From: a virus
Taxonomy: Duplodnaviria > Heunggongvirae > Uroviricota > Caudoviricetes > Straboviridae
Virus record (IMG/VR): IMGVR_UViG_638275429_000001
Span: 23,740-87,739 of that record
Length of the DNA: 64,000 nt
Strand: one strand, 5' to 3'
In this document: positions 1-64,000 of the stretch, in pieces
How the letters are laid out: each line of letters begins with the position of its first letter
Position numbering within the stretch: position 1 is the first letter of the stretch
Made by a program: the position numbers and the translations under genes
The notes under the pieces: model-generated
What the model was told of the DNA's origin: nothing
Databases searched by the model: none
The model's input: only the letters and a program-made list of their open reading frames with translations

Positions 1-922
1 TATATTGAACATGGATTTCAATATTTGCTGCTTGCCCATACAATTGGTTGTTTTCACCGATAATTTCATACATTCTGATTTTTGAAGGACCATTCACCAG
101 CGGATAAAGAGTGTTTGCCAGACGACTTACAAAACCGGAATAGTCGGTGGTATATTGGGTAGCCATCGCGCGAAGATTTTTGATATCTCTTGCTTTGATA
201 GCTTCAACGACTTGGTCGATATCGTTTCGAGTGTTAAGAACGAGGCTCAAAATACCCGAGTCGATTTTGCCTTCAGACGCGTAGAAATCCATCTCATTCA
301 CGGTTTTACGGAAGTCTGGGAAGTTCTTTTTCACCAGGGCAGCAATAACCTTACGATCTTCGACTTCGATATTTTCAGCTGCACATATTTCTTCAGCCCG
401 AACAATCATCTGTTTCATCATGTTGATTTTGTCAGATTGATCTGCTTTACCGAACTGGATAACACGGCAACGAGATTGCAGAGCGGGAATAATTCCACCC
501 AGGTCGTTAGCGGTGATAATGAAAGTACAGTTCTTTGAGTGTGCTTCCATGAAAGAACGCAGGTGACGCTGAGAATCGGCAAGACCAGCACGGTCGAATT
601 CATCAACGATAATTACCTTACCACCTTTGCAGAAGGTTTTTGAACTGGCAAACGGCGTCATTACGTCACGAACAAAGTCGATTTTCGCGTCAGCTCCGTT
701 AACAAAGAGGAATTCGGCATCAATTTCGGCTACTAGAGCTCGGGCAACAGTTGTTTTGCCAGTACCAGGAGAAGGGGAGTGCAGGATAATATTCGGAATA
801 CGTCCAGATTTTACGATCGCTTTGAAAATCTTTTTATCGTGCTCCGGCAGGATGCACTCATCAATATTGCCGGGACGATATTTGTTTTCAAACATGAATT
901 CGCCGTGATTAACAGTCAGCAT
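1..922 (-). CDS. 44: gp44 clamp-loader (sliding clamp loader large subunit), 5'-partial in window (C-terminus beyond window start)
   Basis: Reverse translation from ATG at 922-920 gives MLTVNHGEFMFENKYRPGNIDECILPEHDKKIFKAIVKSGRIPNIILHSP..., collinear with T4 gp44 N-terminus (EQKYRPSTIDECILP...GKIPHIILHSPSPGTGKT); GAGGAA SD upstream; synteny 45->44. Confidence 0.85.
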   Translation of the reverse strand, partial: MLTVNHGEFMFENKYRPGNIDECILPEHDKKIFKAIVKSGRIPNIILHSPSPGTGKTTVARALVAEIDAEFLFVNGADAKIDFVRDVMTPFASSKTFCKGGKVIIVDEFDRAGLADSQRHLRSFMEAHSKNCTFIITANDLGGIIPALQSRCRVIQFGKADQSDKINMMKQMIVRAEEICAAENIEVEDRKVIAALVKKNFPDFRKTVNEMDFYASEGKIDSGILSLVLNTRNDIDQVVEAIKARDIKNLRAMATQYTTDYSGFVSRLANTLYPLVNGPSKIRMYEIIGENNQLYGQAANIEIHVQY

Positions 923-940
923 ATTAAAATTCCTCATTCA

Positions 941-968
941 AATTAAAAAGTGGGCTTTTACACCCACT
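941..968 (-). terminator. Rho-independent terminator-like hairpin between gene 45 and gene 44
   Basis: On minus strand GTGGGTGTAAAAGCCCAC followed by TTTTTAATTT. Confidence 0.55.
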
Positions 969-993
969 ACAGTATCACACTAGGAGTATTCGA

Positions 994-1665
994 TTAAAAG
1001 TCGTGCTTTGAACTGGTTTCCAGTACGAAGACGTAGGAGGAATTGATTCCTTGGAACTGAGCAGCTCCTTTGGAAGAGATGTTGATCTTGTAATCAGCGA
1101 TAACAACACTGACGTTGTCCAGGTTGATTACGAAACTGAAGTTGTTTGTACCTTCATAAGCGCACAGTTGAACAGAATAACGAGTCCGAGGATTGTCACC
1201 ATCAGCTTCGGAGAAGGTATCAACCACAATATGGTCATCTCGGTTGGTAATTGCCATGCGATCTGCACCAACTGCACGGGAGATTTTCAGAATCTCAGCA
1301 AGGTCTTCGGCTTTCAGATCGAATTCAACATCCGGAGGTGGCATACGCAGCCGTTGCTTAGGTACGATAATTGCATTACCTTCGGCATCAGGCAGGTTTA
1401 CTTTGGCACGACCATTGTGGATAACGATATCGCCGTTGGACAGAGTGATTTCAGAACCATCACCCAGTTGGCCCAGGATGGACAGGAAATTGGGCAGATC
1501 GTAGATATTCAGTTCAGAATCGATCTCATCGGCGATGGTTGCTTCGGCATAAGCTACGCCGTTAATGGATTTGGTCATGATGAAATCACCAGGTACCAGT
1601 CGCAGGGACGGGTTAATGGCTGCGAAGTTTTTCATGATGCTCAGAGTTTCTTTGGACAGTTTCAT
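994..1665 (-). CDS. 45: gp45 sliding clamp (processivity factor / late transcription co-activator)
   Basis: 223 aa; MKLSKETLSIMKNFAAINPSLRLVPGDFIMTKSINGVAYAEA... closely parallels T4 gp45 N-terminus; position between rpbA-like ORF and gene 44. Confidence 0.9.
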   Translation of the reverse strand: MKLSKETLSIMKNFAAINPSLRLVPGDFIMTKSINGVAYAEATIADEIDSELNIYDLPNFLSILGQLGDGSEITLSNGDIVIHNGRAKVNLPDAEGNAIIVPKQRLRMPPPDVEFDLKAEDLAEILKISRAVGADRMAITNRDDHIVVDTFSEADGDNPRTRYSVQLCAYEGTNNFSFVINLDNVSVVIADYKINISSKGAAQFQGINSSYVFVLETSSKHDF

Positions 1666-1722
1666 ATCAATTTCCTTTATCGTTTAGATGATTATTCTAT
1701 ATCAATTATTTGAATGGCGAAC

Positions 1723-2076
1723 TTAATAGTCCGCCATTACCATTTCAGCTGCAGTAATAATCAGCTCGTCAGTGTCGTACTGGAATTGCTTGGCAAAAAC
1801 CGGTTTATCGTTCATGCCCTTGACATGATATCCGCCGTTAGCCAGAATCATCGCTCGGCGACGTTGGAGAAGATCGACATACATATCGCGAACCAGGTTA
1901 TCGATTTCAGCATAAAGCTCGAAACGAACACTTTGTTCAATCGCTTGCAATTGATTTGCTCTGACATCGGAGATATTCGCGACCCAGGCTTTACGGATTT
2001 TCACGGAGGTTTCATAGATGTTGTCGGACAGCGGACGGATATCGGCAGGTACTACGACAATAGCTTGGTTACGCAT
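1723..2076 (-). CDS. RpbA-position ORF (RNA polymerase binding protein A-like), by synteny only
   Basis: 117 aa ORF immediately upstream of gene 45 in transcription order, as rpbA in T4; no motif check possible. Confidence 0.4.
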   Translation of the reverse strand: MRNQAIVVVPADIRPLSDNIYETSVKIRKAWVANISDVRANQLQAIEQSVRFELYAEIDNLVRDMYVDLLQRRRAMILANGGYHVKGMNDKPVFAKQFQYDTDELIITAAEMVMADY

Positions 2077-2134
2077 AATTTTTCCTCATTCATTATTTGG
2101 AGTGTGTATTTTAACACGTTATTTCAATTGCAAA

Positions 2135-2323
2135 TCATTGATCTGGAAATATTTCGGTCAAATTGTAATACGAATGCCTATTTGACCGAAGTTTTCGAAT
2201 ATCTGCCTCCGAAAAGGCAGATTTCAGATCTTCATCAGTAACGACAACTCGAAGGTGCCCGGTCTCATCGGTTAATTCATAACTTCGAATTTCCGGTGTG
2301 GTTTGTGGCAAATTATAAAACAT
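2135..2323 (-). CDS. gp45.2-position small ORF (62 aa)
   Basis: Same length and position as T4 45.2 between 46 and rpbA; overlaps gp46 stop. Confidence 0.4.
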   Translation of the reverse strand: MFYNLPQTTPEIRSYELTDETGHLRVVVTDEDLKSAFSEADIRKLRSNRHSYYNLTEIFPDQ

Positions 2324-4025
2324 TGAATATTACCTCCTCCATAACGCTTGTTCTTCCGAGCTTCGACATTTTAACATGCCGGTCGAAATTCTGCGGATCA
2401 TGGTCACCATGCGAAATAATTAAAACATTGGCTTTCATTTTATCGATGATGGAGAATACAGCGCCTTGGGCATCTGTATCGGAAGGGCCGTCAAATACTT
2501 CATCCATAAACAAAGCATTAACATCAACGCCTGAAACTTCGGATGCGAGATCGCGCCAGGCGAACATAACAGCCATATCGATTCGAGCTTTTTCGCCTTG
2601 AGAGAAGCTGTTGTATGAGAATGTACTTCGTCCAGCAGATTTTATCACTTCTTTGAATTCAGCGTCCAAAGTAAATCCAAAATCAGCTTCCATGATTTCG
2701 AGATAATGGGCAATTCGATTGTTGAAATATGGAATATAACGGGCCATTATCACAGCCTTTATTCCAGAGTCTTTCAAAAGATCGCTGATCATGCTCCGCT
2801 GGTGTTTCTCGCGCTCAATTTCTGATTTGGTGTTAATCTTTGCAACCAATTCGTCGTTAAGTTTGGTGATTTCGCCGGTGTAATCGGGGCGAGCAGCTTG
2901 CAGGCGCTCGATGGCAGCTTTTGCGGCTTTCGCCTGGTTAACATACAATGAAATAGATTGTTTTTCATTGTTAAGCTGTGTTTGAACATCACGGAATCGA
3001 ACAGTTGCTTCATTATACTCGACCATCTGTTGGTTGAGCTCTTCAATCCGATCATCAGCTTTATCTAGTTGACCTTGGATGACTGACATCTTATCATGTA
3101 ATTTTGTCAGCAGATCAGGATCATCAAATTGTTGCATGCACGTTGGGCAAACACCGCCATCTTCATGCATGTGGGCGATACCGGCAAATTGTTCTTTCTG
3201 GGCAGCTGCTTTCGCTCTGGCCATAGTGAATTTGCCGAGGTCATTGGCCGGCGACTCGGGCATCTCGAAGTTTGTTAATTGCTCTGTCAGAGAGTCAATA
3301 ATCGATTTGATTTGTTTCGCTTTGTCTCTTGCTTCTTCGAATACCGCCTGATGATCAGCTACAGCAGCGTCGTTGGAAGCATTCGAGTTGTTCTGGTGAT
3401 CGTGGTAGGTTTTCAGCTGGGTGTTAATATGATTTATTGTCACATCTACACTGGCGATCTCCTGGTTGAGCTCCTTAATCCTGGCCTTATTGAGCTTGTC
3501 CATCTGAGCCAGAACCGAAACTTCCAGCAAATCTTCAACCAACTTGCGGCGTTCAGGTGCTTTCAATTGCATGAACGGTGTATAGCCGGCAGTTCCGAGT
3601 ACAACGATCTGCTTAAAACTGGTAGCATTCATCCCGATCATTTCTTCGAAGTACGCTTGGAAGTCTTTTATCGAGGCTGCTGCATCTACCTGAGCGCCGT
3701 CACAAGTGATGGCGAATTTATTTGGCTTAATGCCGCGGGTGATGTGGTAGACCTTTTCTTCATACTCCAACCAAAGTTCAACCAACATGTTTTTACCGGT
3801 ATTCTCGTTTATCAGTTGGTTTTTGGTGATATCGCGAAACGGTTTGCCGAATAGAGCAAAGTAAATTGCTTCTAACATGGTTGACTTACCAGCTCCGTTT
3901 TTACCGGTGCAAAGTGTCTTGGCGTATTCGTTTAGAGTAAGATCGATCGGCTCATCGCCGACCGACATAATGTTCTTATAGCGAACCCGAATAAAATCAA
4001 GTTGCTTCTTTTTGATATCGATCAT
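2313..4025 (-). CDS. 46: gp46 recombination endonuclease subunit (SbcC/Rad50-like ATPase)
   Basis: 570 aa; Walker A GKNGAGKSTMLEAIYFALFG at N-terminus, long coiled-coil middle, C-terminal signature/Walker B (LISHGD); translationally coupled to gp47. Confidence 0.9.
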   Translation of the reverse strand: MIDIKKKQLDFIRVRYKNIMSVGDEPIDLTLNEYAKTLCTGKNGAGKSTMLEAIYFALFGKPFRDITKNQLINENTGKNMLVELWLEYEEKVYHITRGIKPNKFAITCDGAQVDAAASIKDFQAYFEEMIGMNATSFKQIVVLGTAGYTPFMQLKAPERRKLVEDLLEVSVLAQMDKLNKARIKELNQEIASVDVTINHINTQLKTYHDHQNNSNASNDAAVADHQAVFEEARDKAKQIKSIIDSLTEQLTNFEMPESPANDLGKFTMARAKAAAQKEQFAGIAHMHEDGGVCPTCMQQFDDPDLLTKLHDKMSVIQGQLDKADDRIEELNQQMVEYNEATVRFRDVQTQLNNEKQSISLYVNQAKAAKAAIERLQAARPDYTGEITKLNDELVAKINTKSEIEREKHQRSMISDLLKDSGIKAVIMARYIPYFNNRIAHYLEIMEADFGFTLDAEFKEVIKSAGRSTFSYNSFSQGEKARIDMAVMFAWRDLASEVSGVDVNALFMDEVFDGPSDTDAQGAVFSIIDKMKANVLIISHGDHDPQNFDRHVKMSKLGRTSVMEEVIFNVL

Positions 4026-5089
4026 AATGTACTTGCCTCCGCATACAGTTCATTAGCCATCATTATAATTGCATCTTTGTGATCGGTATCAATCGCTGAA
4101 TTTTTTACCGTTTCAGCAAACAAGCCCATAATCGTTTTAGGTCCTTCTGAGATAGAAGCAGCCTGGACGTCTATGGTTTCGCCGTCATCAGAGATATCAG
4201 TCGAAGAATCAACTTCAACCTTAACAGCTTTATTAATCGTTCTCAGATCATGAACGACCCGTGAAAGAAGGAATTCAACCTTGGTTAAACCGGCATCTAC
4301 TTCATTTGCGATAAGTCGGACTGAGCATCCACTGCAAGAGCGAATTTCTTCCGGCGTTACACCCGGATAAGTAAGTCGCTTATGCCAAGTCTTGGCGTTT
4401 GGAACAAACTCGAAATCGCGCGTCTCGGTGTCGAGAATCCAGAATCCTCGTGGTTCATCCTCATCACCAGCAGTGATTGTGTATGGTGTCCCAATATAGT
4501 GAATATTGCCACCATCTGATTGTGTGTGGAAGTGGCCAGACACAACCTTCTCATATTTCTTCAAAAAATCAGCGCTGTAACCAGAGCTTGGTATGTTTTT
4601 GTAGAAATAGAAACCACTTAGTTCCCAGTGGCCGAGACACCACGGTGAATCGCTTTTCTTGACGAACTCGAAAATATCAGAAGCGTTTTCTTTGCACATC
4701 CACGGAATAAGGTCGTAGTCCAAACCTTCAAAGTTGACGGTAGTTGGCTCATCGATAACAACGTAGGTGTCGTCTTTGCCGAGAATTTCTGTTACGCTGT
4801 TTGGATGAATCCGATCTTTTTTCTGCATATCATGGTTTCCCACGATAACAAAGCAGGTGATTCCAGCTTCTTTCAACTTTGGAGTAAGCCGTGTCCGAAC
4901 AAAGTTCATAGTGCGTTGTGAAACAGCCTTGCGGACATCAAAGAAGTCGCCTGATTGAAGCCATTGGGTTATGCCATTAGCTTTCGAATAATCGATGGCC
5001 TGCACGAACGCATGTTCGACGATATCTTCATGCCACGGGTCATCATCTTTGACACCATTATGAAGGTCGCCCAGATGCAGAATTTTCAT
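4022..5089 (-). CDS. 47: gp47 recombination endonuclease subunit (SbcD/Mre11-like nuclease)
   Basis: 355 aa; MKILHLGDLHNG... calcineurin-like phosphoesterase motifs (GDLH, GNHD, GHxH). Confidence 0.9.
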   Translation of the reverse strand: MKILHLGDLHNGVKDDDPWHEDIVEHAFVQAIDYSKANGITQWLQSGDFFDVRKAVSQRTMNFVRTRLTPKLKEAGITCFVIVGNHDMQKKDRIHPNSVTEILGKDDTYVVIDEPTTVNFEGLDYDLIPWMCKENASDIFEFVKKSDSPWCLGHWELSGFYFYKNIPSSGYSADFLKKYEKVVSGHFHTQSDGGNIHYIGTPYTITAGDEDEPRGFWILDTETRDFEFVPNAKTWHKRLTYPGVTPEEIRSCSGCSVRLIANEVDAGLTKVEFLLSRVVHDLRTINKAVKVEVDSSTDISDDGETIDVQAASISEGPKTIMGLFAETVKNSAIDTDHKDAIIMMANELYAEASTL

Positions 5090-5139
5090 AATTTCCTCAC
5101 ATTGTTATACAAAAATAGGCTCCGTAGAGCCTATTATAA

Positions 5140-5532
5140 TCACAGGGAACAAACTGGAACAGTCTGCTGATGATATTCTACATCAGATTGAATTGTTGGT
5201 GCAGTCGACAGGGATTTTGCCATATCAACGATCTGCGCTCGGCTTGTTTCAAACATGGTAATCATTGCGTGCTTTGGCAGGAGTTTCTGCTTATACAGAG
5301 TCCGGAGTTTGTCAATAGCATAGACATATTGTTCTTTGTTATTCGCAAACAATGCTCGCTCTGCATGCTTTTTCAGACGCTTAATTTCGCGGCCGTGAGT
5401 TTTGAGATGCTTTGCAGCCTGTTTTTCGGCTTGTTTCTCGATTCGATCTTGCATTTCAAGGAGTTCTTGGTCGAAAGAACTGCTCAATTCTTCTTCACCG
5501 GTGCTAAGATCTACTTCGTAATCAGGCGACAT
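5140..5532 (-). CDS. hypothetical protein (130 aa, charged/coiled)
   Basis: ORF between gene 47 and gene 55 where T4 carries a-gt/47.1; no recognisable motif. Confidence 0.45.
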   Translation of the reverse strand: MSPDYEVDLSTGEEELSSSFDQELLEMQDRIEKQAEKQAAKHLKTHGREIKRLKKHAERALFANNKEQYVYAIDKLRTLYKQKLLPKHAMITMFETSRAQIVDMAKSLSTAPTIQSDVEYHQQTVPVCSL

Positions 5533-5746
5533 ATTCTATCTCCATTGTCATAGTTTCTGCGTCGATATGCCAGTCAAGTTGACCGGATGTTACTTCAAAT
5601 GGTTGCCACGAAATATTCATGGGATTTATTTCTACAGGTATTTTATAATCCCGCATTTGTAGCTTAACAAAATATGACATCAAATCAACTTCTCCGCACA
5701 CGGAGTCAAAAAGAGATTCAAGATCAAGTTTCAGGTTCGTCTTCAT
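5522..5746 (-). CDS. hypothetical small protein (start uncertain)
   Basis: ORF overlapping 3' end of gene 55; internal Met MKTNLKL chosen. Confidence 0.25.
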   Translation of the reverse strand: MKTNLKLDLESLFDSVCGEVDLMSYFVKLQMRDYKIPVEINPMNISWQPFEVTSGQLDWHIDAETMTMEIEYVA

Positions 5747-6242
5747 AAAAATTATCCAGGTTGGGGAGCTCCGGTTTGTCCTTCTTTTTTGACTTAATCG
5801 AAGCTTCGTATACGACAAGTTTATCGTGGATATCTTGAATGAAACCTTCATCAGCTATCCGCGACATATCGGAGTCGTGTTCGTCATAAACGTTAGTGAG
5901 GAAGTAGCGATACTTTGTTGCCATTTCCCGTTTTTCGCTTTTGATATATCCGATAAAAGCGTTAAAACAAGCCTGGGTGATATACGCGTGCGGATTTTTG
6001 TAGTTGTGTTCATCAAAGTTGACTAGACCCTTAATGACTGATTCAACGGCGTCTGCGACCATTCCGTCTTTCCAGTTTTGGGTATAGCCGGTAAATTTCC
6101 AATAACCCGTAAAGCCTTTCGCGATTTTCAAAATGTCGATACCGATCGAATCAGGCATCTTAATGTGATGTCCGGCTTCTCTCATATCTTGTTTCCATTT
6201 ACAAATATTTTGGTAAAGGGCTTTGTTGTCAACATAGTTCAT
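5724..6242 (-). CDS. 55: gp55 late-transcription sigma factor
   Basis: 172 aa; ...[27 protein letters not shown]... nearly identical block to T4 gp55 ([27 protein letters not shown]). Confidence 0.93.
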   Translation of the reverse strand: [172 protein letters not shown]

Positions 6243-6316
6243 AGGGTGTTCCTCCTATGAATGATTATATCATACCTGTAGGCTTGCTGAACTTATTTAA
6301 GTCTGCCTGGCTTCCA

Positions 6317-6424
6317 GGTTTGGCTCTGCCAAACTAGCATTTTTATCCTTTAAGGCCTAATAGATTATATAACCTAAAGGATAAAAAGGATAAATTCGAG
6401 CGAAGCTCGAACTGGCGAAGCCAG
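6317..6424. repeat. 108-bp perfect inverted repeat, copy A (partner at 52354-52461)
   Basis: ggtttggctctgccaaactagcatttttatcctttaaggcctaatagattatataacctaaaggataaaaaggataaattcgagcgaagctcgaactggcgaagccag; reverse complement is identical to 52354-52461; contains three short hairpins and a TTATATAA core. Confidence 0.9.
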
Positions 6425-6532
6425 GTATTTTCGGTTTAACCAGGTTTGAACAAGCTAGCAAGCCAATAGATTAGTAATGTGATTATTCAGGTGATTGCTG
6501 GTAAATCAGCAGTTCAATATACGACAAAGGCC

Positions 6533-7972
6533 TCACTTGGAGGCCTTCTTCCTTGCTTTTTCTCTAATTTTGATTATCCAATCTTGAACCAGCTCTTGAT
6601 CTTCCGGCGAATTGATGTCTAGAATTCGGCCCAGTTTACGCAGAAGATATTTGTAAGAGAACCGTTCTTTTTCGGTCATTTGATAAAGCGCCTGAAATGA
6701 CTCGCGGTTTCGTTTTATTTGCTTATGGTTGGCTATCGAATCACCGACACATATCTCCGCGTCTGGCAAATATCTCAACATGTATTTCGCCAATTTCATA
6801 TCTGGCACATACAAATTTATCGGTTTGAGAGAATGCTCATTGCGAATATCACAACGGGCGCACAGTTGAAACGCCGGTTCTAGATACTTCGAAACAATAT
6901 AAGCGTCCACTAGTGCATTTTCATCCAATCCAACGACACTTGATAACTCCTTTAGAATCGGAACTTGCCAAGGTGCAGGGTTGTACGAAAAAAGAACCAC
7001 AACATTCGTATGATCGGAATAGTTGTTTAACCCGTGTGGGTTATAAGGAACTTCAATTCCTTTCGGCATCCTCGGACGATATGAGTTTCGGGTGTAAATG
7101 AACTCGCCATTTATCAATGTGTCCAACATGTTTTCGATTCTGGTGTAGTTTGATATACCGTCGACTTCTTTATCGGCTTTGTATCTCGACCAATCGTCGT
7201 CAAACATTACATTGATCTTTACCCGCGCCGTTTTCGGATATACATGGAACGCCAGTCGATTTTTCAACGGAGACTCTTCAAATTCCCATCCGTTAAAATG
7301 CTTCATAACCATGCCGGTAAAAGTTTGTTCGAAGTTTGCTGAGCACACAGTTATTGATTTGAACTTTGACCAATCATCGCTGGAGGCATCGTTCACATAG
7401 TAGCATTGGGTAACACCACCTTCAACCGACAATCGCACTGGCACCCCGGTCAAAAGCGCCTTGTATAATGGGAAAAGAGTCGAATAAATGTCATCGGTTC
7501 CGCGATAGCCATCCAAAGCCATTTTGTTTACTGCTTTTCTATATTCCTCACGAAGCTCCAGCAATCCGGATTCATCTATTTTGCACAACTCAAGTATATG
7601 GCTCTCGACTGATGTCGTGAATGTGAATCGTTCAAAGCTCGTTAACTCTGGAACTTCGTCAATATACAGATTAAAATCTTTAAGCGAATCAATATTGCGT
7701 AATCCTAAAAGTGCAGCGTGCGTTATGAAAATGACATCATTTGACTCCGCCGCCTTCAACACCGCATCATGGACAGATTTTTGACCCTGTCGATTATCGG
7801 TGTCAACCAGTTCACCATCTCCGCCTAAGCCAATGAAATATTCAAACGACTGCTTTGAAAGCTGCCGAGATATGCTGGCGATGATAGCTTTTTCGTTGGT
7901 TTCAAAGATGTGGTTAAGAATAGCGGCAGTTTTGCCTGCCGCTGGAATGGCGGAGAGGGTGTATAGTTTCAC
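6533..7972 (-). CDS. P-loop NTPase of unknown function (479 aa)
   Basis: N-terminal Walker A AIPAAGKT, Walker B-like YIDEVPE; 4-nt overlap with upstream SLOG/DprA-like ORF. Confidence 0.55.
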   Translation of the reverse strand: MKLYTLSAIPAAGKTAAILNHIFETNEKAIIASISRQLSKQSFEYFIGLGGDGELVDTDNRQGQKSVHDAVLKAAESNDVIFITHAALLGLRNIDSLKDFNLYIDEVPELTSFERFTFTTSVESHILELCKIDESGLLELREEYRKAVNKMALDGYRGTDDIYSTLFPLYKALLTGVPVRLSVEGGVTQCYYVNDASSDDWSKFKSITVCSANFEQTFTGMVMKHFNGWEFEESPLKNRLAFHVYPKTARVKINVMFDDDWSRYKADKEVDGISNYTRIENMLDTLINGEFIYTRNSYRPRMPKGIEVPYNPHGLNNYSDHTNVVVLFSYNPAPWQVPILKELSSVVGLDENALVDAYIVSKYLEPAFQLCARCDIRNEHSLKPINLYVPDMKLAKYMLRYLPDAEICVGDSIANHKQIKRNRESFQALYQMTEKERFSYKYLLRKLGRILDINSPEDQELVQDWIIKIREKARKKASK

Positions 7973-8541
7973 AGGTCCAAAAATTCCTTTAGACGTTCAA
8001 TATCGAATTGGTTGTAGAGATTATAACACTCAACCCCATGTCGAAGCGCCAGTTGCCAAGCAGTATTTGTTCCACCTGAAACACCATCCGCCGTTGGAAT
8101 CGAATAGCAAACCAAGAAATCCGACGGCGTTTTCAGGTTGTAACCAAGAACTTGGAAGACATTGCGAGTATGCAATTGCTCGGCACCTCGACTGAGCGAC
8201 CCACCTTTCTTATACACCGGGTGAATCGTTTTCATGATTTCGAAAGCTTTCCAGCTATCGCCGCCGGTTATGATGTTATGGCGTTCATGCTTCGGGGCAA
8301 ATCGACCGTTAAAGCGTTTCCATGGAATATAGACATCAAATTCAGCATGGTTGTCGGGTTTGAGCTCGGGCGCTATCGCCAAAAATCCTTGCTCGAACGC
8401 ATCGTCAGCTCCATCAGCCCCACCAGAGCGGCCAGTATAACCGCGAACAGCCGCAACCGCGGCAATGTCTTTCATAAGCCGACAAATATGTTCGGGAGTC
8501 TCTCGACTCCCTATTCCGGTATAAAATGCCATCAGAACCAA
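7969..8541 (-). CDS. SLOG-superfamily (DprA/Smf-like Rossmann) protein
   Basis: 190 aa; FYTGIGSRETP ... RSGGADGADDAFEQGFL matches DprA/SLOG GSR and SGxAxGxDxxAH motifs. Confidence 0.55.
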   Translation of the reverse strand: MVLMAFYTGIGSRETPEHICRLMKDIAAVAAVRGYTGRSGGADGADDAFEQGFLAIAPELKPDNHAEFDVYIPWKRFNGRFAPKHERHNIITGGDSWKAFEIMKTIHPVYKKGGSLSRGAEQLHTRNVFQVLGYNLKTPSDFLVCYSIPTADGVSGGTNTAWQLALRHGVECYNLYNQFDIERLKEFLDL

Positions 8542-8786
8542 CCTATAACAGATGCACCAGTGGGCGTTTTAACTGTGTTGACGATATAACAAACATGGCG
8601 TTTGAGCTCGGCATACAGATCAGGATTGTATCCTTCAGCATGGAAAACGATATCAACACCTTCAAAATTTCTGAGGATGTGCATTTCCGACTCGCCTGGG
8701 CCTACGCGACCCGCGTTCTTTAGGTTTGCAATGTACTGATCGACTGGGCCTTTAGCACTGCTTTTAACAATTATTTTGAATTCCAT
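8532..8786 (-). CDS. hypothetical protein (84 aa)
   Basis: ORF in operon-like array. Confidence 0.4.
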   Translation of the reverse strand: MEFKIIVKSSAKGPVDQYIANLKNAGRVGPGESEMHILRNFEGVDIVFHAEGYNPDLYAELKRHVCYIVNTVKTPTGASVIGWF

Positions 8787-9301
8787 TAGATTTCCGGGGT
8801 CAGAGTGATTTTACGAAGTGCGTTTGAAACAACTTTGTTGTAATCGCGTTTAGGTAACTGCGCCATTTCAGCCTCAATAGATGCGAGTTCTGAAACAACG
8901 TTTGACAGAATTCGTGCCAAGTCATTAACCAACAACTTTTTAGACGATATTCGTATTTCCAGATAGTCTCGTGCTGGTGTATGCTCAACAATTTTGCGAA
9001 GCTCTTTGAATGTGAAAGCCTCAGCCAAATATTGATCGGTTTCGCCGACGTCGGCTGAAATAAATGCAATGTTTTGTGAAACAAAGCCATTGCCGGATTC
9101 AGGCATCATAGCAAACTGAAACTTTTTGTATGGGTAAGTACCACAAAGCATAAATGCGTCAGTTACTACTGAAATAGATGAGCCGAGGTAATCGATTTCT
9201 GAAAAATCAAATTCAACGTCGGCATAAGCATATGAAAAGCATTTATTGCGCATTATATTTCTCTCAAATTTTTGGAAAATGACTCTCCACACCGGAGGCA
9301 T
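8786..9301 (-). CDS. hypothetical protein (171 aa)
   Basis: ORF. Confidence 0.45.
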   Translation of the reverse strand: MPPVWRVIFQKFERNIMRNKCFSYAYADVEFDFSEIDYLGSSISVVTDAFMLCGTYPYKKFQFAMMPESGNGFVSQNIAFISADVGETDQYLAEAFTFKELRKIVEHTPARDYLEIRISSKKLLVNDLARILSNVVSELASIEAEMAQLPKRDYNKVVSNALRKITLTPEI

Positions 9302-9609
9302 TTCAAAACAGCGAAAACGGAATTGCCATTAGTCACATAAGCGTCATGCGTGAATTTATGTATGCACCCGGAGTGCCAGAACGCATCGGCCAGATGCGTA
9401 ATTTGTTCCATTGCCGCTTTAACTTCTTCGTCGACTTCTTGGCACTTGTAAAGCATTACAAGGTTGCCTGGGCGAAATGAATTTGCTGTTGAAAGCTCTT
9501 CAACATTCGATAGTACGCCTTTATCACGTAGTACCTTGATCTGTGGCGCAATGACGATATTGTATTCATGCATAACGTTTAGATTCAAATTAATGTTGAA
9601 AATATTCAT
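9253..9609 (-). CDS. hypothetical protein (118 aa, Cys-containing)
   Basis: ORF. Confidence 0.4.
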   Translation of the reverse strand: MNIFNINLNLNVMHEYNIVIAPQIKVLRDKGVLSNVEELSTANSFRPGNLVMLYKCQEVDEEVKAAMEQITHLADAFWHSGCIHKFTHDAYVTNGNSVFAVLKCLRCGESFSKNLREI

Positions 9610-9972
9610 TTAAACCTCAAATTTAAAAGAAGCACCGCAATCATGGCATTTGCAAATTTCATAAACGTCTTGGCCGACTTTCATGTATTGCATATGGCTA
9701 GGAGTATGATCGCACATGAAAACGTTGGTGGCATCGCAATCTTTGAAAATTTTCCGGACAATCGGGAAAGATGTGCTTCGGTCAAATCGGTCCGACCTTC
9801 CCTTGTAGATTCGTGCGCGGTAAACTGCACCACCTGCAAGATGTACAACACTCCATTCAACCTTGAACCCGAGCGTTTTTAGGGTTGGCACGTCAGCGTG
9901 TTCGTAATAGCTTTTGATCATGCGCCCAGGTACAACACCGGTAAATTCGCATTCATAAATCGTTACGTTCAT
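9610..9972 (-). CDS. hypothetical protein (120 aa) with C-terminal Cys/His cluster
   Basis: CDHTPSH...CKCHDCG possible zinc-binding. Confidence 0.4.
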   Translation of the reverse strand: MNVTIYECEFTGVVPGRMIKSYYEHADVPTLKTLGFKVEWSVVHLAGGAVYRARIYKGRSDRFDRSTSFPIVRKIFKDCDATNVFMCDHTPSHMQYMKVGQDVYEICKCHDCGASFKFEV

Positions 9973-10307
9973 TTTTTGCTCCCGTAAATTTCCTGGCGGA
10001 TTTTGCGAGCTTTACCTTGATACTTTTTGTAAGCATCTTCAGCCATAGTTTTCGGCCCGATATGGGTAGGCGTGTGACCTAGCGCTTGTGTACCAAATTC
10101 TTCTGAAATATACTGAACAATGACAGAACGAATAGCCTGGCGACCGATGCCCGTTACTCCAGCAGCAGTAGCCGCTTCCCAAACCTCGTTTTCAACGGCG
10201 TTAATTTGCTCTTCAGAAATACGATTACCGAGGATATTGTCAGTTGCGAATTTGGCCGCGCAGGTGTGGACGGTAAAATTACGTACGGCAATGAATTGGT
10301 TAGACAT
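9969..10307 (-). CDS. hypothetical protein (112 aa)
   Basis: ORF directly downstream of PeSL copy at 10325-10370. Confidence 0.45.
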   Translation of the reverse strand: MSNQFIAVRNFTVHTCAAKFATDNILGNRISEEQINAVENEVWEAATAAGVTGIGRQAIRSVIVQYISEEFGTQALGHTPTHIGPKTMAEDAYKKYQGKARKIRQEIYGSKK

Positions 10308-10324
10308 AAATTAATCCTTAGTTG

Positions 10325-10370
10325 ATTTGATGGGAATATTTTATCACACTCTGATGTCATTGTAAACTGT
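10325..10370 (-). promoter_or_regulatory. PeSL-type early promoter/stem-loop cassette (degenerate copy)
   Basis: tttgatggg...cattgtaaac motif; minus-strand GTTTAC -35-like box. Confidence 0.45.
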
Positions 10371-10374
10371 TTTG

Positions 10375-11175
10375 TTATTTCTTAGAAGCAGTTCTCCGGC
10401 AGTAATCTACGAAAAGTTCGACACGGCCAGCCGATGTTGTTGAGTTAAAGATTTTCGAAACGTCCCGACCGGTAACAGACCGAACTCCAAACTCTACACC
10501 ATTACCGATATGCACGACTGTGATAATGTAGAAAGCTCCACGTGATTCTGGCCAGGTCATATGCTTTGTGACATTACTTGGCACGTCATTCATTGAAAGC
10601 CGGCCGAATTCTAGCTCCAGAAACTGCTTGGCGCATGAGTTAGGATACATTGACTTTACCAGTTCGCAGAATTTAGTGGCCGCGCCCGGGTCTTCAAAAC
10701 AAACGACTGGTGGAATCGACAAAAGCGCCTTATATCCTGAAGAAGAAGTTTTCCAATAAGACTCATCAGTGTTAATGCCCTGGCTGCTCACCTCGACAAT
10801 ATCAGCTATGCTAGAGAGTTTGCTGTATTTTGCGAGATCGCGGGCATTGGCGTTTGCGTATTCGGACGATACAACTCGAACATCACAATTCAGATCTTCA
10901 TATTGCAGCTGACTGCTAACTTGTGCCATTTTTTCAACCTTCACCTTTTGGGTAGGGACATAAGGATTGTAAATTTTTTCCAGTGTCTTTTCGACATGAA
11001 TTCCTTTTCGGAGATTTCTAGAACTGGCAGCGGTATGCCTAATTCCATCTTTGACGTAATAATAATTCATTCGAGCCGCGTCATAGTGGACTATACCCGG
11101 ATAATTCATATTACCAGGTTTCTCGAAGATTTCACCTTCTTCTGGGTTGAGTCGTACAATCATAATAAACTCCAA
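10375..11175 (-). CDS. hypothetical protein (266 aa)
   Basis: ORF. Confidence 0.45.
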   Translation of the reverse strand: MEFIMIVRLNPEEGEIFEKPGNMNYPGIVHYDAARMNYYYVKDGIRHTAASSRNLRKGIHVEKTLEKIYNPYVPTQKVKVEKMAQVSSQLQYEDLNCDVRVVSSEYANANARDLAKYSKLSSIADIVEVSSQGINTDESYWKTSSSGYKALLSIPPVVCFEDPGAATKFCELVKSMYPNSCAKQFLELEFGRLSMNDVPSNVTKHMTWPESRGAFYIITVVHIGNGVEFGVRSVTGRDVSKIFNSTTSAGRVELFVDYCRRTASKK

Positions 11176-11204
11176 ATGTGGGCCTCCGGAGAGGCCCGTT
11201 TTGA

Positions 11205-11792
11205 TTACTTGAGGGAGTTGATATAGTCTTCAACTTCGCTCGAGGTAACTTCGGTGCGCTTGTCGCCATTGAAGGTTTCAATGCGCATCATCACATCGTT
11301 GACATCGATTTTGGTCAGAGCAGCCAGCTCGACTACATCATCAGCGCAGCTAATGCCCAGGGATTCGGCATTGCGAGTTTCGCGGATGTATTCCAGCTTC
11401 ACAGCCAAATCTTGACGTTGGTTATCCAGTGAGACAACGGCGTGCTTGATTTCATCACGCATTTTGACCAGCTCATCGGCTTTGTTGATCAGCGCCAGAC
11501 CTGTGCGACGGTACAGAATAGCCAGTTTGGCGTGGGTGTCAACCGGAATATTTTTTGTGATCAAACGGCGAATCTCATCGTCCTTGCGGATAGCTTCGAT
11601 TTCTTTTTCACTTGCGATTTTGCGAAGCCGCGCCTCTTCTTTTTCGGATTTCACGAAAACCTTTTCCAACTTGGTGATTTCAGTGATAACCTGGTCGGCA
11701 GCCTGGGTGTATTGGTCTTCGATAGACACGTTCTTGGTAACGAAAACGGAGACTTTGGTGCGAATAAATTGAGCCAGTTTCTTAAAGGACAT
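11205..11792 (-). CDS. coiled-coil protein, possibly PspA/IM30-like (195 aa)
   Basis: Heptad-rich, charged, PspA-like length; weak. Confidence 0.35.
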   Translation of the reverse strand: MSFKKLAQFIRTKVSVFVTKNVSIEDQYTQAADQVITEITKLEKVFVKSEKEEARLRKIASEKEIEAIRKDDEIRRLITKNIPVDTHAKLAILYRRTGLALINKADELVKMRDEIKHAVVSLDNQRQDLAVKLEYIRETRNAESLGISCADDVVELAALTKIDVNDVMMRIETFNGDKRTEVTSSEVEDYINSLK

Positions 11793-11801
11793 ATTTTAAC
11801 C

Positions 11802-12152
11802 TTACTTAGTTGACATTGGGATTGACAGAATACGCATTGTTTTGATTTCTCCGCGTTTCTTCGAATAAGCCAGCATGTTTGAATAACCTACGGTACGCTG
11901 GTTGTTTTTCGCAAAAGCTCGAATATTGCGAATTTGCTCATCTGTTGCAACGATACCAAACAACTTGTAGTGTTGGCACATGTCGGACCAGATGTTTATA
12001 CCTACCATTTTGGCCGTTTGCCAAGTGATCGGCTGCCTTCCTTTTCCTTCAGCATCGACATAACCTGTCCATGCTTTACCATTATTCGGCTTATAACCGA
12101 TGAGACTGAACATTTTGTCCATATCATCGATAACATTTTTAACATCTAACAT
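11802..12152 (-). CDS. hypothetical protein (116 aa)
   Basis: Downstream of PeSL copy 12172-12222. Confidence 0.45.
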   Translation of the reverse strand: MLDVKNVIDDMDKMFSLIGYKPNNGKAWTGYVDAEGKGRQPITWQTAKMVGINIWSDMCQHYKLFGIVATDEQIRNIRAFAKNNQRTVGYSNMLAYSKKRGEIKTMRILSIPMSTK

Positions 12153-12171
12153 TATGAACTCCTTGTCGTTT

Positions 12172-12222
12172 AACTTGTGACTATCCTAACACGTTGAAAT
12201 GGCATTGTAAACTGTTTTTCAA
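12172..12222 (-). promoter_or_regulatory. PeSL-type early promoter cassette (variant)
   Basis: ...ggcattgtaaactg; GTTTAC on minus strand. Confidence 0.45.
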
Positions 12223-12251
12223 ATAAAAACAACAAAAGGGCCCGAAGGCCC
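12221..12251 (-). terminator. Rho-independent terminator
   Basis: minus strand GGGCCTTCGGGCCC + TTTTGTTGTTTTTATTT. Confidence 0.7.
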
Positions 12252-12554
12252 TTAGTTATCCAGATAATCCAGGAGTGCTTGCGCTCCTCCTATGAATGCA
12301 CCATTGACAAAAACTTTCGGAAGACTCAGAGCACCTTTCGGTTGATTGATTCTGTCCCTCAGTTCGTTTATGACAGCACGGTCGTACTCGAAACCTAGCT
12401 CGGTCTCGGCGTCTCTTAGAACAGTTTTGATTGTGTAGTCAATGTCGTCCTCATCGAGACGTTTAGTTATGACGTCACACGCCGGGCATCGGCTCGTCTC
12501 GCTTACTATCCCGTAGATCTCGATCATTGATGCCTCCATTGGTCCATGCTGCAC
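12252..12554 (-). CDS. glutaredoxin-like protein (NrdH/NrdC-like redoxin)
   Basis: 100 aa; CPAC redox motif near N-terminus, ...VFVNGAFIGG... glutaredoxin fold signature. Confidence 0.7.
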   Translation of the reverse strand: MQHGPMEASMIEIYGIVSETSRCPACDVITKRLDEDDIDYTIKTVLRDAETELGFEYDRAVINELRDRINQPKGALSLPKVFVNGAFIGGAQALLDYLDN

Positions 12555-12874
12555 CAGCGCGACATTGTTACTTTCGAAGGTTTTACCTTGGTCAATTCAA
12601 CGCCTGGGGTGAAAGCACGGGCAAGTATCCATTCATAACTCGCTAAACCAACTCGAGTCTTGACGTGACCGTTTTCGACCATTTCCCTGTATTCGACATC
12701 GTACGAATCACCTGGCCCGTGAAGAACGTGTATCAGTTTTAGCATTTGACCAACCGATGTTCCTTCGTATTCGAGACCATTGAAAACCGGCCTTGGCCTA
12801 TTGACAATGCACTTCGCTTCAGTAAACATCATACCGGAGACTCCCATATAAATTTGTGCTTGCAACGTCGGCAC
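12524..12874 (-). CDS. hypothetical protein (116 aa; start uncertain)
   Basis: ORF. Confidence 0.35.
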   Translation of the reverse strand: MPTLQAQIYMGVSGMMFTEAKCIVNRPRPVFNGLEYEGTSVGQMLKLIHVLHGPGDSYDVEYREMVENGHVKTRVGLASYEWILARAFTPGVELTKVKPSKVTMSRWCSMDQWRHQ

Positions 12875-13152
12875 CGCAAATCTACAACTTTATGCTGCCA
12901 TGAGACGAGTTGTATTTGCTCAGTGTCGCATAATGGGCACTTAAAATGTTGATCGGCCACTGCTTTTCGCCTGGCTAATATTTCGTCATATTCGTTTGAC
13001 AAATGGTAATTGCTGATAGCGTCTGAAACTGATTTTTCAGATATCCGCAATTCCCTGAACTTGGCAATATTCGCCGACCGGATCGCCCACTCCATGTCGC
13101 GAATTTGTTTTTGTGCTTCATTATGCAATTCAATGTCCACACTTCTCTCCAA
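12829..13152 (-). CDS. hypothetical protein with C-terminal zinc ribbon (107 aa)
   Basis: CPLC...CRRC motif. Confidence 0.4.
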   Translation of the reverse strand: MERSVDIELHNEAQKQIRDMEWAIRSANIAKFRELRISEKSVSDAISNYHLSNEYDEILARRKAVADQHFKCPLCDTEQIQLVSWQHKVVDLRCRRCKHKFIWESPV

Positions 13153-13333
13153 TTACAAAAATGCCCAGGGTCATTATAACACCTGGGCGACGATAAAGCA
13201 ATTACTCTTCTGCTTCTTTCGGGTTTTCTTTTTCCACTTCTTTGCTTTGACTTTCTTCGTCTGTCCTGACGAATTTATTTTTAACGATATAGCCTTCCAT
13301 GTTTTGCTCCTTACTGCCTGGAAAAACCCATAC

Positions 13334-14236
13334 TTATTTATGGTGTGGGCGCAGCAAGTGTTTGTTTTTATTGAACAAATTTTGATATGCTTCGTCGGTG
13401 CGGCGTTTTCGCAGGTAAACCATCATCACCGGGTGATAGTTTTCCCACGCATATTCTCGAAACCAGCCGGAGGTAATCGATGTACATACTTTTTCCAACG
13501 CCATCATGAATGCTTCTGTCGGATCTACTTTTCCTGGGAAAGGAATAAGGCACCGCTCAAGAGCCAATACGCACGATTCTTCATAAACTCCAAGAATCCG
13601 CGTTTCTTCGTCACAACTGAAGAATTTCGATTTTGACGTCATTACTTCAGCGCCGTCCGCCATGTAAGACTTGTAAGCCGGAATTCCATTAACTGCCACT
13701 GCTTCATGAATTGAATCGTGGTCATAGGTGTAAATGTCATCTTTGAAAAATGCACCTTTATTAACATTCAATTTAGGGTGGCCGTAATTGAGCGATTCAG
13801 CTTCGCGAAGTTCGAAAATACGCTGTTCAACCGGACCCATTACAACACCATTGTCGCGCATCACGTGGATGTCAACCATAGTTTTGATGAAATTGCGGGT
13901 GTTCTTCTTGAACCGGTGAGCCATCTTAATAGCGAGAAGGATTTCAGGAGTCGCGTAAACTGTTCCTTGAGGATTTCCCATCAATTCGTAAATCATCTCA
14001 TCCGAAGAACCCGGTCTAACGATATATGTCTCATGATAGCAGCAACGAGATTTGCCGTCGCCGACAACGAACGCTTTAACATTCGGGTTTTTCACGGTAA
14101 CCGGCCTGCCATCCATACGTGCCTGATACTCGGCCCACTCGTCAGCTGTTGAAATGAAATCATGGTCCATTTGGGTGGTTGGAGCTACTTCCGGATGAAA
14201 GTGGTGTTGCATTGCACGAGAGCCAATAATAATCAT
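13334..14236 (-). CDS. hypothetical protein, possible minimal nucleotidyltransferase fold (about 300 aa; start revised to internal Met after hairpin)
   Basis: IIGSRAMQHHFHPEVAPTTQMDHD resembles hGS...DxD NTase motif weakly; AGGAA SD before revised ATG. Confidence 0.4.
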   Translation of the reverse strand: MIIIGSRAMQHHFHPEVAPTTQMDHDFISTADEWAEYQARMDGRPVTVKNPNVKAFVVGDGKSRCCYHETYIVRPGSSDEMIYELMGNPQGTVYATPEILLAIKMAHRFKKNTRNFIKTMVDIHVMRDNGVVMGPVEQRIFELREAESLNYGHPKLNVNKGAFFKDDIYTYDHDSIHEAVAVNGIPAYKSYMADGAEVMTSKSKFFSCDEETRILGVYEESCVLALERCLIPFPGKVDPTEAFMMALEKVCTSITSGWFREYAWENYHPVMMVYLRKRRTDEAYQNLFNKNKHLLRPHHK

Positions 14237-14237
14237 A

Positions 14238-14258
14238 ACGAATTCCTCATAAAAGGCC
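14238..14258 (-). terminator. GC hairpin (GGCCCCGAAGGGCC) terminator/attenuator
   Basis: hairpin + TTTTAT on minus strand. Confidence 0.4.
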
Positions 14259-14280
14259 CCGAAGGGCCTATTCAAAACAT

Positions 14281-14499
14281 TTAGCAGCTGCTGGACATCC
14301 AAACCGAACCGTCTGATTCGATGTTGAAGGCTTCATCACCTTCACCGTAGCATGAACTCGACAGCCAGTCGTCAAACTCGATAGAGTTGTCACTGTTGAT
14401 TTGAACGCCATAGTTGTTTTCGCTCGCGAGGTCATTGACTTCGATGAGCAGTTTTTGCAATTCTTTTGCTTTTTCTACCAATACGTCAGAACGTGCCAT
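14281..14499 (-). CDS. small acidic protein, paralog 2 (72 aa) with C-terminal W-[LM]-SSS-x-C motif
   Basis: MARSDVLVEKAKELQKLL...DDWLSSSCYGEGDEAFNIESDGSVWMSSSC; AAGGA SD; tandem to paralog 1. Confidence 0.5.
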   Translation of the reverse strand: MARSDVLVEKAKELQKLLIEVNDLASENNYGVQINSDNSIEFDDWLSSSCYGEGDEAFNIESDGSVWMSSSC

Positions 14500-14512
14500 T
14501 TTTATTTTTTCC

Positions 14513-14836
14513 TTAGCAGTTGTCGGAGGAGCTGAGCCAGTAACCGTTTTCATCATCGCCTTTTTCAGAGGCAGTAGATTCTTCCCAGGAGCTATGACCT
14601 TTAGGGTAATAAGTACGGCCATAGCCATAATCACCAGTGCTGAGCGTGATAACAGCGACGTCGGCAATAGTTTCAGCCAACTGCTCCGCCGAATCGCTGA
14701 TACTCATAACTTCTCGAGTAATTTCACGAGCTTTGGCTTTATCGCTTGTGTCGCCTTCTACGAAATCGCATATGGAATCTTCAATGCGGGCAATCTTGGC
14801 TTGCAGTTTTTGCAGTTCTTTCAGAATCAACATCAT
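14513..14836 (-). CDS. small acidic protein, paralog 1 (107 aa) with C-terminal WLSSS-x-C motif
   Basis: MMLILKELQKLQAKI...NGYWLSSSDNC; shares KELQKL and WLSSS motifs with downstream paralog. Confidence 0.5.
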   Translation of the reverse strand: MMLILKELQKLQAKIARIEDSICDFVEGDTSDKAKAREITREVMSISDSAEQLAETIADVAVITLSTGDYGYGRTYYPKGHSSWEESTASEKGDDENGYWLSSSDNC

Positions 14837-14861
14837 TTTTTTCCTATTTCATTGTTGTTTA

Positions 14862-14905
14862 ATGACATGAACATAATAAATCACATTCATGTCATTGTAA
14901 ACAAG
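14862..14905 (-). promoter_or_regulatory. PeSL-type early promoter cassette (variant)
   Basis: ...catgtcattgtaaac; GTTTAC minus strand. Confidence 0.4.
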
Positions 14906-14913
14906 TTTTTTGA

Positions 14914-16740
14914 TTATTTTACATGCTTGACCCGGTGTGCAACTTCGGATTGCTTACCTTTGTTGAACCCTCTTGCCAGAGGTGCGCCTAGATATCCGCA
15001 AACACGCCGAATTACCGACATCTTCGAAGAATCATGGTTTCCACATGCTGGGCAACTAAAGCCTTTTGATGTGCACTTGAATTCGCCATCGTAACCGCAA
15101 TCATAGCATTTATCTACGGGCGTGTTTGTGCCGAAATAAGAAAGATTTTCCATCGCGTAATCCCATATCTGCTCAAGAGCTTCAATGTTTCTACGCATGT
15201 TGGGCAGCTCAACGTAACTGATATGGCCGCCGGAAGCTATCCAATGGAAGTTCTTTTCGAAGTCGATTTTGTCGTACGGGTTAAGTTCGGCTTCAACAGG
15301 CACGTGGAAGCTATTGGTATACCAATCTTTATCCGTAACACCTGGGATAACACCGTATTTCTCACGGTCCAATCGTTGGAGTCGATCGCATAGGGATTCC
15401 GACGGTGTAGAATACAGGCTAAAGCTCCAGCCAGATTCATTTTTAGCGTCAACACACATATTATGCATTAGCGCGGCAACATCTTCAGCAAATTTCCTTG
15501 CCCTTGGTGAAGCCGCTGTTGATTCTCCAGTCATATGAAGTGCAGCTTCATATAGCCCGATGTATCCGATCGATATCGAGGCTCTCGGCTTCAGATGAGG
15601 CAGAAATTCTTCTTCCGGATCAAGGTAAAGGCCGAATGCGCCTTCGGTATAAAGGATTGGAGCTACTTTTGCTTTCGCACCTTTAAGCCATTTGATTCGT
15701 TCCATCGATGCTTCATATGAGATAGCGAATCGAGATTTCAGCAATTCGTAAAATGTGTCAACGTTTCCATTTGATTCTATGGCAATTCTTGGAATGTTGA
15801 TAGAGACCACACCTAAGTTGTTGCGGCCATTCAATTCACCTGATTCTATACCAGCCAGAAAAGACCGGCAACCCATTGGACTAACAGGCACCTGACTACC
15901 AGTGATGGATCGGTTGTTTTTCGCGCTGATAATGTCAGGGTACATGCGCTTGGTTGCACATTCCATAGCAAGCTGTTTAATTTCATAGTTTGGATCTCCT
16001 TTACATAAATTCAGGCCATCTTCCATAAACATGACGAGTTTTGGGAAAACAGGCGTAATTCCGTTTTTGCCTAAACCTTTAATGCGAACATTGAGAATCG
16101 CCTTCTGGATTTCGCGCTCGAACCAGTTAGTTCCCATGCCAAATGTTATCGTCACGAATGGAGTTTGTCCGTTCGTGGTGAACATTGTGTTGACTTCATA
16201 TTCGAAAGCCTGAATGCCGTCGTAAATTTCTTTTTGCGTTAGCTCGTCTGCGTATATGCCTGCATCGTTGTTAGGCAAACCAAATCGACGGGCCATGGCT
16301 AAATGTTTTTCCCATGATTTCACAGCATACTTCGCCAACACTTGGTCAATATTCGCCAAAGTCGTTCCGCCATACTGGTGAGAAGAGACCTGAGCAGTTA
16401 TTTGAGCCATAATGGCACACGCAACACCAAACGATTTTGGTTGCTCGATATGGGCATCGCCCATTTTGAATCCACGAGAAAGCATACCGCCTAAGTTAAC
16501 TAGGCAACAGTTTGTCATTGGTATTGTGAATGCATAATCCATATCGTGGATGTGGATATCGCCGCTCTTGTGCGCTTGTAGGAGGTGGATCGGGAGTATG
16601 CTGGCGGAAAAGTCTTTTGATGCGATTGATGCCATCATATCGCGCATGGTGGGAATCACGTCAGCGTTTTTATTCGCGTTTTCGTTGTGGGATTCAGATT
16701 GGCCCCTTACTAACTCTTTGACCTGGGTTCTTATTGTCAT
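14914..16740 (-). CDS. nrdD: anaerobic ribonucleoside-triphosphate reductase NrdD (class III RNR), intron-free
   Basis: 608 aa; C-terminal glycyl-radical motif RRVCGYLG and zinc ribbon CYDCG...CPACG; precedes gene 49 as in T4. Confidence 0.92.
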   Translation of the reverse strand: MTIRTQVKELVRGQSESHNENANKNADVIPTMRDMMASIASKDFSASILPIHLLQAHKSGDIHIHDMDYAFTIPMTNCCLVNLGGMLSRGFKMGDAHIEQPKSFGVACAIMAQITAQVSSHQYGGTTLANIDQVLAKYAVKSWEKHLAMARRFGLPNNDAGIYADELTQKEIYDGIQAFEYEVNTMFTTNGQTPFVTITFGMGTNWFEREIQKAILNVRIKGLGKNGITPVFPKLVMFMEDGLNLCKGDPNYEIKQLAMECATKRMYPDIISAKNNRSITGSQVPVSPMGCRSFLAGIESGELNGRNNLGVVSINIPRIAIESNGNVDTFYELLKSRFAISYEASMERIKWLKGAKAKVAPILYTEGAFGLYLDPEEEFLPHLKPRASISIGYIGLYEAALHMTGESTAASPRARKFAEDVAALMHNMCVDAKNESGWSFSLYSTPSESLCDRLQRLDREKYGVIPGVTDKDWYTNSFHVPVEAELNPYDKIDFEKNFHWIASGGHISYVELPNMRRNIEALEQIWDYAMENLSYFGTNTPVDKCYDCGYDGEFKCTSKGFSCPACGNHDSSKMSVIRRVCGYLGAPLARGFNKGKQSEVAHRVKHVK

Positions 16741-17210
16741 TGGATCGCCTTCTTAAATTGCTTTCTGAACTTTTTGATAAGTTCTGCCTTAACGTCCTTG
16801 TCATTATAATCAAAACCACGTTCCTGCATATCAAGGCGCATATCGGGTAAACTCTTTTTGGAGAATTGTTTAACCATATCACCGAGATATTGTGAGTGAA
16901 CGGGATTATCCGAGTAATCAGAGTCAACGTATTCGATAAGCTCCCGCATCCATTCGATATAGTCGACATCACGGCCACGAAGGCCACTTCGAATGAATTT
17001 ATGCTTTATCATCCCTTCCAGCATATTGCAACGAGCGCATAAAAGCCCTCGAACTTTGCCGGCATTCCGACCTTCGAGGGCATGATCATGATCAAGATGT
17101 TGTTTGTTGTAAGGCCCGTCAAACTCATTTTTGCAGAGTTTGCAACACCCGCCTTGAGCGTGGAACAGTTTTTGCTTCAGTTCATCTGAAGATTTCGAGT
17201 TTAAGAGCAT
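16737..17210 (-). CDS. 49: gp49 endonuclease VII (Holliday junction resolvase)
   Basis: 157 aa, same length as T4 EndoVII; CKLCKNEF...HLDHDHALEGRNAGKVRGLLCARCN...KHKF closely matches T4 gp49. Confidence 0.92.
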   Translation of the reverse strand: MLLNSKSSDELKQKLFHAQGGCCKLCKNEFDGPYNKQHLDHDHALEGRNAGKVRGLLCARCNMLEGMIKHKFIRSGLRGRDVDYIEWMRELIEYVDSDYSDNPVHSQYLGDMVKQFSKKSLPDMRLDMQERGFDYNDKDVKAELIKKFRKQFKKAIQ

Positions 17211-17239
17211 AAGAATTCCTCCATATGCTCTTATTTAAC

Positions 17240-17647
17240 TCATCGTGTTACTTTGAACTTATTGCCATCTGGCCCGGTATAGATGATCTCATATCCTTTG
17301 AAATTCTTCGGATAATCGCACTCATGACATGGCCAACATAATCCTTCGACCCCATACTCTTCCCAGAGTTCAACACCTTCAGCTTCTTCGCCGAAATATC
17401 GATAATAGTCTGGGATGTGGTTAAAATCTGCTTGACCTCCTTTACCGCGTGGATATTCGGCTTTGCATTTATCCATAAACGTGATCAATCGAACGATTTC
17501 AGCTTTAGTTCGGTCGGCATCGATAGCTGGAATTTCATATTCCAGTGTCGCGTCGCTAAATTTATCCGAGAAATGCATTTTAACCATAAATGTATTTCTG
17601 TCGTCCTTCGGTTCAAACGGTGTAAATTTCAGTGTTAGTCTCTGCAT
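17240..17647 (-). CDS. hypothetical protein (135 aa)
   Basis: ORF. Confidence 0.45.
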   Translation of the reverse strand: MQRLTLKFTPFEPKDDRNTFMVKMHFSDKFSDATLEYEIPAIDADRTKAEIVRLITFMDKCKAEYPRGKGGQADFNHIPDYYRYFGEEAEGVELWEEYGVEGLCWPCHECDYPKNFKGYEIIYTGPDGNKFKVTR

Positions 17648-17882
17648 TAGCCTCTCCTGCCATTATAACGCGCTTAGCATTATAATCGATTGTTGCATTA
17701 TAAATTTTGCCATTTTGCGCAAAATATGTTGACGAACCTATACGAACTTCAGTTATACCAGGAAATGTCCAGAATATCGTGCTCTTGACTTGCTCTGGGT
17801 CAGTCGACAATAAATTGACGTGAATGTTTCTGCCTATTTCCCTGGTAAACTCCTTGGCGTAGTCATTGATATCCATATTCAT
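17613..17882 (-). CDS. hypothetical protein (89 aa)
   Basis: ORF. Confidence 0.4.
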   Translation of the reverse strand: MNMDINDYAKEFTREIGRNIHVNLLSTDPEQVKSTIFWTFPGITEVRIGSSTYFAQNGKIYNATIDYNAKRVIMAGEANAETNTEIYTV

Positions 17883-18133
17883 CTCACGTGTGAAAAACCT
17901 GACCTTCTCGGTATAAACGGCATAATTGAATTGAATTCTTCGTAGGACAAATAAACATACTTTATTTGCGGTATGCTAAAAACTGTTTTTAGCTGGTCAA
18001 ACAATTCCAATTCGACAGGATATTCGTTCTGATCGTTTTGATACTTGGCGGATTCCCAGTCTTCTTTTGTTAGTTTGATTTGCATTTCATCTCCTTTTCC
18101 CACTGATTTTTCGAGTAAACGACATGACCCCAC
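17879..18133 (-). CDS. hypothetical protein (84 aa)
   Basis: ORF. Confidence 0.4.
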   Translation of the reverse strand: MGSCRLLEKSVGKGDEMQIKLTKEDWESAKYQNDQNEYPVELELFDQLKTVFSIPQIKYVYLSYEEFNSIMPFIPRRSGFSHVR

Positions 18134-18345
18134 TCGATTGAAACAACAAATAAACGGAGTCTGTTTAACTTGTGGCCATCATAATACTGAGAGTAGAAAG
18201 ATGGAACAAGTCCAAACTCGCCATCAAAAGTTAGATATTTCACAAGATATGAATCAGCATTTCCAGAGACAATCCACTTGCCGTAATACCATTCTTGCTC
18301 ATACCATTTAACAGCTTTATCGAACAATTCTTTGATTCGATTCAT
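18070..18345 (-). CDS. hypothetical protein (91 aa)
   Basis: ORF. Confidence 0.4.
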   Translation of the reverse strand: MNRIKELFDKAVKWYEQEWYYGKWIVSGNADSYLVKYLTFDGEFGLVPSFYSQYYDGHKLNRLRLFVVSIEWGHVVYSKNQWEKEMKCKSN

Positions 18346-18559
18346 AACCAGCCTTTTATCAAGTCGTATTCTGACAGGTCGAGTTGAATCCTGGGCACGT
18401 ATTCGCAGTTTAATTTCATGATACGCTCAATCATACACCGCTTTTCATGCTTCATTGGTTCGTCAAGATCAGCCCATTGTAGCCGTTTTTGCGCCTTACA
18501 GACGTCTAAAACTATTTTCACATATCCTCCGAAAGCCCTCCGAAGAGGGCTTTATCATT

Positions 18560-20014
18560 TTATTTGATCGATGTGCGACTGCGAACTTGAGCAAGGCTGC
18601 TATTGTATTGAACGCCTTTCAAAGGGTGATGATAGTTGACCAACGCTGATTCAGACATAAGTTCAACAAAACCTTGGCTCAGTTTCACGTTGTAAAGCAT
18701 TTGCGAACCGTCAGCCAATTTGCTGTCGGTGTAGAAGCCACCGTCATCCAGCTTGCGAAGACCCAGTTGACCTTTCTTCGATGCCTTCCATTCAGCGCCT
18801 TTCGGGCACTTGAACACATCATACCAGACACCGTTAATTTTAATTGCAGACATCTTCATTGCCCATTTGCAAGTATCACGGTTAACCATCTGGAGCAACC
18901 CGCCGCCCATACCGAATGCAATGTTCTCAGCAGCCCAACCATTATCAGCCATCATGGTCAGAACTTCATCGATAATTTCCGGGCCATCGATGCCGTCGCC
19001 TTGGATAATGCGGCAATGCTTGTTCAGGACCTTGAAGCCTTTTGAGTTGGTTTCATAACCGAAGATTTCACCAAGAGTCTCGAGGGCATAAGTGATATTG
19101 TCGAACATATCACCAGAGTCCGGTCGAACAATCAGAGTACCACCTTTCGCAATTACTTCATCTTTGTAGCCTTCAATTTCGCGAACGGCACGTTTGAAGT
19201 CGGTAGAATCGTAGACAACAGAGTAAGCGCCAGTGCCGAACAAACGAACAGAGTTCATATAAGCTTCGGTTTCGCGTTCTGCACCCCAGGATGTAACAGT
19301 AGAGTGCTCACGAGCCGGTACAGAAATACCTGCCATCTTAGCGCCATACAGATGCTTCGCGAGATAAAGCGATTCAAAGGTATCGGTACCCATAGAGTTG
19401 TAGAGGTGGGCCATGCCGCCAAGAGCAGCAGATTCACCAGAACTTACGCCGCGTGAACCAAAATCATGCAAACGGGTCATCAGAACAAAGTTGAATTCCG
19501 GAGAATCGACGACCAAATCAGTTGTGTCGATCAAATGCTTGCGGATCATTGCAATGCATTCGCGACTTAGGGTGGCGACCGTCGAGGTGTACCAGACAGC
19601 TCGCAGAATAACCGGCTCGAACCAACCAGCAACCCAGGTGTAAGGTGCTTTACAGCGAACGGTCAGAACGACGTTCTTGACCGGCACAACGGTACCTTCA
19701 GGTACTGCGTCGATTTGGATAGGCAGGCAACCGTGTTTTTGCTGGTATGCGACTACTTCATCCCAACCTTTGCGGTTGAATACATCTTGACCGAAGTGAG
19801 CTTTGCTCATCTCATGCATTTCAGCAACATCTTCGTTGGTGATAATTTCCTGCAGTTTCGTCATCATGTACTCGATGCCGCCGATAACGATGTTATCGAA
19901 TTTTCCGCCACGAGCTTCGACGTAGAAGACCACTTCATCGGTGCCGTCGGGCATTTGGTTCCAATGGGTGATTTTGTAGGAGTCAGTCATTGCGATCAAA
20001 GGAATACGTTTCAT
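18560..20014 (-). CDS. nadV: nicotinamide phosphoribosyltransferase NadV (NAMPT family)
   Basis: 484 aa; hallmark TDSYKITHW motif near N-terminus and NAPRTase-family length. Confidence 0.85.
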   Translation of the reverse strand: MKRIPLIAMTDSYKITHWNQMPDGTDEVVFYVEARGGKFDNIVIGGIEYMMTKLQEIITNEDVAEMHEMSKAHFGQDVFNRKGWDEVVAYQQKHGCLPIQIDAVPEGTVVPVKNVVLTVRCKAPYTWVAGWFEPVILRAVWYTSTVATLSRECIAMIRKHLIDTTDLVVDSPEFNFVLMTRLHDFGSRGVSSGESAALGGMAHLYNSMGTDTFESLYLAKHLYGAKMAGISVPAREHSTVTSWGAERETEAYMNSVRLFGTGAYSVVYDSTDFKRAVREIEGYKDEVIAKGGTLIVRPDSGDMFDNITYALETLGEIFGYETNSKGFKVLNKHCRIIQGDGIDGPEIIDEVLTMMADNGWAAENIAFGMGGGLLQMVNRDTCKWAMKMSAIKINGVWYDVFKCPKGAEWKASKKGQLGLRKLDDGGFYTDSKLADGSQMLYNVKLSQGFVELMSESALVNYHHPLKGVQYNSSLAQVRSRTSIK

Positions 20015-20016
20015 TG

Positions 20017-20667
20017 TTATGCTCCAATTGCATTTTTGATAGATTTGATGTTGTCTTCAATTTCTTTACGACGTGCTTGCAATTCTTTGATTTCTTCGTC
20101 AATTTCGGAAATCCGAACCGAAGCAAAGTGGAAAACACCGCGAACCAATTGAACTGCTTGCATAGTCTCAGGTGCGAAAAAGATATTCTGGCCATCCGGT
20201 TCTTTTGCGGGTTCTGTGTAATCCACAGTAGATACTACTTCGGTTTTTGTTTCGACGTTTTTAACGGGAGCTTTATCGCCGTTAGGCAAATCAACGCTGA
20301 ATGTCACTACGTGATTCGACCCATTGGTGCGGCGAGCAACTTCGACAAAAACACCATATGCTTCAAGCGTTTGAAGACGATTAGTAACACAGTCGCTTTC
20401 AAAGGACGTATTTACCCAGATAGTTCCGCAAACACTGTGAGTACCAACAGCCGCCAAATTGATATGATTTGGGCTGATTTTAGCTATTCCGAATCGGCTG
20501 CCAAAGCTTGACCACTTCATTTCACTCGGGAGCAGATTATTCAACAACCGCATAAAGTGGTGTTTGTCTGCAAACCGAGAATTGAGATCACGAGACTTCC
20601 GATACTTATTTCCGGTTGTGTCGTGGGTGTTTTTCAGAAAACGATTAAGGTCCTTGTGTTTGGTCAT
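20017..20667 (-). CDS. hypothetical protein (about 217 aa; start at MTKHKD overlapping stop of upstream peptide)
   Basis: ATGA-type overlap with small membrane peptide ORF. Confidence 0.45.
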   Translation of the reverse strand: MTKHKDLNRFLKNTHDTTGNKYRKSRDLNSRFADKHHFMRLLNNLLPSEMKWSSFGSRFGIAKISPNHINLAAVGTHSVCGTIWVNTSFESDCVTNRLQTLEAYGVFVEVARRTNGSNHVVTFSVDLPNGDKAPVKNVETKTEVVSTVDYTEPAKEPDGQNIFFAPETMQAVQLVRGVFHFASVRISEIDEEIKELQARRKEIEDNIKSIKNAIGA

Positions 20668-20810
20668 TTTATCAATCTCGCGATTATGGTGGAGCCGATT
20701 ACTGCGGCAGCGCAACCAAGAACAAAATAGGCATCACCTTTGTACATAGCGTAAAACAAACCGAATGAAGCGATATAACCAGCATTGATTACGATATTTT
20801 TGGTGGACAT
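20666..20810 (-). CDS. small hydrophobic peptide (48 aa, predicted TM)
   Basis: MSTKNIVINAGYIASFGLFYAMYKGDAYFVLGCAAAVIGSTIIARLIK; starts 20 nt after PeSL copy with AAGGAG SD. Confidence 0.4.
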
Positions 20811-20830
20811 TTAAATTACTCCTTGGTAGA

Positions 20831-20872
20831 TTTGATGGGACTATAATAATCCATAGTCCCATCATTGTAAAC
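20831..20872 (-). promoter_or_regulatory. PeSL early promoter/stem-loop cassette (canonical copy)
   Basis: tttgatgggactataataatccatagtcccatcattgtaaac; minus strand GTTTAC-N17/18-TAnnnT with -10 in hairpin loop. Confidence 0.6.
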
Positions 20873-20883
20873 TACTTTTTCAC

Positions 20884-21609
20884 TTAAATTCCAAAATCTT
20901 CTGACAGACGTCTTTTCACTTCGGCGCGCAGGTTCAGAATTTTATGCTTTACATCGCAAGCTTCATCACTAAGTGCTTCCAACTTAATAGTCAGCTCGGA
21001 AATTTGTTTGAGTTGATCGGTCAAACCTTCCAAGTTTTCGCCTGTATGAGAACGCTCAACCTGGTCGATGCGCTCGGTGGAAGCGTGCATTTCAACTGCT
21101 TTCGGCTTCGCCGGACGAACTCGAGTTTTCTTTTCAATAGTCTCGATTCGACGAGTCCGGGTCAAAACCGCCAAATTATGATAATGAGCCCAGTTAGTGC
21201 TGAAAATTTCGATGCCAAGCAGTCTGGCGATTTTCACAGCGTCATCGTTTAATGACAACTTGATTTCGCGAACAGTTGCTTTCGCTGCATGATAGTGATA
21301 TTCGGTTTCGACAACCGAACCGCGAGGGTGAAGCAGTGTTTCCTTCATAACCCGATCAACCTTGGTCCAAAACCAAACAGGCAGAAATCTTGAACCAAAT
21401 TGATGCGTAGGCCACTGTGTTTTTTCGCCAGAGACGCCCATGATACGCAGGACAGTACGCGTATGAATGCAATCAAGTCGCGGATCGGTCATACTGTTCA
21501 ACACGTTCCGAATTGCGGCAATATCGTTGAATCGGCGCCGTTCGTGCTTTTTGATGGTTCGTGCTATTGCTTTTCCACTTGACATATCTTTTTCTCCGGA
21601 AACAAACAA
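20884..21609 (-). CDS. hypothetical protein (241 aa)
   Basis: ORF. Confidence 0.45.
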   Translation of the reverse strand: MFVSGEKDMSSGKAIARTIKKHERRRFNDIAAIRNVLNSMTDPRLDCIHTRTVLRIMGVSGEKTQWPTHQFGSRFLPVWFWTKVDRVMKETLLHPRGSVVETEYHYHAAKATVREIKLSLNDDAVKIARLLGIEIFSTNWAHYHNLAVLTRTRRIETIEKKTRVRPAKPKAVEMHASTERIDQVERSHTGENLEGLTDQLKQISELTIKLEALSDEACDVKHKILNLRAEVKRRLSEDFGI

Positions 21610-21869
21610 ATTATTTTGTGGGTTTCTGACACATAGTCGTCAACCATTATTGCGTGTATTTCATTTGATTTGTGTATGTATCGAACTTTTTCGAACACAA
21701 CACATAAATTAGGGTCAATCGGTGGGTCGCCAATAAAAACAAATCCATCACGTATCATCCAGTGGCTTTTGAAGATTTCAACTTCTCCGACAGAATTTCC
21801 GAAAAGTGACTCAAGCTGGATTTTGCTTTCGAGGTAAACTTTGATGATTTCGAGTTCCATCATGAGCAT
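21564..21869 (-). CDS. hypothetical protein (101 aa)
   Basis: ORF. Confidence 0.4.
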   Translation of the reverse strand: MLMMELEIIKVYLESKIQLESLFGNSVGEVEIFKSHWMIRDGFVFIGDPPIDPNLCVVFEKVRYIHKSNEIHAIMVDDYVSETHKIICLFPEKKICQVEKQ

Positions 21870-22183
21870 CCTATAACGAAGAATGAATTGATGATATTCA
21901 TGCCGCTACGATCGCACAAACCGATATAACTGAGCGTCCGGCCCGCTGCAGCGTGATTGAGCGCTGTTGTAACCCACGGCAATTCTTCTTCGAGCATTTT
22001 AACATCGTGATGCCCGTAGTTGTCAAGAAGCCGCTGTTTGACGTTTTCAAAACCCGTGTGCGATTCGAAATGCTCATTCTCGACGATCTCTTCGATCGGA
22101 TGCTCGGAGCATCCGATAACTACATGCGGGTAGCCCTCGCTAGAAATCCACACCCATGATTTGTGGTCATCAATTTCCATCAT
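21860..22183 (-). CDS. hypothetical protein (107 aa)
   Basis: ORF. Confidence 0.4.
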   Translation of the reverse strand: MMEIDDHKSWVWISSEGYPHVVIGCSEHPIEEIVENEHFESHTGFENVKQRLLDNYGHHDVKMLEEELPWVTTALNHAAAGRTLSYIGLCDRSGMNIINSFFVIGCS

Positions 22184-22491
22184 TTCGGCACCTTAATGGT
22201 AATGAAATCCGGGTTCATCGGGGATGTGCGGCTTTCAGCAACGTATCCTGTTTCGCGAAGTTCGCTGATAAAACGCTCAATAACATCACCGTCGTGCAGG
22301 TAGTTGAATTTGATTTTGCCACGAACATAATTCAGAAAACCACTGGTATCAACAGCTGTATCGCCGTTCATTTCAACAAGTCTTGGTTTGACATGTTCGT
22401 TGAAAAAATCGTCGAAATGACATGCGACATCATCGATTAAGCATTGTGAGTGAACTTTTATGATTTTACGCATTTCGCTTGCATGAATCAT
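22180..22491 (-). CDS. hypothetical protein (103 aa)
   Basis: ORF. Confidence 0.4.
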   Translation of the reverse strand: MIHASEMRKIIKVHSQCLIDDVACHFDDFFNEHVKPRLVEMNGDTAVDTSGFLNYVRGKIKFNYLHDGDVIERFISELRETGYVAESRTSPMNPDFITIKVPK

Positions 22492-22733
22492 TTGTTTAAT
22501 CCTCGTGTAATTGCAATAACAACCAAACTGAATACGATCGTTGCACCAAATGTTTTTATTGCCATAGCAGTTTCACCTACAGCACACATTGCAGCGCCAA
22601 CACCGATCATGGTTGTTGCAAAAGTGCCAGTGATAGCATCAATTCTTGTTACTGGTTTATTTGCGATTTCTTTTGCACTTTGTCGCTTTGCGAAATCAAT
22701 CGATTGCAGATTGGTTGCCTTTGTGATTTTCAT
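22488..22733 (-). CDS. small membrane protein (81 aa)
   Basis: hydrophobic C-terminal half; directly downstream of PeSL copy. Confidence 0.45.
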   Translation of the reverse strand: MKITKATNLQSIDFAKRQSAKEIANKPVTRIDAITGTFATTMIGVGAAMCAVGETAMAIKTFGATIVFSLVVIAITRGLNK

Positions 22734-22748
22734 TTAAAGTACTCCGTG

Positions 22749-22790
22749 TGTAGCTTGATTTGATGGGACTATAGTAATCCATAGTCCCAT
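22749..22790 (-). promoter_or_regulatory. PeSL early promoter/stem-loop cassette (canonical copy)
   Basis: tttgatgggactatagtaatccatagtcccatcattgtaaac. Confidence 0.6.
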
Positions 22791-22807
22791 CATTGTAAAC
22801 AGTCTTT

Positions 22808-23785
22808 TTAACGATTTTTTAGATATTCAAGCATCGCATCACTATAGACGTCAAGAACGAACTGGTTCCATGGTTCCACGTTAACCGCTGATGGCATGCC
22901 GTTTCGGCCAGCTTCTTTTGCAGCAGCGTCAACATCGTCAACGATCTGTTCAAGGCGAGCTTGCACTTCTTTGAATGGCAATTCACCAGCTTTAACCAGT
23001 TTGATTTCTTCGGCATTGGCCAATGGATACTTCAAATCGCCAGTCTGGTAGATTTCGAGCAACTGTAGACCGCCTCGCATCGCATGACTCAAAGCTTTCC
23101 AGTCGATACCTTCGTTGGCTTCAGCTTTACGGGCTCGTTCGCCGTACTCGTTCCAGAGCTTGTCGACAGCACCAGCAAACTCAGCAATTTTAACACCGGC
23201 CATATACTTACGACCCATCATTGTGTAGTACGAGTTAGTCTCTGGTTTTTCGCGATCGACCGTCCAGAAGCAAAATTCATTTGATGGCAGAGGTATTTTG
23301 AGTTCACGCAGACGAGGGTTTTCATGAATCTGAAGCGCATCCATGAAGTCCTTAACCTGTCGCAAAGCGGCCAGTCGAGAACCTTTCACACCATATTTCG
23401 CCGCCTGCTTCATGACATAGCTCATATAAGATGTCATGTTTGTTGTATAGAAACTCGAGCGTTGACTTTGGATAAACTGCCAAATCGCGGAGTCAGAAAC
23501 GATTTTGTCGGTTGGTGTGTGAAGCATATCGAGAGCAGCAGTTTCGCCTTTGACGCACTCATGAATGAATTGCTTAAGCGTAAACATTTCGATATCGATA
23601 TCATCCTTGCTGTTTTTGGATTTATCGTTGCCGGTTGTGATGGAATAACTTGATTTAACTTGTGATAGCAAGATATCTTTCGGATCAGGTATGAAAATGC
23701 CTTTCATATCCAGGTCAGATTCGGGTGTGTTCAGACCGTAAAGGTGAGAGCCGTGCAGACCCTCGAAAATAACTTTTTGCATCAT
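22808..23785 (-). CDS. Pol-beta-superfamily nucleotidyltransferase-like protein (325 aa)
   Basis: N-terminal FEGLHGSHLYGLNTPESDLDMKGIF = hGS...x9...[DE]hDh NTase motif, followed by DIDIE third acidic. Confidence 0.55.
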   Translation of the reverse strand: MMQKVIFEGLHGSHLYGLNTPESDLDMKGIFIPDPKDILLSQVKSSYSITTGNDKSKNSKDDIDIEMFTLKQFIHECVKGETAALDMLHTPTDKIVSDSAIWQFIQSQRSSFYTTNMTSYMSYVMKQAAKYGVKGSRLAALRQVKDFMDALQIHENPRLRELKIPLPSNEFCFWTVDREKPETNSYYTMMGRKYMAGVKIAEFAGAVDKLWNEYGERARKAEANEGIDWKALSHAMRGGLQLLEIYQTGDLKYPLANAEEIKLVKAGELPFKEVQARLEQIVDDVDAAAKEAGRNGMPSAVNVEPWNQFVLDVYSDAMLEYLKNR

Positions 23786-23791
23786 TTCACC

Positions 23792-24298
23792 TTAGTTCAG
23801 TGTCATACCATACGCTTTCAATTGATCACGATCGTTTCGATTTACAAAGATTGATTTCCTGCGTTCTTCGTCCCAAGCGATGAGTGACCCATCGTCGGCG
23901 ATAAATTTGACAACGTATTTGACATCCCATTTATGATTGAACGTGTCGCCTACTTCAATCGGGACAGATACTGTTTCTTCGATTTCGTCAGCGATTGTAA
24001 AATTACCACCGGTGATGTTGATTTCGCTGTTTGCGCATATATCTGACCAGCATCGGATACCGTCAGGCGATACCTCCTTAAAATCAAAGCAACATATGCC
24101 GTTCAACAGGCGCAATTCGATGATCATAACAATACGGGTCATTTTCTTGCGAATAACCAACACAGGGTTTTCGGTAGAATTGCTGTTCACCGTGATGCAT
24201 TCCCACCGGCCGTCTTTATACTTGAAGACATCCGCGGGTGCAATTCGCTTTTGTTTTGTTGATTTGACTTTCTTACGAATGCATATGTCCTTCATCAT
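23792..24298 (-). CDS. hypothetical protein (168 aa)
   Basis: ORF coupled to NTase. Confidence 0.45.
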   Translation of the reverse strand: MMKDICIRKKVKSTKQKRIAPADVFKYKDGRWECITVNSNSTENPVLVIRKKMTRIVMIIELRLLNGICCFDFKEVSPDGIRCWSDICANSEINITGGNFTIADEIEETVSVPIEVGDTFNHKWDVKYVVKFIADDGSLIAWDEERRKSIFVNRNDRDQLKAYGMTLN

Positions 24299-24639
24299 AT
24301 TTCTCCAACAGCAATTTCGTACATTTTAAGAACTTTGTCAAAAGGCAATTCGCCGAGATTGTGGTTTTTAACCCATTCGATTAAATCGCCGGACTCGATT
24401 AGCGGTGCATCAGTTATTTCGAGATATTTGCTAACTTCAGAAGCGTTAAATTCATAGTCGTATCCTGAATTGATTCGCTGGCCATTACGATCAATTGCTA
24501 TGAAATGGTTTTTGTTGCCGGTGTTGACAAGGCCAAAAATCCATTTTCCCAAGATGCGGTGTATTACTTTGTTCACACCGGTGCCATTAATGAATTCCTC
24601 GATCAACTCAGAGTCATCTTTAAATTTATAGAATTGCAT
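24295..24639 (-). CDS. hypothetical protein (about 114 aa; start revised to MQFYKF after PeSL hairpin)
   Basis: GAGGATAAAATT-ATG SD; longer ORF start would lie inside the repeat hairpin. Confidence 0.4.
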   Translation of the reverse strand: MQFYKFKDDSELIEEFINGTGVNKVIHRILGKWIFGLVNTGNKNHFIAIDRNGQRINSGYDYEFNASEVSKYLEITDAPLIESGDLIEWVKNHNLGELPFDKVLKMYEIAVGEI

Positions 24640-24656
24640 AATTTTATCCTCATAAT

Positions 24657-24704
24657 CTGGGTGTGACCATTTTATCACACCCATCGTGTTTAGTAAACGA
24701 TTTT
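24657..24704 (-). promoter_or_regulatory. PeSL-type cassette variant (gggtgtga...tcacaccc hairpin + gtttagtaaac)
   Basis: palindrome plus GTTTA(G/C)-box. Confidence 0.4.
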
Positions 24705-24711
24705 CTACAAA

Positions 24712-25806
24712 TTAAATGCCAGTGAAACGAGATATAATTTCAGCGTGATCATCGAACATACGCGCTCTGTTCTTTTTGTAGATGTGCATAGGCATCCAGA
24801 ACGCAGCTTTGGCATCGTCGTCAGCATTAACAGCCGGCAATTCACCGTTTGGGCCAGGACTGAGAACAATGTAATACGCAACAGTTGGCTTGCAGAATTC
24901 CGCGGTGCGCTTCGGGTGATCGAAAACTTCGTGCGCTTTGATAGAACCGATGATATCTTTTTCTTTGACCTCGATCTTGACTTCCTCAAAAAGTTCACGA
25001 ACAGCACATTGTTGGAAGGTCTCGTTCGCGTTCTTATGGCCACCGGGAAGGGCTAAAGCGTCTTTGCCAGGAGCATGCTTCCGCTCAATGAGCAAAATGT
25101 GGTTATTGCAGGTTACCACAGCATCAGCAGTATTGCAATTCAGAGCTTCGCGATATGGGTAATTCTCGAACTTCGCGAGTTCGTTATCCCACATTTTGCG
25201 CTCTTCCATCAAGCGGTCGCGGAGTTCGCGACCTTCAGTGTTCCAATATACGGAAAGGAAAGATCGCACTGTTGGGTTAATCGGGAATGCGCCGTTGATT
25301 ACGCCAGTTCGAAGAAACTCGTCGCGCATTGGGGTGTTTGAAATATCCGCCCCGTGGTTTTGAACACCCATACATTGAATATGATCCCAGCCGAAAGAGC
25401 GAATCCAATAAGAATCAGCATCTTTATCATAAGCCACCATTGCGACTTTTTCGCCAGCCTTTTCGCCAGCCTGTTCGCGAACTTCCGCCTGCCAACGATC
25501 TTCGTTGTACCGGTAATCCGGTACGTTGCCGAAAGTTACGCGTTTTTGCTCATATGGAGTCAAGTTCTCAGACATCCATTCCTTGAACATTCTAACGCGA
25601 ACCAGCGTAGGCAATGGGTTAATTGTGTTTGGGTAGCAATGAGATGAGCCAAAAACAACAGCTACGTTTTCGGCTGTCTGCAATGCTTTGTAGATAAGCA
25701 TTTCATGACCACGATGGAAAAAGCTGGAAAAACGACCAATTACTACAGCACGATCATAATCATAAGTCATATCATTAACCCCGATTTTTGTAACTGTTGA
25801 TTGCAA
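24712..25806 (-). CDS. natV: bifunctional NMN adenylyltransferase / Nudix hydrolase NatV (NadM-like)
   Basis: 364 aa; [11 protein letters not shown] (GxFxxxHxGH cytidylyltransferase motif) and Nudix box [26 protein letters not shown]. Confidence 0.85.
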
Positions 25807-26017
25807 AATTCATTTCGGCTTGTTCAAGACGCCATCTGACGTTTGATGATTGAACAAGGCCGGCAGTCAAGAAAAGATCGATAAACCAACCAATACCAAA
25901 CAGACCACCTGTAAATAGCCAGATGATTCCTGTTGCTATGTTGCCAGTGTAAAAGCGGTGGATTCCGAGAAACCCGAGGAAAAACCACAAAACATATGCA
26001 ATTGCTGTTGATTTCAT
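25775..26017 (-). CDS. TM2-domain membrane protein (80 aa)
   Basis: GIHRFYTG motif with two TM helices. Confidence 0.5.
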
Positions 26018-26394
26018 TTGGCAACTCCCTCAAGCTGTTTGAGGCGATCTTCGACTGCGGCCAAGCGTTTTTGAACGTCTTCGAGCTTTTCGAGTAGTTC
26101 GGCGTGTGTTAATTCATCATTGATGTCGGCAACATCAGGCAGCCGTTTGAGATATTGTTCGATTTCGTTTGGAAAGAAAACCGGGTCATAATCGGAAGCC
26201 AGGCTTAGGCCGCCTTTGGTTTCACGGATTTCAATCGCGCTATCATACCCGTCAAACACGATGTAAAAAGGACGCAAACCAACAATATCAGCAATTTGCG
26301 TATTTGTCTCGACGCTGCCTACAACCGCTGTGAAATCGGCGATAGCTTCGGCATCAGCGAACGCGTAACGTTCTATTCTCATTGTAATCTCCAA
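26014..26394 (-). CDS. hypothetical protein (126 aa)
   Basis: ORF. Confidence 0.45.
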
Positions 26395-26423
26395 AGTAAG
26401 GGCTCCGAAGAGCCCTATCGGAA

Positions 26424-26807
26424 TTAGTGAAAGGTCGGGGCAACTGGTTTAACCAGCATCTGGGTAGCAACAACGTTGAAACCAGCTTCTTCGAGACGGG
26501 AAATAACCTTGATCCAAGGAGCTCGGCTCATAGCGTAGTTGACGTCCAAAACGATAGTGCCGTATTGGTCGAATGCCTCCAGGTCGTCAAACATTTCAGG
26601 TTTTGCTTGTGCGAGCGCAGTTGAAATGATGTAGCGATTCTGCATGGCCGGATTTTCTGAACTGAAAGCCGTCAGACGACGAAGAATTTCGGTATACGGC
26701 ATTTCGTCAGAAACGAACATAACTTCGTGATGTTGTGCAGCCTCGAATGCGGACTTGATAGCTTCTTGAGTTTTGCCAGCGTTTGCAGTACGAAGAATGA
26801 GTTTCAT
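26424..26807 (-). CDS. hypothetical protein with Walker-A-like TANAGKT (127 aa)
   Basis: downstream of PeSL copy 26827-26868. Confidence 0.4.
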   Translation of the reverse strand: MKLILRTANAGKTQEAIKSAFEAAQHHEVMFVSDEMPYTEILRRLTAFSSENPAMQNRYIISTALAQAKPEMFDDLEAFDQYGTIVLDVNYAMSRAPWIKVISRLEEAGFNVVATQMLVKPVAPTFH

Positions 26808-26826
26808 TGTTATTTCCTTTGGTTTA

Positions 26827-26868
26827 TTTGATGAGGCTATTCTAATTCAATATGTCGTTGTTGTAAAC
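26827..26868 (-). promoter_or_regulatory. PeSL-type cassette (variant)
   Basis: tttgatgaggctattcta...gttgttgtaaac. Confidence 0.45.
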
Positions 26869-27008
26869 TTGTTTTTGAAAAATAATTTAAAAGAAACAGA
26901 TTGTCGCTTCGCGACTCGGGCAAGCCCGAAATCTTTCTTTCTCCAATCTATTTCTCTTCTTTTTCTGTCTCTCAACCATTGTAACAGAATTCTATCACAC
27001 CGGCGGTG

Positions 27009-27326
27009 TTAAGCATTTACAACGCGCCAGCTAGTTCCTAGGCGAGTTTTGTAAGGCTCAACATGTTGAACCGATACAACCCTTTCTGTATGGCCGATGA
27101 CGTCTTCGCCTTCCGTGTTAACAAATTGGGCGCGATGACGCTCAGAATAAACCGCAACAAAACAACCCAACTCTTTGTGCTCATACGCAGTAAATTCTTG
27201 TTCGAAAACCGCGCCATAACTCCAATCTGGCTTGCGGGCGACCTTCCACACTGACGGCATTTTGAACTCTGAAGCTTCAACGCCCAGACGTTTTTCGATT
27301 TCTTGGATTTCTTTTTGGATATTCAT
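27009..27326 (-). CDS. hypothetical protein (105 aa)
   Basis: ORF. Confidence 0.4.
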   Translation of the reverse strand: MNIQKEIQEIEKRLGVEASEFKMPSVWKVARKPDWSYGAVFEQEFTAYEHKELGCFVAVYSERHRAQFVNTEGEDVIGHTERVVSVQHVEPYKTRLGTSWRVVNA

Positions 27327-27327
27327 G

Positions 27328-27528
27328 TTATTTCACCATCAAGAATTTAGCATTTTTAAAGACATCGCGATAGTCACTGAGGTCGACGGTTTCGTAAAAA
27401 TCACCGTGCTCATTTGCAACCTTCAGCACACCGTGGCACCATTTAAAAGTATCGGCCCACGGTTTGTGATTGTGAATCCATGTAGCAACAAACTGGCCAG
27501 AAGTAGGCATTTTGAATTTAGTTTTCAT
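27328..27528 (-). CDS. hypothetical protein (66 aa)
   Basis: downstream of PeSL copy 27547-27590. Confidence 0.4.
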   Translation of the reverse strand: MKTKFKMPTSGQFVATWIHNHKPWADTFKWCHGVLKVANEHGDFYETVDLSDYRDVFKNAKFLMVK

Positions 27529-27546
27529 TTTTTAACACTCTGTTGT

Positions 27547-27590
27547 TTGAACATGCGACTATCCTATCACGAGTCGTCGTCATTGTAAAC
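27547..27590 (-). promoter_or_regulatory. PeSL-type cassette (variant)
   Basis: ...gtcgtcgtcattgtaaac. Confidence 0.4.
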
Positions 27591-27642
27591 ATTCTTTTCA
27601 ATAAAAACAAAAATAGCCAGCACAATGCTGGCTATCGTTCGT

Positions 27643-28050
27643 TCAAGATAATGAGAGTTTATACAACGTCAATCGACATAGTTGCTGGATATCATCCGCT
27701 GCGTTCTTGAGCACCCCATTAGGTGATTTGGTTGCAACTTCTTCAGCCAGCTCAGCAAGTCGTTTAACGAAGCCGGTGAAGTCAACGTTTGGTATTTTTA
27801 GCGTGGGAGAGTAGTTGAAACCGGACGCCATGTAAGTTTCGGCAAATGTATCGATTTTGTCAGGCATTTCGTCATAGAAGTACTCAAACGCTACATGCTT
27901 TTCATACGACTTAGTCTCAAAATGAGCTGAGTGCGCCATAACGCTTGAAACTAGACAGGCGCCGATAAATTCGTCAAAGATATTAGTCGGGCTTTTTACT
28001 ACGTCACTGAATTTTATTTCCATTTTGTACCTCGGTGTTGTACGCGACAA
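27643..28050 (-). CDS. hypothetical protein (135 aa)
   Basis: ORF. Confidence 0.45.
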   Translation of the reverse strand: MSRTTPRYKMEIKFSDVVKSPTNIFDEFIGACLVSSVMAHSAHFETKSYEKHVAFEYFYDEMPDKIDTFAETYMASGFNYSPTLKIPNVDFTGFVKRLAELAEEVATKSPNGVLKNAADDIQQLCRLTLYKLSLS

Positions 28051-28288
28051 ATAGTTTTGCTTCTTGATAACCTAACTGAAAGCATGTGTCTGAACACCCC
28101 GCGGAACCCCACTTGGTATCGAGATATTCGAGAAATTGGACAGAGTTATCTTTCGAATGCGTGATATCATTCGTATAAACTATCATTGCTCCTTGCATAA
28201 ATTCGTCGTATGACCCAACCTCAGGGTTGGCGCTAACAAGGTGAACTGTTGCTACAAGCAAAGCTACGGCTGCGATTATTTTTGGCAT
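28004..28288 (-). CDS. secreted protein with signal peptide (94 aa)
   Basis: MPKIIAAVALLVATVHLVSA N-terminal signal. Confidence 0.45.
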   Translation of the reverse strand: MPKIIAAVALLVATVHLVSANPEVGSYDEFMQGAMIVYTNDITHSKDNSVQFLEYLDTKWGSAGCSDTCFQLGYQEAKLFVAYNTEVQNGNKIQ

Positions 28289-28310
28289 ATGCGAAAAGGG
28301 CCACAGGGCC
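28289..28310 (-). terminator. GC hairpin terminator (GGGCCACAGGGCCC + T-run on minus)
   Basis: hairpin followed by TTTTCGCAT. Confidence 0.45.
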
Positions 28311-28441
28311 CCTCCTTATCAGATTGAACATAGGCTTTCGCCGGTTAAAGATGCCTATGTCCAAGGCTTTTTTGCTCCAGAAGTTTTATCCGGACTATCC
28401 TGACAAGGCATCACACCATCCTTGGTGCATTATTCCTATCT

Positions 28442-28756
28442 TTATTTAGATGCTTTCCGAGGACCCTGTTCTTTCCAACACTTCATAAATCGCGTGAAAT
28501 ATGCCGGGATACTATTACACAAAGCCGCGATAAATGCATGATAAGCCTCTGGTGATTCAAAAAGACTAGAGTCGATTTGCTCAGTGTATCGCCCATACGT
28601 GTCGATGTTTTTCTGCATAGCCTTAGCGACTGGATGTCCTTGGCCATACGCGAAACCCATAACAGTCGATGGATTGCTTTGCCAGCTATTTAGGTCCATA
28701 AGAACCTCTTGGGCGGCAAATTCCAATTCCTCTACCATTTCAGATGTGACTTGCAA
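28442..28756 (-). CDS. hypothetical protein (104 aa)
   Basis: ORF. Confidence 0.4.
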   Translation of the reverse strand: MQVTSEMVEELEFAAQEVLMDLNSWQSNPSTVMGFAYGQGHPVAKAMQKNIDTYGRYTEQIDSSLFESPEAYHAFIAALCNSIPAYFTRFMKCWKEQGPRKASK

Positions 28757-28952
28757 ATCCTAGCTCCTTCATTATGTCTTTGACAATTATCGACACTTGT
28801 TGTGTTTCAATGCCGAATTCGTGGTTAAAAACCGCCGGAATTTCGGTTTCGGCTAAATGAATTAGACCGTTTAAACAGAAATCTTCAAATAGTGCGGCCA
28901 CTGCGGGCCGCAAAGTTTCTGGTCTACCTATGATATAACGAGGGTATTCCAT
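28740..28952 (-). CDS. hypothetical protein (70 aa)
   Basis: ORF. Confidence 0.4.
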   Translation of the reverse strand: MEYPRYIIGRPETLRPAVAALFEDFCLNGLIHLAETEIPAVFNHEFGIETQQVSIIVKDIMKELGFASHI

Positions 28953-30160
28953 CAGTTTTCCACCACATGCGGAATAAATCGGGAGTTATTGCCAGTGATT
29001 CGACCATCGTCTTCACGAATACCCAAACCAACAGCATCATCGCCTACCATCCAAACACCGATCATTGGGTAGCAACCATCAAATTCCTGCCACTCAATGT
29101 ACTCTTGAACAATCCGAGGCTCTTCCGCGTAATTGCCATCTGTTGATTCGCTTTCTCCACCATATTCGAAAATATGGACATTACTACCTTCGCGAGAAAG
29201 GAGTGGTTTTGATACCCATTTCGGATTTTCGAATGTAAACAGATTCAGTCGGTCGAAATCATCTTCTTCATATGCAGGGACCAACCATTTGCAATTAGGA
29301 TAACGCTCATAAAGCAGAACCAAGAGTGCTTTATTGGACAGCATCATTTTCCAGGCCGGTTCGATGAACCGTGTACCAGATTTATGAGCATATGCTCCGA
29401 ATTCGTCTTCCATCATCCATTCCCAAGGATAAAGCTTGAAGCAATATTCCATCAGGCGATCTTGTTGATCGTAAAAACGGCCGGCGTCCGACATTTGAAT
29501 TTCGCTGATGTCAAAAACGTTTACCGGAATACCTGCTTCAGCTGCGGTCTCACCGATATAGGCGATAGTCGCGAAATCATCTACTTGTGAGGTGGCAACA
29601 ATGTTAAGGCACCCGTTCAACCCGTTCAACTTCTTCATGTCAGCCCAATGATTCACCAATGACTCATGTATCTCATTGAACTGGTAGTGGTTCGGGAAAT
29701 TATTTTGAGTGAACCAGTTCCACTGTGAAATTGAAGACTCGATGAGAATAGTCGGCGTATCAGCATTGTACTCGAGCATTTTCGGGCCGTCTTTAGTCAT
29801 GATGAAATCGAAGCGACCATAGAAACCCCATTCGTCAGCACTCCAGGAATCGATTATCATCTGTCGGGCATTTTCGGGAATGTTGAACATATCCCAAACC
29901 CGAAGCCGCTGAGCAAATGATGCTTCTTCAAAGAACCAACGAAGTGTGTCGATACACATGCCGTGGAGGGTATTTGCGGCCAACTCCAGCTCTTGTTGTT
30001 CGGCCTTGGTGAATGAATAATAAACCGGCTTCGCCATTGCCTCGGACCAATATGGACCTTCTTCGGTGGTGGTCCACAAGACGCCTTCAGATGTCAATTG
30101 CGGCAACCAATCTTTACGTGCTTCGATAGATAAACGTTTCATTACACTGCCTCCAGGCAC
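28952..30160 (-). CDS. glutathionylspermidine-synthase-like ATP-grasp protein (GspS/YgiC family)
   Basis: 402 aa; LEYNADTPT motif characteristic of GSP_synth family. Confidence 0.5.
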   Translation of the reverse strand: MPGGSVMKRLSIEARKDWLPQLTSEGVLWTTTEEGPYWSEAMAKPVYYSFTKAEQQELELAANTLHGMCIDTLRWFFEEASFAQRLRVWDMFNIPENARQMIIDSWSADEWGFYGRFDFIMTKDGPKMLEYNADTPTILIESSISQWNWFTQNNFPNHYQFNEIHESLVNHWADMKKLNGLNGCLNIVATSQVDDFATIAYIGETAAEAGIPVNVFDISEIQMSDAGRFYDQQDRLMEYCFKLYPWEWMMEDEFGAYAHKSGTRFIEPAWKMMLSNKALLVLLYERYPNCKWLVPAYEEDDFDRLNLFTFENPKWVSKPLLSREGSNVHIFEYGGESESTDGNYAEEPRIVQEYIEWQEFDGCYPMIGVWMVGDDAVGLGIREDDGRITGNNSRFIPHVVEN

Positions 30161-30372
30161 ATTTCAACTTTTTCCCAGTATTCTTGTAAGGTATATGGAC
30201 CTTCGAACATAAGAATTCCGTTATATGGGTTTCCATTATCGTCAATTGAAATATCCATGGAATGAGCACCGTATCGACCGATTTTGGATATTTCAATAAT
30301 GTCACCAACTTTGGCGATATGACATTTATTTATCGGTTTGGTGATTCGATATTTTTGCCCGATATAAATCAT
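30142..30372 (-). CDS. hypothetical protein (76 aa)
   Basis: ORF. Confidence 0.4.
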   Translation of the reverse strand: MIYIGQKYRITKPINKCHIAKVGDIIEISKIGRYGAHSMDISIDDNGNPYNGILMFEGPYTLQEYWEKVEMCLEAV

Positions 30373-30381
30373 GATATTTCC

Positions 30382-30570
30382 TTACGAAAAATAATACGAG
30401 TTGTGCAAACCATGTCCGTTCGCATATCGACGTGCTTCTTCATAGCCGATAACATTTGAAAGCATACGGAAAGTTGTTTTGCGATCGAGGTCATCGGCAC
30501 ACCATTTCAGGTTTTCAAGAAACTTAGCTTTCGCCTCGATACCTTTTTCGCTATCAATTTCAAAAATCAT
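30382..30570 (-). CDS. hypothetical protein (62 aa)
   Basis: directly downstream of PeSL copy; CCAAGGAGTAATTT-ATG. Confidence 0.45.
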   Translation of the reverse strand: MIFEIDSEKGIEAKAKFLENLKWCADDLDRKTTFRMLSNVIGYEEARRYANGHGLHNSYYFS

Positions 30571-30588
30571 AAATTACTCCTTGGCAGA

Positions 30589-30630
30589 TTTGATGGGACC
30601 ATAGTAAACCATAGTCCCATCGTTGTAAAC
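30589..30630 (-). promoter_or_regulatory. PeSL early promoter/stem-loop cassette (canonical copy)
   Basis: tttgatgggaccatagtaaaccatagtcccatcgttgtaaac. Confidence 0.6.
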
Positions 30631-30644
30631 TACTTTTTCAAAAA

Positions 30645-31253
30645 TTAACCGCCAGATGAACCGAAACTGCCGGATTTACCAAAACCACCTTTGGAAGAAA
30701 ATGATGGTTTACTTGACGGAGATGGCTTGGAAAAGCTTCCCGGTGTTTTCGGCGCTGAGAAGGTGTTGGCACCAACTGAACCCTTGGCGGGAGGAACGTA
30801 AGCGCCGCCAGAAGTAACGAACCCGTTTTTGCGATCTTCGGGACGAGCAGGTGCATATACTGGCATCGGGCGACTGTTGTTTGACATCATTTGACCAACG
30901 ATCATGCCAACCATAGCTGGAACAAAAACATCACTGAAACTGCCGTCACTGTTTTGGATCTGTGTGCGATTGCAAATTGCTTCGGTGCCAGATTCACAGG
31001 ATGCTTGATCGTTGAACTTTGGGGCACTGTCAATATGTTCCATTTTAGCCTTGTCGAAGGCTGACTGGCATTGTTCCAGTGAACCGCCGCCCAGTTCTGC
31101 GCATTGTTGAGCCGAAACAGCAGTTACAGTTGGGGTTGCTTCACCGCCGAGACCATTGTAGGTGAAGGTATCATCCGTATTTGCTTGGCCGCAACCGGAA
31201 AGAGCTGCTGATACGAATGCTGCCATTATACCCATTTTAAGTTGTTTTTGCAT
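30645..31253 (-). CDS. lipoprotein with Gly/Ser-rich C-terminal tail (202 aa)
   Basis: lipobox AALSGC after signal peptide; C-terminal SGS/GGF low-complexity region. Confidence 0.55.
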   Translation of the reverse strand: MQKQLKMGIMAAFVSAALSGCGQANTDDTFTYNGLGGEATPTVTAVSAQQCAELGGGSLEQCQSAFDKAKMEHIDSAPKFNDQASCESGTEAICNRTQIQNSDGSFSDVFVPAMVGMIVGQMMSNNSRPMPVYAPARPEDRKNGFVTSGGAYVPPAKGSVGANTFSAPKTPGSFSKPSPSSKPSFSSKGGFGKSGSFGSSGG

Positions 31254-31257
31254 TTAA

Positions 31258-31476
31258 TTAATCCTCGATTTTAAAAGAACCAGCATTCACTGGAGTTTTA
31301 CGACAAACCAGAACTTCTTCACCAGCTGGAGTAAGCGCAGTTGCCATGCCGTTAGGGCAAGCGCGTTCGACTGGATTGTATATCTCATTGCTCGAAAAAG
31401 CAGGAATCGCGATCGCAGCGAGTATAGCAATAATCACAACAACGATCATAAGTTCGATCAGTGTAAAACCTTTCAT
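31258..31476 (-). CDS. type IV pilin / pseudopilin-like protein (72 aa) with class III (prepilin peptidase) signal
   Basis: MKGFTLIELMIVVVIIAILAAIAIPAF = canonical G-F-T-L-I-E N-methylation/cleavage motif plus hydrophobic alpha1 helix. Confidence 0.65.
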   Translation of the reverse strand: MKGFTLIELMIVVVIIAILAAIAIPAFSSNEIYNPVERACPNGMATALTPAGEEVLVCRKTPVNAGSFKIED

Positions 31477-31490
31477 AATATGTTTCCTAT

Positions 31491-31521
31491 CAGATTACTA
31501 AATGGGCTCCCGAAGGAGCCC
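31491..31521 (-). terminator. GC hairpin (GGGCTCCCGAAGGAGCCC) between SPFH and pilin-like genes
   Basis: hairpin + ATTTAGTAAT on minus strand; weak U-tract, may be attenuator. Confidence 0.4.
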
Positions 31522-31529
31522 AGGTTGGA

Positions 31530-32453
31530 TTACTTGGAACGCATGTCCATCAGCATCTGGCCATCGTAACCAGCACCTACGACAGTCTGCGGTACACCAC
31601 CTTGATACTTGTTGGCGCGAATCATTTCAACTTCCAGCTGACGCCATTTGATCATTTCAGGGGTGATAGTTTTCTGCAACAGGGAGTTAGCTTCGGCTTC
31701 TTTACCAGCAGCGTACAGCTTGGCATCAGCATCTCGCTCGTTGGCTACAGCGTTCTGTTCGCGAGCTTCTCGTGCGGCCTCGGCAGTCTTAACTTGTTGC
31801 TGGGCAACCTTTTCAGCCTTGTCCAGGTCAGCTTGCGCTTGGTTTACCGCTTCTTCACGGATTTTGGTTTGCTCAACTTGATCTTGGATCAGCTTAGGCA
31901 GAGTGATTTCCTGCAGGAAAACTTCAACGACTTCGTAACCAAACGGCTTGGAATATTCGTTAACCTCGGATTTGATCAGCTCTTGAAGCATGGATTGTGT
32001 GGTTGCATCACCGAACAGATCTTGAGCTTTCTTGATGTTTTTGCCGGATTCGCGGACAGTACTTTCAAATTTCTTTGCAACGTACTTGTCGATAGCTTGT
32101 CGCTCGGTACCGCCATTGATACGGACAGCCTGCGCCTTGTCACCGTCGAATCGCAACATCAGGGTGATATCTACTGAAGTTTTCAGTTTATCCTGAGAAG
32201 GAACTTGAACGTTGGTGAATTCCATCTTCAGATCGCGAGTTGAATAAGTATCAACAGAAGCCAGAGGGTTGATGACGTTCAAACCAGGTTGCATGATGTT
32301 CGGACTTACTTTACCCAGGAAAGTGGTTGTTGCGACAGAGCCGTCATCAACTACCGCGAAAACGTTTGCTGCGATGATGATTGCACCGGCTACGGCAGCG
32401 CCGATCAGGGTTTGTTTCTTGGTCAGTTTCGGCATTTTGGATTGGTTACGCAT
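31530..32453 (-). CDS. SPFH/Band-7 (HflK/C-, prohibitin-like) membrane protein (307 aa)
   Basis: N-terminal TM segment then SPFH core and long Ala/Glu/Gln-rich coiled-coil. Confidence 0.6.
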   Translation of the reverse strand: MRNQSKMPKLTKKQTLIGAAVAGAIIIAANVFAVVDDGSVATTTFLGKVSPNIMQPGLNVINPLASVDTYSTRDLKMEFTNVQVPSQDKLKTSVDITLMLRFDGDKAQAVRINGGTERQAIDKYVAKKFESTVRESGKNIKKAQDLFGDATTQSMLQELIKSEVNEYSKPFGYEVVEVFLQEITLPKLIQDQVEQTKIREEAVNQAQADLDKAEKVAQQQVKTAEAAREAREQNAVANERDADAKLYAAGKEAEANSLLQKTITPEMIKWRQLEVEMIRANKYQGGVPQTVVGAGYDGQMLMDMRSK

Positions 32454-32468
32454 AGTATTTTCCTTAAA

Positions 32469-32732
32469 TTATGGCTTGGCAGTTACGGTGATTACGGATT
32501 CATTTCGGAATGAGTCAGATTTGGCATCATAACCGAGGCTTCGTAGATAATCTACAATATCTTTTGGCATTATGGCCGGGAATTTGGCAACGTCGAAAGA
32601 TATTTTAAACGATCGTTGGCGTATCATCTCGTCGGCGACAAATTTGCCAACGGGAGCGAGTTTGCGTTTAAGTTCTTCGGTGGCAAATTGCTGGGCCATG
32701 AGTACTTGTGCATAAACATCTGAACTTTTCAT
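32469..32732 (-). CDS. hypothetical protein (87 aa)
   Basis: downstream of PeSL variant 32750-32792. Confidence 0.4.
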   Translation of the reverse strand: MKSSDVYAQVLMAQQFATEELKRKLAPVGKFVADEMIRQRSFKISFDVAKFPAIMPKDIVDYLRSLGYDAKSDSFRNESVITVTAKP

Positions 32733-32749
32733 AATGTTTTTCTCATTTG

Positions 32750-32792
32750 GTTTAACATGAGGCTATTCTATACAAAACAGCCTCATTGTAAA
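32750..32792 (-). promoter_or_regulatory. PeSL-type cassette (variant, gaggctattcta...cagcctcattgtaaac)
   Basis: hairpin + GTTTAC box. Confidence 0.45.
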
Positions 32793-32804
32793 CAACTTTT
32801 TAAT

Positions 32805-33380
32805 TTATTTTTGAATTTTGCCTTCTTTCCAATGGCGACGACAGACCGATATGAAACGGTCATTGCCTCCGATTGAAACACGAGGACCCCAAATCTTTTC
32901 ACCATGTTCATTCATTCGCATGGTCATTGTTGCTTTCTTACCACACCAACAGATAGTCTCATGCTCAACTTTTCGTTCGGCCAATACTAAAAGCTCCGCT
33001 GATGCAGGGAAAAGATGCCCATTTGAGTCAGACAATAAGCCGTAGCACATAACAGGCACATTGATGTAGTCTACAACATCACCTAACTGATGAACCTGAT
33101 CAACCGTGAGGAACTGAGCTTCATCAACGAGAATGCAGTCAATTCCATCTAGCTCGATCAGTTTTTCGCAAAAGGCTTTAAGGTTATCGTCTTGGCTGAT
33201 CATATGCGCTTTTTGCGATATGCCGATACGCGAAGAAACATTATCGCCGTCACGGGTATCAATCGCTGGCTTAAGAATAAGCGGCTTCATGTTCCGCTCC
33301 ATGTAGTTGTACGCTACCTGAAGCAAGTGAGTTGATTTACCTGAATTCATAGCAGCATAATGGAAGTGCAATTTCGCCAT
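32805..33380 (-). CDS. tk: thymidine kinase
   Basis: 191 aa; MAKLHFHYAAMNSGKSTHLLQ (P-loop) and C-terminal zinc-binding cysteines; matches T4 Tk N-terminus. Confidence 0.9.
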   Translation of the reverse strand: MAKLHFHYAAMNSGKSTHLLQVAYNYMERNMKPLILKPAIDTRDGDNVSSRIGISQKAHMISQDDNLKAFCEKLIELDGIDCILVDEAQFLTVDQVHQLGDVVDYINVPVMCYGLLSDSNGHLFPASAELLVLAERKVEHETICWCGKKATMTMRMNEHGEKIWGPRVSIGGNDRFISVCRRHWKEGKIQK

Positions 33381-33853
33381 CAGAATACCCCATTCAGGCG
33401 TTTGTAGATTTCGTAGTTTGTGTGGAAAATGTCTTCAGTGACTTCCGGGCCAAACCAGGTTGGAATTGCTGTGAAATTCAAAGCGTCGTATTCGGATTTG
33501 AATTCGATTTCAGCGTATATTTCGCCGGTTTTCAGAATGTCCAATTCGATGATATGGTGCGAATATCCGGTTGGAATAAACCAGCGTTGCTTGACGATGC
33601 ATTCCGGGTAACCGGCCATCCGATGAATTTCCCATGCTTCATCACGAGAAATAAAGGTCTCAATCTCTTCACGAATAAGACCTAAACCAGTTTTAACGGT
33701 TTTGATAAAGACTTCTTCGCATCCAGCCTCCATAACGCTCCGATAACGAGCACCTTTGTGGTAGAATTGCGCGATATCCTGCTTTCGGTATGTTACATTT
33801 TTCTTAAATGGGAAGACAGGCACAACCCACTTGCGTTCAATTTCAAGCGCCAT
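33380..33853 (-). CDS. CYTH-domain protein (triphosphate tunnel metalloenzyme: class IV adenylate cyclase / triphosphatase-like)
   Basis: starts MALEIERKWVVP - EIERKF/W hallmark of CYTH; stop overlaps tk start. Confidence 0.55.
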   Translation of the reverse strand: MALEIERKWVVPVFPFKKNVTYRKQDIAQFYHKGARYRSVMEAGCEEVFIKTVKTGLGLIREEIETFISRDEAWEIHRMAGYPECIVKQRWFIPTGYSHHIIELDILKTGEIYAEIEFKSEYDALNFTAIPTWFGPEVTEDIFHTNYEIYKRLNGVF

Positions 33854-34175
33854 TATGTTTTCTCCGATAACCGACGGTAACAACTTCGTATTGTTCGACT
33901 TCTTCAGCTTCAACGAATTCACCTTCATTTTCCCAAGGCATTTCGTCTTGACATTCGGTGGCACCGGTGCGATAAGGCGCTCTGAAATTGCGTTTTATCA
34001 TGTCTTTTTCGAATGAGAATACAAAATCGTACTCTACGGTCCATCGGCCCTGATCAATGATGTCATTGACCAATGTCTCATAACTTCCACAGAAATCACT
34101 CGGCACACCTTCGCCGGGCACTATTTCAAATTTTTCACCAATAAGTTCACGCAACAAATGTTTAGGAAATTTCAC
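33843..34175 (-). CDS. hypothetical protein (110 aa)
   Basis: ORF. Confidence 0.4.
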   Translation of the reverse strand: MKFPKHLLRELIGEKFEIVPGEGVPSDFCGSYETLVNDIIDQGRWTVEYDFVFSFEKDMIKRNFRAPYRTGATECQDEMPWENEGEFVEAEEVEQYEVVTVGYRRKHNGA

Positions 34176-34369
34176 GCTATTAATCTCGTTTGGTTGATTA
34201 TAAGTTTACCGCCAACGACTAATTCGAAGTTAACGATTACCTCATCGCCGTCGTCTTTGAATGAATGAACGATTATGTTTTCACATCCATCCCCGAGCAA
34301 TCCAATAAAAGCTTCTTCAAAGACCCGGTTCATCACCGGGCCAGGTTTTTGCCATTTATTTGCTGCCAT
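34172..34369 (-). CDS. hypothetical small protein (start uncertain)
   Basis: ORF trimmed to internal Met to avoid long overlap with macro gene. Confidence 0.3.
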   Translation of the reverse strand: MAANKWQKPGPVMNRVFEEAFIGLLGDGCENIIVHSFKDDGDEVIVNFELVVGGKLIINQTRLIA

Positions 34370-34844
34370 CGAATTCCACCACAGTGATGTCGATGTTAGG
34401 AGTAACCTCGTCAATAATCGCGGAAATCTTACTCCAATCTCCGCGGGCGAGGCCAGCACCGATCATTGGAATACACATTGTCATATTGCTTCCGCCAACA
34501 CTCGTCTCTGCAACCGAATCGTTAAGCATAGTGAAAGTAGACCGGACAGCGTCATATGAAAGCATGTCGGTTGGGTCCCAAAATGTTGCCTGGGTGTACA
34601 TGTTGACGCCGCAGCTGGTACGACCTTCAACGTTTATCAGCGCTGCCTGAATAGTTCCGAGCTTATTGCGGTCGCCGCTAACAGTTTTCAAGTCCATTAC
34701 GTACAATTGAGGAAGTCTTTCACGAACTTCTTTCGCGATGCCGGAACCCATTCGGTTGAAAATGTTGCAACCATGGCCAAAGATGTCATATTTCCCTTCA
34801 AGGAACAGACTGATAGCATTACCCTTAACATATTGAACGATCAT
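34356..34844 (-). CDS. macro domain protein, TARG1/OARD1 (DarG-macro)-type ADP-ribose hydrolase
   Basis: 162 aa; GNAISLFLEG...DIFGHGCNIFNRMGSGIAKEV and MCIPMIGAGLARGDWSKISAIIDEV...IDITVVEF align with human OARD1 motifs (GDLFSCP...CRMGAGIA; MPRIGCGLDRLQWENV..IEEVF..I.I.VY). Confidence 0.65.
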   Translation of the reverse strand: MIVQYVKGNAISLFLEGKYDIFGHGCNIFNRMGSGIAKEVRERLPQLYVMDLKTVSGDRNKLGTIQAALINVEGRTSCGVNMYTQATFWDPTDMLSYDAVRSTFTMLNDSVAETSVGGSNMTMCIPMIGAGLARGDWSKISAIIDEVTPNIDITVVEFDGSK

Positions 34845-35281
34845 AGTGTGAATTCTCCTTTACCTGAAGATGTCGTTATAGACAGAACGTCGCCAATTGG
34901 ATTGAACGTCGGGTTGTCCATACGGCGAATTACAATGGCAGAGCCAGATCGAATGTAATCGACATTCTGAACAATACCGTTCAGACTGATCATTACACGT
35001 TCCGTACCTACCAATATGTTTTTGTCGTCGCGGGCGCCATCGATCAGCCAGTAATCACTGTTGAACACGATGCCTAAGCAATTGTCATATTGCTCGCGGA
35101 CTTCACGGTCGCACGAGGCGGATAGCGCCGATTCGTACGTACCATTCTCGTCAGTGAATTCTTGGATTACACCGGACTTTTGCGGAAAATGAAACATTTC
35201 ATTAACGTTGGCAGTAACTGGAGCAACTGCACTACATCCGTACATCCCGATGGCAATTAGTGTCGCGATTGATTTTTTCAT
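34841..35281 (-). CDS. lipoprotein (146 aa)
   Basis: signal peptide + GMYGC lipobox. Confidence 0.5.
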   Translation of the reverse strand: MKKSIATLIAIGMYGCSAVAPVTANVNEMFHFPQKSGVIQEFTDENGTYESALSASCDREVREQYDNCLGIVFNSDYWLIDGARDDKNILVGTERVMISLNGIVQNVDYIRSGSAIVIRRMDNPTFNPIGDVLSITTSSGKGEFTL

Positions 35282-35304
35282 GATTTTACTCCTTGGCGTG
35301 CAGT

Positions 35305-35532
35305 TTAAACGATGATTTCAAAGAATTTACGTTCGCTCATGAAAATCATGATATAAAAACCTTCAACTTCAATACAGTTTTTATTAGAGTCAACGATCTC
35401 GATAGTACCATCGTTTAGCCGATTTTCCGAAGGCCACCAGTTCATTCCTAAAAATTCAGCAATGACTTTATTTGCCGGCCGGATAGCGATGAATTCACCT
35501 CGACTTATTTTGGATTTGAATCGAACTTTCAT
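35305..35532 (-). CDS. hypothetical protein (75 aa)
   Basis: downstream of PeSL variant 35560-35594. Confidence 0.4.
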   Translation of the reverse strand: MKVRFKSKISRGEFIAIRPANKVIAEFLGMNWWPSENRLNDGTIEIVDSNKNCIEVEGFYIMIFMSERKFFEIIV

Positions 35533-35559
35533 TTTAATTACTCCGTTGTGTTTAACTTG

Positions 35560-35594
35560 AGGCTATAGTAATCCATAGCCTCATAGTTGTAAAC
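35560..35594 (-). promoter_or_regulatory. PeSL-type cassette (variant, gaggctatagtaatccatagcctcatagttgtaaac)
   Basis: same loop (tagtaatcc) as canonical copies with compensatory stem changes. Confidence 0.5.
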
Positions 35595-35596
35595 AT

Positions 35597-36148
35597 TTAT
35601 TTGTAAATGAATTCCATACTTTTAAGACGTTGGTTTTTCGAAAGAACGCGATCAGCATACCCAAGCCCAGCTTTGTAGTTCCAACCAGCGTTGTATGATG
35701 CCAAAGCCAATCGGATGTTGCCTTTTCGAACAGTCAGCCAATAGTGCAATTCGTCCATTGCCCATTCAGCGGAACCGCTTCGCGTTTCGAGGTCCTTTTT
35801 CAGATACCAATGACGAAACGGAATACCTCGTTGGTCCATCTTCTTAACAACAGTTTTGTAAAGATTCTGGAACATACCATAAGCATGGTGTCCTTTCTTT
35901 GAACGACCTGTGTTAAGACCAGCTGAAGATTCTTCCCATGCTATCGCCGCAAACAGAGTACCAAGGTGCCGCTGATTAAGGAAATTCGGGTGATCAACAT
36001 CTCGCTGATTTCCCATAAGGTCGTAACCTTTGCCATAGTAGTAGGCGTATGAAAGATTCGTTTTCTGAGTGTCCGTAAAATCTGGTGCCGACGGACCGGC
36101 AAAAACATGTGAGGTGAAAAGTAGGATTAGTATTGTCAAAAACCTCAT
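35597..36148 (-). CDS. secreted soluble lytic transglycosylase (SLT domain) with signal peptide
   Basis: 183 aa; signal MRFLTILILLFTSHVFA; AIAWEESS (catalytic Glu), GMFQ, ASYNAG SLT motifs. Confidence 0.65.
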   Translation of the reverse strand: MRFLTILILLFTSHVFAGPSAPDFTDTQKTNLSYAYYYGKGYDLMGNQRDVDHPNFLNQRHLGTLFAAIAWEESSAGLNTGRSKKGHHAYGMFQNLYKTVVKKMDQRGIPFRHWYLKKDLETRSGSAEWAMDELHYWLTVRKGNIRLALASYNAGWNYKAGLGYADRVLSKNQRLKSMEFIYK

Positions 36149-36594
36149 AAACCCTCCACTTTGATTACGCGGGTCGTCACATTCGATGATAAACGTCGAC
36201 TATTAACGATAGCCATTCTGCATGTGATCGCGGAACTGTATTCGCCGGATGGTGGTATTTTTGAAGTTGTTAAACCGATCCAGAGGTTGCCATCTGTAAT
36301 CTCCAGACGTATTGGCCTGTATTGCACTTGATCGTCGCGCTTGAGATCCAATGTCGGGGGATATGGCAAAGACATGTGCTCGTCAATCGCATCGAGATGA
36401 TCGTCGATTCGGTTAACTAGCTGTAAAACATAGTCGACGTCGATCTTGCGTATGATCAAATCATCTATGAAGTGGTAGGTGTATTCGAGGTGAAACTTGT
36501 GAGAACCTTGTCTCGTATTACGAGAGGCTTCAATACGACTATTGATTTCTTTAAATTTGTCCTCGAGGACTCTCCTGAGTTTGTAGCGATTCAT
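36145..36594 (-). CDS. hypothetical protein (149 aa)
   Basis: downstream of PeSL variant 36607-36652. Confidence 0.45.
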   Translation of the reverse strand: MNRYKLRRVLEDKFKEINSRIEASRNTRQGSHKFHLEYTYHFIDDLIIRKIDVDYVLQLVNRIDDHLDAIDEHMSLPYPPTLDLKRDDQVQYRPIRLEITDGNLWIGLTTSKIPPSGEYSSAITCRMAIVNSRRLSSNVTTRVIKVEGL

Positions 36595-36606
36595 GATATT
36601 CTCCTA

Positions 36607-36652
36607 TGTTGATTCAGGGTACATTCTATCACGCATTTTTGTGGTTGTAAAC
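36607..36652 (-). promoter_or_regulatory. PeSL-type cassette (degenerate)
   Basis: ...tttttgtggttgtaaac. Confidence 0.35.
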
Positions 36653-36660
36653 ATTGGCGG

Positions 36661-36688
36661 AAAACAAAAATGGGCTCCTAGGAGCCCA
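36661..36688 (-). terminator. Rho-independent terminator
   Basis: minus strand GGGCTCCTAGGAGCCC + ATTTTTGTTTT. Confidence 0.65.
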
Positions 36689-36692
36689 TCAT

Positions 36693-36920
36693 TCAAATTC
36701 CAAGCTTTTCCTTAAGGTTCGCTACGTTACGCGGCACACCGGTAAATCGGTCCAATGTACTTGTATTTACCAACGTTGGCAGAGACCTGATGTGATGTTT
36801 TGCGGTCAGCTCTACGCCTTCGTCGGTGTCGACGTCAACATAGGTGTATTCAACGTTGGCCAGCATCGGTTTAACCATTTTACAGTTTGCGCACCATTCT
36901 GCGCCGAAAAGATAGATCAT
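36693..36920 (-). CDS. thioredoxin/glutaredoxin-like protein (NrdC-like)
   Basis: 75 aa; WCANC redox motif. Confidence 0.6.
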   Translation of the reverse strand: MIYLFGAEWCANCKMVKPMLANVEYTYVDVDTDEGVELTAKHHIRSLPTLVNTSTLDRFTGVPRNVANLKEKLGI

Positions 36921-37139
36921 AGTAATTTCCTAATTAAGTTGAATGCGTCGATAATTACAATCGACAGGAAGAGCGAAATTGATAGGTCGATTATAAATCC
37001 TATTCCTAATAGCGGATTAGAATATGAGAAACAGGCACATAGAACAACCAAGGCCCACATAATTATTCCTATTGTATGGTGTATCAACAGAGGCTCAAAA
37101 GAGCCTCTGGGACATTGACCTGGGCAATAACCAGTTCAA

Positions 37140-38852
37140 TCAACCTTCACACGCAAGGCAATCGGATTTGCCTGAAGAAGCTTTAACACCTCGCTCAGAA
37201 CGGAGATAATACAGCGACTTCAGACGGGGGTCATCCATGAAAGCGCGGTGAACAGAAGCAATAACCGATTCTTTTTCATCTGCTGAGAAGAAAAGGTTGA
37301 TTGATTGCGCCTGGTCGATGTGCCGTTGGCGAGCTGAAGCAAGACGTATGATTGCATGTTGATCAATCTCGTAGGCAGTTTTAAACACAGACTTTTCGTG
37401 ATCTGTCAGAATATCGAGATGCTGGACAGATCCATTATGATAAGTCGCAATATCTTCCATCAGCTCTTGGATTTCTTTGTCGGTCAATCGATCTTTCAGC
37501 ACTTTTGCGAGCACCGGGTTTGAACGAACGAAATCACCGGCATTTGATTGCTGTATGAATGAGTTGCAAACCAAGGGTTCGACACCTTGCGAAACGCCAC
37601 CAGCCAAAAGGGCCGAGCTCATATTCGGAGCGATTGTGATTAATGTCGCGTTGCGCATTCCGGTACCTTTACACCATTCCGGCTCACCATACTCTTCGGC
37701 AAGTTCGCGCGAACCTTCTTCAGCAGCTTTTTTAATCTCTGCGTAAAGCTGGTTATTTAGGATGTGTGCAGCACCTGATTCAAACGCAATATCATTCATC
37801 TGGAGATACGTGTGGAAACCGAGGGTGCCGAGTCCCAATGCCCGAGCTTTTTCGGTGAAACGAATAGCTTTGTGCAATGTATCATATGAAAGTTCTTTTG
37901 CCTTTGCCAGGAATTCTGAACAAACTGAGTCGAGGAAGCGAACAGACCATTTGATATCGTCCGCGGTAATCTCATCCCAAAGAGAAACATTAAGAGAGCT
38001 CAAAATGCAGGTGAATGTGTGCATATCGTCAGACGGGAGTGCAATTTCAGTGCAGAGTTGGCTTGAGCGAATCGGGATGCCTGAGTTCTTGATAGCCTGT
38101 GGGGCTAATTCGTTTGCAATCCAGTTTTTCCACATATAACCTTTGCCAGTACGAGCGCGCATATACATCAGTTCGTTCCAGCGGGCCATGTATTCCGGGT
38201 CACGGGCTTTGAGTTTTTCATAATCTTCTTTCTCGAATACCCAGCCAACGTGAGCAGATGCTGGATTTTTCAGCACATAACCTTGTAGTTCCCAGAAATC
38301 ACCATGCGAGAAGTCAACATAACCGGCCCATTCACCACGTCGTCCAGCAGCTGCAACCTTTGTTTTGGTGTTAACGAAGTTGTCAAATACAGGGACAAGT
38401 CCGTCTGCTTTGTTGTGGCTTGTTGAGATATCCGATCCGCGCGGGCGAATGTCTCCAAGATATGACGCAGTTCCGAAACCGTTTTTAGCGAGCATTGCGA
38501 CTTCTGTTTGTCCTTCGTAGAAGTCCAGAACGCTGTCTCCGACATAACTTCCGGCGCAGGAAACAGGCATCCCACGATCTGTTCCGGTGTTACAGAAAAC
38601 TGGGGTAGCCATCGCCAGCTTACCGGACCAGAGAAGGTCGAAATAGCGCTCTTCAGCTTCTGGTCGGATATCATGCTTTGCAAGTGTTGAAGCGACTCTT
38701 CGGAATGCACCACGTACAGTTTCTCCTTTATATTGATAGTTCTTTTTGAACATCGACCAACCCTGGGTCGTGTAAAACTCTGGAATTTCGCCAATCGACT
38801 GTAGATATTTGCGTTCAGCGGAAACGGATTCAAATTTGGATTGAGCTTTCAT
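37140..38852 (-). CDS. nrdA: class I ribonucleotide reductase alpha subunit, compact form lacking ATP-cone
   Basis: 570 aa; loop-1 ATPVFCNTGT (cf. PTLFNAGT), active-site SQLCTEIALP (cf. SNLCLEIALP), radical-transfer SLYYL dyad, C-terminal CLAC redox pair. Confidence 0.75.
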   Translation of the reverse strand: MKAQSKFESVSAERKYLQSIGEIPEFYTTQGWSMFKKNYQYKGETVRGAFRRVASTLAKHDIRPEAEERYFDLLWSGKLAMATPVFCNTGTDRGMPVSCAGSYVGDSVLDFYEGQTEVAMLAKNGFGTASYLGDIRPRGSDISTSHNKADGLVPVFDNFVNTKTKVAAAGRRGEWAGYVDFSHGDFWELQGYVLKNPASAHVGWVFEKEDYEKLKARDPEYMARWNELMYMRARTGKGYMWKNWIANELAPQAIKNSGIPIRSSQLCTEIALPSDDMHTFTCILSSLNVSLWDEITADDIKWSVRFLDSVCSEFLAKAKELSYDTLHKAIRFTEKARALGLGTLGFHTYLQMNDIAFESGAAHILNNQLYAEIKKAAEEGSRELAEEYGEPEWCKGTGMRNATLITIAPNMSSALLAGGVSQGVEPLVCNSFIQQSNAGDFVRSNPVLAKVLKDRLTDKEIQELMEDIATYHNGSVQHLDILTDHEKSVFKTAYEIDQHAIIRLASARQRHIDQAQSINLFFSADEKESVIASVHRAFMDDPRLKSLYYLRSERGVKASSGKSDCLACEG

Positions 38853-38869
38853 AGTGCACCTTATAAAGA

Positions 38870-38903
38870 AATAATAACCCCGAAGGCCTTCGGGGTTTTT
38901 TTA
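38870..38903. terminator. Bidirectional GC hairpin (CCCCGAAGGCCTTCGGGG) between nrdB and nrdA
   Basis: TTTTTTT on plus side, TTATTATTT on minus side. Confidence 0.55.
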
Positions 38904-38904
38904 A

Positions 38905-39903
38905 TTACCAGCAATCGGAGAAACCAGCGCGGTCCCAATTGATGTTGTATTCAGATCCGCTACCAGTAAAGAAGTCATGGAACTTTTTCGCATTGATTGT
39001 GCGATAAAACCAACTCGCGATCGGATTGCTTTCGATTTCGAAAATCGGGTCATAGCCGAGGTTTTCGAGACAGAGGTTAATTCGAGATTTAACGAATATG
39101 CGAAGCTCGTCTGCAGTGATACCATCGATTGGTTCAGCGAAAACAAGATCAATAATGCCGGACTCATGGTCATAAACCTGGTGGGCCATGGCAATAATAT
39201 CATCTTTGAGTTTTTCGCGAACATCAACTTTGTGATGTTCCATCATCTCACGGCAAAGAGTACGGAACAGCATTGCGCCGCCAATCGAGTGATGATGCTC
39301 ATCTGCTACAGAGAGATCGACTCCGCGACAGATGTTACGCATTAGGTCTTTTCCGCATTCCTGCGCTTGGAAGTGCTTAAGGAATGCAAAGCTCGAATAA
39401 AGTACGGCACCTTCAATGAAGGTAAAGGCTGCAAAAGATTTGGCATCATCGGGGTCGGATACCGATTTACCGACAAACTGAATGCGACGAGATAACTCTT
39501 CGCTTTCCTTCCAAGAAGTGTAGAAAGCTTCATCATCCAGATAAAGGACTTCGTTGACTTTATTGTAGAACGGTGCATGAGAGTTGCCTTCAACTGCTGA
39601 AAACAGAGTGGCCATACGGTTAATTTCCGGACGACCGAATGTGCGAGCGATCCGCCCAGTCCAATAGTCTTCGCCTACTTTACGCTCGTAAATGGTGAAT
39701 AACTTCAAGACCGTGGTGATTCCATTGAGTTCGCCTGGGGTCAATTTGGTGCGCAAATCCTGCGCGTCGTTATCAACGACTGGTTCGTCCCATGGCCAAA
39801 ATGCATGCATCTGTTCGTCGGCAAGTGCAGCAAACTCCGGATAGCGAATAATCCAACCTTCTTGGTCCTGATACATAGGCAAAGACCCGTACAAATTATG
39901 CAT
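38905..39903 (-). CDS. nrdB: class I ribonucleotide reductase beta subunit (diiron-tyrosyl R2)
   Basis: 332 aa; FTFIEGAVLYSSFAF, ...ADEHHH... ferritin-like iron ligands. Confidence 0.8.
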   Translation of the reverse strand: MHNLYGSLPMYQDQEGWIIRYPEFAALADEQMHAFWPWDEPVVDNDAQDLRTKLTPGELNGITTVLKLFTIYERKVGEDYWTGRIARTFGRPEINRMATLFSAVEGNSHAPFYNKVNEVLYLDDEAFYTSWKESEELSRRIQFVGKSVSDPDDAKSFAAFTFIEGAVLYSSFAFLKHFQAQECGKDLMRNICRGVDLSVADEHHHSIGGAMLFRTLCREMMEHHKVDVREKLKDDIIAMAHQVYDHESGIIDLVFAEPIDGITADELRIFVKSRINLCLENLGYDPIFEIESNPIASWFYRTINAKKFHDFFTGSGSEYNINWDRAGFSDCW

Positions 39904-39912
39904 TGTTTACCT

Positions 39913-40374
39913 CTAAATTGTATTTTTGAATATGTTTTTGAACCGATTTACCAGATTACGCATAGTGCTTTCTTTATACCGAACGTAATATGCGGTAAAT
40001 TCGGTTGATTTTGAGAATCCGGTTTTTGAATAGAGCGCGATTCGAATATCGGTCAACGGCGTTTGTGTGTTAAAAATTATCACAGGAGGCCGACCGAGAA
40101 GTTCAAAATGCATTTTATCACGGCAAAATGACATTGCGTCCAACATCCGTGGTTTATTACCGCCTGCTCTTCGTATTGAAGTAATTATATCACGATCAGC
40201 TACGATAAGCGCTCCACCAGGTAGCTGATCGTATGATAATTTATGCAATTTCACCGTGGTCGCGATGGTATCATGGGCATTCACAACCGTGACGCTCTCA
40301 AAGAAATTGTCGTCTTTTATAGTAACTATTTTAGGTTTTATTTGGTTGCAACATTGACAAACTACGTTGTTCAT
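39913..40374 (-). CDS. hypothetical protein (153 aa)
   Basis: ORF. Confidence 0.45.
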   Translation of the reverse strand: MNNVVCQCCNQIKPKIVTIKDDNFFESVTVVNAHDTIATTVKLHKLSYDQLPGGALIVADRDIITSIRRAGGNKPRMLDAMSFCRDKMHFELLGRPPVIIFNTQTPLTDIRIALYSKTGFSKSTEFTAYYVRYKESTMRNLVNRFKNIFKNTI

Positions 40375-40384
40375 TTTATCTCCG

Positions 40385-40412
40385 AATACAAAAATAGCCT
40401 CCGAAGAGGCTA
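40385..40412 (-). terminator. Rho-independent terminator
   Basis: TAGCCTCTTCGGAGGCTA + TTTTTGTATT on minus. Confidence 0.6.
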
Positions 40413-40419
40413 TTTAACT

Positions 40420-40590
40420 TCAGGCATTTAGCTGGATAACGTCTGCATCCAGAGTTACGGTGTCTTTGATAGGGAATTCAGTACCAACTGGCAGCATTGG
40501 GTCGGCGCTTTTCAGTACGTGGAAGTAAGAAGCAACCTTTTTGACTGCCAGTTCGCCGTGACCGAAATTTACCAGGTGAGTTACGTTAGA
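40420..40590 (-). CDS. small hypothetical protein (start uncertain)
   Basis: ORF after repeat variant 40611-40670. Confidence 0.3.
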   Translation of the reverse strand, partial: SNVTHLVNFGHGELAVKKVASYFHVLKSADPMLPVGTEFPIKDTVTLDADVIQLNA

Positions 40591-40678
40591 CATAATGATT
40601 TCCTCATGTTTTTGTTTGGATTGATTTGATGGAGTAATCATATCATTGAATACCAAAACATGAACATGCTATTGAAAA

Positions 40679-41134
40679 TTATGTCATAATCACAAACTCG
40701 ACACCATGGGTACCTGCCCAGTCATAGATTTCTTGGCGCTGGTGGCGGGATGTGAGGGTGTATTCGCTTTCGTCAATCATCAGGAATTTGACTTTAGGAC
40801 AACGGTCAGTAAGCTCGCTAATTGTTGATATCCGGATGTCTCCACGCCATTGATATGATACCATATCTTGAACGTGTCGTTTGTTTGCCGAGTTCATCGT
40901 GATTATCCGAGCGCCACCTTGAGCTGATACTTCGTTTGCCAAATGGAGCAAACCTGTCGTTTTGCCGGTCATGCGACCTAAGTTGAGGTGGATAGTCCGA
41001 TGCTCGCGTAGAAAACTCGACTTTGACTGGCTCATTTCCTGTATACAACCTGAAGGTTTATTAGCGTAAGACCTGTTGATTGCGTCAATAAAGAAGGTTT
41101 TGTAGTTGAAAAATCGTTCTTTTACGATAGACAT
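40679..41134 (-). CDS. small P-loop NTPase (151 aa)
   Basis: Walker A LGRMTGKTTGL, Walker B FLMIDESE. Confidence 0.5.
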   Translation of the reverse strand: MSIVKERFFNYKTFFIDAINRSYANKPSGCIQEMSQSKSSFLREHRTIHLNLGRMTGKTTGLLHLANEVSAQGGARIITMNSANKRHVQDMVSYQWRGDIRISTISELTDRCPKVKFLMIDESEYTLTSRHQRQEIYDWAGTHGVEFVIMT

Positions 41135-41168
41135 GCTTGTCTCCTTAACGGCCTGCTGGCCAGTGGGT

Positions 41169-41194
41169 ATGAAAAAGGCTCCATTGTGGAGCCT
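41169..41194 (-). terminator. Rho-independent terminator
   Basis: AGGCTCCACAATGGAGCCT + TTTTTCAT on minus. Confidence 0.55.
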
Positions 41195-41198
41195 TTAA

Positions 41199-41402
41199 TT
41201 ATTCGGTTTCGATAGCAAGATCGATCCGGGCTGAAAGAATCAACTGATATGCTTTCATTGCATCAAGTTGTTGAACCATCAGTTCTTGTTGCGCAAATTC
41301 CAGCTGAGGGAAGATTGGAGAACCGCCGATAAAGCTGTCCAGAGCTACGATCTTATCGGTAAGATCTCGGAGTTCAACCTGCATACGATCAATATGTGAC
41401 AT
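41199..41402 (-). CDS. hypothetical protein (67 aa)
   Basis: ORF. Confidence 0.4.
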   Translation of the reverse strand: MSHIDRMQVELRDLTDKIVALDSFIGGSPIFPQLEFAQQELMVQQLDAMKAYQLILSARIDLAIETE

Positions 41403-41412
41403 TGTTATTTCC

Positions 41413-41622
41413 TTAATAAAGTGCCCGGAGTAGAGCCTGTTGTTTACGTTTCAATTTCTGTTCTTCAGTGAGCTCTTCCTCAGGGATTTGCTCTTTAACT
41501 ACGCCAACTTTCTTTTTCGGACCAGTGCTATCCCACAGTGGTGAGTTGTACCAGTTTGCGTTATTTCCATTAGCGCCGCCACGACCCTCTCGAGCGTGTG
41601 ATTTCTCGTGCATCATTGCCAT
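41413..41622 (-). CDS. hypothetical basic protein (69 aa)
   Basis: ORF. Confidence 0.4.
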   Translation of the reverse strand: MAMMHEKSHAREGRGGANGNNANWYNSPLWDSTGPKKKVGVVKEQIPEEELTEEQKLKRKQQALLRALY

Positions 41623-41639
41623 GCGTGTTTCTCATTAAT

Positions 41640-41716
41640 TGGTGGTCCCTATTGGATTCGAACCAATGACCAACGACTTAGAACGACGTTGCTCTGTCCA
41701 GCTGAGCTAAGAGACC
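41640..41716 (-). tRNA. tRNA-Arg (anticodon TCT)
   Basis: 7-bp acceptor GGTCTCT/AGGGACC + A + CCA; D-arm GCTCAGCTGGACAGAGC; anticodon loop GTTCTAA; T-arm ATTGG-TTCGAAT-CCAAT. Confidence 0.6.
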
Positions 41717-41733
41717 AATTGAACGAAAGGCTT

Positions 41734-42183
41734 TTAACCAGCCTGAAGACTATCTCGAACTCTGTACAGATTTGAGCAAAATTCTTGCTCTGTTAGAACA
41801 GTTTCGTTTTTCTTGTTTTTGCCCATTGAATGGGTCAATGAAGAATTCCGGGTTGCCAGAATAGCTCGTTTGAAACCAGAATTCTTCGAAACTTCGTCGT
41901 AAGCGCGGCTAATAAGTTCCGAATACGCGTCACTTTGTCGGTGCATCGGTTTGCCACGCCAATAGAGAGTTTGGTCTCGCCACCAGTTTTTCTTTTTGCC
42001 TTTAAACTTCGCAGCTTTACCGACTAAAGAGCAAACATGCTCTTGCATCTCAGGCGATTTGAATTTAAGAGATTGCAAAAATCCTTCAATCGAGGCGCAA
42101 CGAACACCATCAATATAGAATTCATGAGGAGCGAAGTTACTTAATGCGCAGGATGGCCAAGAGGCACCAGAACCGATGTCCAT
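41734..42183 (-). CDS. NADAR-domain protein (YbiA/DUF1768 family; NAD/ADP-ribose-associated N-glycosidase)
   Basis: 149 aa; SNFAPHEFYIDGVRCASIEGFLQSLKF matches NADAR N-terminal signature (SNFyp..F..dG..y.S.EhyfQa.Kf). Confidence 0.6.
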   Translation of the reverse strand: MDIGSGASWPSCALSNFAPHEFYIDGVRCASIEGFLQSLKFKSPEMQEHVCSLVGKAAKFKGKKKNWWRDQTLYWRGKPMHRQSDAYSELISRAYDEVSKNSGFKRAILATRNSSLTHSMGKNKKNETVLTEQEFCSNLYRVRDSLQAG

Positions 42184-42199
42184 AACAAATATCTCACTT

Positions 42200-42568
42200 T
42201 TAAAGGGATTGTGTGAAAGTTCGCGTGATTACGTCCCGTTGTTGCTCAGGAGTTAATGCATTAAAGCGTACGGCATAACCGGAAACACGGATGGTTAGTT
42301 GGGGATATTTTTCTGGATTAACGATTGCATCTTCCAGGGTATTTCGGTCAAGAACATTTACGTTGAGATGCTGACCACCTTCAACAGTTGGCTCCGGCTG
42401 AACGTCAAAGAAACGTCCTGGGCGTCCACGAATAACCGAATCTTCGACGATAGTGTCGATTTCATAAGTTTTCGAAGCGATCACCTTGGCATTATTTGTC
42501 TGATCATCTACCAGGAAAATTGATCCATGATCATTCGAGCCATCAAGCAATTGGAAACCAATTAACAT
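42200..42568 (-). CDS. grcA: autonomous glycyl-radical cofactor GrcA/YfiD homolog (start uncertain: ATG at 42568 or TTG at 42637)
   Basis: C-terminal [61 protein letters not shown] nearly identical to E. coli GrcA; RVSGY glycyl radical motif. Confidence 0.85.
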
Positions 42569-42593
42569 ATTGTCCTCACTTTGTGGTGTAATC

Positions 42594-42672
42594 TGGTGGA
42601 TTTGGACCGGTCTCGAACCGACATCATCAGGATGCAAAGCAACCTACGGTCTTCCCATTAAACGACAAATCC
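42594..42672 (-). tRNA. tRNA-like element, type undetermined (atypical anticodon arm)
   Basis: perfect acceptor GGATTTG/CAAATCC + A + CCA, D-arm with GG, TTCGAGA T-loop; anticodon stem has mismatches; overlaps N-terminal homology region of GrcA ORF. Confidence 0.35.
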
Positions 42673-42684
42673 ATGATATTAATT

Positions 42685-42759
42685 TGGTGGCCCTGGCAGG
42701 AATCGAACCTGCTACGAGCGGTTATGAGCCGCCTGCTTGAACCGTCTAGCTACAGGGCC
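42685..42759 (-). tRNA. tRNA-Met or Ile2 (anticodon CAT)
   Basis: acceptor GGCCCTG/CAGGGCC + A + CCA; anticodon arm GGCGG-CTCATAA-CCGCT; T-arm GCAGG-TTCGATT-CCTGC. Confidence 0.7.
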
Positions 42760-42966
42760 TAGAGACGAAAAAGCCCATAACGGTCGATTGACAAGTCATG
42801 GGCATTGTTTTAATTAGGACGCTTGCTAGGGTCTCGAACCCATCACGAATATACGCACGTGTAGACTGCCAGACAACAAGTACTTAGTAAGCTAATTAAT
42901 GGTACTCACGGTGCACCGCTTTCACATATTTCGCTATTTTCCCACGTCTAAGCAAGCGATTGAAAT

Positions 42967-43043
42967 TGGATGCGACGGATGGATTCGAACCACCGATTTC
43001 CGGGATATGAGCCCGACGAGGACGACCTCTCCTCTACGTCGCA
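42967..43043 (-). tRNA. tRNA-Met or Ile2 (anticodon CAT), second copy
   Basis: acceptor TGCGACG/CGTCGCA + T + CCA; anticodon arm TCGGG-CTCATAT-CCCGG; T-loop TTCGAAT. Confidence 0.6.
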
Positions 43044-43065
43044 TTTGAATCTTGAGAATTTAGAG

Positions 43066-43138
43066 CGGAGCCACCGAGGATCGAACTCGGTGCTATCCCG
43101 TGACAGGGGATTATTTTAACCGTATAAACTATGGCTCC
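43066..43138 (-). tRNA. tRNA-Asp (anticodon GTC), CCA not encoded
   Basis: acceptor GGAGCCA/TGGCTCC + G; anticodon arm ATCCC-CTGTCAC-GGGAT; T-arm CCGAG-TTCGATC-CTCGG. Confidence 0.7.
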
Positions 43139-43211
43139 GCTCTAAACTCTGTTTTGGTATGAGTTAATCATATCATGAATTCAGATGTTTGAAACAAAAT
43201 GCTTTAAATCT

Positions 43212-43299
43212 TGGCGGAGAAGGAGAGATTCGAACTCTCGAAACCTTTCGGTTTACTTCCTTAGCAGGGAAGCGATTTAAACCGCTCATCCACTTCTCC
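43212..43299 (-). tRNA. tRNA-Ser (anticodon GCT), type II with long variable arm
   Basis: acceptor GGAGAAG/CTTCTCC + G + CCA; anticodon arm CTTCC-CTGCTAA-GGAAG; variable arm TAAACCGAAAGGTTTC; T-arm GAGAG-TTCGAAT-CTCTC. Confidence 0.7.
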
Positions 43300-43306
43300 T
43301 AGAATT

Positions 43307-43382
43307 TGGTAGTGGATACTGGGGTCGAACCAGTGCGCTCTCGATTATCGGTCGAGTGCTCTACCTACTGAGCTAATCCACT
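43307..43382 (-). tRNA. tRNA-Ile (anticodon GAT)
   Basis: acceptor AGTGGAT/ATCCACT + A + CCA; D-arm GCTCAGTAGGTAGAGC; anticodon arm CTCGA-CCGATAA-TCGAG; T-arm ACTGG-TTCGACC-CCAGT. Confidence 0.7.
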
Positions 43383-43384
43383 AT

Positions 43385-43460
43385 TGGCATGACATCAAGG
43401 ATTCGAACCCTGGCCGCACGGTTTTGGAGACCGGCATGCTACCGCTAACACCAATGTCAT
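43385..43460 (-). tRNA. tRNA-Trp (anticodon CCA), one mismatch in anticodon stem
   Basis: acceptor ATGACAT/ATGTCAT + G + CCA; anticodon loop CTCCAAA; T-arm CAGGG-TTCGAAT-CCTTG. Confidence 0.5.
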
Positions 43461-43616
43461 ATAAATCGATCTGGACGCACCATTTCCAGACAAAACCTCG
43501 TCGGAGGCCAAGGGCCAACAAGATATGATACAGACCGACGTCCTCGTCATATCCAGATGGTCTTCCCTTTTACTTTACGCTCGGGTCTTTTTCAAGAAAT
43601 CCGAACATTAACGTAA

Positions 43617-43793
43617 TGACAGAATAAAACGAATAACAATCGCTAACGGCCAAAGCAAGCCGACGAGTAAAGATCCAAAAATATTGCCAAAAACCTCTGA
43701 TGGCGTATCCGAATATCGCTTATAATCTCCAAGGAAAGAGCAAATAAACACGATAACGGCAATAACTTGGTATACAAGCAACATGATATTTCC
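43617..43793 (-). CDS. small hydrophobic peptide (about 58 aa, predicted 2 TM) within tRNA region
   Basis: MLLVYQVIAVIVFICSFLGDYKRYSDTPSEVFGNIFGSLLVGLLWPLAIVIRFILSLR by manual translation; below ORF-track cutoff. Confidence 0.3.
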
Positions 43794-43805
43794 CTTAATT
43801 AAATT

Positions 43806-43881
43806 TGGTGCCGATTGTCCGACTCGAACGGACCACCTGATGCTTACAAAACAACTGCTCTACCGGATGAGCTAAATCGGC
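43806..43881 (-). tRNA. tRNA-Thr (anticodon TGT)
   Basis: acceptor GCCGATT/AATCGGC + A + CCA; D-arm GCTCATCCGGTAGAGC; anticodon loop TTTGTAA; T-arm GTCCG-TTCGAGT-CGGAC. Confidence 0.6.
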
Positions 43882-43882
43882 A

Positions 43883-44242
43883 TTATTCTAAGATTGTCAG
43901 ACCGTCTTCGTCGGAGTATGCACGCACGGCATTTTCTGAACCCGTCAAGTGAATGAAACCTATTGGAGTGTGTGCATTAAATTTAGATAAAATATAAATC
44001 AGATCAGCAACCGTTATACCGAATGGGAGCGTAATTTCGCCGCAGTCGTGTTTCTTCCAATCGCGTTTTACTTCAGCGATTGAGTCAGAGTCAATTTCCC
44101 ATTCTTTTTGACAAACGACACATTTTCCAATCCAACCATCTCCGGCTCCACATGGGCCAAAACAGTATTCGTGCAGACCGATAAATTTATCTTGCCCACA
44201 GCATACATCAGGACGAGTAGTTGTAATATTTACAATTTTCAT
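43883..44242 (-). CDS. Cys-rich hypothetical protein (119 aa)
   Basis: multiple CxxC pairs (CCGQD, CFGPCG, CVVCQ). Confidence 0.45.
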   Translation of the reverse strand: MKIVNITTTRPDVCCGQDKFIGLHEYCFGPCGAGDGWIGKCVVCQKEWEIDSDSIAEVKRDWKKHDCGEITLPFGITVADLIYILSKFNAHTPIGFIHLTGSENAVRAYSDEDGLTILE

Positions 44243-44520
44243 AATGTTTTTCTCATGGTTTTGACAATTTTTCAGATTCTCTTAGCCGTTGCTGCAGCAT
44301 GGCACTGAAGTTTTTGAGGCTATCGCCTAAAATTATTTTACGTGGGGATAACTAATAACCTCCACATATTAAGAGAATCTGAAGAATTGGGCTCCGAAGA
44401 GCCTATTCTTCAATTGCGCCTTCGTGAATAACCGCATCACCAGTATTGCCGGGAGAGGATGTTACTGCATTTGACGACTTTATGGACTTGTTTGCAACCA
44501 AGTATCCACTCTATAGAATT

Positions 44521-44597
44521 TGGTCCGCGTGGAAGGATTCGAACCTCCGACTTTCTGGTCCCAAACCAGACGACCTACCTGACTAGCCTACACGCGG
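44521..44597 (-). tRNA. tRNA-Pro (anticodon TGG)
   Basis: acceptor CCGCGTG/CACGCGG + A + CCA; anticodon arm TCTGG-TTTGGGA-CCAGA; T-arm GGAGG-TTCGAAT-CCTTC. Confidence 0.7.
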
Positions 44598-44841
44598 AAA
44601 ATTTATACCCCGTCTATACTTTTTCGTTTCACCGAGCATGTCGGGAGTGACTACAGAAGTTCTGGCCGAGGATTTTACGAGACGTCTCCCGATTTCCTTG
44701 TTAATGCCGATCGTCATAACTTTCGTTAAGCGTCGGAGACAATACGTTTGCCCTACTCGCGTTCTCCAGTCACGGCGCAATAAAGGACAAGTGCAGCAAC
44801 CAGGGGTGCGAAACTGACTAGGAATCTAGAGCCCTGTGCCT

Positions 44842-45081
44842 TTAGCTCATTTCAGAATAAACTTTATTGATCAGGTCCATGTTGGCTTTTGCCATTGCAT
44901 ACTCTGGAGTATCACGTTCACGTTCAACCCATTCACATTTATCGTCGCAACACCATCCGCCGAATCGAGTACCCATAGATTTGTAGCATGCGGTTTTGAA
45001 CGATTTAATTCGCGATTTAGTGAGTGCGCGCAATTCATTTTCATCGAATTTGGTGTGAACAATATCGGTAGATCGCAACAT
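44842..45081 (-). CDS. hypothetical protein (about 79 aa; start trimmed to avoid tRNA overlap)
   Basis: CEWVERE...; longer ORF start would overlap tRNA-Gly. Confidence 0.35.
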   Translation of the reverse strand: MLRSTDIVHTKFDENELRALTKSRIKSFKTACYKSMGTRFGGWCCDDKCEWVERERDTPEYAMAKANMDLINKVYSEMS

Positions 45082-45102
45082 AATATTTTCCTCATTTTGT
45101 GT

Positions 45103-45178
45103 TGGAGCGGGTAGCCGGTATCGAACCGGTCTACTCAAGCTTGGAAGGCTAGCATGTATCCGTAAACACCTTACCCGC
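45103..45178 (-). tRNA. tRNA-Gly (anticodon TCC)
   Basis: acceptor GCGGGTA/TACCCGC + T + CCA; anticodon loop CTTCCAA; T-loop TTCGATA. Confidence 0.6.
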
Positions 45179-45192
45179 AAAATAATCATAGG

Positions 45193-45265
45193 GGTGACGG
45201 ACGAGGATTGAACTCGCGACGACCAGGATCACAACCTGGGGCTCTACCAGCTGAGCTACCGTCAC
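45193..45265 (-). tRNA. tRNA-His (anticodon GTG), CCA not encoded
   Basis: acceptor GTGACGG/CCGTCAC + C; D-arm GCTCAGCTGGTAGAGC; anticodon arm CCAGG-TTGTGAT-CCTGG perfect. Confidence 0.7.
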
Positions 45266-45385
45266 ACCTATGATTACTCAAAACTAAAACTGGTGGAGAT
45301 GACTAGAGTCGATTCTAGTAAGGCTTGTAAGGCGGGTCCATTACGAGGACCTGATGCTCTTTACATCTTACATCTCCAATGAATT

Positions 45386-45461
45386 TGGTACACCGTCTGA
45401 GATTCGAACTCAGAACCAACGGATTAAAGGTCCGCTACTCTGCCAATTGAGTTAACGATGC
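45386..45461 (-). tRNA. tRNA-Lys (anticodon TTT)
   Basis: acceptor GCATCGT/ACGGTGT (2 wobble) + A + CCA; D-arm ACTCAATTGGCAGAGT; anticodon arm GCGGA-CCTTTAA-TCCGT; T-arm CTGAG-TTCGAAT-CTCAG. Confidence 0.65.
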
Positions 45462-46025
45462 TCTTAAAAACTGTCTATCTTTATTTCTTTCGGTATTAAA
45501 GATTCGCAAAACGTCATCGAGCTGAGTTGAAGTGTTATCTACCCACTCGCCGTTTGCACCAAACATAAAATGCAGTTGTTTTTCTGTCTTAAAGCGGTCA
45601 TGGGTAAAGAAGTATGTTTGAATTTTATAATCACGAAATGGCGAATAACTTTGATATGTAGCCAATCGGTCGTATACTGATATGGTGCTGCCAATTTTAA
45701 AATGTCCAGGCCAAGCCGGATTGGTTAACACATATACATAACCTTCGCGAATACTAGAAGCTTTACCTAATCGATTATATTTAACATTTAGTAATGATCT
45801 ACGAACGTAGTTCAATTGCGAGCAAACACTCTTAATATAAGATGAGTTTTTGCGTAAAAATGGCAACTTAGTTGTGCGATATATGTGATTGAAGAAAATT
45901 CTTTTAACGAGATCATCTGTTATTTCAAAGTCGTAACAAGCGCACTCAAGTTCTAGATAAGTTGAATATCGAGCAATCACATCATTCATAATAAATTTCC
46001 ACAATTTAGTGCAACGGAATTCCAA
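45435..46025 (-). CDS. T5orf172/MUG113 (GIY-YIG-like) domain protein, putative homing-endonuclease-like mobile gene in tRNA cluster
   Basis: 196 aa; C-terminal GYVYVLTNPAWPGHFKIGSTISVYDRLATYQ matches T5orf172 signature (GxVYxxxN...KIGxT....R). Confidence 0.5.
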   Translation of the reverse strand: MEFRCTKLWKFIMNDVIARYSTYLELECACYDFEITDDLVKRIFFNHIYRTTKLPFLRKNSSYIKSVCSQLNYVRRSLLNVKYNRLGKASSIREGYVYVLTNPAWPGHFKIGSTISVYDRLATYQSYSPFRDYKIQTYFFTHDRFKTEKQLHFMFGANGEWVDNTSTQLDDVLRIFNTERNKDRQFLRASLTQLAE

Positions 46026-46064
46026 CCAGTATTGGTTATGTTACGGTAATTCCGATGCGAAATT

Positions 46065-46147
46065 TGGTGGAACGCCTTGGACTCGAACCAAGAATGCCAG
46101 AGGCGAGCGGGTTACAGCCGCTTGGGATACCATTACCCGAACGTTCC
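46065..46147 (-). tRNA. tRNA-Tyr (anticodon GTA), type II
   Basis: acceptor GGAACGT/GCGTTCC + A + CCA; anticodon arm AGCGG-CTGTAAC-CCGCT; long variable arm; T-arm CTTGG-TTCGAGT-CCAAG. Confidence 0.7.
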
Positions 46148-46160
46148 AATAAATTGGTTT

Positions 46161-46246
46161 TGGCGGTGATGACTGGACTCGAACCAGTATAGAGGAAATT
46201 CCTCGCGGATTAACAGTCCGCCGCTCAACCTCTGAGCCACATCACC
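46161..46246 (-). tRNA. tRNA-Asn (anticodon GTT) with unusually long (17-nt hairpin) variable arm
   Basis: acceptor GGTGATG/CATCACC + G + CCA; anticodon arm GCGGA-CTGTTAA-TCCGC perfect; extra arm GAGGAATTTCCTCTATA; T-arm ACTGG-TTCGAGT-CCAGT. Confidence 0.5.
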
Positions 46247-46327
46247 CCAAAATCAACTTGTTTTAATCGATGAGATAATCTTAAACTATCTCCAGCAATT
46301 CTGAACATCAAATGCTTCAGAATTAAT

Positions 46328-46412
46328 GGTTGCTGGAAGGATTCGAACCTTCGAGGTCTTTCAACCCGTCCCGTTTCCAGGGACCGCCTTCAGCCACTCG
46401 GCTCACAGCAAC
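46328..46412 (-). tRNA. type II tRNA (Ser/Leu class), anticodon loop TGGAAAC (GAA/GGA ambiguous)
   Basis: acceptor GTTGCTG/CAGCAAC + C; 3-bp D-stem with 11-nt loop; anticodon stem GTCCC/GGGAC; variable hairpin GGGTTGAAAGACC; T-arm GAAGG-TTCGAAT-CCTTC. Confidence 0.5.
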
Positions 46413-46482
46413 ATAATTTGTCATCCACTCGGTTCACCCCAGAATCCCGGAGATGCTGGCGCATGCGAACATGGATGGTGTT

Positions 46483-46576
46483 TGGCGGAAGCTATCCGAT
46501 TTGAACGGATGGACCGTATTCCTACGATCGCTAGTTTTCAAGACTAGTGCAATAAGCCAGACTCTGCCAAGCTTCC
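46483..46576 (-). tRNA. tRNA-Ser (anticodon TGA), type II
   Basis: acceptor GGAAGCT/AGCTTCC + G + CCA; anticodon arm CTAGT-CTTGAAA-ACTAG perfect; long variable arm; T-arm ATCCG-TTCAAAT-CGGAT. Confidence 0.7.
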
Positions 46577-46766
46577 TGAATTCTTTTCAAATCTAAACAC
46601 GTCCTACGTCACTAGGCTGAGAGTTCTGTCCGATTAAGGCTTGCTCCAGGAAAACTACAGCTTCTCACTGTTTATCCCATTCAAGACTGAATGCGTGTTT
46701 TGATTTGATAAGATGATAATAAACTATTTCTAGCAATCCTGAACAAATGCTTCAGGATTTTGAATT

Positions 46767-46850
46767 TGGTAGGAGAGGAGGGACTCGAACCCTCAATCCC
46801 GAAGGCGGGAGGTTTTAAGCCTCCTGTGTATGCCGTTCCACCACACTCCC
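46767..46850 (-). tRNA. tRNA-Leu (anticodon TAA), type II
   Basis: acceptor GGGAGTG/CTCTCCT (1 mismatch) + A + CCA; anticodon arm GGAGG-CTTAAAA-CCTCC; variable arm CGCCTTCGGGATT; T-arm GAGGG-TTCGAGT-CCCTC. Confidence 0.65.
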
Positions 46851-46994
46851 ACAAATAACTCCAGGTGCTCGGGTCTATACTTCCCCGTTTACCGAAGCCC
46901 AGTCCATCCGCCGTAACTTAATCGGTTCAATATTAAGGATGTAACCGCTTCGCTTCCTTACCGCATCGCACCGACCTTTTGTTATTTCGTATAT

Positions 46995-47186
46995 CTATTT
47001 ATAACGATCTGGCAGATGAATTATTGCCCTAGAACCACAAACGGGGCAACCTGGCTGTCTGTTCAATAGACCTTTCACCTTTTGCCATGAACACTCCCTG
47101 AGTGTCCAGGTTTTACCACAACCCCAGCAAACGTTTTCAAGGTCATGCAGCCGTTCAGCGTATCGAGTAATGTCACGATTCGTCAT
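46995..47186 (-). CDS. zinc-ribbon protein (63 aa)
   Basis: CWGCG...CPVCG. Confidence 0.45.
   Translation of the reverse strand: MTNRDITRYAERLHDLENVCWGCGKTWTLRECSWQKVKGLLNRQPGCPVCGSRAIIHLPDRYK
46997..47004 (-). promoter_or_regulatory. T4-type late promoter core TATAAATA (minus strand) upstream of tRNA cluster
   Basis: exact TATAAATA on minus strand; only exact match noticed by eye. Confidence 0.3.
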
Positions 47187-47613
47187 TGTCGTACAGTCTC
47201 ATAACAATATCGCATTTTTCATCTGGTTTTTCACCGCGGCATCGCGCAAAATGAGGATACTCGAAGGTCAAACCGGTTCCTGGAATCTGGCTATCATGAC
47301 CAGCATAGCATTCCATAAGAGTCTGTTCAAGACAACAGCTCATCATCGAGATGAAGAAACCTTTAAGCTCAGGTGGCACTTTGATGGTGACAATACTGTC
47401 GTCAGCGATTTCATAAGGACCTTCGAGACCACCTGATGTTTTGTCGACCAGCTGACGAATACTGTTTGGAGCATCAAAATAGTCATTTCGATCAGATACG
47501 TTAGTTGAAGGTCTTTCAGAATAAACCCAAAGCTCGCCGTCAGCGTCAACAGCGTAATTGGTAAATTCGTCGTCAACTTCATAAGTTTTTCCGGCGTGTT
47601 CAAACTTTTTCAT
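47173..47613 (-). CDS. hypothetical acidic protein (146 aa)
   Basis: ORF. Confidence 0.45.
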   Translation of the reverse strand: MKKFEHAGKTYEVDDEFTNYAVDADGELWVYSERPSTNVSDRNDYFDAPNSIRQLVDKTSGGLEGPYEIADDSIVTIKVPPELKGFFISMMSCCLEQTLMECYAGHDSQIPGTGLTFEYPHFARCRGEKPDEKCDIVMRLYDNDES

Positions 47614-47859
47614 CTAAATCTCCTCCGCTATCAATTCCAACTGTTTTTCGAGTTCGTCTTTGTCAGTGTTCCAGACCAAATTCTCTTGACCATTGTGTAT
47701 GTCTTGGGCGTATGGACACAGATCCCAATACACAGTTGATTTGAATGGGATACTCAATATATCATCATCCCAGGAGTCAAAGCGCTCGTCTAGCCACTCC
47801 CGCAGTGATTCCCATGATTTAAACGTCTTTTCTTTGCCAGTAGGCGAAATAGTTTTCAT
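47614..47859 (-). CDS. hypothetical protein (81 aa)
   Basis: ORF. Confidence 0.4.
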   Translation of the reverse strand: MKTISPTGKEKTFKSWESLREWLDERFDSWDDDILSIPFKSTVYWDLCPYAQDIHNGQENLVWNTDKDELEKQLELIAEEI

Positions 47860-48275
47860 TCGTTACCCTCGCAATCAATGCCAATCGACTCGCTGCGCCC
47901 GTAATAGCGACCATCTGACACAAAACCTGCCGCAATGCAATGCCCGATATCATGACAATAATCGAATGCAATATGAACCATTGCATTAAGAACATCAACA
48001 TGATTGAGCTCTTTTGAGAAAATCGCCTCGATGGTCCTCGCATTGTCGCGGTCAATCAGAATCCGAACAAATTTGAATTCATGGTCAGGATCGATTGATC
48101 GTAGTGCAACAACGCCACGCGGCCGGAACCAATTATTGTAGCTGCCAGGGTAATAAATCTGAGTTGCTTCCAAAACTTCAACGGCTAATGTATGCTCATT
48201 GACTTTGTCACTCAACCCACTGATGTTCATGGAAATTTGAAAGGGATAGCCTTTTTCACACAGATCGTAGATCAT
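47856..48275 (-). CDS. hypothetical protein (139 aa)
   Basis: ORF. Confidence 0.45.
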   Translation of the reverse strand: MIYDLCEKGYPFQISMNISGLSDKVNEHTLAVEVLEATQIYYPGSYNNWFRPRGVVALRSIDPDHEFKFVRILIDRDNARTIEAIFSKELNHVDVLNAMVHIAFDYCHDIGHCIAAGFVSDGRYYGRSESIGIDCEGNE

Positions 48276-48287
48276 ATAACAATTTCC

Positions 48288-48500
48288 TCACAAGGTATAT
48301 TGATGCTTAGCTGCTACTTGACGGGCTGCCTTTTCCATACTGCGGAATTGCGCAGTGTCATTCTTGAAAGTGCAGTCGATAACTTGATCATTTTTGAACA
48401 TTATCCAGCACGAAATGCCGAAGCGGTAATGACCGCGAATCATGTCAACTTTTGTGATACCATTAACTTTAGCAATATGCTGCGGGTGGTAGATTTTCAT
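48288..48500 (-). CDS. hypothetical protein (70 aa)
   Basis: ATG 20 nt downstream of canonical PeSL with AAGGAG SD. Confidence 0.45.
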   Translation of the reverse strand: MKIYHPQHIAKVNGITKVDMIRGHYRFGISCWIMFKNDQVIDCTFKNDTAQFRSMEKAARQVAAKHQYTL

Positions 48501-48520
48501 TTAAATTACTCCTTGGTAGA

Positions 48521-48562
48521 TTTGATGGGACCATAGTAAACCATAGTCCCATCATTGTAAAC
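48521..48562 (-). promoter_or_regulatory. PeSL early promoter/stem-loop cassette (canonical copy)
   Basis: tttgatgggaccatagtaaaccatagtcccatcattgtaaac, identical to copy at 30589 except one base. Confidence 0.6.
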
Positions 48563-48564
48563 AT

Positions 48565-48825
48565 TTATTTTTTAATTTTTTCAGTCACTTTAATGTACGT
48601 GAATTCACATAATTTGCAAACCAGATAAATGGCTAGTGGCAGCCAAGCGCCTGCGATCATGCCATACACCTGCACGGCGCACAAGCTTCGGGCTGGCATT
48701 TTATAGTCTGGACGCTTCTGGCGCCATTCATCGAAGAAGGCAAAGCCATGTATGAGCACGTATACCATAACCGCGATTATAGAATATTGGACGCTCAAAA
48801 TAAACAGTTCAAACAGCAGATTCAT
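48565..48825 (-). CDS. small membrane protein (86 aa)
   Basis: hydrophobic helices. Confidence 0.4.
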   Translation of the reverse strand: MNLLFELFILSVQYSIIAVMVYVLIHGFAFFDEWRQKRPDYKMPARSLCAVQVYGMIAGAWLPLAIYLVCKLCEFTYIKVTEKIKK

Positions 48826-49322
48826 TAAAAGGCCTCAACAAAAGTCAATGGAAGTTTGGGAACGACATATTCTGTCGGGTTATAGTATACCTCGATGGTC
48901 TCAACAACGCGGATAAAGTCACTTCCATAACCAACAGCGTAATTTGAAATATGGTCAATGACATTGTCTCTCAAATCGTCAATATCAAAACCGCTATCAA
49001 ACTCTTCGGTTTCTTTGTCATAAACGTCCGCACTAAGGTCCAAGAACTTCTTGAACTGCGGTTCTAATCCAGGATTATCAATGAGAATTTCAACCAATTC
49101 AACGGCTATGGATTCAGACCAGCTGCTATTCCCGTAGTGATTTCCCTTAGAATGGCGACTCTCGAACAATGGTTTTACAAGTGCGAAAAATGTGGTGTCG
49201 GCTTCTGAACAACCGAAGTGAAAATGTGTTTTGTAGTCGTCGCCATCATTTTCCCAAGTTTCGATCGCAATGACGTAACCAGCCGGTATAATGGTTCCTG
49301 GTGTGAATTTAAAATTTTGCAT
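48825..49322 (-). CDS. hypothetical acidic protein (165 aa)
   Basis: ORF. Confidence 0.45.
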   Translation of the reverse strand: MQNFKFTPGTIIPAGYVIAIETWENDGDDYKTHFHFGCSEADTTFFALVKPLFESRHSKGNHYGNSSWSESIAVELVEILIDNPGLEPQFKKFLDLSADVYDKETEEFDSGFDIDDLRDNVIDHISNYAVGYGSDFIRVVETIEVYYNPTEYVVPKLPLTFVEAF

Positions 49323-49328
49323 ATTTCC

Positions 49329-49595
49329 TCACAGATTAACAATATCGATATGTTCCCAACCGTACAGGCCTTCGAGACTGTCGGCATCTTCATATGTCAT
49401 TTTTTGCACATACGTCAGCACTACGTCTTCGATGTAACCGTTACGCTCATTTTCTTGGACATGCTCTGGAAACGTTATCGATACAACTTCTTCGTTATTG
49501 TTTCCTCCAAACTGACCGGATATATCATATTCACACCAAATTTTGATAGTAGACGATGGTCGAAATTGCATAACAAGTTCTTGTTGGTCTGTCAC
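49329..49595 (-). CDS. hypothetical protein (88 aa)
   Basis: ORF. Confidence 0.4.
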   Translation of the reverse strand: MTDQQELVMQFRPSSTIKIWCEYDISGQFGGNNNEEVVSITFPEHVQENERNGYIEDVVLTYVQKMTYEDADSLEGLYGWEHIDIVNL

Positions 49596-49810
49596 TTTTT
49601 AGCTCCTATGGTATCAATGTACACGCGGTACGGAATAAGGTGGCAACATATAACTGTCGTGAGAACGACAATAACCTTTTGCGCTGGTGTCCACACAAAA
49701 TTCCAACGAAATTGTTTTGTGTAAAATTTTAACACGTTCACCGACAGAATAAAACATGCCGAGAGATACAAACTTATAACGATTATTGTAAAAGTCATAA
49801 AAACCTCCAA
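49592..49810 (-). CDS. small membrane protein (72 aa)
   Basis: two predicted TM segments. Confidence 0.4.
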   Translation of the reverse strand: MEVFMTFTIIVISLYLSACFILSVNVLKFYTKQFRWNFVWTPAQKVIVVLTTVICCHLIPYRVYIDTIGAKK

Positions 49811-49838
49811 TTACAAAAATGCCCTCCGAAGAGGGCAT
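49811..49838 (-). terminator. Rho-independent terminator
   Basis: ATGCCCTCTTCGGAGGGCAT + TTTTGTAATT on minus. Confidence 0.6.
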
Positions 49839-49845
49839 TTGGAAT

Positions 49846-50067
49846 TTACTCAGCTTCAACAAACCCGCCGTCCAGCAGTTTGGGTTCATGAACTACGAAA
49901 GAAACACAATCAAAAGGAACTTCGGCTACCAGGACGCGCTTTTCGCCTTCACCTTTAGTCAGTTGATAGAAACCTTGGGAAGCAGCCACATTAATGGAGG
50001 TTACGTCTACATGACGAGCAGTGGTACTCAGAACTTCGCCGGTGGTCAGAACGATTTGCTTTTGCAT
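49846..50067 (-). CDS. hypothetical protein (73 aa)
   Basis: ORF. Confidence 0.4.
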   Translation of the reverse strand: MQKQIVLTTGEVLSTTARHVDVTSINVAASQGFYQLTKGEGEKRVLVAEVPFDCVSFVVHEPKLLDGGFVEAE

Positions 50068-50095
50068 TTTTATTTCCTTTTGGATTGATTTAAGA

Positions 50096-50350
50096 TTAAC
50101 GCATTGTTTTAGGTCTAGCTACTCGTAGCCAGTTGGTATGAACTATATTATCATGAACCGTTTGACACTGAACACAATATGCTGTAGAAATAGCCATTCG
50201 ACGAGCTTCTGGTATCGGTTCGTCGCATTCTTCGCAAAACTCAGGAGTATCTCCTTTATACTGCGTTGACCGGATGAAATCCAGGGCATTGTCGAGCCCA
50301 GCGTTGATAGTCATATGTAGACCATTTTCAGGTCCAAATCCGACGGCCAT
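50096..50350 (-). CDS. DksA/TraR-family C4 zinc-finger protein
   Basis: CEECDEPIPEARRMAISTAYCVQC = CxxC-x17-CxxC. Confidence 0.55.
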   Translation of the reverse strand: MAVGFGPENGLHMTINAGLDNALDFIRSTQYKGDTPEFCEECDEPIPEARRMAISTAYCVQCQTVHDNIVHTNWLRVARPKTMR

Positions 50351-50415
50351 AAGTTGCTCCTTGTTGATGCTGAGAGCATACTAACATGGTTTTCGGCAAA
50401 AGTAAAACATTTTTT

Positions 50416-50446
50416 GATACAAAAAAATGCCCTCCGTAGAGGGCAT
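50416..50446 (-). terminator. Rho-independent terminator downstream of 57B/acb1-like gene
   Basis: ATGCCCTCTACGGAGGGCAT + TTTTTTTGTATC on minus. Confidence 0.65.
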
Positions 50447-50874
50447 CAGTCAGCATCAAGTGCTTCCATATACTCATGTGAGCTAACGATTGGAAATTCG
50501 TAAGAACCCATAAAAGATGAAGAGCCTACATCTTTAGCGATTGTGATATGAGGAATGTATTCGTCAAAGTCGTAAGATGCTCCTAAAAGCATACCTTGAG
50601 CGAATCGTTTATTCATGTGGCTGGATTCGAAAGCCAGAACCAAAACGTTTTTGGTTGGAGTCTCAAATACGCGTAATTCTGCGCTATTAGCTAACAGTGT
50701 CGGCATATCTGATGGAATAAACGGAATCTCTTCACGGCTATAAATGATGGTTGAGTGAAGTTCATCGCGAGGCACTGGATTAAAAATCGGCAGCGCCTCT
50801 TGAATCTTTTGGATTGCATCCAACGTTTCTTCACTAAACCGGCAGGCTACATATGTACCTACCGGAGTTTCCAT
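50446..50874 (-). CDS. 57B: 2H phosphoesterase at the gene 57B position; Acb1-like (anti-CBASS cyclic-oligonucleotide phosphodiesterase) candidate
   Basis: 142 aa; two H-x-T/S-x motifs (HSTII, HITIA) typical of 2H/LigT superfamily; located 57B-57A-1 exactly as T4 acb1. Confidence 0.6.
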   Translation of the reverse strand: METPVGTYVACRFSEETLDAIQKIQEALPIFNPVPRDELHSTIIYSREEIPFIPSDMPTLLANSAELRVFETPTKNVLVLAFESSHMNKRFAQGMLLGASYDFDEYIPHITIAKDVGSSSFMGSYEFPIVSSHEYMEALDAD

Positions 50875-51110
50875 TACTTGGTCTCTTCTTTAGCTGGTAC
50901 CAGAGCTTCAACAGCAGAAACGATGGTAGACAGTTCGATCGATTCGGCACCTTCTGCAGGCTGAACACCAACGATTTGAACGATCTTGGTCAGAGTTTCG
51001 GAGAACTCTTTAGCCTGAGCTTGGGTATTAGCCAGATGTTCGCCAGCGTCAAACAGACGGATTTTCAGGGAAGCGATCAGTTGTTGAGCTTGTTGCATTT
51101 CTTGGGACAT
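50874..51110 (-). CDS. 57A: gp57A tail-fiber assembly chaperone
   Basis: 78 aa acidic coiled protein adjacent to gene 1; same size/position as T4 57A. Confidence 0.6.
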   Translation of the reverse strand: MSQEMQQAQQLIASLKIRLFDAGEHLANTQAQAKEFSETLTKIVQIVGVQPAEGAESIELSTIVSAVEALVPAKEETK

Positions 51111-51123
51111 GGGAAGTTTTCCT

Positions 51124-51798
51124 TTATTTGATGTAGTTTATGAGGTTATTTACAACTTGACGGAGATCATCGATACTTCCGTCATTATTAATGACATGGT
51201 CGCCGCTTTGAATCGGCAAACCCTGTTCGGTTGAATGCATATCAACTCGAATTTCTTGATTATCGCGGAGAATGTGTACTACATGAGCACCTAAAGACCG
51301 CATCTCTTCCATTTCATGGTCTTGACGACAGTCTGTAACGACGATATTTTTGTGCGTTGGGATGAAATCGGTGAGATATTTCATCCATATACGTTTATTT
51401 ATTGCACATCCGATGTCGGTACCAAAAGTTTGCATAAGACGTCTGATTGACCAGGCTTCTTTATTACCGAGAACAACTTCAGCGATTTTGCCGGTGTGGG
51501 CATAGGTAAAATCAAAACCTTGATCGTCAGAAACAAGCATCCAGGCAGAGCGCATAATCCGGAAAACATCGCTATTCGAAATCGGCAAACCAGCTTCACG
51601 GTCATATCCAAGACCGTTGAAGTCGTCCATATTGAAATCTTGGACAAACATCGGCAATTTGCTATCTTCATGAATCGACAGATACAAGAATCGTTTAATG
51701 GGTTCTGCCAAAGCGTATTTGGTAAAACCATTTGAGACAAGAATATCGCCGACGGTATCTTTACCGCAGCGCTTTTTCGCGGATAATGCAATAATCAT
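51124..51798 (-). CDS. 1: gp1 deoxynucleoside monophosphate kinase
   Basis: 224 aa; ALSAKKRCGKDTVGD P-loop and ...VTDCRQDHEMEEMRSLGAHVVHI... matching T4 gp1 (SGVKRSGKDT; PDTRQDHEMDAARAMGATVIHV). Confidence 0.9.
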   Translation of the reverse strand: MIIALSAKKRCGKDTVGDILVSNGFTKYALAEPIKRFLYLSIHEDSKLPMFVQDFNMDDFNGLGYDREAGLPISNSDVFRIMRSAWMLVSDDQGFDFTYAHTGKIAEVVLGNKEAWSIRRLMQTFGTDIGCAINKRIWMKYLTDFIPTHKNIVVTDCRQDHEMEEMRSLGAHVVHILRDNQEIRVDMHSTEQGLPIQSGDHVINNDGSIDDLRQVVNNLINYIK

Positions 51799-51799
51799 T

Positions 51800-52327
51800 T
51801 TAGCCTCTTATTGGACGAACGAGCTGACCTTTACGCTCAATTTCAAAATACTTGAAAAAGAATGTAACGGTGAAATAAGCTGAAACATCGCCTTCTTCAG
51901 TGTATGAATATTCGATTTCGCCTATTTCAGATGGCCAAGCACCTTGGTAATTGAATGAAGCTACTATATCATGTTTTGAGTTACTTAGAACATGAAGCGT
52001 CACCCCAGGCGGTTGGCTTGTAGTTCCCCACATAGTCGGAGTTTGACGTGCATAATCGTTGATAGAAAGCATCCATCGATATATTTCGAAATAGGCGTCA
52101 TAGTCCTCATCAAGAAGAATACGAACTATGAGTGGATCGAATTCAGTCGTTGTACTCGGAATGTTCTGGCGTGCTGTTCCTTGTTCGCCCAATGGTAACT
52201 CTGTTGGAGGAATACGAAACCCCGGAATTGATGCCTGTTGCACGTTCATCAATGCGACTTTTATGCCTGCTGATGCTGGTATGTCTAACAGGAAGTTAGT
52301 TATGTTTGATTGATTGTTTAAAGCCAT
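51800..52327 (-). CDS. 3: gp3 tail completion / sheath stabiliser
   Basis: 175 aa, position between genes 1 and 2 as in T4. Confidence 0.6.
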   Translation of the reverse strand: MALNNQSNITNFLLDIPASAGIKVALMNVQQASIPGFRIPPTELPLGEQGTARQNIPSTTTEFDPLIVRILLDEDYDAYFEIYRWMLSINDYARQTPTMWGTTSQPPGVTLHVLSNSKHDIVASFNYQGAWPSEIGEIEYSYTEEGDVSAYFTVTFFFKYFEIERKGQLVRPIRG

Positions 52328-52353
52328 AAAACCACCTTTAATTAAAAACTTAA

Positions 52354-52461
52354 CTGGCTTCGCCAGTTCGAGCTTCGCTCGAATTTATCCTTTTTATCCT
52401 TTAGGTTATATAATCTATTAGGCCTTAAAGGATAAAAATGCTAGTTTGGCAGAGCCAAACC
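52354..52461. repeat. 108-bp perfect inverted repeat, copy B (partner at 6317-6424)
   Basis: exact reverse complement of 6317-6424; sits between gene 2 stop and gene 3 start. Confidence 0.9.
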
Positions 52462-52512
52462 CTGGAGGTATTGTTATACGAAAAAGGCCTAGACATTGTC
52501 CAGGCCAATACG

Positions 52513-53319
52513 TTAAGCTTTCGCCCAAACCTTGCGAGCAGAATATCTCTTGCCCTTGGATACGAATTGCTGCAGAGGCATGTAAATCACGTTTACCCAG
52601 TCAGACGGTTTTATTTCCATCATTGAGCCTTTTATATGGCCTGGCAAATACGCTTTTATCATGACATCCGAGCCACTCATTCCTCGTACATTCGACCAGT
52701 TTATCTTCAGAGTAGTTTTGTTTGAAAGTCTTTCGGTGCTTGCGTAATTTTTAAGCAATTCCTCTAGAAAACTCTGACGCGCTTTAGGCGGAATGTAGTG
52801 CAAGTTGAGACCATAGAGCAATGGGCCTGAGCCTGATGATCCAATGCCAAGAAAAACGATAAGTGGGAATTTGTCCCAATACTCGAGGGTATCCTTATGC
52901 TTAGCGTCATATGCGAACGTATAAATTCTTCCTGGTTTTGGTTTTGCAACCATATGACCACGGATGGACTTGCGGATCGTATCGTCGAACCATTTTTGCG
53001 ATTTGTTGTTATTTGCGGCACCTGAATCGGCGGCGCGAGCTCGCATTTGGCTTCTGAAATCGTTTATCATTGCCAATGCTTTTTCGCGGGAGTTGAGTTT
53101 GGCTTTATTCTTTAAACTCTCGACCTCGATAGCAAGATCGATTTGTTTCGCGAATTTAAGCATAGTTCGCCGGAACGTGTCGAAATTCAAACCATTTGCT
53201 TTCGCAAAATCCCGCCCAGATACTCCCTTCGCTTTCGCATTTCTCCATTTAACCCCTAAATCAACCCACTGGTTTCGAGTCTTTTTAACTGGTGCTTCAT
53301 CAATATAGTCGAATATCAT
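52513..53319 (-). CDS. 2: gp2 DNA end-protector protein
   Basis: 268 aa from ATG at 53319 (TAATG overlap with gp4 stop); size/position as T4 gp2. Confidence 0.6.
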   Translation of the reverse strand: MIFDYIDEAPVKKTRNQWVDLGVKWRNAKAKGVSGRDFAKANGLNFDTFRRTMLKFAKQIDLAIEVESLKNKAKLNSREKALAMINDFRSQMRARAADSGAANNNKSQKWFDDTIRKSIRGHMVAKPKPGRIYTFAYDAKHKDTLEYWDKFPLIVFLGIGSSGSGPLLYGLNLHYIPPKARQSFLEELLKNYASTERLSNKTTLKINWSNVRGMSGSDVMIKAYLPGHIKGSMMEIKPSDWVNVIYMPLQQFVSKGKRYSARKVWAKA

Positions 53320-53771
53320 TATCCTCTCCAGCCAAAGTGAGATTTGAGTGTCACCTCGGTTATTATTTTGAAATTCCACCCTTTGCTTTCGCATAGCGCC
53401 TGGGCAGCTTTCCACTTATCTGTGTTTACTTGCCAAGTGTACATTTCCGATATGAAATTCTTTTTTGCTTTAGCTGTGTTGGTCGAAGGCATAACAGGCG
53501 GCCGACATTCTTTTTCGGGTTTAACCTCGAATAAAAACACGTCGCCGGTCACCATTTTGACATAGAAATCCATGAAATATCGACGGCGTTTTCCATCAGC
53601 ATTTGAGAAATACGGAATTATCACTTCTTCCGACGACCAACTAATCACTGATGCTGACTGATCGCACCATTTCATCAGCCAAGCCTCCCAGCTCGACCGA
53701 TATGTGATTTTGTTTGGGTCACCGTTGTACTTGCTTAAATTTTTTGGCCTGAATTTTCCAGAATATGCCAT
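53319..53771 (-). CDS. 4: gp4 head completion protein
   Basis: 150 aa; MAYSGKFRPKNLSKYNGDPNKITYRSSWEAWLMKWCD... recalled as similar to T4 gp4 N-terminus; same length. Confidence 0.7.
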   Translation of the reverse strand: MAYSGKFRPKNLSKYNGDPNKITYRSSWEAWLMKWCDQSASVISWSSEEVIIPYFSNADGKRRRYFMDFYVKMVTGDVFLFEVKPEKECRPPVMPSTNTAKAKKNFISEMYTWQVNTDKWKAAQALCESKGWNFKIITEVTLKSHFGWRG

Positions 53772-54265
53772 TATCTACCTCTATTTACGTAGTCTCTTAA
53801 ATTGTTTGCCCATATCGTCCACGTTCCAACAACTTTTTGAGAATAGGTCTTCTGCATCGTATGTCGAACTGGAGGGTTTACCGGAAGTCCTGGTTCAACT
53901 GGAACAACGACATCATATATCATCACAACAGAATATGTGAATGTCTTCTCCAATGACTGGGGAGCTTCAAATGAATAAAGATCAGCTATTAACGGGCTTG
54001 GGAGTTCTTCCCATTTTGATGCTGTCAATCGTTCACCTGTCTTAAGACGGTATTTTAGACCGCCATTGAGGGAGAATACGCCTGTGTATTCTCCCGAGAA
54101 CGATGAACCTGCAGCAATAATACCCTCATTAGGCGTCACCTGTGTCACGGTTATTGAAACCAGGGACGCTCCTGCCTCAGTTAAGTTGGCTGTGAAAGTT
54201 TGGCTAACAGGAGTATTCTCCCGGGTTACCGGGAGAATTGTTGAAGCCGGGAGTATGTCTGACAT
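53771..54265 (-). CDS. hypothetical structural-module protein (164 aa), translationally coupled downstream of gp5
   Basis: ORF between gp5 and gp4; no motif. Confidence 0.45.
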   Translation of the reverse strand: MSDILPASTILPVTRENTPVSQTFTANLTEAGASLVSITVTQVTPNEGIIAAGSSFSGEYTGVFSLNGGLKYRLKTGERLTASKWEELPSPLIADLYSFEAPQSLEKTFTYSVVMIYDVVVPVEPGLPVNPPVRHTMQKTYSQKVVGTWTIWANNLRDYVNRGR

Positions 54266-54268
54266 GAA

Positions 54269-56071
54269 TTACCCCAAGTTGATTCTAGAACCGTTGATTG
54301 AGAATGTACCTTGCGCAATATCATTCACAGTTGAAGCGCTTCTATCCCAGTTTCCGCCAACCTGATCATTGCGTGTGCCACCTACTTCAGTGCTGAAGTT
54401 ACCTCCAACTTTGAGCACATAGTTGCCATCAATTGTATTGAAGCAATCACCGACAACTTTGATATTAGCGTTCTGGTTGACTGTAGCGGCCATATTGCCA
54501 TCAATCTGCGAATCAACGTTACCCTTGACATATTGATTGACTGAACCGGTAACATGCTGATTAACATTCCCTTCAACTCGTTCAATAGAGTCTCCACGAA
54601 TAAATTGATTAGCGTTACCTGAGATAGTGGTTTCGGCATCGCCTTGGACAAAAACAACAGCATTGCCGTCAACGATGAACTTTAAATTGCCACCTACATG
54701 CACGTTTTGGTTATTTTTGACAATGTAGAAGTCATCACCGATTATTTTCTGGACTTTGGTTCCATCAGGATGAATTTCTTCAAACGTTCCAGCCTTGTGG
54801 CGGGTGTGGATACGTTCGTGACCTGGGGTGTCGTCGAATTCCTGTATATGCCCAGATTCGCTCTCGAAAACCTTATTGTATGGATATACCGCGGAATAGG
54901 CGGATGCTGGCTCTTTAAATGAAACAGTTTGCGCCGTGGCAGTTTTTGCCTTCCGAGTGATTGACCGGGTTGCTATCAGGGGCATCGCTACGGCCCTGGT
55001 GATAGACCGTACAACAGAACCTTGGGATCCGCCATAAGCAACTAAATTGCCATTCCGTATGACATCGGTTACACGTCGAGCTCGATTCGGCGTTTGTCTT
55101 GCCCAAAGAGAATCGAGAGCTTCATCTGCGGCCTTGTCATACTGCCCTAACGCCAAATATGCTAGCATCTTTTGGAAGTTTGCAACACCACCGATGCCCA
55201 TTTGGAAAGTCATGTTAATGATTGCCATTTTGCGCGTATCGTCAAGCATCGAATATACTGGACCGACTGTAGCACTTCGAGAAATGTCTGAATAAACACC
55301 ATTCAAATCACGTGCAAAAAGAGTTGAACAATCTTCCTCAGTTATTCGGCCTTGAACCTGTCGACCTACCTGTTGGCTTAACAAGCTGTTGATTCGCGAC
55401 ATGTTTTTGGTTTTTTCGTGAATGATTAGATGGCCGATACCAACAGTCGGATAACCTTCGCTATCCCAATAAACAACAACTCGAATACCCTCGTCATATC
55501 GAAGCATGTCCTCGATGGTAACGTCCGGATTTGGGTTCGGTTTAATTTCATCGTTTGGCGTTCTGTTCGGCTCGGCTGCCCAATCTCGGTTCAAATCCTG
55601 GTCTTCGACAGTCGCTGGAACTATTTCCTCAGTTTGAGCTATTTGGCCAGGCGCAATTTTGATTTCTTTTCCGCCACGGGCCAATATGTTAACGTCAGAA
55701 CCAACGTAGCGCGGGAATTGGCGATTCGGGTCTGTAAAGCCTTTGTTGAAGTTGGGCATTTCTGGATAAATTCCAGGATATGTTCCCATTATTAAGCCAG
55801 ATTGATAAAAGTCATCAAGATAAAAGCCGTAAACATGGGTACCTTCAACTATCCCAGTAGGCGATTGTCCGACACCGGAAATAGAAGCAGAGGTTGTTGA
55901 GGTACCAATAGTCATCCATAAAAGATCATCGGTAGCCATACCATAGTTTTCAGCTTTTACTTTTTGCTCAGGGTGTATACCATGCACACGGACTCTGACT
56001 CTGCCCAGCATGAATGGGTCAAAACGATCTTCGACTACACCTGTAAAGAAACGATCAACACCATTAAGCAT
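54269..56071 (-). CDS. 5: gp5 baseplate hub + cell-puncturing lysozyme
   Basis: 600 aa; N-term FFTGVVEDRFDPFMLGRVRVRVHGIH (OB domain), T4-lysozyme-like middle domain (VGIGHLI...NMTFQMGIGGV...RQTPNRARRV), C-terminal VxGxxxxx beta-helix repeats. Confidence 0.92.
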   Translation of the reverse strand: MLNGVDRFFTGVVEDRFDPFMLGRVRVRVHGIHPEQKVKAENYGMATDDLLWMTIGTSTTSASISGVGQSPTGIVEGTHVYGFYLDDFYQSGLIMGTYPGIYPEMPNFNKGFTDPNRQFPRYVGSDVNILARGGKEIKIAPGQIAQTEEIVPATVEDQDLNRDWAAEPNRTPNDEIKPNPNPDVTIEDMLRYDEGIRVVVYWDSEGYPTVGIGHLIIHEKTKNMSRINSLLSQQVGRQVQGRITEEDCSTLFARDLNGVYSDISRSATVGPVYSMLDDTRKMAIINMTFQMGIGGVANFQKMLAYLALGQYDKAADEALDSLWARQTPNRARRVTDVIRNGNLVAYGGSQGSVVRSITRAVAMPLIATRSITRKAKTATAQTVSFKEPASAYSAVYPYNKVFESESGHIQEFDDTPGHERIHTRHKAGTFEEIHPDGTKVQKIIGDDFYIVKNNQNVHVGGNLKFIVDGNAVVFVQGDAETTISGNANQFIRGDSIERVEGNVNQHVTGSVNQYVKGNVDSQIDGNMAATVNQNANIKVVGDCFNTIDGNYVLKVGGNFSTEVGGTRNDQVGGNWDRSASTVNDIAQGTFSINGSRINLG

Positions 56072-56076
56072 GCCGT

Positions 56077-56616
56077 TTACACCTTTTCCATTTCGCGGAT
56101 CATATCGCTCAAAAAGGCGTTTATATCCGCAGGGTTGATTATCATGATACGCCGTCTGCTTTCGTTTAAGCTTACTTGTGCTTCGAGTGTATCTACAGCT
56201 CGAAGAGGTCCAACATATTGGACGTGCATGCGAGCTTTATCGCCTTTGTCGTACCAGTTTTGCGGGAAATCTGGATCTTCAACAAGATTCCAGTACTTTT
56301 CACCATTTGCGTCAATATGGTATGCTATTTGGTTTACTGGATATTGCTGTTCCGCGTATTGATATGCCGCATCCTGACTTGTTAACCAGTCGTAAAATGG
56401 GTCATAGGTGTTATTGAGCATAAGAAGAACCCAATAAAGTTGTTGGTTACCATACAACTCATGAGCTACCGCTTCCGGCCTTGGCGACCCGCTCAGCCAA
56501 TAAACTTCCGGTTTGTATTTGACTACAACACGGTTGAAATATGCCCGATAGTTTTTGAATATATCGGTTGTTTCTTTTCCTTGGTAGGAAATTGGATCAA
56601 AAAATGAAAATATCAT
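56077..56616 (-). CDS. 53: gp53 baseplate wedge protein
   Basis: 179 aa; MIFSFFDPISY...SGSPRPEAVAHELYGNQQLYWVLLMLNNTYDPFYDWLTSQDAAYQ...WYDKGDKAR... collinear with T4 gp53. Confidence 0.9.
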   Translation of the reverse strand: MIFSFFDPISYQGKETTDIFKNYRAYFNRVVVKYKPEVYWLSGSPRPEAVAHELYGNQQLYWVLLMLNNTYDPFYDWLTSQDAAYQYAEQQYPVNQIAYHIDANGEKYWNLVEDPDFPQNWYDKGDKARMHVQYVGPLRAVDTLEAQVSLNESRRRIMIINPADINAFLSDMIREMEKV

Positions 56617-56685
56617 AGCGCACTCCTTTTAGATTATTTAAACGTCGCCGGATGATCACTTAAATATAATAACAAGGAGGGCCAT

Positions 56686-56979
56686 ATGCCTGGACTAACC
56701 TATGATATGGCCTGGACGACCGGCCATGATACATACCCGCCTACGAGAATTCGAGCTACCCAAGGCAAAGTTTTTGTCGACGGTATACGCGTAGTAGTTG
56801 CTGGAGACACCATTGTTCCGCACACTAATACCGTTGAGCCCTATGACACCCACAGCGGCTATGTTATACCCACAACAAGCAAAATATATGTTGGCGGTAA
56901 ACCTGCAGCATCAATCGGAGACCCTACATCCGATGGAGACACAATTGCCCAATCATCAAGTAAGGTATTCATTAAATGA
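56686..56979 (+). CDS. 5.4: gp5.4 PAAR-repeat spike-tip protein
   Basis: 97 aa (same as T4 gp5.4); PAAR-like fold sequence, upstream of gp6. Confidence 0.75.
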   Translation: MPGLTYDMAWTTGHDTYPPTRIRATQGKVFVDGIRVVVAGDTIVPHTNTVEPYDTHSGYVIPTTSKIYVGGKPAASIGDPTSDGDTIAQSSSKVFIK

Positions 56980-58859
56980 AATTGAAAACTAATATACCGG
57001 ACATTTTCAACGGGGCTACATTTGATGAGATTAAACGCGACCTCATCAACTGGCTTCGAAACCAAGACGAATTCAAGGATTATGATTTCCAAGGCTCTCG
57101 TCTTAACGTATTGACCGATTTGCTTGCTTATACCACACTGTATATTCAGCAATTTTCAAACGCGGCATTATTTGAAAGCTTCATACGAACTGCTGTTCTT
57201 CGTAGTTCAGTTGTTCAGCATGCCCAAGACATGGGTTATATGCCGGATTCCAAGACTGGTTCGTCAACCACTCTGTTGCTCAAAGCAACTAACCCATTGA
57301 ACCCTACGAGCATTCGTATCCCGCGTGGAACAAAATTCGTTGGCACTGTTGAACGGACAGATAACTTCCCGTTTGTGACACTTGACGACGTTGTTATAAT
57401 CCGCGGCCAAAACAACACATATGAGTCATTGGTTAACGTTTATCAAGGGCGTATTGTTCGAACAGAGACAACATTTGACGGAACATCGCAGATTCTTTTG
57501 CGCGACCCGAATATCGATCGGTCTCAGGTACGTGTGTGGGTTGACGGTTCTCCGTGGGCGGACTGGACAAATAATTCAATAGTTGACATCACTGGTTCAT
57601 CGAATATTTTCTATATGCGTGAAACAATCGATGGAACTACCGAAATATTCTTTGGTGAAGGTGAAACATCAGTGCAAATTGCCGGCGGTGCTCTTGAGGC
57701 AAATTATATCGGAGGCCTTAAGCCGAATATCGGTGCCCGCGTTGTCGTCGAGTATTTGAGCACCCAGGGTGAAGCTGCAAACGGTTCCAAAGATTTCGCA
57801 TATACTGATACTCTTCAGAATATCATCATCACTGATCTGGTTGAGAACCCGACAGATGACCGTGATTACGTCGGCACACAGGGCGGCGGTAATGTTGAAG
57901 ACATTGAGCGCATCCGTGAATTGGCACCTGTTATGAGGGAAACACAACGGCGTTGTGTAACTGCTTCCGATTATGAGACATTCGTCTCGTCGAAGTTTGG
58001 TTCCGTTGTACAGGCCGTTCAGTGCTTCACAGACAAAGAAAAGCGTGGCTATGCTTTCATCGCAATTAAACCAAAACAGGGTCTTCGTTTGACAACTGTG
58101 CAAAAAGAAGACATCGAAAATTATCTGGCACAATACAACATGGCGACGATAACACCTGCTGTTATTGATCCAAACTACATGTACGTTAAATCGAAAATCA
58201 AAGTAACGTACAACCTCTCAGAACTGTATAACTCTGAAGAGTGGCTCCGCGGTCAAATAATTGGGTCGATCGATCGTTACTACATTGATGAAGTCGAAGT
58301 ATTCAACAAAAACTTCTCATCGTCTAAAATGTTGACTCGTGTGGATGCGACAGACGATTCAATAATTGGTTCTTCTGCCGACATCTCGCTTGTGCGAGAA
58401 GTTGATAACTTCTTCAAAACACCTATGGCTGGTATATCATTCCAGAACGGCATGAAGAAAGGTTCAATCAATAGCTCGCCGATAAACTTCACAAAAGATT
58501 CATCATCTTACGAAGTTTCGTATGTTTCGACAACGCAAAGCGGCAAAGTTCTTATCGGTCCATTTAAAACAGGAGATATTGCGCTTGCTGAATATTCCGG
58601 AACTGATTTCAACAAGGTTACCATCGAAGGACGAGACAAATACTACGACGTGGGCAGTGTTGATTATGTTCTAAACACTATAAGCTTTGATCTTGGTGTT
58701 TTACCGGTGCCATCGACCGCATTTACAGGAGCATATATAGAAATAGAAGCTCTCCCAACGGAAGATACTATTTTTGCGCGAGATGGTTCGCTTATTGTGT
58801 TTGAAAATGACCTCAGACCACAATACACTGAAATCATTCTCGAAGCTATTGCTCAATAA
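56976..58859 (+). CDS. 6: gp6 baseplate wedge protein
   Basis: 627 aa; IPDIFNGATFDEIKRDLINWLRNQDEFKDYDFQGSRLNVLTDLLAYTTLYIQQF matches T4 gp6 N-terminus. Confidence 0.92.
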   Translation: MKLKTNIPDIFNGATFDEIKRDLINWLRNQDEFKDYDFQGSRLNVLTDLLAYTTLYIQQFSNAALFESFIRTAVLRSSVVQHAQDMGYMPDSKTGSSTTLLLKATNPLNPTSIRIPRGTKFVGTVERTDNFPFVTLDDVVIIRGQNNTYESLVNVYQGRIVRTETTFDGTSQILLRDPNIDRSQVRVWVDGSPWADWTNNSIVDITGSSNIFYMRETIDGTTEIFFGEGETSVQIAGGALEANYIGGLKPNIGARVVVEYLSTQGEAANGSKDFAYTDTLQNIIITDLVENPTDDRDYVGTQGGGNVEDIERIRELAPVMRETQRRCVTASDYETFVSSKFGSVVQAVQCFTDKEKRGYAFIAIKPKQGLRLTTVQKEDIENYLAQYNMATITPAVIDPNYMYVKSKIKVTYNLSELYNSEEWLRGQIIGSIDRYYIDEVEVFNKNFSSSKMLTRVDATDDSIIGSSADISLVREVDNFFKTPMAGISFQNGMKKGSINSSPINFTKDSSSYEVSYVSTTQSGKVLIGPFKTGDIALAEYSGTDFNKVTIEGRDKYYDVGSVDYVLNTISFDLGVLPVPSTAFTGAYIEIEALPTEDTIFARDGSLIVFENDLRPQYTEIILEAIAQ

Positions 58860-58863
58860 CTAA

Positions 58864-58883
58864 GGGCCTTCGGGCCCTTTTGG
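58864..58883 (+). terminator. GC hairpin GGGCCTTCGGGCCC + TTTTGG between gp6 and gp7 (plus strand)
   Basis: hairpin followed by T-run. Confidence 0.5.
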
Positions 58884-58890
58884 AGATTTT

Positions 58891-61800
58891 ATGGTTATTA
58901 AAGCACCATCTGTTACAAGTTTGAAGATCAAAATATTATCTGCTAACCAAGTGTATATCACCTGGGATGACGTGGGTTCAAATTTTTATTACATTGTAGA
59001 GCTGGCAAGAACACGCGATTCCAGTGTTATCAACTGGACAACACTCGGCATAACTCCGAACGAAGAGTGGTTCGAAGATAAAGTAATTCAATCAGACACT
59101 CACTACAAAATGCGCGTTCGCGTATCAGGCAAAGGTTTTGAAATGTCTGACTGGGTTGAAACCGAAGAGTTTCAGACCTTTAACACAAACGCATACTACG
59201 TTTCTTCAATGCGCGAATTTACACCAGCCGCAACATTCATTAATGAAAAATTCACAAAAAACAACAAATCATACGTAGACTTCAACGATGACGTTATAAT
59301 GGCATCTCTGATGGGTGAAGACTTTGTTTTCAGCCCACAATTCAGCAATGCGACAAATATAGCGGACAAAATCGTCACCGACGAAAACTATCACGAAATA
59401 CAGGGTTACATTGAAGGTGTTTGTGCAGACATCGATAGAACAATGCTTGCTGAAATAGACGATGTACTTTATCTGTTTGAGCGTTTCCAACCTATGGCGA
59501 AAGTATCAAACGATAAAGGCCAGAACTGGAAATATTACAAAGCGTTTAACGGCCGTATAGGCAATCCAATTACCAGAACAGTAACTTATCAAACCAGCAC
59601 AACAACTTATGTTCTTGGGTATGAGAACATTTATTACGGCCGGCGCGCGAACGATGTCCGGTGGTCAGCTGATGACGTTCGTTTCAGTTCAGACACCGTA
59701 ACGTTTGCAAAAACAGGTGATGAACTCAATCTCGGATTTGACGTTGAACTTTTCAACTCATATGCTCGTCTGCCTGGCGATATGTACCGTAAAGCTGAAG
59801 CCATCGCGGCTGACGACGACTGGATATATGTTGCTGCTCGTAACAATATGCGTCGTATCCGAACTTCAAACGCGCCGATTGAAACCGACCCAGGTAGTCC
59901 AAACTTTGGTGAAAAACTGTTTGACCCAGTCGCTTATATGGTAACAAATGACCCGAGCGCTATTGTCAAGAAAATGGACACTTTCAATGGCAAATTGTAC
60001 GCTCTTGTGACCGGCAAAGTCAAATCACAATGGCTTGACCCAACAGTCCCAGCAAATATAGTATCAACTGATGCCATCGGTGTTTATATGTTTGACGGAG
60101 CTACATGGACTCGCGTTTTTGGCAATACTGCCGATGAACGTCGTTGGTTTTCACATGAATATACCAATATGTCAACCAATGGCGATGAGCTGTTCATATC
60201 CCAGGTCAATTTTAAGTTTCCGGGAACACTCCCAGATCTGGAGCTTCCAGAGAAAAATAGCCAAGTTATCGAAGCTGTCAAATATCAATTGCTTCCCGGT
60301 TACAACTCGGATATAACCATCCATATGGGTACTTTCCGCATAAACCAGGATGATGACGTTTGGAAATTAGGACCTCAGCAGTACTATAATGAAGCTGCTT
60401 ACACCTGGATGGCTCGTTCTGGTACTCGCTGTTGGATAACGAATGACAACCGTGCGCTTGTTGTTTATCCAAAAATCGTTTACTCGAAGTCTATCGATGA
60501 CGCCGGATTTGCCGATGACTCTAGGGTGAACAAGGAAACACACAACAAAGGAACTATAACGCTCTACGCAAACAACGTCAGGTTCAACGGGTTTAAACGA
60601 TACGCTAATGGTATTTTGTTCCACAAAAATACAGGTGAGATTATCGGATACTATGAGTTTCCTTATCGCGTTCGCGATGAAGCATATGTTTTCTGGAAAC
60701 CAAACTTTGTCATGCTCGTTGCTGAATTGCGAAACCAGGAGCGCGAAACTCCATGGACGCCTGCGCCAAATTATGGGCTCAAAGACCCAGATCTACGCCC
60801 GCTCGTAACCAAGATGATGCCTGAAAGTTATCTGGACGAAGATAGTAATTTTGGTGCTTTTGCTAAATATTATCTCCAGTACCTTTCTGATGGCAATGGC
60901 ACTTACTACAATAAGCTGCTCAACCTCATCAAAAACAAATACCCTCGCGAGCAATATGCGTACGAGTATCTTTGGTCAGAAGTTCTGAAGCGCAACATCT
61001 ATCTGGATGAAGCCAAACGCGATTCAGTTGCTCGATTCTTCGAAGCTAGATCGTTTGATTTCTATTCGACGAAAGGTGTTGAGCAATCGTATAAATTCTT
61101 GTTTAAGCTTCTGTACAATGAAGATGTTGAAATTGACATTGAATCGAAGCATGGTATCGAATATGACATCGTCGTCTATTCAACCAACATAAGTCAGGAC
61201 ATTGTGGGCCGGACGATTTATACTCCAACAGGTCGTGCAAACGTAACGTATATCGAACGCGAATATAATGAAGGAAAATTGCGCTGGCGGATCACCATAC
61301 ATAATATGATAGGTAAATTCTTTGAGGGACAGGAAATAAAATCTGAAACCACTGGATTTAAGGGCGACGTTATCGTTGGTGTTCGTGGTAAAGAACTTCT
61401 AAGTGACTCGATCGACTATATCAATCGCGGGCGCTCATATTATACGATGACAATCAAATCCGTTCTACCTGCATCCAGATATTCGCAGGACGTTTTGAGA
61501 TTTGTTCATCCAGTAGGTTTTGGCTTTGTCGGCATAACATTGCTTACGATGTTCATAAACTCCGGTCTATCGATGAAACACGTCGAAACCATCATTGATA
61601 ACCTCAAAACGTATCGATGGGATGCCGGATATCCACTTGAGCAATATGACCGAGTGGCCAAATTGGACGTTGACGGTAATATCGAAACAGATCCGGTTAC
61701 CGGTGAAGCAGTTTATTTGGTTGGTCCTAACGCAGGTCAGCCATTTGATGTTCCACCAGAATATGACACTGAAGAATCAAGCTGGCATGGTAAACTACCA

Positions 61801-61950
61801 TCAGAGCGTCGGTTCAAAATGAGTCCGCTGTTCGACCAATCGGCTGTGACTTTCTCAAACTTCCGTCGACTTGTTGAACAACGCTTGAAGGATGACGCTG
61901 GAAACCCACGTGACCCTAAAGTCCCAACACAGGTAAAAATTGATGAGTAA
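58891..61950 (+). CDS. 7: gp7 baseplate wedge protein
   Basis: 1019 aa (T4 gp7 1032 aa), position between 6 and 8. Confidence 0.8.
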   Translation: MVIKAPSVTSLKIKILSANQVYITWDDVGSNFYYIVELARTRDSSVINWTTLGITPNEEWFEDKVIQSDTHYKMRVRVSGKGFEMSDWVETEEFQTFNTNAYYVSSMREFTPAATFINEKFTKNNKSYVDFNDDVIMASLMGEDFVFSPQFSNATNIADKIVTDENYHEIQGYIEGVCADIDRTMLAEIDDVLYLFERFQPMAKVSNDKGQNWKYYKAFNGRIGNPITRTVTYQTSTTTYVLGYENIYYGRRANDVRWSADDVRFSSDTVTFAKTGDELNLGFDVELFNSYARLPGDMYRKAEAIAADDDWIYVAARNNMRRIRTSNAPIETDPGSPNFGEKLFDPVAYMVTNDPSAIVKKMDTFNGKLYALVTGKVKSQWLDPTVPANIVSTDAIGVYMFDGATWTRVFGNTADERRWFSHEYTNMSTNGDELFISQVNFKFPGTLPDLELPEKNSQVIEAVKYQLLPGYNSDITIHMGTFRINQDDDVWKLGPQQYYNEAAYTWMARSGTRCWITNDNRALVVYPKIVYSKSIDDAGFADDSRVNKETHNKGTITLYANNVRFNGFKRYANGILFHKNTGEIIGYYEFPYRVRDEAYVFWKPNFVMLVAELRNQERETPWTPAPNYGLKDPDLRPLVTKMMPESYLDEDSNFGAFAKYYLQYLSDGNGTYYNKLLNLIKNKYPREQYAYEYLWSEVLKRNIYLDEAKRDSVARFFEARSFDFYSTKGVEQSYKFLFKLLYNEDVEIDIESKHGIEYDIVVYSTNISQDIVGRTIYTPTGRANVTYIEREYNEGKLRWRITIHNMIGKFFEGQEIKSETTGFKGDVIVGVRGKELLSDSIDYINRGRSYYTMTIKSVLPASRYSQDVLRFVHPVGFGFVGITLLTMFINSGLSMKHVETIIDNLKTYRWDAGYPLEQYDRVAKLDVDGNIETDPVTGEAVYLVGPNAGQPFDVPPEYDTEESSWHGKLPSERRFKMSPLFDQSAVTFSNFRRLVEQRLKDDAGNPRDPKVPTQVKIDE

Positions 61951-62929
61951 CTTCTACCGAGCAATTGTAACCAGCAAGTTTCGAACAAAAAACTTGCTAA
62001 ACTTCTATGACATGGTGGGCGACGAGCCCACCAAAAACACCATTTATGCCTCATTTGGTCGCGACACCCCATGGTCATCTAACGAAACCGACCCAGGATT
62101 CGCTCCTCCATATCCAAACGACTCTATTGATGGAATTGTCGATATGTGGACGAACATGCTAGGTATGGTCAAAATTGATAAATCCCTGCTTGACGCTATT
62201 ATACCGCGCAAAGACTGGGGTGATATTCGATATGACAACCCAAAAACATTTTTCATCGACGATATTGTTGTTGTTAACTCCGCAGTGTATAACCGCACAG
62301 ACAGTTCAACTGGGTGGATGATTTATCGTTGTGTTGATGTACCTAATATCGGGTCGTGCTCGATTGACGGTATTGACGACAAGATTGAATGTATCACTAT
62401 TGGCGGCAAGTGGACTGCGACCCATGAATCTGTTGAGCCGCCGCGCGGAACAGCAATGGCTATCGACATGGGTGATGGATACATATGGGAATATTTGTAC
62501 ACGATTCCACCTGATGTTTCGATTAACCGATGCACAAACGAGCATATTGTTGTCCCGTTCCCGGATGAATTGGTCGCTGATCCAGCGCGATGGGGTTATG
62601 AAAACACCATTCTTTGGTACCCGGACGACATAGATCTGGTGTATCGCGTCAAAGTTGATACTCTTCGATTTAGAGCGTATATGGATTCGATATACTTCCC
62701 GGAAGCCTCGCTTCCTGGTAATACCGGATTCCGCCAAATGAGTGTTATTTTAAACCCATTAGTAAAGAAAAACCAACCTGCAGACACTGACGTCAAAGCT
62801 ACTGAGGTCGCATATAAACCCGAACAATTAGAAAAAGATTCTGGCGAAATGGTTTATATGGAAAACAGGCAACCAATAACCCGCGCTTTGGATCAAACCG
62901 AAGAAATCAACATCATATTCTCATTTTAA
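61940..62929 (+). CDS. 8: gp8 baseplate wedge protein
   Basis: 329 aa; YRAIVTSKFRTKNLLNFY...PWSSNETDPGFAPPYP...GDGYIWEYLYTIPPDVSINRCTNEHIVVP...LPGNTGFRQ...MVYMENRQPI...DQTEEINIIFSF collinear with T4 gp8. Confidence 0.92.
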   Translation: MMSNFYRAIVTSKFRTKNLLNFYDMVGDEPTKNTIYASFGRDTPWSSNETDPGFAPPYPNDSIDGIVDMWTNMLGMVKIDKSLLDAIIPRKDWGDIRYDNPKTFFIDDIVVVNSAVYNRTDSSTGWMIYRCVDVPNIGSCSIDGIDDKIECITIGGKWTATHESVEPPRGTAMAIDMGDGYIWEYLYTIPPDVSINRCTNEHIVVPFPDELVADPARWGYENTILWYPDDIDLVYRVKVDTLRFRAYMDSIYFPEASLPGNTGFRQMSVILNPLVKKNQPADTDVKATEVAYKPEQLEKDSGEMVYMENRQPITRALDQTEEINIIFSF

Positions 62930-62938
62930 GGATCAAAC

Positions 62939-63796
62939 ATGCTACAGGATACCAAAAAACGCGTTGACGTCGGTGTCATAGGTAACCCTTCGACCGGCGA
63001 TATCTTATACGACGGCGGCGTTAAACTAAATACAGTTATCGATGCTCTTTATAACACATTTGGGGACTATCGCCTCTATTCATCGGCATCTGAAGGTGCC
63101 GATTCTCAAATACTGCATGCCACCGGTTTTTATCAAAAACTGTCTCGCCAGTATTATGCCGGTAACCCGGTAGATATTGGTTCGATGCATGATGCCGATA
63201 CAACTTCCGGTGCACTGACCATGACTCTGCCCAACGCCAAATTAGGAGAAGGTTGCATATTCATAAATAGTAATGGGTCCATCTCACCAGCAAATCCGCT
63301 GATTATACGGCCTCAGAGTGGTGAAACAATACTTGGAACTTCCGGCAACTTGACAATCACTTCCCCATATTCTCGAATTGTTGTATGGTGCACGAAGGCT
63401 GACGGAAACCAAAAGTATTGGGAATATGGAATTACTCCCTTGTTTGGTGATTCAATGATGCCAGTTGAAAAAACTATTCTGGCTACCGCAACACCGACAA
63501 ACATAAGAATCGCAGGTAAAAACGAATATGTTGCAATAAAATTATTGATTGCAGCTAAAAACAATGCCGGCACGGCTTTTAAAACAGCTGAAACGTTCAT
63601 CGCAATAGACACAATAACAAACGAAGTAATAAACACAGAATATGCTGTATTGAAAAATACGGACTCAGAACTTTACGATATTCGTTTTTTTATTGGCGCC
63701 GGCGATAACGTTTATGCTGAGGTCAAGTCCTTAAACGGGCAACTTCGTTTTTCCATTAAAGCTATTGATACCGTAAAGATTGGGGCAACATCATAA
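62939..63796 (+). CDS. 9: gp9 baseplate wedge / tail-fiber socket protein
   Basis: 285 aa; KKRVDVGVIGNPSTGDILYDGGVKLNTVIDALYNTFGD matches T4 gp9 N-terminus. Confidence 0.88.
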   Translation: MLQDTKKRVDVGVIGNPSTGDILYDGGVKLNTVIDALYNTFGDYRLYSSASEGADSQILHATGFYQKLSRQYYAGNPVDIGSMHDADTTSGALTMTLPNAKLGEGCIFINSNGSISPANPLIIRPQSGETILGTSGNLTITSPYSRIVVWCTKADGNQKYWEYGITPLFGDSMMPVEKTILATATPTNIRIAGKNEYVAIKLLIAAKNNAGTAFKTAETFIAIDTITNEVINTEYAVLKNTDSELYDIRFFIGAGDNVYAEVKSLNGQLRFSIKAIDTVKIGATS

Positions 63797-64000
63797 TGGA
63801 ACTAATCAAAATTGGACAAGTTGTTGATGACGGCCAAGGCGATTATTTGCGCCGCGGCGGTCAAAAGGTTAATGACAACTTTACAGAGTTATTCACGCAG
63901 TTAGGTGACGGTGATCGCCCATTTGCAGCAGGAGCATGGAAAAATCACACGGTCGGTGTATTGACTCCAAAGTTTGGCGAATCATGGGCGATCAATACAT
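63796..64000 (+). CDS. 10: gp10 baseplate wedge protein, 5'-partial (continues beyond window)
   Basis: MELIKIGQVVDDGQGDYLRRGGQKVNDNFTELFTQLGDGDRP matches T4 gp10 N-terminus. Confidence 0.85.
   Translation, partial: MELIKIGQVVDDGQGDYLRRGGQKVNDNFTELFTQLGDGDRPFAAGAWKNHTVGVLTPKFGESWAINT

Follow-up and report, generated by a model that had tools for sequence, protein, structure and literature searches.

A truncated prepilin-like protein encoded with SPFH and DUF1190 proteins in a predicted early gene locus of Aeromonas phage 44RR2.8t

Organization of the locus

Between the genes rI and tk, in the hyperplastic region of Aeromonas phage 44RR2.8t, lies a group of genes that we interpret as a mosaic of early accessory functions directed at the host envelope, and not as one three-gene machine. 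The most distinctive of them encodes a truncated prepilin-like protein of 72 aa, here termed mini-pilin, which may act as a pilin decoy; in our estimate, this interpretation stands at roughly an even chance. The analyzed window, a stretch of 64,000 nucleotides, is 100% identical to the 44RR2.8t genome (NC_005135), and the genes in question are ORF096c-098c. As the earlier note had described, they form three consecutive open reading frames on the minus strand. We identify their products as a prohibitin-like SPFH/Band_7 protein (ORF098c, 31530-32453, 307 aa), the mini-pilin (ORF097c, 31258-31476, 72 aa), and a DUF1190 (YgiB/YjfM-like) lipoprotein (ORF096c, 30645-31253, 202 aa). The first gene of the unit is ORF099c (32469-32732, minus strand; 87 aa, phrog_9870), whose product has no predicted membrane segment and whose homologs are kept upstream of the SPFH gene in the Aeromonas relatives. 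Downstream of the lipoprotein gene, the same strand encodes ORF095c (30382-30570; 62 aa, phrog_18483), ORF094c (30142-30372; 76 aa, phrog_9779), and a YgiC/YjfC-like ATP-grasp ligase of the GSP_synth family (28952-30142, PF03738). None of the seven locus proteins matched a defense system in PADLOC, no Rfam family was matched in 28800-33000, and no pilB-, pilC- or pilD-like gene is encoded at the locus according to Pfam and the gene survey. The Pfam hits of 44RRORF093c, 097c, and 098c were already tabulated by Nolan et al. in 2006 (PMC1524935), and pilin-like proteins of lytic phages were discussed in 2026 (PMC12952977); thus, the novelty originally claimed for the trio was overstated.

The unit ORF099c-SPFH-mini-pilin-DUF1190 is headed by an early-type promoter at 32765-32793 (minus strand; GTTTACA-N16-TAGAAT, with the stem GAGGCT..AGCCTC around the -10 element) that agrees with the sigma-70 consensus at 10 of 12 positions. 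A second early-type promoter at 30601-30630 (minus strand; GTTTACA-N17-TACTAT, likewise with a stem around the -10 element) heads ORF095c-ORF094c-ligase. These two sites, which bracket the three genes, belong to a family with the pattern GTTTACN17-19TANNNT that is represented by 13 sites in the window, all of them on the minus strand, against an expectation of 1.09. The motif counts support the assignment of the mini-pilin to an early transcription unit. Late expression and a virion role for the trio were considered and rejected, as no late TATAAATA site is found within 14 kb. The SPFH and mini-pilin genes are separated, as previously noted, by a GC-rich hairpin with a UUCG tetraloop (31504-31521, minus strand; GGGCUCC-UUCG-GGAGCCC), and the 59-nt spacer that contains it folds at -18.1 kcal/mol (z -2.46). 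The hairpin is kept in phages 25 and UP87 and was not called as a terminator by prediction; because only 3-4 U follow the stem, it is probably an RNA-stability element or a weak attenuator and not a strong terminator.

Mini-pilin and its relatives

The class III (prepilin-type) signal that had been recognized in the 72-aa protein is genuine. It consists of the three-residue leader MKG followed by FTLIELMIVVVIIAILAAIAIPAF, with G at -1, F at +1, and E at +5 and predicted cleavage between G and F, and it is matched by both the Pfam N_methyl model (PF07963; E 6.4e-8, 32.3 bits against a cut-off of 21.2) and TIGR02532 IV_pilin_GFxxxE (35.9 bits against a cut-off of 16.3). The AF2 model (mean pLDDT 74) places the expected hydrophobic alpha1-N helix at residues 6-27 (block means of pLDDT, 77-89), followed by a single beta-hairpin with strands at residues 44-48 and 54-58. 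The short periplasmic part contains two invariant cysteines, C40 and C58, that flank this hairpin and may form a disulfide comparable to the C-terminal loop (D-region) of type IVa pilins, and the globular C-terminal alpha-beta domain of pilins, in which alpha1-C packs on a 4-5-stranded sheet, is absent. With a mature length of 69 aa, one helix and a hairpin, and no structural match, the mini-pilin is best described as a truncated and not a complete pilin. A search of the PDB for folds similar to the AF2 model returned nothing at E <= 0.001, a result that is uninformative because a 72-residue helix with a hairpin is too small for such a search. By sequence, the entries of the PDB that the mini-pilin resembles most are Geobacter PilA-N and pilins of type IVa, and there is no detectable similarity to FimU or any pilin beyond residues 1-30. 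The NCBIfam matches cover only residues 2-36, and the scores remain far under the equivalog cut-offs (PpdD, 39.9 vs 138; GspG, 30.9 vs 88.9), so that none of the named equivalogs PpdD, GspG, GspH, ComGC, and PilA is reached.

Relatives of the mini-pilin in other Aeromonas phages differ in length far more than in their signal. Across genera the mini-pilins are 60-79% identical, and in an alignment of 13 relatives, including forms of 151 aa that carry a 79-aa N-terminal domain ahead of the G/F site, the columns G-1, F+1, T, L, I, E+5, and L are invariant. At the other extreme, Aeh1, Ah1, phiAS5, and PX29 encode, between nrdB and nrdD, micro-ORFs of 27-31 aa that comprise only the leader and alpha1N, and these stay open across genera despite sequence divergence. 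Given the invariance of G-1, F+1, and E+5 together with the micro-ORFs, the common denominator over five Aeromonas T4-like genera is the prepilin N-terminus, which points to a function residing in the N-terminal segment of the pilin.

The main competitor of the decoy interpretation, unlikely in our view but to be taken seriously, is that the class III signal merely anchors an effector made of the cysteine-bounded hairpin and that the likeness to pilins is incidental. The periplasmic part of the mini-pilins, IYNP..ACPxG..TP.GEE(I/V)LVCRK, is almost invariant, which suggests a specific periplasmic binding function beyond that of a decoy. In the IMG/VR phage locus L012, moreover, a class III signal replaces the lipoprotein signal of homologs with the same periplasmic domain, and therefore class III signals can serve simply as membrane anchors. 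The genomic position is also consistent with a periplasmic effector, since the mini-pilin gene lies near rI and other early genes whose products act in the periplasm and adjoins the gene of a periplasm-facing SPFH protein. Candidate targets of such an effector are the periplasmic SPFH domain, peptidoglycan, or a component of lysis or lysis inhibition. However, a mere anchor does not account for the E+5 inside the helix and for G-1 and F+1, which are invariant even where the long N-terminal domain makes a cleavable leader needless. Nor does it account for the four phages whose micro-ORFs have no periplasmic domain at all, or for phages of the avDM5 type, which keep residues 1-36 of the mini-pilin fused to unrelated sequence.

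SPFH protein and its neighbors

The identification of the product of 31530-32453 as an SPFH-domain protein is confirmed by Pfam (Band_7, PF01145; E 1.4e-15, 58.2 bits against a cut-off of 23.6) and by phrog_200 (E 5e-72), whereas matches to prohibitin and QmcA are weak and marginal (E 2e-3 to 1e-2). The protein starts with a basic N-terminus followed by one transmembrane helix at residues 17-35, and its SPFH domain is predicted to be periplasmic. We rejected the name "lipoprotein" given to ORF098c in RefSeq and phrog_200, because the protein has no cysteine and thus no lipobox; SPFH proteins of the L039/Vi01 type, in contrast, do have lipoboxes. Identity of the protein exceeds 90% among Aeromonas phages and is about 65% with the T5-like homologs, and its gene is widespread as a stand-alone gene, being found in 740 phage records and usually without a neighboring pilin. 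T5-like, Vi01-like, and Klebsiella/Cronobacter T4-like phages have SPFH without any pilin, and in Aeh1 the SPFH gene and the prepilin micro-ORF lie far apart. To our knowledge, no phage SPFH protein has a known function.

The supposed link between the SPFH protein and the pilin fared differently depending on the side from which it is viewed. Among 80 IMG/VR loci with pilin-like ORFs, five, from four unrelated phage lineages (L010/L011, L012, L039, and L051), have SPFH as the immediate neighbor. Their SPFH proteins are at most about 30% identical to each other, that of L051 is a singleton, and the gene order in L051 is reversed. With the share of SPFH among phage genes (740 of about 3.3 million) as a basis, 0.04-0.2 adjacent loci would be expected by chance, and the estimated Poisson P for five loci is about 6e-8 to 6e-5. 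This recurrence gives the link some support, but few SPFH loci have such a partner. The notion that a pilin usually accompanies SPFH was rejected, as none of 80 metagenomic SPFH loci has one; in a set of 51 IMG/VR SPFH loci, the pairing occurs only in the L039 contig itself and in two phage-25-like genomes. We also rejected the idea that a small membrane protein generally follows SPFH (5 of 36 non-redundant SPFH loci vs 5 of 60 background genes); a conserved small ORF with two transmembrane segments is found upstream of SPFH only in the L039/Vi01 subgroup.

Taken further, the link would make SPFH and a protein with a class III signal a recurrent two-gene device: five Aeromonas T4-like genera would target the prepilin peptidase and the pilin pool of the host with fragments of 27-151 aa. 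In its strongest version, an SPFH assembly facing the periplasm would corral host prepilins or TapD, the mini-pilin would be the bait, and in the 151-aa forms the host peptidase would free a 79-aa effector acting in the cytoplasm. We regard this as a long shot.

DUF1190 lipoprotein and YgiC-like ligase

The third protein of the trio has the lipobox LSGC (Cys21) and the glycine- and serine-rich tail ...SKGGFGKSGSFGSSGG that had been reported for it, and it belongs to the Pfam family DUF1190 (PF06693; E 1.9e-21, 77.5 bits against a cut-off of 22). It contains four conserved cysteines, a hydrophobic VPAMVGMIVGQMM segment, and the C-terminal ...GGFGKSGSFGSSGG, and is 27% identical to YgiB and 24% identical to YjfM. 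In the alignment with these two proteins, L-x-G-C, C51/C62/C86/C94, GGFG, and the terminal GG are common, the last being present in 27 of 32 bacterial DUF1190 members. The protein is a member of the family and not a YgiB equivalog, because it scores 45.7 against the NF008655 cut-off of 223. The ligase, which the earlier note missed, matches PF03738 with E 3e-118 over residues 21-400 and is 37% identical to YgiC and 32% to YjfC over its full length. It consists of the GSP_synth domain without the N-terminal amidase domain, and its match to the bifunctional GspSA is only partial. A recent host origin of the ligase was rejected: no Aeromonas is found among the 80 best bacterial loci, which come from diverse phyla at 35-42% identity.

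In 44RR2.8t, the ligase gene begins 502 nt downstream of the DUF1190 gene, with two small ORFs and the second early promoter between them; in phage 25, the two are separated by a 210-nt spacer only. The corresponding genes lie side by side in E. coli (ygiB-ygiC and yjfM-yjfC) as well as in LAh_6/8/9, 4_4572, and Phosso, which are unrelated phages, and a DUF1190 ORF abuts the ligase in 31 of the 80 best bacterial ligase loci, none of which has SPFH. Judged by these gene neighborhoods, the conserved partner of the DUF1190 lipoprotein is the YgiC/YjfC-like ligase and not SPFH or the pilin.

This result weighs directly on the model that the earlier note had put forward, in which SPFH, pseudopilin, and lipoprotein form one envelope-remodeling module for pilus-targeted superinfection exclusion. 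Its appeal lies in three contiguous, co-oriented genes downstream of a single early promoter, with products that all face the periplasm or envelope, and in the order tk-ORF099-SPFH-pilin-DUF1190, which is common to Biquartavirus, Tulanevirus, and uncultured relatives. However, synteny inside one phage clade is not independent evidence. Besides the pairing of DUF1190 with the ligase where SPFH is absent nearby, both DUF1190 and the ligase are missing from phages AhFM11 and GomatiRiver_11, in which SPFH and the pilin persist, and no DUF1190 is found in L012, L039, or L051, three of the lineages with the SPFH-pilin adjacency. The trio as a single module is thus improbable.

Long forms and natural deletions

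An equally improbable reading starts from the 151-aa relatives, for which it assumes that the host peptidase frees the 79-aa domain to act as an effector in the cytoplasm and that the 72-aa form of 44RR2.8t has lost this domain. In the long forms, the upstream start has an ATG with a strong RBS, whereas no start codon lies close to the G/F site, which is intact in 11 of 11 records and is preceded by the basic stretch KARKSKR, as would fit a cytoplasmic location of the domain. On the other hand, the short-leader property of class III signals is lost in these proteins, because the "leader" is 79 aa long, and a folded leader of this size is unusual for prepilin peptidase substrates; we know of no precedent for such a peptidase processing an 80-residue folded leader. 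The 79-aa domain is an orphan confined to 11 phage records, with no Pfam or PHROG family and no homolog in 5.8 billion proteins, and 44RR, 31, 25, and the phages with micro-ORFs manage without it.

As natural deletions show, several genes of the locus are dispensable in culture. Phages avDM5, avDM1, and avDM2 lack the segment corresponding to 28636-31367 of the window and are viable and otherwise 96-99.9% identical; in avDM5, the deletion takes the DUF1190-ligase pair, flanking genes, and the C-terminus of the pilin. In Aes508, a single deletion extends from the DUF1190 gene into the ligase gene, and further cases are the deletions in IME13 and AS-gz, the split ligase gene of L318, and the split SPFH gene of Asfd_1. 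That the genes are hitch-hiking ORFans of the hyperplastic region, with no selected function in 44RR2.8t, would agree with the frequency of such deletions and with the flanking promoter/stem-loop cassettes, which resemble those tied to modular shuffling in other T4-like phages (PMC2839356, PMC4122927), but is highly improbable in view of the conservation across genera of the mini-pilin with its motif and both cysteines, of SPFH, and of the open micro-ORFs.

Proposed role of the mini-pilin

Under the mosaic interpretation, the mini-pilin would insert into the inner membrane via its type IV prepilin signal and would be recognized by the host prepilin peptidase/N-methylase TapD. Because alpha1 and E5 are present and the globular domain is absent, it may then compete for TapD or stall the filament machines. 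Tap, Bfp/MSHA, and Flp pili occur in Aeromonas, where type II secretion also requires TapD (PMC3658858); the machines affected could thus be the Tap type IVa pilus, the MSHA/Bfp pilus, and the pseudopilus of Exe type II secretion. The effect would begin within minutes of infection, and its pay-off would most plausibly be the exclusion of pilus-dependent competitor phages or, alternatively, a shutdown of host secretion. The SPFH protein would be a prohibitin-like inner-membrane scaffold with a periplasmic domain and, in general, an independent phage gene, which in a few lineages including 44RR may act jointly with the protein that bears the class III signal, perhaps by confining that protein or whatever it targets. 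The DUF1190 lipoprotein and the YgiC-like ligase would represent a separate, horizontally acquired pair of the YgiB-YgiC type, presumably related to the envelope or to polyamines. We infer the cleavage by TapD, the interference with pili or type II secretion, and any contact between SPFH and the mini-pilin from protein motifs and genomic context.

Relation to known systems

The closest known counterparts are the pilin mimics described by Sztanko et al. (Cell Rep 2026; PMC12952977), who reported that FimU-like pilins of prophages (P-FimU of Pseudomonas F10-like phages) block pilus-tip phages and that lytic Pseudomonas phages encode PilA-like proteins, including truncated ones of about 60 residues. 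Like these mimics, the mini-pilin combines a phage-encoded prepilin signal with the lack of an own assembly machinery, is cut down to little more than the N-terminal helix, comes from a virulent phage, and is proposed to block superinfection that depends on pili. P-FimU, in contrast, is a full-length protein of temperate phages that is built into a functional pilus, whereas the mini-pilin belongs to phages of Aeromonas, resembles FimU and other pilins only in its first 30 residues, has its own cysteine-bounded hairpin and an SPFH neighbor, and has relatives that are either extended by the 79-aa N-terminal domain or reduced to 27-31 aa. Among solved structures, the best sequence match (E 1.5e-8 to 3.7e-7) is Geobacter PilA-N (Geopilin domain 1), a type IVa pilin that is naturally truncated to 61 residues and likewise has a mature form of about 60-70 residues dominated by alpha1; however, it has a separate PilA-C partner and a cognate machinery, lacks the cysteine-bounded hairpin, and resembles the mini-pilin in the N-terminal half only.

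The DUF1190-ligase pair shares its domains, gene order, lipobox, four cysteines, hydrophobic segment, and GGFG...GG with the E. coli pairs YgiB-YgiC and YjfM-YjfC, and differs from them in being split by two ORFs and a promoter and in having no tolC- or pspA-like neighbor; the function of the bacterial YgiB-YgiC pair is itself unknown (PMC11762307). With the SPFH scaffolds prohibitin, HflK/C, and QmcA, and with phage proteins of the T5.080 type, the 44RR2.8t protein has in common the Band_7 domain, an N-terminal anchor, and a long C-terminal helical region; unlike the known scaffolds, it has no FtsH- or NfeD-type partner encoded nearby, and its resemblance to prohibitin and QmcA is marginal. 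By analogy, the virulent phage T4 makes Imm and Sp, two small proteins of the membrane or periplasm that are expressed early and target the envelope, without any sequence relationship to the proteins described here. They act on DNA injection and the gp5 lysozyme, not on pili. An analogy to Imm and Sp has also been drawn in published phage work (PMC12952977).

Hundreds of sequenced phages, among them T5-like, Vi01-like, and many T4-like ones, carry an SPFH gene, and the presence of truncated pilin genes in virulent phages is a very recent observation. Annotation will benefit from placing the lipoprotein in a pair of the YgiB-YgiC type, which also suggests that phages are carriers of that pair. 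If SPFH and the pilin indeed form a device, this would be the first function for any phage SPFH protein, and a virulent phage would have a new route to seize the biogenesis of type IV filaments and of the type II secretion system. If the mini-pilin jams the TapD-dependent machines, it would offer a compact and transferable means of inhibiting type IV pili and type II secretion in a pathogen of fish and humans, its recurrent adjacency to SPFH would provide a first experimental handle on the phage SPFH proteins, and it would be clear why every major lineage of Aeromonas T4-like phages keeps some version of it.

Gene content and predicted early transcription of the locus

Aeromonas phage 44RR2.8t (Straboviridae, Biquartavirus; NC_005135) is 100% identical to window positions 28900-32800 (record position minus 23739), and the genes considered here are its ST44RRORF096c-098c, which lie in a variable stretch bounded by rI and tk. 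The three minus-strand ORFs were found exactly where the earlier note had placed them. ORF098c (31530-32453) encodes a Band_7/SPFH protein (Pfam E 1.4e-15; phrog_200 E 5e-72). ORF097c (31258-31476) encodes a 72-aa mini-pilin with the claimed class III signal, its N-terminal methylation motif (MKG/FTLIELMIVVV...) matching both Pfam and NCBIfam models above the curated cut-offs. ORF096c (30645-31253) encodes a DUF1190 protein (Pfam E 1.9e-21) that has the reported lipobox LSGC and Gly/Ser-rich tail. The hairpin described between the SPFH and pilin genes is present on the minus strand at 31504-31521 (GGGCUCC-UUCG-GGAGCCC), exceeds shuffled controls in folding stability (-18.1 kcal/mol, z -2.46), and is kept in phages 25 and UP87; terminator prediction did not call it, and just 3-4 U follow on its 3' side. 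The observation itself is confirmed.

The motif GTTTACN17-19TANNNT occurs at 13 sites in the window versus 1.09 expected, all of them on the minus strand between positions 10338 and 48562 (e.g., 20843, 22771, 30601, 35565, and 48533), and is read here as the putative early promoter family of 44RR2.8t. One such site (32765-32793, minus strand) lies upstream of the ORF099c-SPFH-mini-pilin-DUF1190 genes, another (30601-30630, minus strand) precedes ORF095c-ORF094c and a downstream ligase gene, and the late-promoter consensus has just one copy in the window, at a distance of 14 kb from the SPFH, mini-pilin, and DUF1190 genes. Thus, the SPFH, mini-pilin, DUF1190, and ligase genes are predicted to be early genes; this speaks against a role in the virion and suits functions in host take-over or exclusion. 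Five copies of the motif have the core ATGATGGGACTATGG(A/T)TTAYTAT in common, with a stem (GGGAC..GTCCC) surrounding the -10 box. These promoters resemble the PeSL promoter/stem-loop cassettes known from other T4-like phages (PMC2839356, PMC4122927), and could account for cassette-style gene gain and loss at this locus.

The mini-pilin family

Apart from a few uncultured contigs, full-length relatives of the mini-pilin were restricted to T4-like phages of Aeromonas, with 38 phage records that count the 'Stenotrophomonas' phage IME13 among them; elsewhere, the similarity is confined to the generic pilin N-terminus. None of the named pilin or pseudopilin families of NCBIfam was matched by ORF097c at cut-off, and among proteins of solved structure, truncated Geobacter PilA-N and type IVa pilins are nearest in sequence. 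The AlphaFold model (mean pLDDT 74) has two helices, one at 6-27 and one short, plus a single beta-hairpin with an invariant cysteine on either side; in place of a globular pilin domain, the modeled alpha1 helix carries just a minimal cap. Residues G-1, F+1, and E+5 are invariant across the relatives. In eleven phages (UP87, AS4, Asfd_1, AhFM11, and others), the protein has 151 aa, with a 79-aa orphan domain that starts from a strong RBS and precedes the intact G/F site, and 27-31-aa ORFs conserved between nrdB and nrdD in Aeh1, Ah1, phiAS5, and PX29 (three other genera) consist of the leader and alpha1-N alone (e.g., MKGFTLIELIVVVAILGILFSVVAPAIF). Thus, the common denominator of all Aeromonas T4-like lineages is the prepilin N-terminus, the part that is recognized by prepilin peptidase and also used in subunit-subunit packing.

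Aeromonas pili include Tap, Bfp/MSHA, and Flp, and the prepilin peptidase TapD is needed for type II secretion as well (PMC3658858). We give about an even chance to the reading that the mini-pilin is a decoy. Made early, it would enter the inner membrane and either occupy TapD or join Tap, MSHA, or Exe (type II secretion) assembly, where it could not be extended; in lineages with adjacent genes, it might be assisted by the SPFH protein. We consider this the best reading, with all its biochemical steps inferred.

The SPFH protein and its association with prepilin-like genes

The 44RR SPFH gene has counterparts in 740 phage records (tblastn), with identities above 90% in Aeromonas T4-like phages, ~65% in T5-like Demerecviridae, and 57-60% in Klebsiella/Cronobacter/Pantoea T4-like and Salmonella 7-11-like phages; representatives of the latter groups, T5-like phages included, have no prepilin-like ORF beside SPFH. 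ORF098c has a basic N-terminus, a single hydrophobic segment (17-35), and zero cysteines; its RefSeq label 'lipoprotein' is thus wrong. A periplasmic location is expected for its SPFH domain. RefSeq and PHROG apply this name to the entire family, the 44RR/T5-type being instead transmembrane-anchored and cysteine-free. Within the family, a lipobox is limited to a divergent branch seen in Vi01-like phages and contig L039 (L039 5082-5912). Among solved proteins, ORF098c matched prohibitin and QmcA marginally (E 2e-3 to 1e-2).

In most members of the lipoprotein-type branch, an ORF of 57-66 aa, predicted to span the membrane twice, is conserved directly 5' of SPFH (~190-200 nt in loci L091-L096 and L039, e.g., L039 4878-5072); it has no match in Pfam, and the arrangement recalls the stomatin-NfeD pairing. 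In T5-like and Cronobacter T4-like phages, a gene for NadR/NUDIX-type NMN adenylyltransferase is located directly 3' of SPFH (L006 4025-5131, L007 3975-5042), and its 44RR homolog is ORF083c (window about 24712-25770), ~6 kb from SPFH. The SPFH gene of phage Asfd_1 is split (L005 2703-3628) by either decay or sequencing error.

When IMG/VR was scanned for [KRN]GFTLIEL and the best 80 loci were kept, SPFH was the immediate neighbor of the class-III-signal gene in five of these 80, representing four lineages: two phage-25-like genomes; L039, where a two-Cys mini-pilin of 61 aa comes after the SPFH lipoprotein; L051, where a 55-aa mini-pilin precedes SPFH; and L012 (5026-6483), where SPFH is followed by a 165-aa class-III-signal protein. 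The SPFH proteins of these lineages have 19-30% mutual identity, and the pilin C-termini are unrelated. With the chance of an SPFH neighbor taken as the SPFH share of phage genes (roughly 740 in 3.3 million), 0.04-0.2 loci of this kind would arise by chance (P about 6e-8 to 6e-5). When SPFH loci were the starting point, the pairing proved rare: 0 of 80 metagenomic SPFH loci had it, and its only IMG/VR cases belonged to lineages already known. In Aeh1, the SPFH gene and the prepilin micro-ORF are far apart. We concluded that the SPFH-pilin association is real yet facultative.

The periplasmic domain of the 165-aa protein of L012 (..PEKYAVVFKCQHGKF..) is also encoded in three other viral contigs (L315-L317), behind lipoprotein signal peptides. 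Prepilin-type and lipoprotein signals appear to substitute for each other in anchoring this domain, and the swap supports the view that class III signals can be mere anchors. It speaks for the main alternative to a decoy, a possible though rather unlikely one, in which the class III signal merely anchors a conserved periplasmic hairpin directed at another target.

The DUF1190 lipoprotein and its ligase partner

ORF096c is 27% identical to E. coli YgiB and 24% to YjfM, and all three share a lipobox, a set of four cysteines, a hydrophobic stretch, a GGFG motif, and GG at the C-terminus. Two small ORFs downstream, ORF093c (28952-30142, minus strand) encodes a full-length GSP_synth protein, 37% identical to YgiC and 32% to YjfC, E. 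coli proteins currently named peptide-spermidine ligases in RefSeq (PMC11762307). In E. coli, ygiB adjoins ygiC and yjfM adjoins yjfC. Of the 80 bacterial loci that best match the phage ligase, 31 have a DUF1190 ORF running up to the beginning of the ligase gene, and all 80 lack SPFH within 3.5 kb. The DUF1190-ligase adjacency recurs in the unrelated Aeromonas phages LAh_6/8/9 and 4_4572 and in Sinorhizobium phage Phosso; phages AhFM11 and GomatiRiver_11 retain SPFH and pilin and lack both DUF1190 and ligase, and in Aes508 a single deletion runs from the DUF1190 gene into the ligase gene. Given this adjacency and these joint losses, the lipoprotein belongs with the ligase, and the proposal in the earlier note that SPFH, mini-pilin, and lipoprotein form a single envelope-remodeling module is improbable. 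Its interpretation was partly right on the pilin, for which a genuine prepilin-type N-terminus in an early gene stands, and wrong on the trio.

The C-terminal Gly-Gly is nearly universal in DUF1190 proteins, including the phage protein (window 30645-30653), YgiB, YjfM, and 27 of 32 bacterial DUF1190 proteins abutting a GSP_synth-type ligase (comparison loci L148:145-816, L149:2388-3026, and L234-L310). Since the neighboring enzyme family is annotated as peptide-spermidine ligase, the ligase may have this C-terminus as its natural substrate, an idea complicated by the different locations of the two proteins, exported for the lipoprotein and cytoplasmic for the ligase. In the uncultured relative L318 (5324-6521), the ligase is represented by two ORFs, through decay or sequencing error.

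Natural deletions and relation to previous work

Phages avDM5, avDM1, and avDM2 have a clean deletion of window 28636-31367, flanked on both sides by sequence with 96-99.9% identity to 44RR. The missing stretch reaches from ORF091c to mini-pilin codon 36, and what is left is fused. In avDM5 (L230 3385-3609), the deletion measures 2,732 bp and its ends overlap by about 9 bp, and mini-pilin residues 1-36 joined to the ORF091c tail form an annotated 74-aa ORF, also found on avDM1- and avDM2-sized contigs. The block is thus dispensable for growth in culture, which is what one expects of accessory genes for competition or host range. For the 151-aa forms, a role in releasing the leader is improbable, and that the genes are neutral cargo is very unlikely.

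The Pfam hits of ORF093c, ORF097c, ORF098c, and their Aeh1 equivalents were tabulated without comment by Nolan et al. (2006; PMC1524935), and GenBank notes on Aeh1p044 and PX29 gp038 read 'similar to N-terminal part of pilin'. Exclusion of pilus-tip phages has been shown for FimU-like prophage pilins, and four groups of PilA-like proteins, one truncated to ~60 residues, were described in virulent phages and proposed to act in early superinfection exclusion (Sztanko et al., 2026; PMC12952977). Apparently new are the breadth of the Aeromonas mini-pilin family, its long-leader (151-aa) and micro-ORF architectures, the recurrent adjacency of class-III-signal genes to SPFH, and the placement of the lipoprotein in a YgiB-YgiC-type pair.

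Follow-up and report, generated by a model that had tools for sequence, protein, structure and literature searches.

Tk.4 of Aeromonas phage 44RR2.8t is an ortholog of T4 Tk.4 (AdfM) with a predicted SCO6735/BT1257-type macrodomain active site

Introduction

Does a small gene of a T4-like Aeromonas phage encode an eraser of the ADP-ribose that host DarT enzymes attach to phage DNA? The question was raised by a sequence-only reading of one stretch of phage DNA (64,000 nucleotides, hereafter the window), in which a free-standing macrodomain protein was proposed as a candidate antidote to DarT. The window matches NC_005135.1 (Aeromonas phage 44RR2.8t, below 44RR) at 100% identity. In a 2025 preprint (bioRxiv 10.1101/2025.11.20.689424), HIDEN-SEQ on a DarTG2 host gave tk.4 of phage T4 as its only significant hit, a clean knockout of the gene sensitized T4 to DarTG2, and the gene was renamed adfM (anti-DarT factor Macrodomain), the need for it being described there on DarTG2 hosts only. 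Another T4 gene, 30.3, encodes AdfN, which is proven to counter DarTG1 (PMC11825919).

Results

The open reading frame occupies positions 34356..34844 of the window on the minus strand, starts with ATG and encodes 162 amino acids; the coordinates and length proposed earlier were exact, and the strand, which had not been given, is minus. It corresponds to ST44RRORF104c (NP_932459.1), labeled in GenBank 'Tk.4, similar to T4 NP_049723.1', and PHROG 335 matches the protein at 4e-57. The identity of the gene as Tk.4 was already known, since this label dates from the deposition of the genome. The reading frame, the annotation, the T4 homology and the fold all designate it as the tk.4/adfM ortholog, a stand-alone macrodomain protein. 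Direct reading of the sequence places a Shine-Dalgarno motif AAGGAG at 34855..34860 on the minus strand (ctcctt on the plus strand), 10 nt from the ATG at 34844. The start codon of tk.4 and the stop codon of ORF105c, which lies upstream, share the sequence ATGA, and 14 nt at the 3′ end of tk.4 also belong to the beginning of ORF103c. A candidate sigma-70-like promoter, TTTACA-17-TACTAT, was found by consensus match in the vs.1-ORF106c intergenic space (35565..35593, minus strand), where a transcript ORF106c-ORF105c-tk.4-ORF103c-...-tk may begin. This assignment is tentative because promoter-like sites are no more frequent in the region (13) than in shuffled controls (11.5 +/- 3.5).

The 44RR protein aligns with T4 Tk.4 over the full length at 33% identity (3e-28). 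Searches by tblastn gave a single significant match in each direction, at tk.4, the target being the 64-kb window in the forward search and an 8-kb T4 locus alone in the reverse one; among the records listed, homologues of T4 Tk.4 appeared as one match per genome record. The order tk, three small ORFs, tk.4, ..., vs.1, regB is common to both phages. The gene had been assigned to an accessory region of the genome; its slot belongs to the early tk-vs.1-regB block, conserved on the same strand in T4-like phages, and synteny with tk, vs.1 and regB was seen at 23 of the 80 viral loci listed. Hence, by position and by sequence, the 44RR gene is the ortholog of T4 tk.4. The two proteins are similar in size (155 amino acids in T4, 162 in 44RR), they share the motifs HGCN, N-x-Y-T-Q and IGAG, and BT1257 is the best PDB relative of both. 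The phages differ in host genus, Escherichia for T4 and Aeromonas for 44RR, and in one stretch of the block, where T4 has vs and 44RR has two unrelated ORFs (105c and 106c). The neighboring ORF101c-103c, 105c and 106c had no Pfam match and fell into PHROGs of unknown function, except for ORF106c, which is weakly goF-like; by these Pfam and PHROG searches, no darT gene adjoins tk.4.

The macro fold was supported by several searches. A single-sequence phmmer search of the PDB retrieved SCO6735 (4.5e-5), BT1257 (5e-5) and TARG1 (9e-4), and the family profile gave BT1257 at 5e-24, SCO6735 at 1e-21, TARG1 at 1.5e-13 and DarG at 5e-13 to 1e-12. This resemblance to macrodomains is well beyond chance. 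Searching the 730 six-frame segments of the 64 kb with an HMM yielded one macrodomain match, the tk.4 reading frame itself (3e-69). AlphaFold2, supplied with an alignment made without the T4 row (A2), produced a model with a pLDDT of 94.6 and a pTM of 0.90. Foldseek with this model returned TARG1 (7.9e-10), BT1257 (4.7e-9), DarG bound to ADP-ribose (1.2e-8; TM 0.75-0.79, rmsd 2.8 A) and SCO6735 (1.7e-6); these and Poa1p were the leaders, and all matches listed were macrodomains or designs on a macro scaffold. The protein is thus modeled as a three-layer alpha/beta/alpha macro fold. A non-macro fold had been named as the result that would speak against the proposal, and both the model and its Foldseek leaders are macrodomains. 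The Pfam scan of 44RR Tk.4 gave no match to Macro (PF01661), its one hit being a spurious RPN7 at E=0.24, and a precomputed PF01661 match exists for 20 of 62 homologues. We rejected this miss as a sign of another fold in view of the strong PDB, profile and structural evidence; it is explained by a family too divergent for the Pfam model.

The sequence features of a macrodomain are present as well. The motifs GHGCNIFNRMGSGIA and IPMIGAGLARGDW...IDEV...DITVVEF, on which the earlier proposal had been built, occur in the 44RR protein and contain its two glycine-rich ADP-ribose/diphosphate loops (MGxGIA and IGxGLxxG). All nine references in alignment A3 share G33, G35 and G129, and G131 and G135 never vary within the Tk.4 family. 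The second, diphosphate-binding loop, located by HMMER alignment and A3, is encoded at 34434..34469 on the minus strand (P126-M-I-G-A-G-L-A133-R-G-D-W137).

The catalytic positions could then be read from the same alignments. The codons of H24-G25-C26-N27 lie at 34764..34775 (minus strand), and N27, which corresponds to Asn27 of SCO6735 and Asn22 of DarG in alignments A1, A2 and A3, was kept in 81 of the 81 family members examined by column count. The codons of N81-M-Y-T84-Q85 lie at 34590..34604 (minus strand), as placed by the HMMER alignment to TARG1 and SCO6735, alignment A3 and column counts; Q85 was kept in 78 of the same 81 members. Across the family N27, N81, T84 and Q85 are almost invariant. 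The Q85 column holds Lys84 in TARG1, Lys80 in DarG and Gln85 in SCO6735, and A133 of the 44RR protein stands in the column of TARG1 Asp125. These alignments predict an active site of the SCO6735/BT1257 type, composed of Asn27 and Gln85 and devoid of a catalytic lysine or aspartate, and SCO6735 and BT1257 are the closest to the Tk.4 family. The claim of a motif-for-motif match to TARG1 and DarG thus stands for both phosphate-binding loops and fails for the catalytic residues, where TARG1 K84 and D125 are replaced by Q85 and A133, respectively. [quoted passage not shown]

Other genes of NAD+ and ADP-ribose metabolism are found in the window. A NadV-type nicotinamide phosphoribosyltransferase, a component of NARP2, is encoded at 18560..20014 on the minus strand (Pfam NAPRTase 1.8e-40, NAMPT_N 2.3e-26, annotation). 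The second NARP2 component, a NatV-type bifunctional NMN adenylyltransferase/Nudix protein, lies at 24712..25770 on the same strand; Pfam NUDIX matches its C-terminal half (5.8e-19), its N-terminus carries an FHRGH nucleotidyltransferase-like motif, and its annotation notes similarity to NMN adenylyltransferase/NUDIX hydrolase. A homolog of 30.3, of the NADAR fold and the AdfN family, is encoded at 41734..42183 on the minus strand (Pfam Phage_30_3 1.8e-55, annotation), in a unit separate from tk.4; by analogy with T4, it is likely to provide a partner activity against the guanine ADP-ribosylation made by DarT1. The NAD+ salvage and NADAR genes that had been cited as context are therefore present, although they are not adjacent: NadV is about 14.3 kb, NatV about 8.6 kb and the NADAR gene about 6.9 kb from tk.4. 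Together with Acb1, all of them lie in the window at 6.9-16 kb from tk.4.

The wider Tk.4 family was surveyed in a set of 80 viral loci. There, the macrodomain lineage is repeatedly embedded in NadV/NatV or Prs/Namat NAD+ operons of other phages.

Discussion

This analysis establishes the identity, the orthology, the fold and the active-site constellation of 44RR Tk.4. The proposal of a free-standing phage macrodomain eraser, likely directed against DarT, is supported by the fold, by the orthology with T4 tk.4 and by the DarTG2 phenotype of T4; with the T4 role already in print, the proposal has been anticipated. The DarG match in the defense-library search and the activity of a second, independent phage macrodomain, PhiKZ gp104, point the same way. 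What is known of T4 is genetic and reported in a preprint, and the role of the 44RR protein would be carried over from it at 33% identity. As an AdfM ortholog, 44RR Tk.4 is probably an early-made stand-alone macrodomain that removes the thymine-linked ADP-ribose deposited by DarT2. We infer that it shares the activity of its ortholog and that its Aeromonas hosts may carry DarTG2, on which the literature searched spoke neither for nor against.

A plausible course of events can be drawn from these data. The leftward tk-regB block would supply the protein at an early stage of infection, and the ADP-ribose moiety would be bound by the two glycine-rich loops at residues 32-37 and 128-135. On single-stranded phage DNA modified by host DarT2, the protein would then hydrolyze the N-glycosidic bond that links thymine to ADP-ribose, releasing free ADP-ribose and leaving a template that the replisome could copy again. 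Most likely, as for SCO6735, Gln85 held by Asn27 would position the distal ribose, and the reaction itself would fall to a water molecule; the lysine-based chemistry of DarG and TARG1 is unlikely here. The guanine-linked ADP-ribose left by DarT1 would be stripped by the 30.3/AdfN NADAR protein, so that the two proteins together may erase DNA ADP-ribosylation of either known kind.

The main competitor of the DNA-eraser role, which we consider unlikely though clearly ahead of the others, is that Tk.4 converts soluble ADP-ribose derivatives to free ADP-ribose alongside phage NAD+ reconstitution. The candidate substrates would be ADP-ribose-1''-phosphate, O-acetyl-ADP-ribose or other host-made ADP-ribose signals or toxins, and the product would be recycled via the Nudix activity of NatV and NadV (NARP2) or via Adps and Namat (NARP1). 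Such a role is compatible with DNA erasing and does not exclude it. Most phage macrodomains have been predicted to act on soluble ADP-ribose derivatives (Iyer et al. 2022), and the occurrence of this lineage inside NAD+ reconstitution operons or next to RNA-repair genes hints at such substrates. In several phages (loci L053/L056, L062/L064, L069 and L074/L075), NatV and NadV flank the macrodomain gene on one strand, with 4-13 nt separating it from NatV, and in L065 and in Vibrio phage AG74 (gp176-178) its neighbors on either side are Prs-like and Namat-like genes. NAD+ genes were found within 6 kb of the macrodomain gene in 13 of the 80 listed loci, against about 2 expected by chance, the latter being our rough estimate, which assumes NadV in about one quarter of large phages, the frequency given in PMC9503650. 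Throughout the 80-locus set, Q85 and N27 are conserved together, copies in NAD+ operons included. The second-best PDB match of T4 Tk.4 is yeast Poa1p, an ADP-ribose-1''-phosphate phosphatase, and 'phosphatase' is the historical annotation, the T4 record bearing the remark 'A1pp phosphatase motif'. Against this stand the several near-duplicates among the 80 loci, which reduce them to only about 8 independent architectures, and the tendency of counter-defense genes to cluster, which could alone explain the grouping. T4 has Tk.4, yet no NadV or NatV occurs in the tk.4 neighborhood examined, and in 44RR the gene shares no operon with NatV and NadV, 8.6 and 14.3 kb away. Moreover, the sole conditional phenotype reported for T4 Tk.4 is on DarTG2. 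KVP40, considered as a model of the NadV/NatV linkage, was rejected because its homologue adjoins pseT and rnlA. In the literature, we found no link between NARP1 and a macrodomain, and the NARP3 paper has no macrodomain content.

The two activities might also be combined. It is conceivable, if rather doubtful, that the Tk.4 lineage, as a Gln-type, SCO6735/BT1257-like macrodomain and not a captured DarG, performs a double duty, erasing ADP-ribose and feeding NAD+ reconstitution; the substrate would be, just as tentatively, DarT2-modified DNA or other ADP-ribose conjugates or derivatives. Channeling of the released ADP-ribose into the rebuilding of NAD+ would explain the embedding in NatV-macro-NadV and Adps-macro-Namat arrangements, and the macrodomain would then be an unrecognized third component of NARP1/NARP2-type pathways.

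A further proposal, that Tk.4 erases ADP-ribosylation of protein or RNA, either the phage's own Alt/Mod-type marks or those of a host ART defense, appears improbable. SCO6735 and TARG1 also hydrolyze Glu/Asp-linked ADP-ribose on proteins (PMC9411070), and 44RR has alt and duplicated alt-like genes (PMC1524935). The neighbors of tk.4 in the early host-takeover region include regB and a goF-like ORF, two genes with functions in mRNA metabolism. Yet T4 Alt, ModA and ModB modify arginine, a linkage whose cleavage is not known for this macrodomain class. In addition, the mRNA ADP-ribosylating system CmdTAC is reported to be robust against T-even phages (PMC11618068), despite their Tk.4, and no genetic phenotype of a protein or RNA type is given for T4 tk.4 in the accessible part of the preprint (bioRxiv 10.1101/2025.11.20.689424).

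Finally, a non-catalytic binder that blocks DarT or another NAD+-using effector, or that sequesters an ADP-ribose-derived signal, is very improbable: the catalytically inactive SCO6735 mutant Q85A retains its inhibition of DarT in vitro and surpasses DarG or TARG1 mutants in this (PMC9411070), and the classical catalytic lysine and aspartate are missing from 44RR Tk.4, but the near-invariant N27, N81, T84 and Q85 fit a conserved catalytic center, Q85 and N27 are exactly the residues that SCO6735 needs for hydrolysis, and the C-terminal domain with which DarG occludes DarT is missing.

For 44RR itself the import is small, as its ortholog was already annotated and the counter-defense role of the T4 gene had been published; the main thing confirmed is that the true function was recoverable by reading the sequence. 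The lineage in NAD+ operons suggests a metabolic link between the erasure of ADP-ribosylation and the rebuilding of NAD+. With AdfM, AdfN, NadV/NatV and Acb1 falling within about 32 kb, 44RR2.8t offers a compact natural example of layered counter-defense against NAD+- and ADP-ribose-based systems, in an Aeromonas phage of relevance to aquaculture.

The comparison with known macrodomains places Tk.4 more precisely. By profile, its nearest solved relatives are SCO6735 (5e3b) and BT1257 (2afc/2fg1), with about 25% identity; like 44RR Tk.4, they are free-standing, have no adjoining DarT, and carry Asn27 and Gln85 at matching positions. The differences concern the DNA-binding side. The highly electropositive DNA groove of SCO6735 (PMC9411070) contrasts with an acidic 44RR protein (pI 4.9), the DNA-contacting Lys34 and Lys89 are S34 and W89, and the mobile loop after the glutamine, which bears Lys89 and Lys94 in SCO6735, lacks lysine and is shorter by about 4 residues. 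Gly25 replaces Val25, so that the Val/Ile25 signature is absent. The loss of Lys34 and Lys89, the low pI and Gly25 count against a DNA-eraser role. SCO6735 is, in addition, a cellular SOS-linked gene, whereas tk.4 is viral.

DarG of DarTG2 (T. aquaticus 5m31/5m3e; M. tuberculosis 5m3i) shares the fold (TM 0.73-0.79, rmsd 2.8-2.9 A), the loop-1 asparagine and the presumed substrate, thymidine-linked ADP-ribose on single-stranded DNA. The catalytic Lys80 of the T. aquaticus protein is, however, Gln85 in 44RR Tk.4, and the C-terminal DarT-binding domain is absent. DarG was the sole model matched in the defense-library search (9.5e-5 for 44RR, 1.3e-9 for T4). The PADLOC match covers positions 22-143 of a 329-position model, its macro half, at 20 bits (36 bits for T4 Tk.4), and the NCBIfam DarG score is 12.5 bits against a curated cutoff of 250 bits; membership in DarG was rejected on these weak matches restricted to the macro half. 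Human TARG1/OARD1 (4j5r/4j5s) leads the Foldseek list, and both phosphate-binding loops align well, but its Lys84, Asp125 and Ser26 are Gln85, Ala133 and Asn27 in 44RR Tk.4. With Lys84 and Asp125 replaced, the dyad that defines the Schiff-base mechanism of TARG1 is absent. The label TARG1/DarG-type can thus be kept for the ALC1-like/TARG1 fold class and has to be given up for the active site, which is predicted to be of the SCO6735/BT1257 type, and for the lack of the DarG C-terminal domain.

Among phage proteins, gp104 of PhiKZ, also called AdfM, is a stand-alone macrodomain of 162 amino acids that counters DarTG2 and is described as a chimallivirus DarG2-like antitoxin; it removes thymine-linked ADP-ribose in vitro (PMC13309987). 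Its PDB matches are to DarG only (9e-25), it has an FPTK motif with catalytic Lys78, and it matches 44RR Tk.4 only locally, over 29 residues; it is expressed late and imported into the phage nucleus. We therefore rejected it as the nearest relative and regard it as a separate DarG-like lineage of the lysine type. One name, AdfM, covers two macrodomain lineages, the T4 type with glutamine and the PhiKZ type with lysine as catalytic residue, so predictions of mechanism, inhibitors or escape are not transferable between them. AdfB of ICP1 was rejected as a comparator because it is a 77-amino-acid mimic of the DarG C-terminal domain and not a macrodomain. The closest parallel in strategy is T4 30.3 (AdfN), like Tk.4 an orphan eraser of DNA ADP-ribosylation made by DarT, which has the unrelated NADAR fold and is specific for guanine-linked (DarT1) and not thymine-linked ADP-ribose (PMC11825919).

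The tk.4 locus of Aeromonas phage 44RR2.8t

Over 33000-36600 of the window, the segment with tk.4, the sequence matches Aeromonas phage 44RR2.8t (NC_005135.1; window position = record position − 23739) at 100% identity. This phage is T4-like and belongs to the genus Biquartavirus of the Straboviridae. The open reading frame at 34356..34844, proposed by the sequence-only reading, is real. It encodes 162 aa from an ATG on the minus strand (ST44RRORF104c, NP_932459.1), and the GenBank record already labels it tk.4, "similar to T4 NP_049723.1". A Shine-Dalgarno sequence AAGGAG is present 10 nt 5′ of the start. The start codon and the stop of the upstream neighbor ORF105c share ATGA, and at its 3′ end the gene shares 14 nt with the downstream ORF103c, indicating that tk.4 belongs to a densely packed same-strand run of early-region genes. 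Promoter-like sites were seen in two intergenic gaps, one upstream of regB and the other between vs.1 and ORF106c, but sites of this kind were no commoner than in shuffled sequence.

The immediate neighbors of tk.4 (ORF101c-103c, 105c and 106c) gave no Pfam match and fall into PHROGs of unknown function. ORF105c and ORF106c (34841..35532, minus strand) form an unrelated pair filling the slot of T4 vs, the valyl-tRNA synthetase modifier. In this slot, a 146-aa protein carries a lipoprotein-like N-terminus (MKKSIATLIAIGMYGC) and a 75-aa protein a weak goF-like PHROG match (4.6e-10). Directly downstream of the tk.4 cluster, the unannotated ORF101c (33380..33853, minus strand; 157 aa, starting MALEIERKW) abuts tk; its matched family, PHROG 6660, has no known function. 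Its PDB matches were 3typ (6.9e-5) and NE1496 (2fbl, 1.6e-4), the latter of which we take to be a CYTH/triphosphate-tunnel inorganic triphosphatase.

44RR Tk.4 adopts a macro fold

44RR Tk.4 is a macrodomain. The Pfam scan of its sequence yielded no direct match, and PHROG 335 ("phosphatase") matched at 4e-57. Searching PDB chains with the single sequence (phmmer) retrieved SCO6735 (4.5e-5), BT1257 (5e-5) and human TARG1 (9e-4). With a profile of 34 family members, the values reached 5e-24 for BT1257, 1.2e-21 for SCO6735, 1.5e-13 for TARG1, and 4.7e-13 and 1e-12 for the DarG proteins of M. tuberculosis and T. aquaticus, respectively. The AlphaFold2 model, built from a 51-sequence alignment, had a mean pLDDT of 94.6 and a pTM of 0.90. 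Its top Foldseek matches in the PDB were exclusively macrodomains or macro-scaffold designs: TARG1 (7.9e-10), BT1257 (4.7e-9) and DarG-ADP-ribose (1.2e-8; TM 0.75-0.79, rmsd 2.8 Å), followed by Poa1p and SCO6735 (1.7e-6). Model and matches thus agree with the macro fold that had been proposed. Run against the window's 730 six-frame segments, the family HMM gave exactly one match.

44RR Tk.4 is the ortholog of an anti-DarTG2 factor of T4

The 44RR and T4 Tk.4 proteins share 33% identity over their full length (BLASTP 3e-28). Across the window, 44RR Tk.4 was the sole credible match for T4 Tk.4; in the reverse direction, the 44RR protein matched tk.4 within the T4 locus that was searched. Gene order in the tk region is conserved: tk, tk.1, tk.2, tk.3, tk.4, vs, vs.1, regB in T4, and tk, ORF101c, ORF102c, ORF103c, tk.4, ORF105c, ORF106c, vs.1, regB in 44RR. 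By tblastn, relatives were present in 2633 phage records, typically adjoining vs or tk, and the tk...vs.1/regB synteny was found in 23 of the best 80 IMG/VR loci.

T4 Tk.4 has long been annotated "phosphatase; contains A1pp phosphatase motif". In a November 2025 preprint, a transposon library of T4 screened on a host expressing DarTG2 gave tk.4 as its single significant hit, a clean knockout was sensitised to DarTG2, and the gene was renamed adfM, for anti-DarT factor Macrodomain (bioRxiv 10.1101/2025.11.20.689424). The anti-DarT eraser hypothesis of the sequence-only reading was therefore right in substance, its role being already published for the T4 ortholog. Our analysis supports the interpretation of 44RR Tk.4 as a putative anti-DarT eraser; its novelty is low, since this is an annotated ortholog of a gene with a published anti-DarTG2 role.

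In the laboratory T4 mutant clone T4_7t1 (OL964745, L002:4071-4446), tk.4 appears to be disrupted: the annotation splits it into two "macro domain-containing protein" fragments, and its tblastn match fell into three pieces. This would fit tk.4 being dispensable on hosts without DarTG2.

Linkage to NAD+ genes and a rival role

The proposed neighborhood of NAD+ salvage and NADAR genes holds across the window but not at operon scale, the distances from tk.4 being about 6.9-14.3 kb. All on the minus strand, NadV (18560..20014; Pfam NAPRTase 1.8e-40, NAMPT_N 2.3e-26) lies about 14.3 kb away, a NatV-like Nudix/NMNAT gene (24712..25770; NUDIX 5.8e-19) about 8.6 kb, and the NADAR homolog of 30.3/AdfN (41734..42183; Phage_30_3 1.8e-55) about 6.9 kb. 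T4 AdfN, the product of gene 30.3, is a NADAR eraser countering DarTG1 (PMC11825919), and NADAR genes have been described in NAD+ salvage neighborhoods (PMC9503650). A 57B/Acb1 anti-CBASS homolog (50446..50874, minus strand; Acb1 2.1e-40) lies about 15.6 kb from tk.4, so that four or five counter-defence functions (Tk.4, NadV/NatV, the 30.3/AdfN homolog, Acb1) occupy about 32 kb. Just downstream of the 30.3/AdfN homolog in the direction of transcription begins, with tRNA-Arg, a cluster of 17 annotated tRNA genes among small ORFs (41640..47151, minus strand; GenBank record). The record also marks a 112-bp intergenic repeat ("6 copies in the genome") at two places in the window, 6313..6424 (minus) and 52350..52461 (plus).

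In other phages, the macro gene of the Tk.4 lineage recurs within NAD+ reconstitution operons. That of Vibrio phage AG74 (L006:3132-6162) abuts a ribose-phosphate pyrophosphokinase-like gene and has a nicotinamide phosphoribosyltransferase gene on its other side. NadV/Namat-type genes lie within 6 kb of the macro gene in 13 of the best 80 IMG/VR loci. The order NatV, macro, NadV on one strand recurs in L053/L056, L062/L064, L069 and L074/L075, with gaps of 4-13 nt on the NatV side and of 105-422 nt. At L067 NatV abuts the macro gene and NadV follows about 1.9 kb downstream; the order at L065 is Prs, macro, Namat, likewise on one strand, and linkage was also noted for L081, L086 and L087. Several of these loci are near-duplicates, leaving about eight independent architectures. 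Vibrio phage KVP40 is the prototype NadV/NatV phage, yet its homolog (KVP40.0092, L088:5001-5513) sits in an RNA-repair neighborhood, with pseT one gene upstream and rnlA nearby. A literature search combining "NARP1" and "macrodomain" found no paper in the library covered.

Such NatV/NadV and Prs/Namat operons support a rival or additional role, in which the protein processes soluble ADP-ribose derivatives or feeds released ADP-ribose into NAD+ rebuilding; an earlier survey of phage macrodomains had raised both soluble derivatives and DNA adducts (Iyer et al. 2022, PMC9503650). However, 44RR tk.4 has no operon linkage to NAD+ genes, and T4 tk.4 has a phenotype on DarTG2 (bioRxiv 10.1101/2025.11.20.689424). 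We therefore rank this role below the DNA-eraser explanation.

A Gln-type active site distinct from DarG

The reported motif match to TARG1 and DarG holds for both phosphate-binding loops, which align well, but the catalytic residues differ (HMMER and a joint alignment of nine macrodomain proteins). When HMMER aligns the family profile to TARG1, T-Q stands opposite T83-K84, G-L-A-R-G opposite G-L-D125-R-L, and H-G-C-N27 opposite H-C-I-S26. In the joint alignment, the catalytic column is Gln in 44RR Tk.4, T4 Tk.4, Vibrio phage AG74 gp177, SCO6735 and BT1257, and Lys in TARG1, both DarGs and PhiKZ gp104. The Gln occurs in 78 of 81 family sequences and N27 in all 81. The PDB matches of T4 Tk.4 (BT1257 1.3e-9, against 5e-4 for DarG and 6e-4 for TARG1) indicate the same affinities as the 44RR family. 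44RR Tk.4 thus belongs to the SCO6735/BT1257-like Gln-type rather than the DarG/TARG1 Lys-type.

SCO6735 lacks the catalytic residues of TARG1 and DarG, yet strips ADP-ribose from thymidine and protects cells against DarT. The Q85A change abolishes its activity and N27S almost does; a water-mediated mechanism was proposed (PMC9411070). In 44RR Tk.4, Val25 of SCO6735 is replaced by Gly, the DNA-contacting Lys34 and Lys89 by Ser and Trp, and the mobile loop is shorter; the protein is acidic (pI 4.9). Given these differences, the exact mode of DNA engagement of SCO6735 is not transferable to 44RR Tk.4.

Membership in DarG itself was rejected on every specific criterion. 44RR Tk.4 lacks the catalytic Lys. 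Its match to the PADLOC DarG model spans just positions 22-143 of 329, so the DarT-binding domain at the C-terminus is missing too. The NCBIfam DarG model scored 12.5 bits (cutoff 250 bits), and no darT gene was found among the genes adjacent to tk.4.

The name AdfM was independently given to the PhiKZ macrodomain gp104 (L007:22518-23003), which removes thymidine-linked ADP-ribose in vitro and protects chimalliviruses from DarTG2 (PMC13309987). This protein matched DarG alone in the PDB (9e-25) and shares with 44RR Tk.4 a 29-residue local match and nothing further. Residues, PDB matches and local match together indicate that the published name AdfM covers two distinct lineages of macrodomain: T4 Tk.4 with its Gln belongs to an SCO6735/BT1257-like one and PhiKZ gp104 with its Lys to a DarG-like one.

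Follow-up and report, generated by a model that had tools for sequence, protein, structure and literature searches.

Does the small gene at the edge of this phage's tRNA cluster encode an enzyme that strips ADP-ribose from DNA? If so, from which base, and in response to which host toxin? A sequence-only reading had proposed a NADAR-domain protein at this place, starting from an open reading frame and a peptide quoted from it. Both are present: the frame runs from an ATG at 42183..42181 to a TAA at 41736..41734, and the peptide, SNFAPHEFYIDGVRCASIEGFLQSLKF, comprises residues 15-41 of the product. All coordinates refer to the window, that is, the whole stretch of 64,000 nucleotides analysed, which begins at position 23740 of the record. 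From 40500 to 43000 the window matches Aeromonas phage 44RR2.8t (AY375531/NC_005135; Straboviridae, Biquartavirus) with 100% identity, and the open reading frame coincides exactly with CDS ST44RRORF117c, which GenBank lists as '30.3', a hypothetical protein similar to T4 NP_049816.1. The features discussed are collected in Table 1.

The composition of 30.3 is that of its surroundings (43.6% GC, compared to 43.7% for the window), and homologs of the product are abundant, forming 3547 clusters at 90% identity, with 1142 representatives of 50%-identity clusters. Comparison with the ortholog of phage AS4 shows 74.5 synonymous differences at 95 sites and 21.5 nonsynonymous differences at 352 sites, a pN/pS of ~0.08. 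30.3 is a genuine gene under strong purifying selection, not a chance open reading frame.

The placement beside the tRNA cluster, also part of the sequence-only reading, is borne out: 30.3 sits at the edge of a cluster of 17 tRNAs, with gaps of 17 nt to tRNA-Arg on its downstream side and of 16 nt to vs.6 on its upstream side. The 16-nt gap suggests that vs.6 and 30.3 are co-transcribed; a promoter and terminator scan around 30.3 gave counts not above those in shuffled sequence. Does the position itself carry functional meaning? avDM5, AS4 and Escherichia phage EcS1 likewise carry the gene at their tRNA clusters; in AS4 (L005), which lacks vs.6 and is otherwise syntenic, it lies directly between tRNA-Met and tRNA-Arg. 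In RB43, 30.3 is located between vs.6 and 30.2/ligase, in T4 between 30.2 and 30.4, and in a KVP40-like phage it is remote from any tRNA. As the position varies in this manner among T4-like phages, the tRNA adjacency most simply reflects a plastic region, and we rejected a functional link to the tRNAs, the arrangement being unconserved in the latter three phages.

The open reading frame with T5orf172/MUG113 domains that lies within the tRNA cluster extends, as annotated, 27 nt into tRNA-Lys at its 3' end; it is a possible insertion of mobile or endonuclease-like character. One tRNA (42685..42759) is called Met by ARAGORN and Ile in GenBank, the latter presumably with its CAU lysidine-modified, as happens in T4. 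A 67-aa open reading frame located two genes downstream of 30.3 matches crAss001_48, a family of small proteins shared with crAss-like phages.

Table 1. Features of the window and related bacterial loci. Positions are window coordinates, except in the last row, where they follow the locus to which they belong.
Feature	Position	Strand	Description
gene 30.3 (adfN ortholog)	41734..42183	-	stand-alone phage-type NADAR domain, 149 aa; predicted DNA guanine-ADP-ribose glycohydrolase
Glu33 codon	42085..42087	-	equivalent to catalytic E36 of T4 AdfN (pairwise alignment)
Lys40 codon	42064..42066	-	equivalent to K43 of T4 AdfN; conserved >=90%; aligns with YbiA SEHYFQAQK motif
His118 codon	41830..41832	-	phage-NADAR marker histidine; T4 equivalent H123; conserved >=90%
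C-terminal alpha-helix, residues 132-148	41740..41790	-	AlphaFold2 model; aligned to T4 gp30.3 end
vs.6	42200..42568	-	small autonomous glycyl-radical 'spare part' protein; Pfam Gly_radical; directly upstream of 30.3
tRNA-Arg	41640..41716		neighbour of 30.3
67-aa ORF	41199..41402	-	Pfam crAss001_48, E=1.2e-18
tRNA-Met or tRNA-Ile	42685..42759	-	ARAGORN Met (CAT anticodon); GenBank tRNA-Ile
tRNA-Lys	45386..45461		overlapped by the following ORF
ORF in tRNA cluster	45435..45989	-	184 aa; T5orf172/MUG113 domains, E ~1e-10
tk.4 (adfM ortholog; NP_932459.1)	34356..34844	-	TARG1/DarG-like macrodomain
NadV (NAMPT)	18560..20014	-	NAPRTase + NAMPT_N domains
NatV-like, bifunctional NMNAT-Nudix	24712..25770	-	confirmed in window
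ORF049c	7969..8532	-	RefSeq 'DprA-like'; Pfam DNA_processg_A marginal, E=0.18; no NCBIfam match
gene 57B	50446..50874	-	annotated; labelled 'RNA ligase'
112-bp intergenic repeat	6313..6424; 52350..52461	opposite strands	GenBank '44RR; 6 copies' in genome
bacterial His-type NADAR loci	L034 3001..3462; L065 3001..3459; L011 5001..5441; P0124		

Is the 30.3 product a NADAR protein? The sequence-only reading had looked to a significant match with PF08719 (NADAR/DUF1768), and none is found when Pfam is scanned with hmmscan, even at E<=1. The product instead matches Pfam PF08010 (Phage_30_3) with E=1.8e-55 and 187 bits (gathering cutoff 36) over 137 of the 138 profile positions, as well as phrog_652 (E=1.3e-52). 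Because Pfam files the phage clade separately as PF08010, the PF08719 miss does not reflect absent homology. Among NCBIfam models, only TIGR02464, the YbiA-type N-glycosidase of riboflavin intermediates, was retrieved, below threshold (residues 11-48, E=0.037, 14.3 bits compared to a cutoff of 73.7), and a single-sequence phmmer search of PDB sequences returned noise only. Neither the 30.3 product nor T4 AdfN matched a PADLOC model, the 2023 library apparently being devoid of NADAR-type DarG1.

A profile built from 57 diverse members of the 30.3 family retrieved E. coli YbiA as its top match among PDB sequences (hmmsearch, E=0.0065), and hhalign of this profile with full-length YbiA yielded 95.4% and E=1.9e-8 over 136 columns. 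The AlphaFold2 model of the 30.3 product (pLDDT 89.4, pTM 0.86) displays the alpha+beta fold of YbiA and NADAR proteins, with five core helices and flanking small beta-hairpins; in a Foldseek search with this model YbiA was the best PDB match. The predicted membership of the 30.3 product in the NADAR superfamily of enzymes, visible only by profile-profile and fold comparison, is solid, and the NADAR call of the sequence-only reading was right despite the absent PF08719 match. There is a methodological lesson in this: a PF08719 scan alone would have led to the false dismissal of a correct assignment.

Glu33 is conserved in at least 90% of 57 family representatives and corresponds to the Glu within the YbiA motif SEHYFQAQK; together with Lys40 it provides the Glu and Lys that characterize the N-terminal helix of NADAR domains (E..FQ..K). 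In T4 AdfN, activity is lost in E36A and impaired in K43A (PMC11825919). The residue on the last strand separates the NADAR types, being His in phage NADARs, Glu in the YbiA type and Asp in the DarG1 type (PMC11125620, PMC12945103). The 30.3 product carries His118 within 'LTHSMG', corresponding to H123 within 'LKHSIA' of T4, and hhalign places His118 within one residue of the Glu in YbiA 'VEH'. The architecture, which comprises the core domain alone and retains its C-terminal helix intact, is likewise that of phage NADARs. In RB69, a frameshift deletes the equivalent helix, and AdfN activity is reduced there (PMC11825919).

What would such an enzyme act upon? The 30.3 product is 42% identical to T4 gp30.3/AdfN (E=7e-37), collinear over the full length. 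Schuller et al. 2023 established that DarT1 ADP-ribosylates the guanine amino group in single-stranded DNA, a modification reversed by NADAR antitoxins, while thymidine is the target of DarT2 and is restored by a macrodomain. T4 gp30.3 hydrolyses guanosine-ADPr in vitro, but not thymidine-ADPr (Cihlova et al. 2024, PMC11125620), and leaves cytidine-ADPr in place (PMC12945103). Johannesman et al. 2025 (Nat Commun) renamed the gene adfN, for 'anti-DarT factor NADAR'; it is necessary and sufficient for the DarTG1 resistance of T-even phages, and AdfN de-ADP-ribosylates DNA (PMC11825919). The T4 protein does not bind DarT1, does not counter DarTG2, and is fully active only during T-even infection, for which another phage factor is possibly needed (PMC11825919). 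Independent confirmation came from a transposon screen, in which adfN proved conditionally essential when the host carries DarTG1 (HIDEN-SEQ preprint). Hydrolysis of guanine-linked ADP-ribose on DNA, as proposed in the sequence-only reading, is the activity to be expected from orthology to T4 gp30.3/AdfN. The toxin had been misnamed: DarT1 modifies guanine, and DarT2, to which the modification had been ascribed, acts on thymidine, which phage NADARs do not restore.

We consider 30.3 the Biquartavirus ortholog of adfN, encoding a NADAR-fold N-glycosidase that would undo DarT1-type guanine ADP-ribosylation of phage DNA; judging from sequence and from the analogy to T4, we assign this reading a probability of roughly 0.77. 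The product would be an 'orphan antitoxin', a minimal N-glycosidase made during infection, and would cleave the bond that joins ADP-ribose to the guanine N2 amino group in phage DNA. Modification by a host ADP-ribosyltransferase of the DarT1 type would thus be undone, and replication could proceed. By analogy, we infer for the 44RR2.8t protein the same activity as for T4 AdfN, and for Aeromonas hosts the deployment of a guanine-specific DNA ADP-ribosyltransferase. The 44RR2.8t protein is 58% diverged from that of T4, and may not share the latter's toxin spectrum or any dependence on a phage co-factor. Searching the literature for DarTG in Aeromonas produced nothing relevant, none of the 80 loci (0/80) retrieved when genomes were scanned with the family profile came from Aeromonas, and tblastn against plasmids gave a single match, in Euzebya, with uninformative context.

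Could the enzyme act on something other than DNA? Iyer et al. 2022 proposed for phage NADARs generally, before experiments were available, that their targets are 'mostly' soluble, and with NadV and a NatV-like protein the window supplies possible partners for an enzyme that mainly processes soluble ADP-ribose derivatives, such as immune signals of the cADPR type or the by-products that arise when NAD+ is broken down. The T4 ortholog, however, is a DNA guanosine-ADPr hydrolase and necessary for DarTG1 resistance. T4 moreover possesses AdfN without NadV or NatV in the regions read, which argues that 30.3 is independent of them, and in the window 30.3 is 17-22 kb from both genes, with no neighbourhood link. 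A mainly soluble substrate in place of DNA repair is, in our view, unlikely. Equally distinct from DNA repair would be a role as an enzyme of the YbiA kind, an N-glycosidase that destroys reactive intermediates of riboflavin biosynthesis. YbiA is indeed the best match both by sequence profile and by Foldseek against the PDB, and the weak TIGR02464 match is the sole one in NCBIfam. Yet its score falls far short of the cutoff, the last-strand Glu of the YbiA family is replaced by His, no riboflavin genes are found near 30.3, and a role on ADP-ribosylated DNA has been demonstrated for the T4 ortholog; we give the riboflavin role a negligible chance.

The location at the edge of a tRNA cluster raises the question of RNA. 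Might the physiological substrate be guanosine-ADP-ribosylated RNA, for example the phage tRNAs, with the enzyme shielding translation from an RNA-targeting host ADP-ribosyltransferase? 44RR2.8t, avDM5, AS4 and EcS1 have 30.3 inside their tRNA cluster or at its edge, and in vitro T4 NADAR can free RNA of guanosine-ADPr. It does so less efficiently than the NADAR of E. coli C7, the known in vivo phenotype concerns DarT1-modified DNA, and there are no tRNAs near the gene in T4, RB43 or the KVP40-like phage. The tRNA clusters of T4-like phages are furthermore hyperplastic regions that gather unrelated small genes, of which the T5orf172-type open reading frame is an example. An RNA substrate seems quite improbable on this evidence. 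We hold it to be highly improbable that the tRNA-embedded NADARs of Biquartavirus and Kagamiyamavirus have moved away from DarT1, to serve mainly guanosines in RNA (phage tRNA) or to oppose an Aeromonas enzyme other than DarT that specifically ADP-ribosylates guanine (ScARP-, pierisin- or YarT-like); if true, this would constitute a shift of substrate or target inside the AdfN family.

If 30.3 opposes DarT1-type modification of guanine, is thymine covered as well? The sequence-only reading had pointed to a TARG1-like macrodomain, which is probably tk.4. Its matches among PDB sequences include the macrodomain of SCO6735 (5e3b, E=4.5e-5) and human TARG1/OARD1 (E ~1e-3); it also matches the DarG model of PADLOC (E=9.5e-5), and shares 33% identity with T4 Tk.4 (E=3e-28). 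Pfam-A misses it, and no macro domain was found when Pfam was applied to ~35 open reading frames of the window; RefSeq gives the label 'Tk.4' only, and phrog_335 is labelled 'phosphatase'. In T4, tk.4 was named adfM (2025), its deletion sensitising the phage to DarTG2 (HIDEN-SEQ preprint). By analogy to T4, tk.4 is the predicted functional companion of 30.3, although the two genes are unlinked (7 kb apart), and NP_932459.1 can be renamed AdfM-like macrodomain. The idea that the phage reverses both guanine- and thymine-linked ADP-ribosylation agrees with the published pairs AdfN/DarTG1 and AdfM/DarTG2 of T4, of which the window carries both phage orthologs. With T4 AdfN and AdfM published, dual reversal is already documented in T4.

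The sequence-only reading had further assembled a macrodomain, NADAR, SLOG, NadV and NatV into one set, with the macrodomain in the same region as 30.3, and considered both the combination undescribed and phage-encoded NADARs rare. The macrodomain, NadV and NatV are present, while the SLOG candidate, presumably ORF049c, is weak (E=0.18). The macrodomain does lie in the window, but operon-level linkage is lacking, with 7 kb between it and 30.3, and 22 kb to NadV. NadV and the NatV-like protein form an NAD+ salvage pair of the KVP40 type, similar to NARP2, 5 kb apart; between them are unannotated open reading frames (phrog_14624, phrog_9809, phrog_9314). In the survey of Iyer et al. [quoted passage not shown] Nor are phage NADARs rare: the survey found them in 27% of myoviruses, and we found a 30.3-type homolog in 1510 of 50,697 phage records. 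30.3 represents an already known and widespread kind of phage counter-defence gene, experimentally characterised in T4.

Elsewhere in the window, the annotated gene 57B is oddly labelled 'RNA ligase'. Its T4 counterpart is Acb1, an anti-CBASS nuclease (HIDEN-SEQ preprint), and by this analogy 57B may be a third known counter-defence gene in the window. An intergenic repeat of 112 bp is found twice.

What follows for Aeromonas phages? NP_932472.1, currently a 'hypothetical protein', can be renamed AdfN-like NADAR, a predicted DNA guanine ADP-ribosylglycohydrolase with anti-DarTG1 function; identical or near-identical copies occur in phages 31, Riv-10, L9-6 and avDM1/2/5. The presence of both 30.3 and tk.4 in an Aeromonas phage suggests that the dual anti-DarT1/anti-DarT2 kit of T4 reaches distant Straboviridae, and implies that defences which ADP-ribosylate DNA press on Aeromonas phages. 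Such pressure would be relevant to the use of phages against A. salmonicida in aquaculture, as phage therapy.

How does 30.3 compare with NADAR systems already described? E. coli YbiA (PDB 2B3W; PF08719/TIGR02464) belongs to a different family, with a last-strand Glu and a role as N-glycosidase on riboflavin intermediates. It is chromosomal, forms an operon with dinG and is LexA-controlled according to Cihlova et al. 2024 (PMC11125620); 30.3 of 44RR2.8t remains far below the YbiA-family thresholds. The DarG1 NADARs (BC4488 family; E. coli C7, Geobacter lovleyi, PDB 8BAT) use a catalytic Asp on the last strand, where 30.3 has His, and possess an N-terminal extension of a helix and beta-sheet from which their electropositive DNA channel is formed (PMC12945103). 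30.3 is without this extension: its product starts at the core domain, the family consensus beginning with 'MDI..'. Neither DarT1 (DUF4433) nor any other ADP-ribosyltransferase is encoded beside 30.3, the neighbours being tRNA-Arg, vs.6 and small phage open reading frames; 30.3 is therefore not part of a toxin-antitoxin module of the DarG1 type. Identity as a DarG1 antitoxin is ruled out by the missing DarT1 neighbour and by His118 in place of the catalytic Asp.

His-type NADARs resembling gp30.3 were also found in bacteria (Bacillus sp. M6-12, Evansella clarkii and a megaplasmid of Euzebya pacifica), so that the 'phage NADAR' clade is not restricted to phages. In Evansella clarkii the gene adjoins that for RNase H1, and in the isolate genomes of this species and of Bacillus sp. 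M6-12 there is no ADP-ribosyltransferase beside the NADAR gene. Some metagenomic NADAR proteins consist of two or three tandem copies, or are fusions.

AdfN(Bas32) and AdfN(Bas60), from T5-like phages and Vequintavirinae, are phage orphan NADARs like 30.3. Both neutralise DarT1 and are guanosine-specific; unlike the gp30.3 clade, they represent other NADAR branches and independent acquisitions, and they are active without phage infection (PMC11825919). T4 AdfN cannot substitute for the DarG1 antitoxin in uninfected cells (PMC11125620, PMC11825919). It is to this T4 protein that 30.3 of 44RR2.8t corresponds most directly. Both consist of a single core NADAR domain of ~150 aa with Glu, Lys, His and a C-terminal helix, both are encoded by T4-like myoviruses (Straboviridae), and both belong to PF08010, the 'phage NADAR' family of de Souza and Aravind. 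They differ in host genus, Aeromonas for 44RR2.8t and Escherichia for T4, and in gene position: in the former, 30.3 is flanked by vs.6 and tRNA-Arg at the tRNA cluster, in the latter by 30.2 and 30.4, close to the ligase gene.
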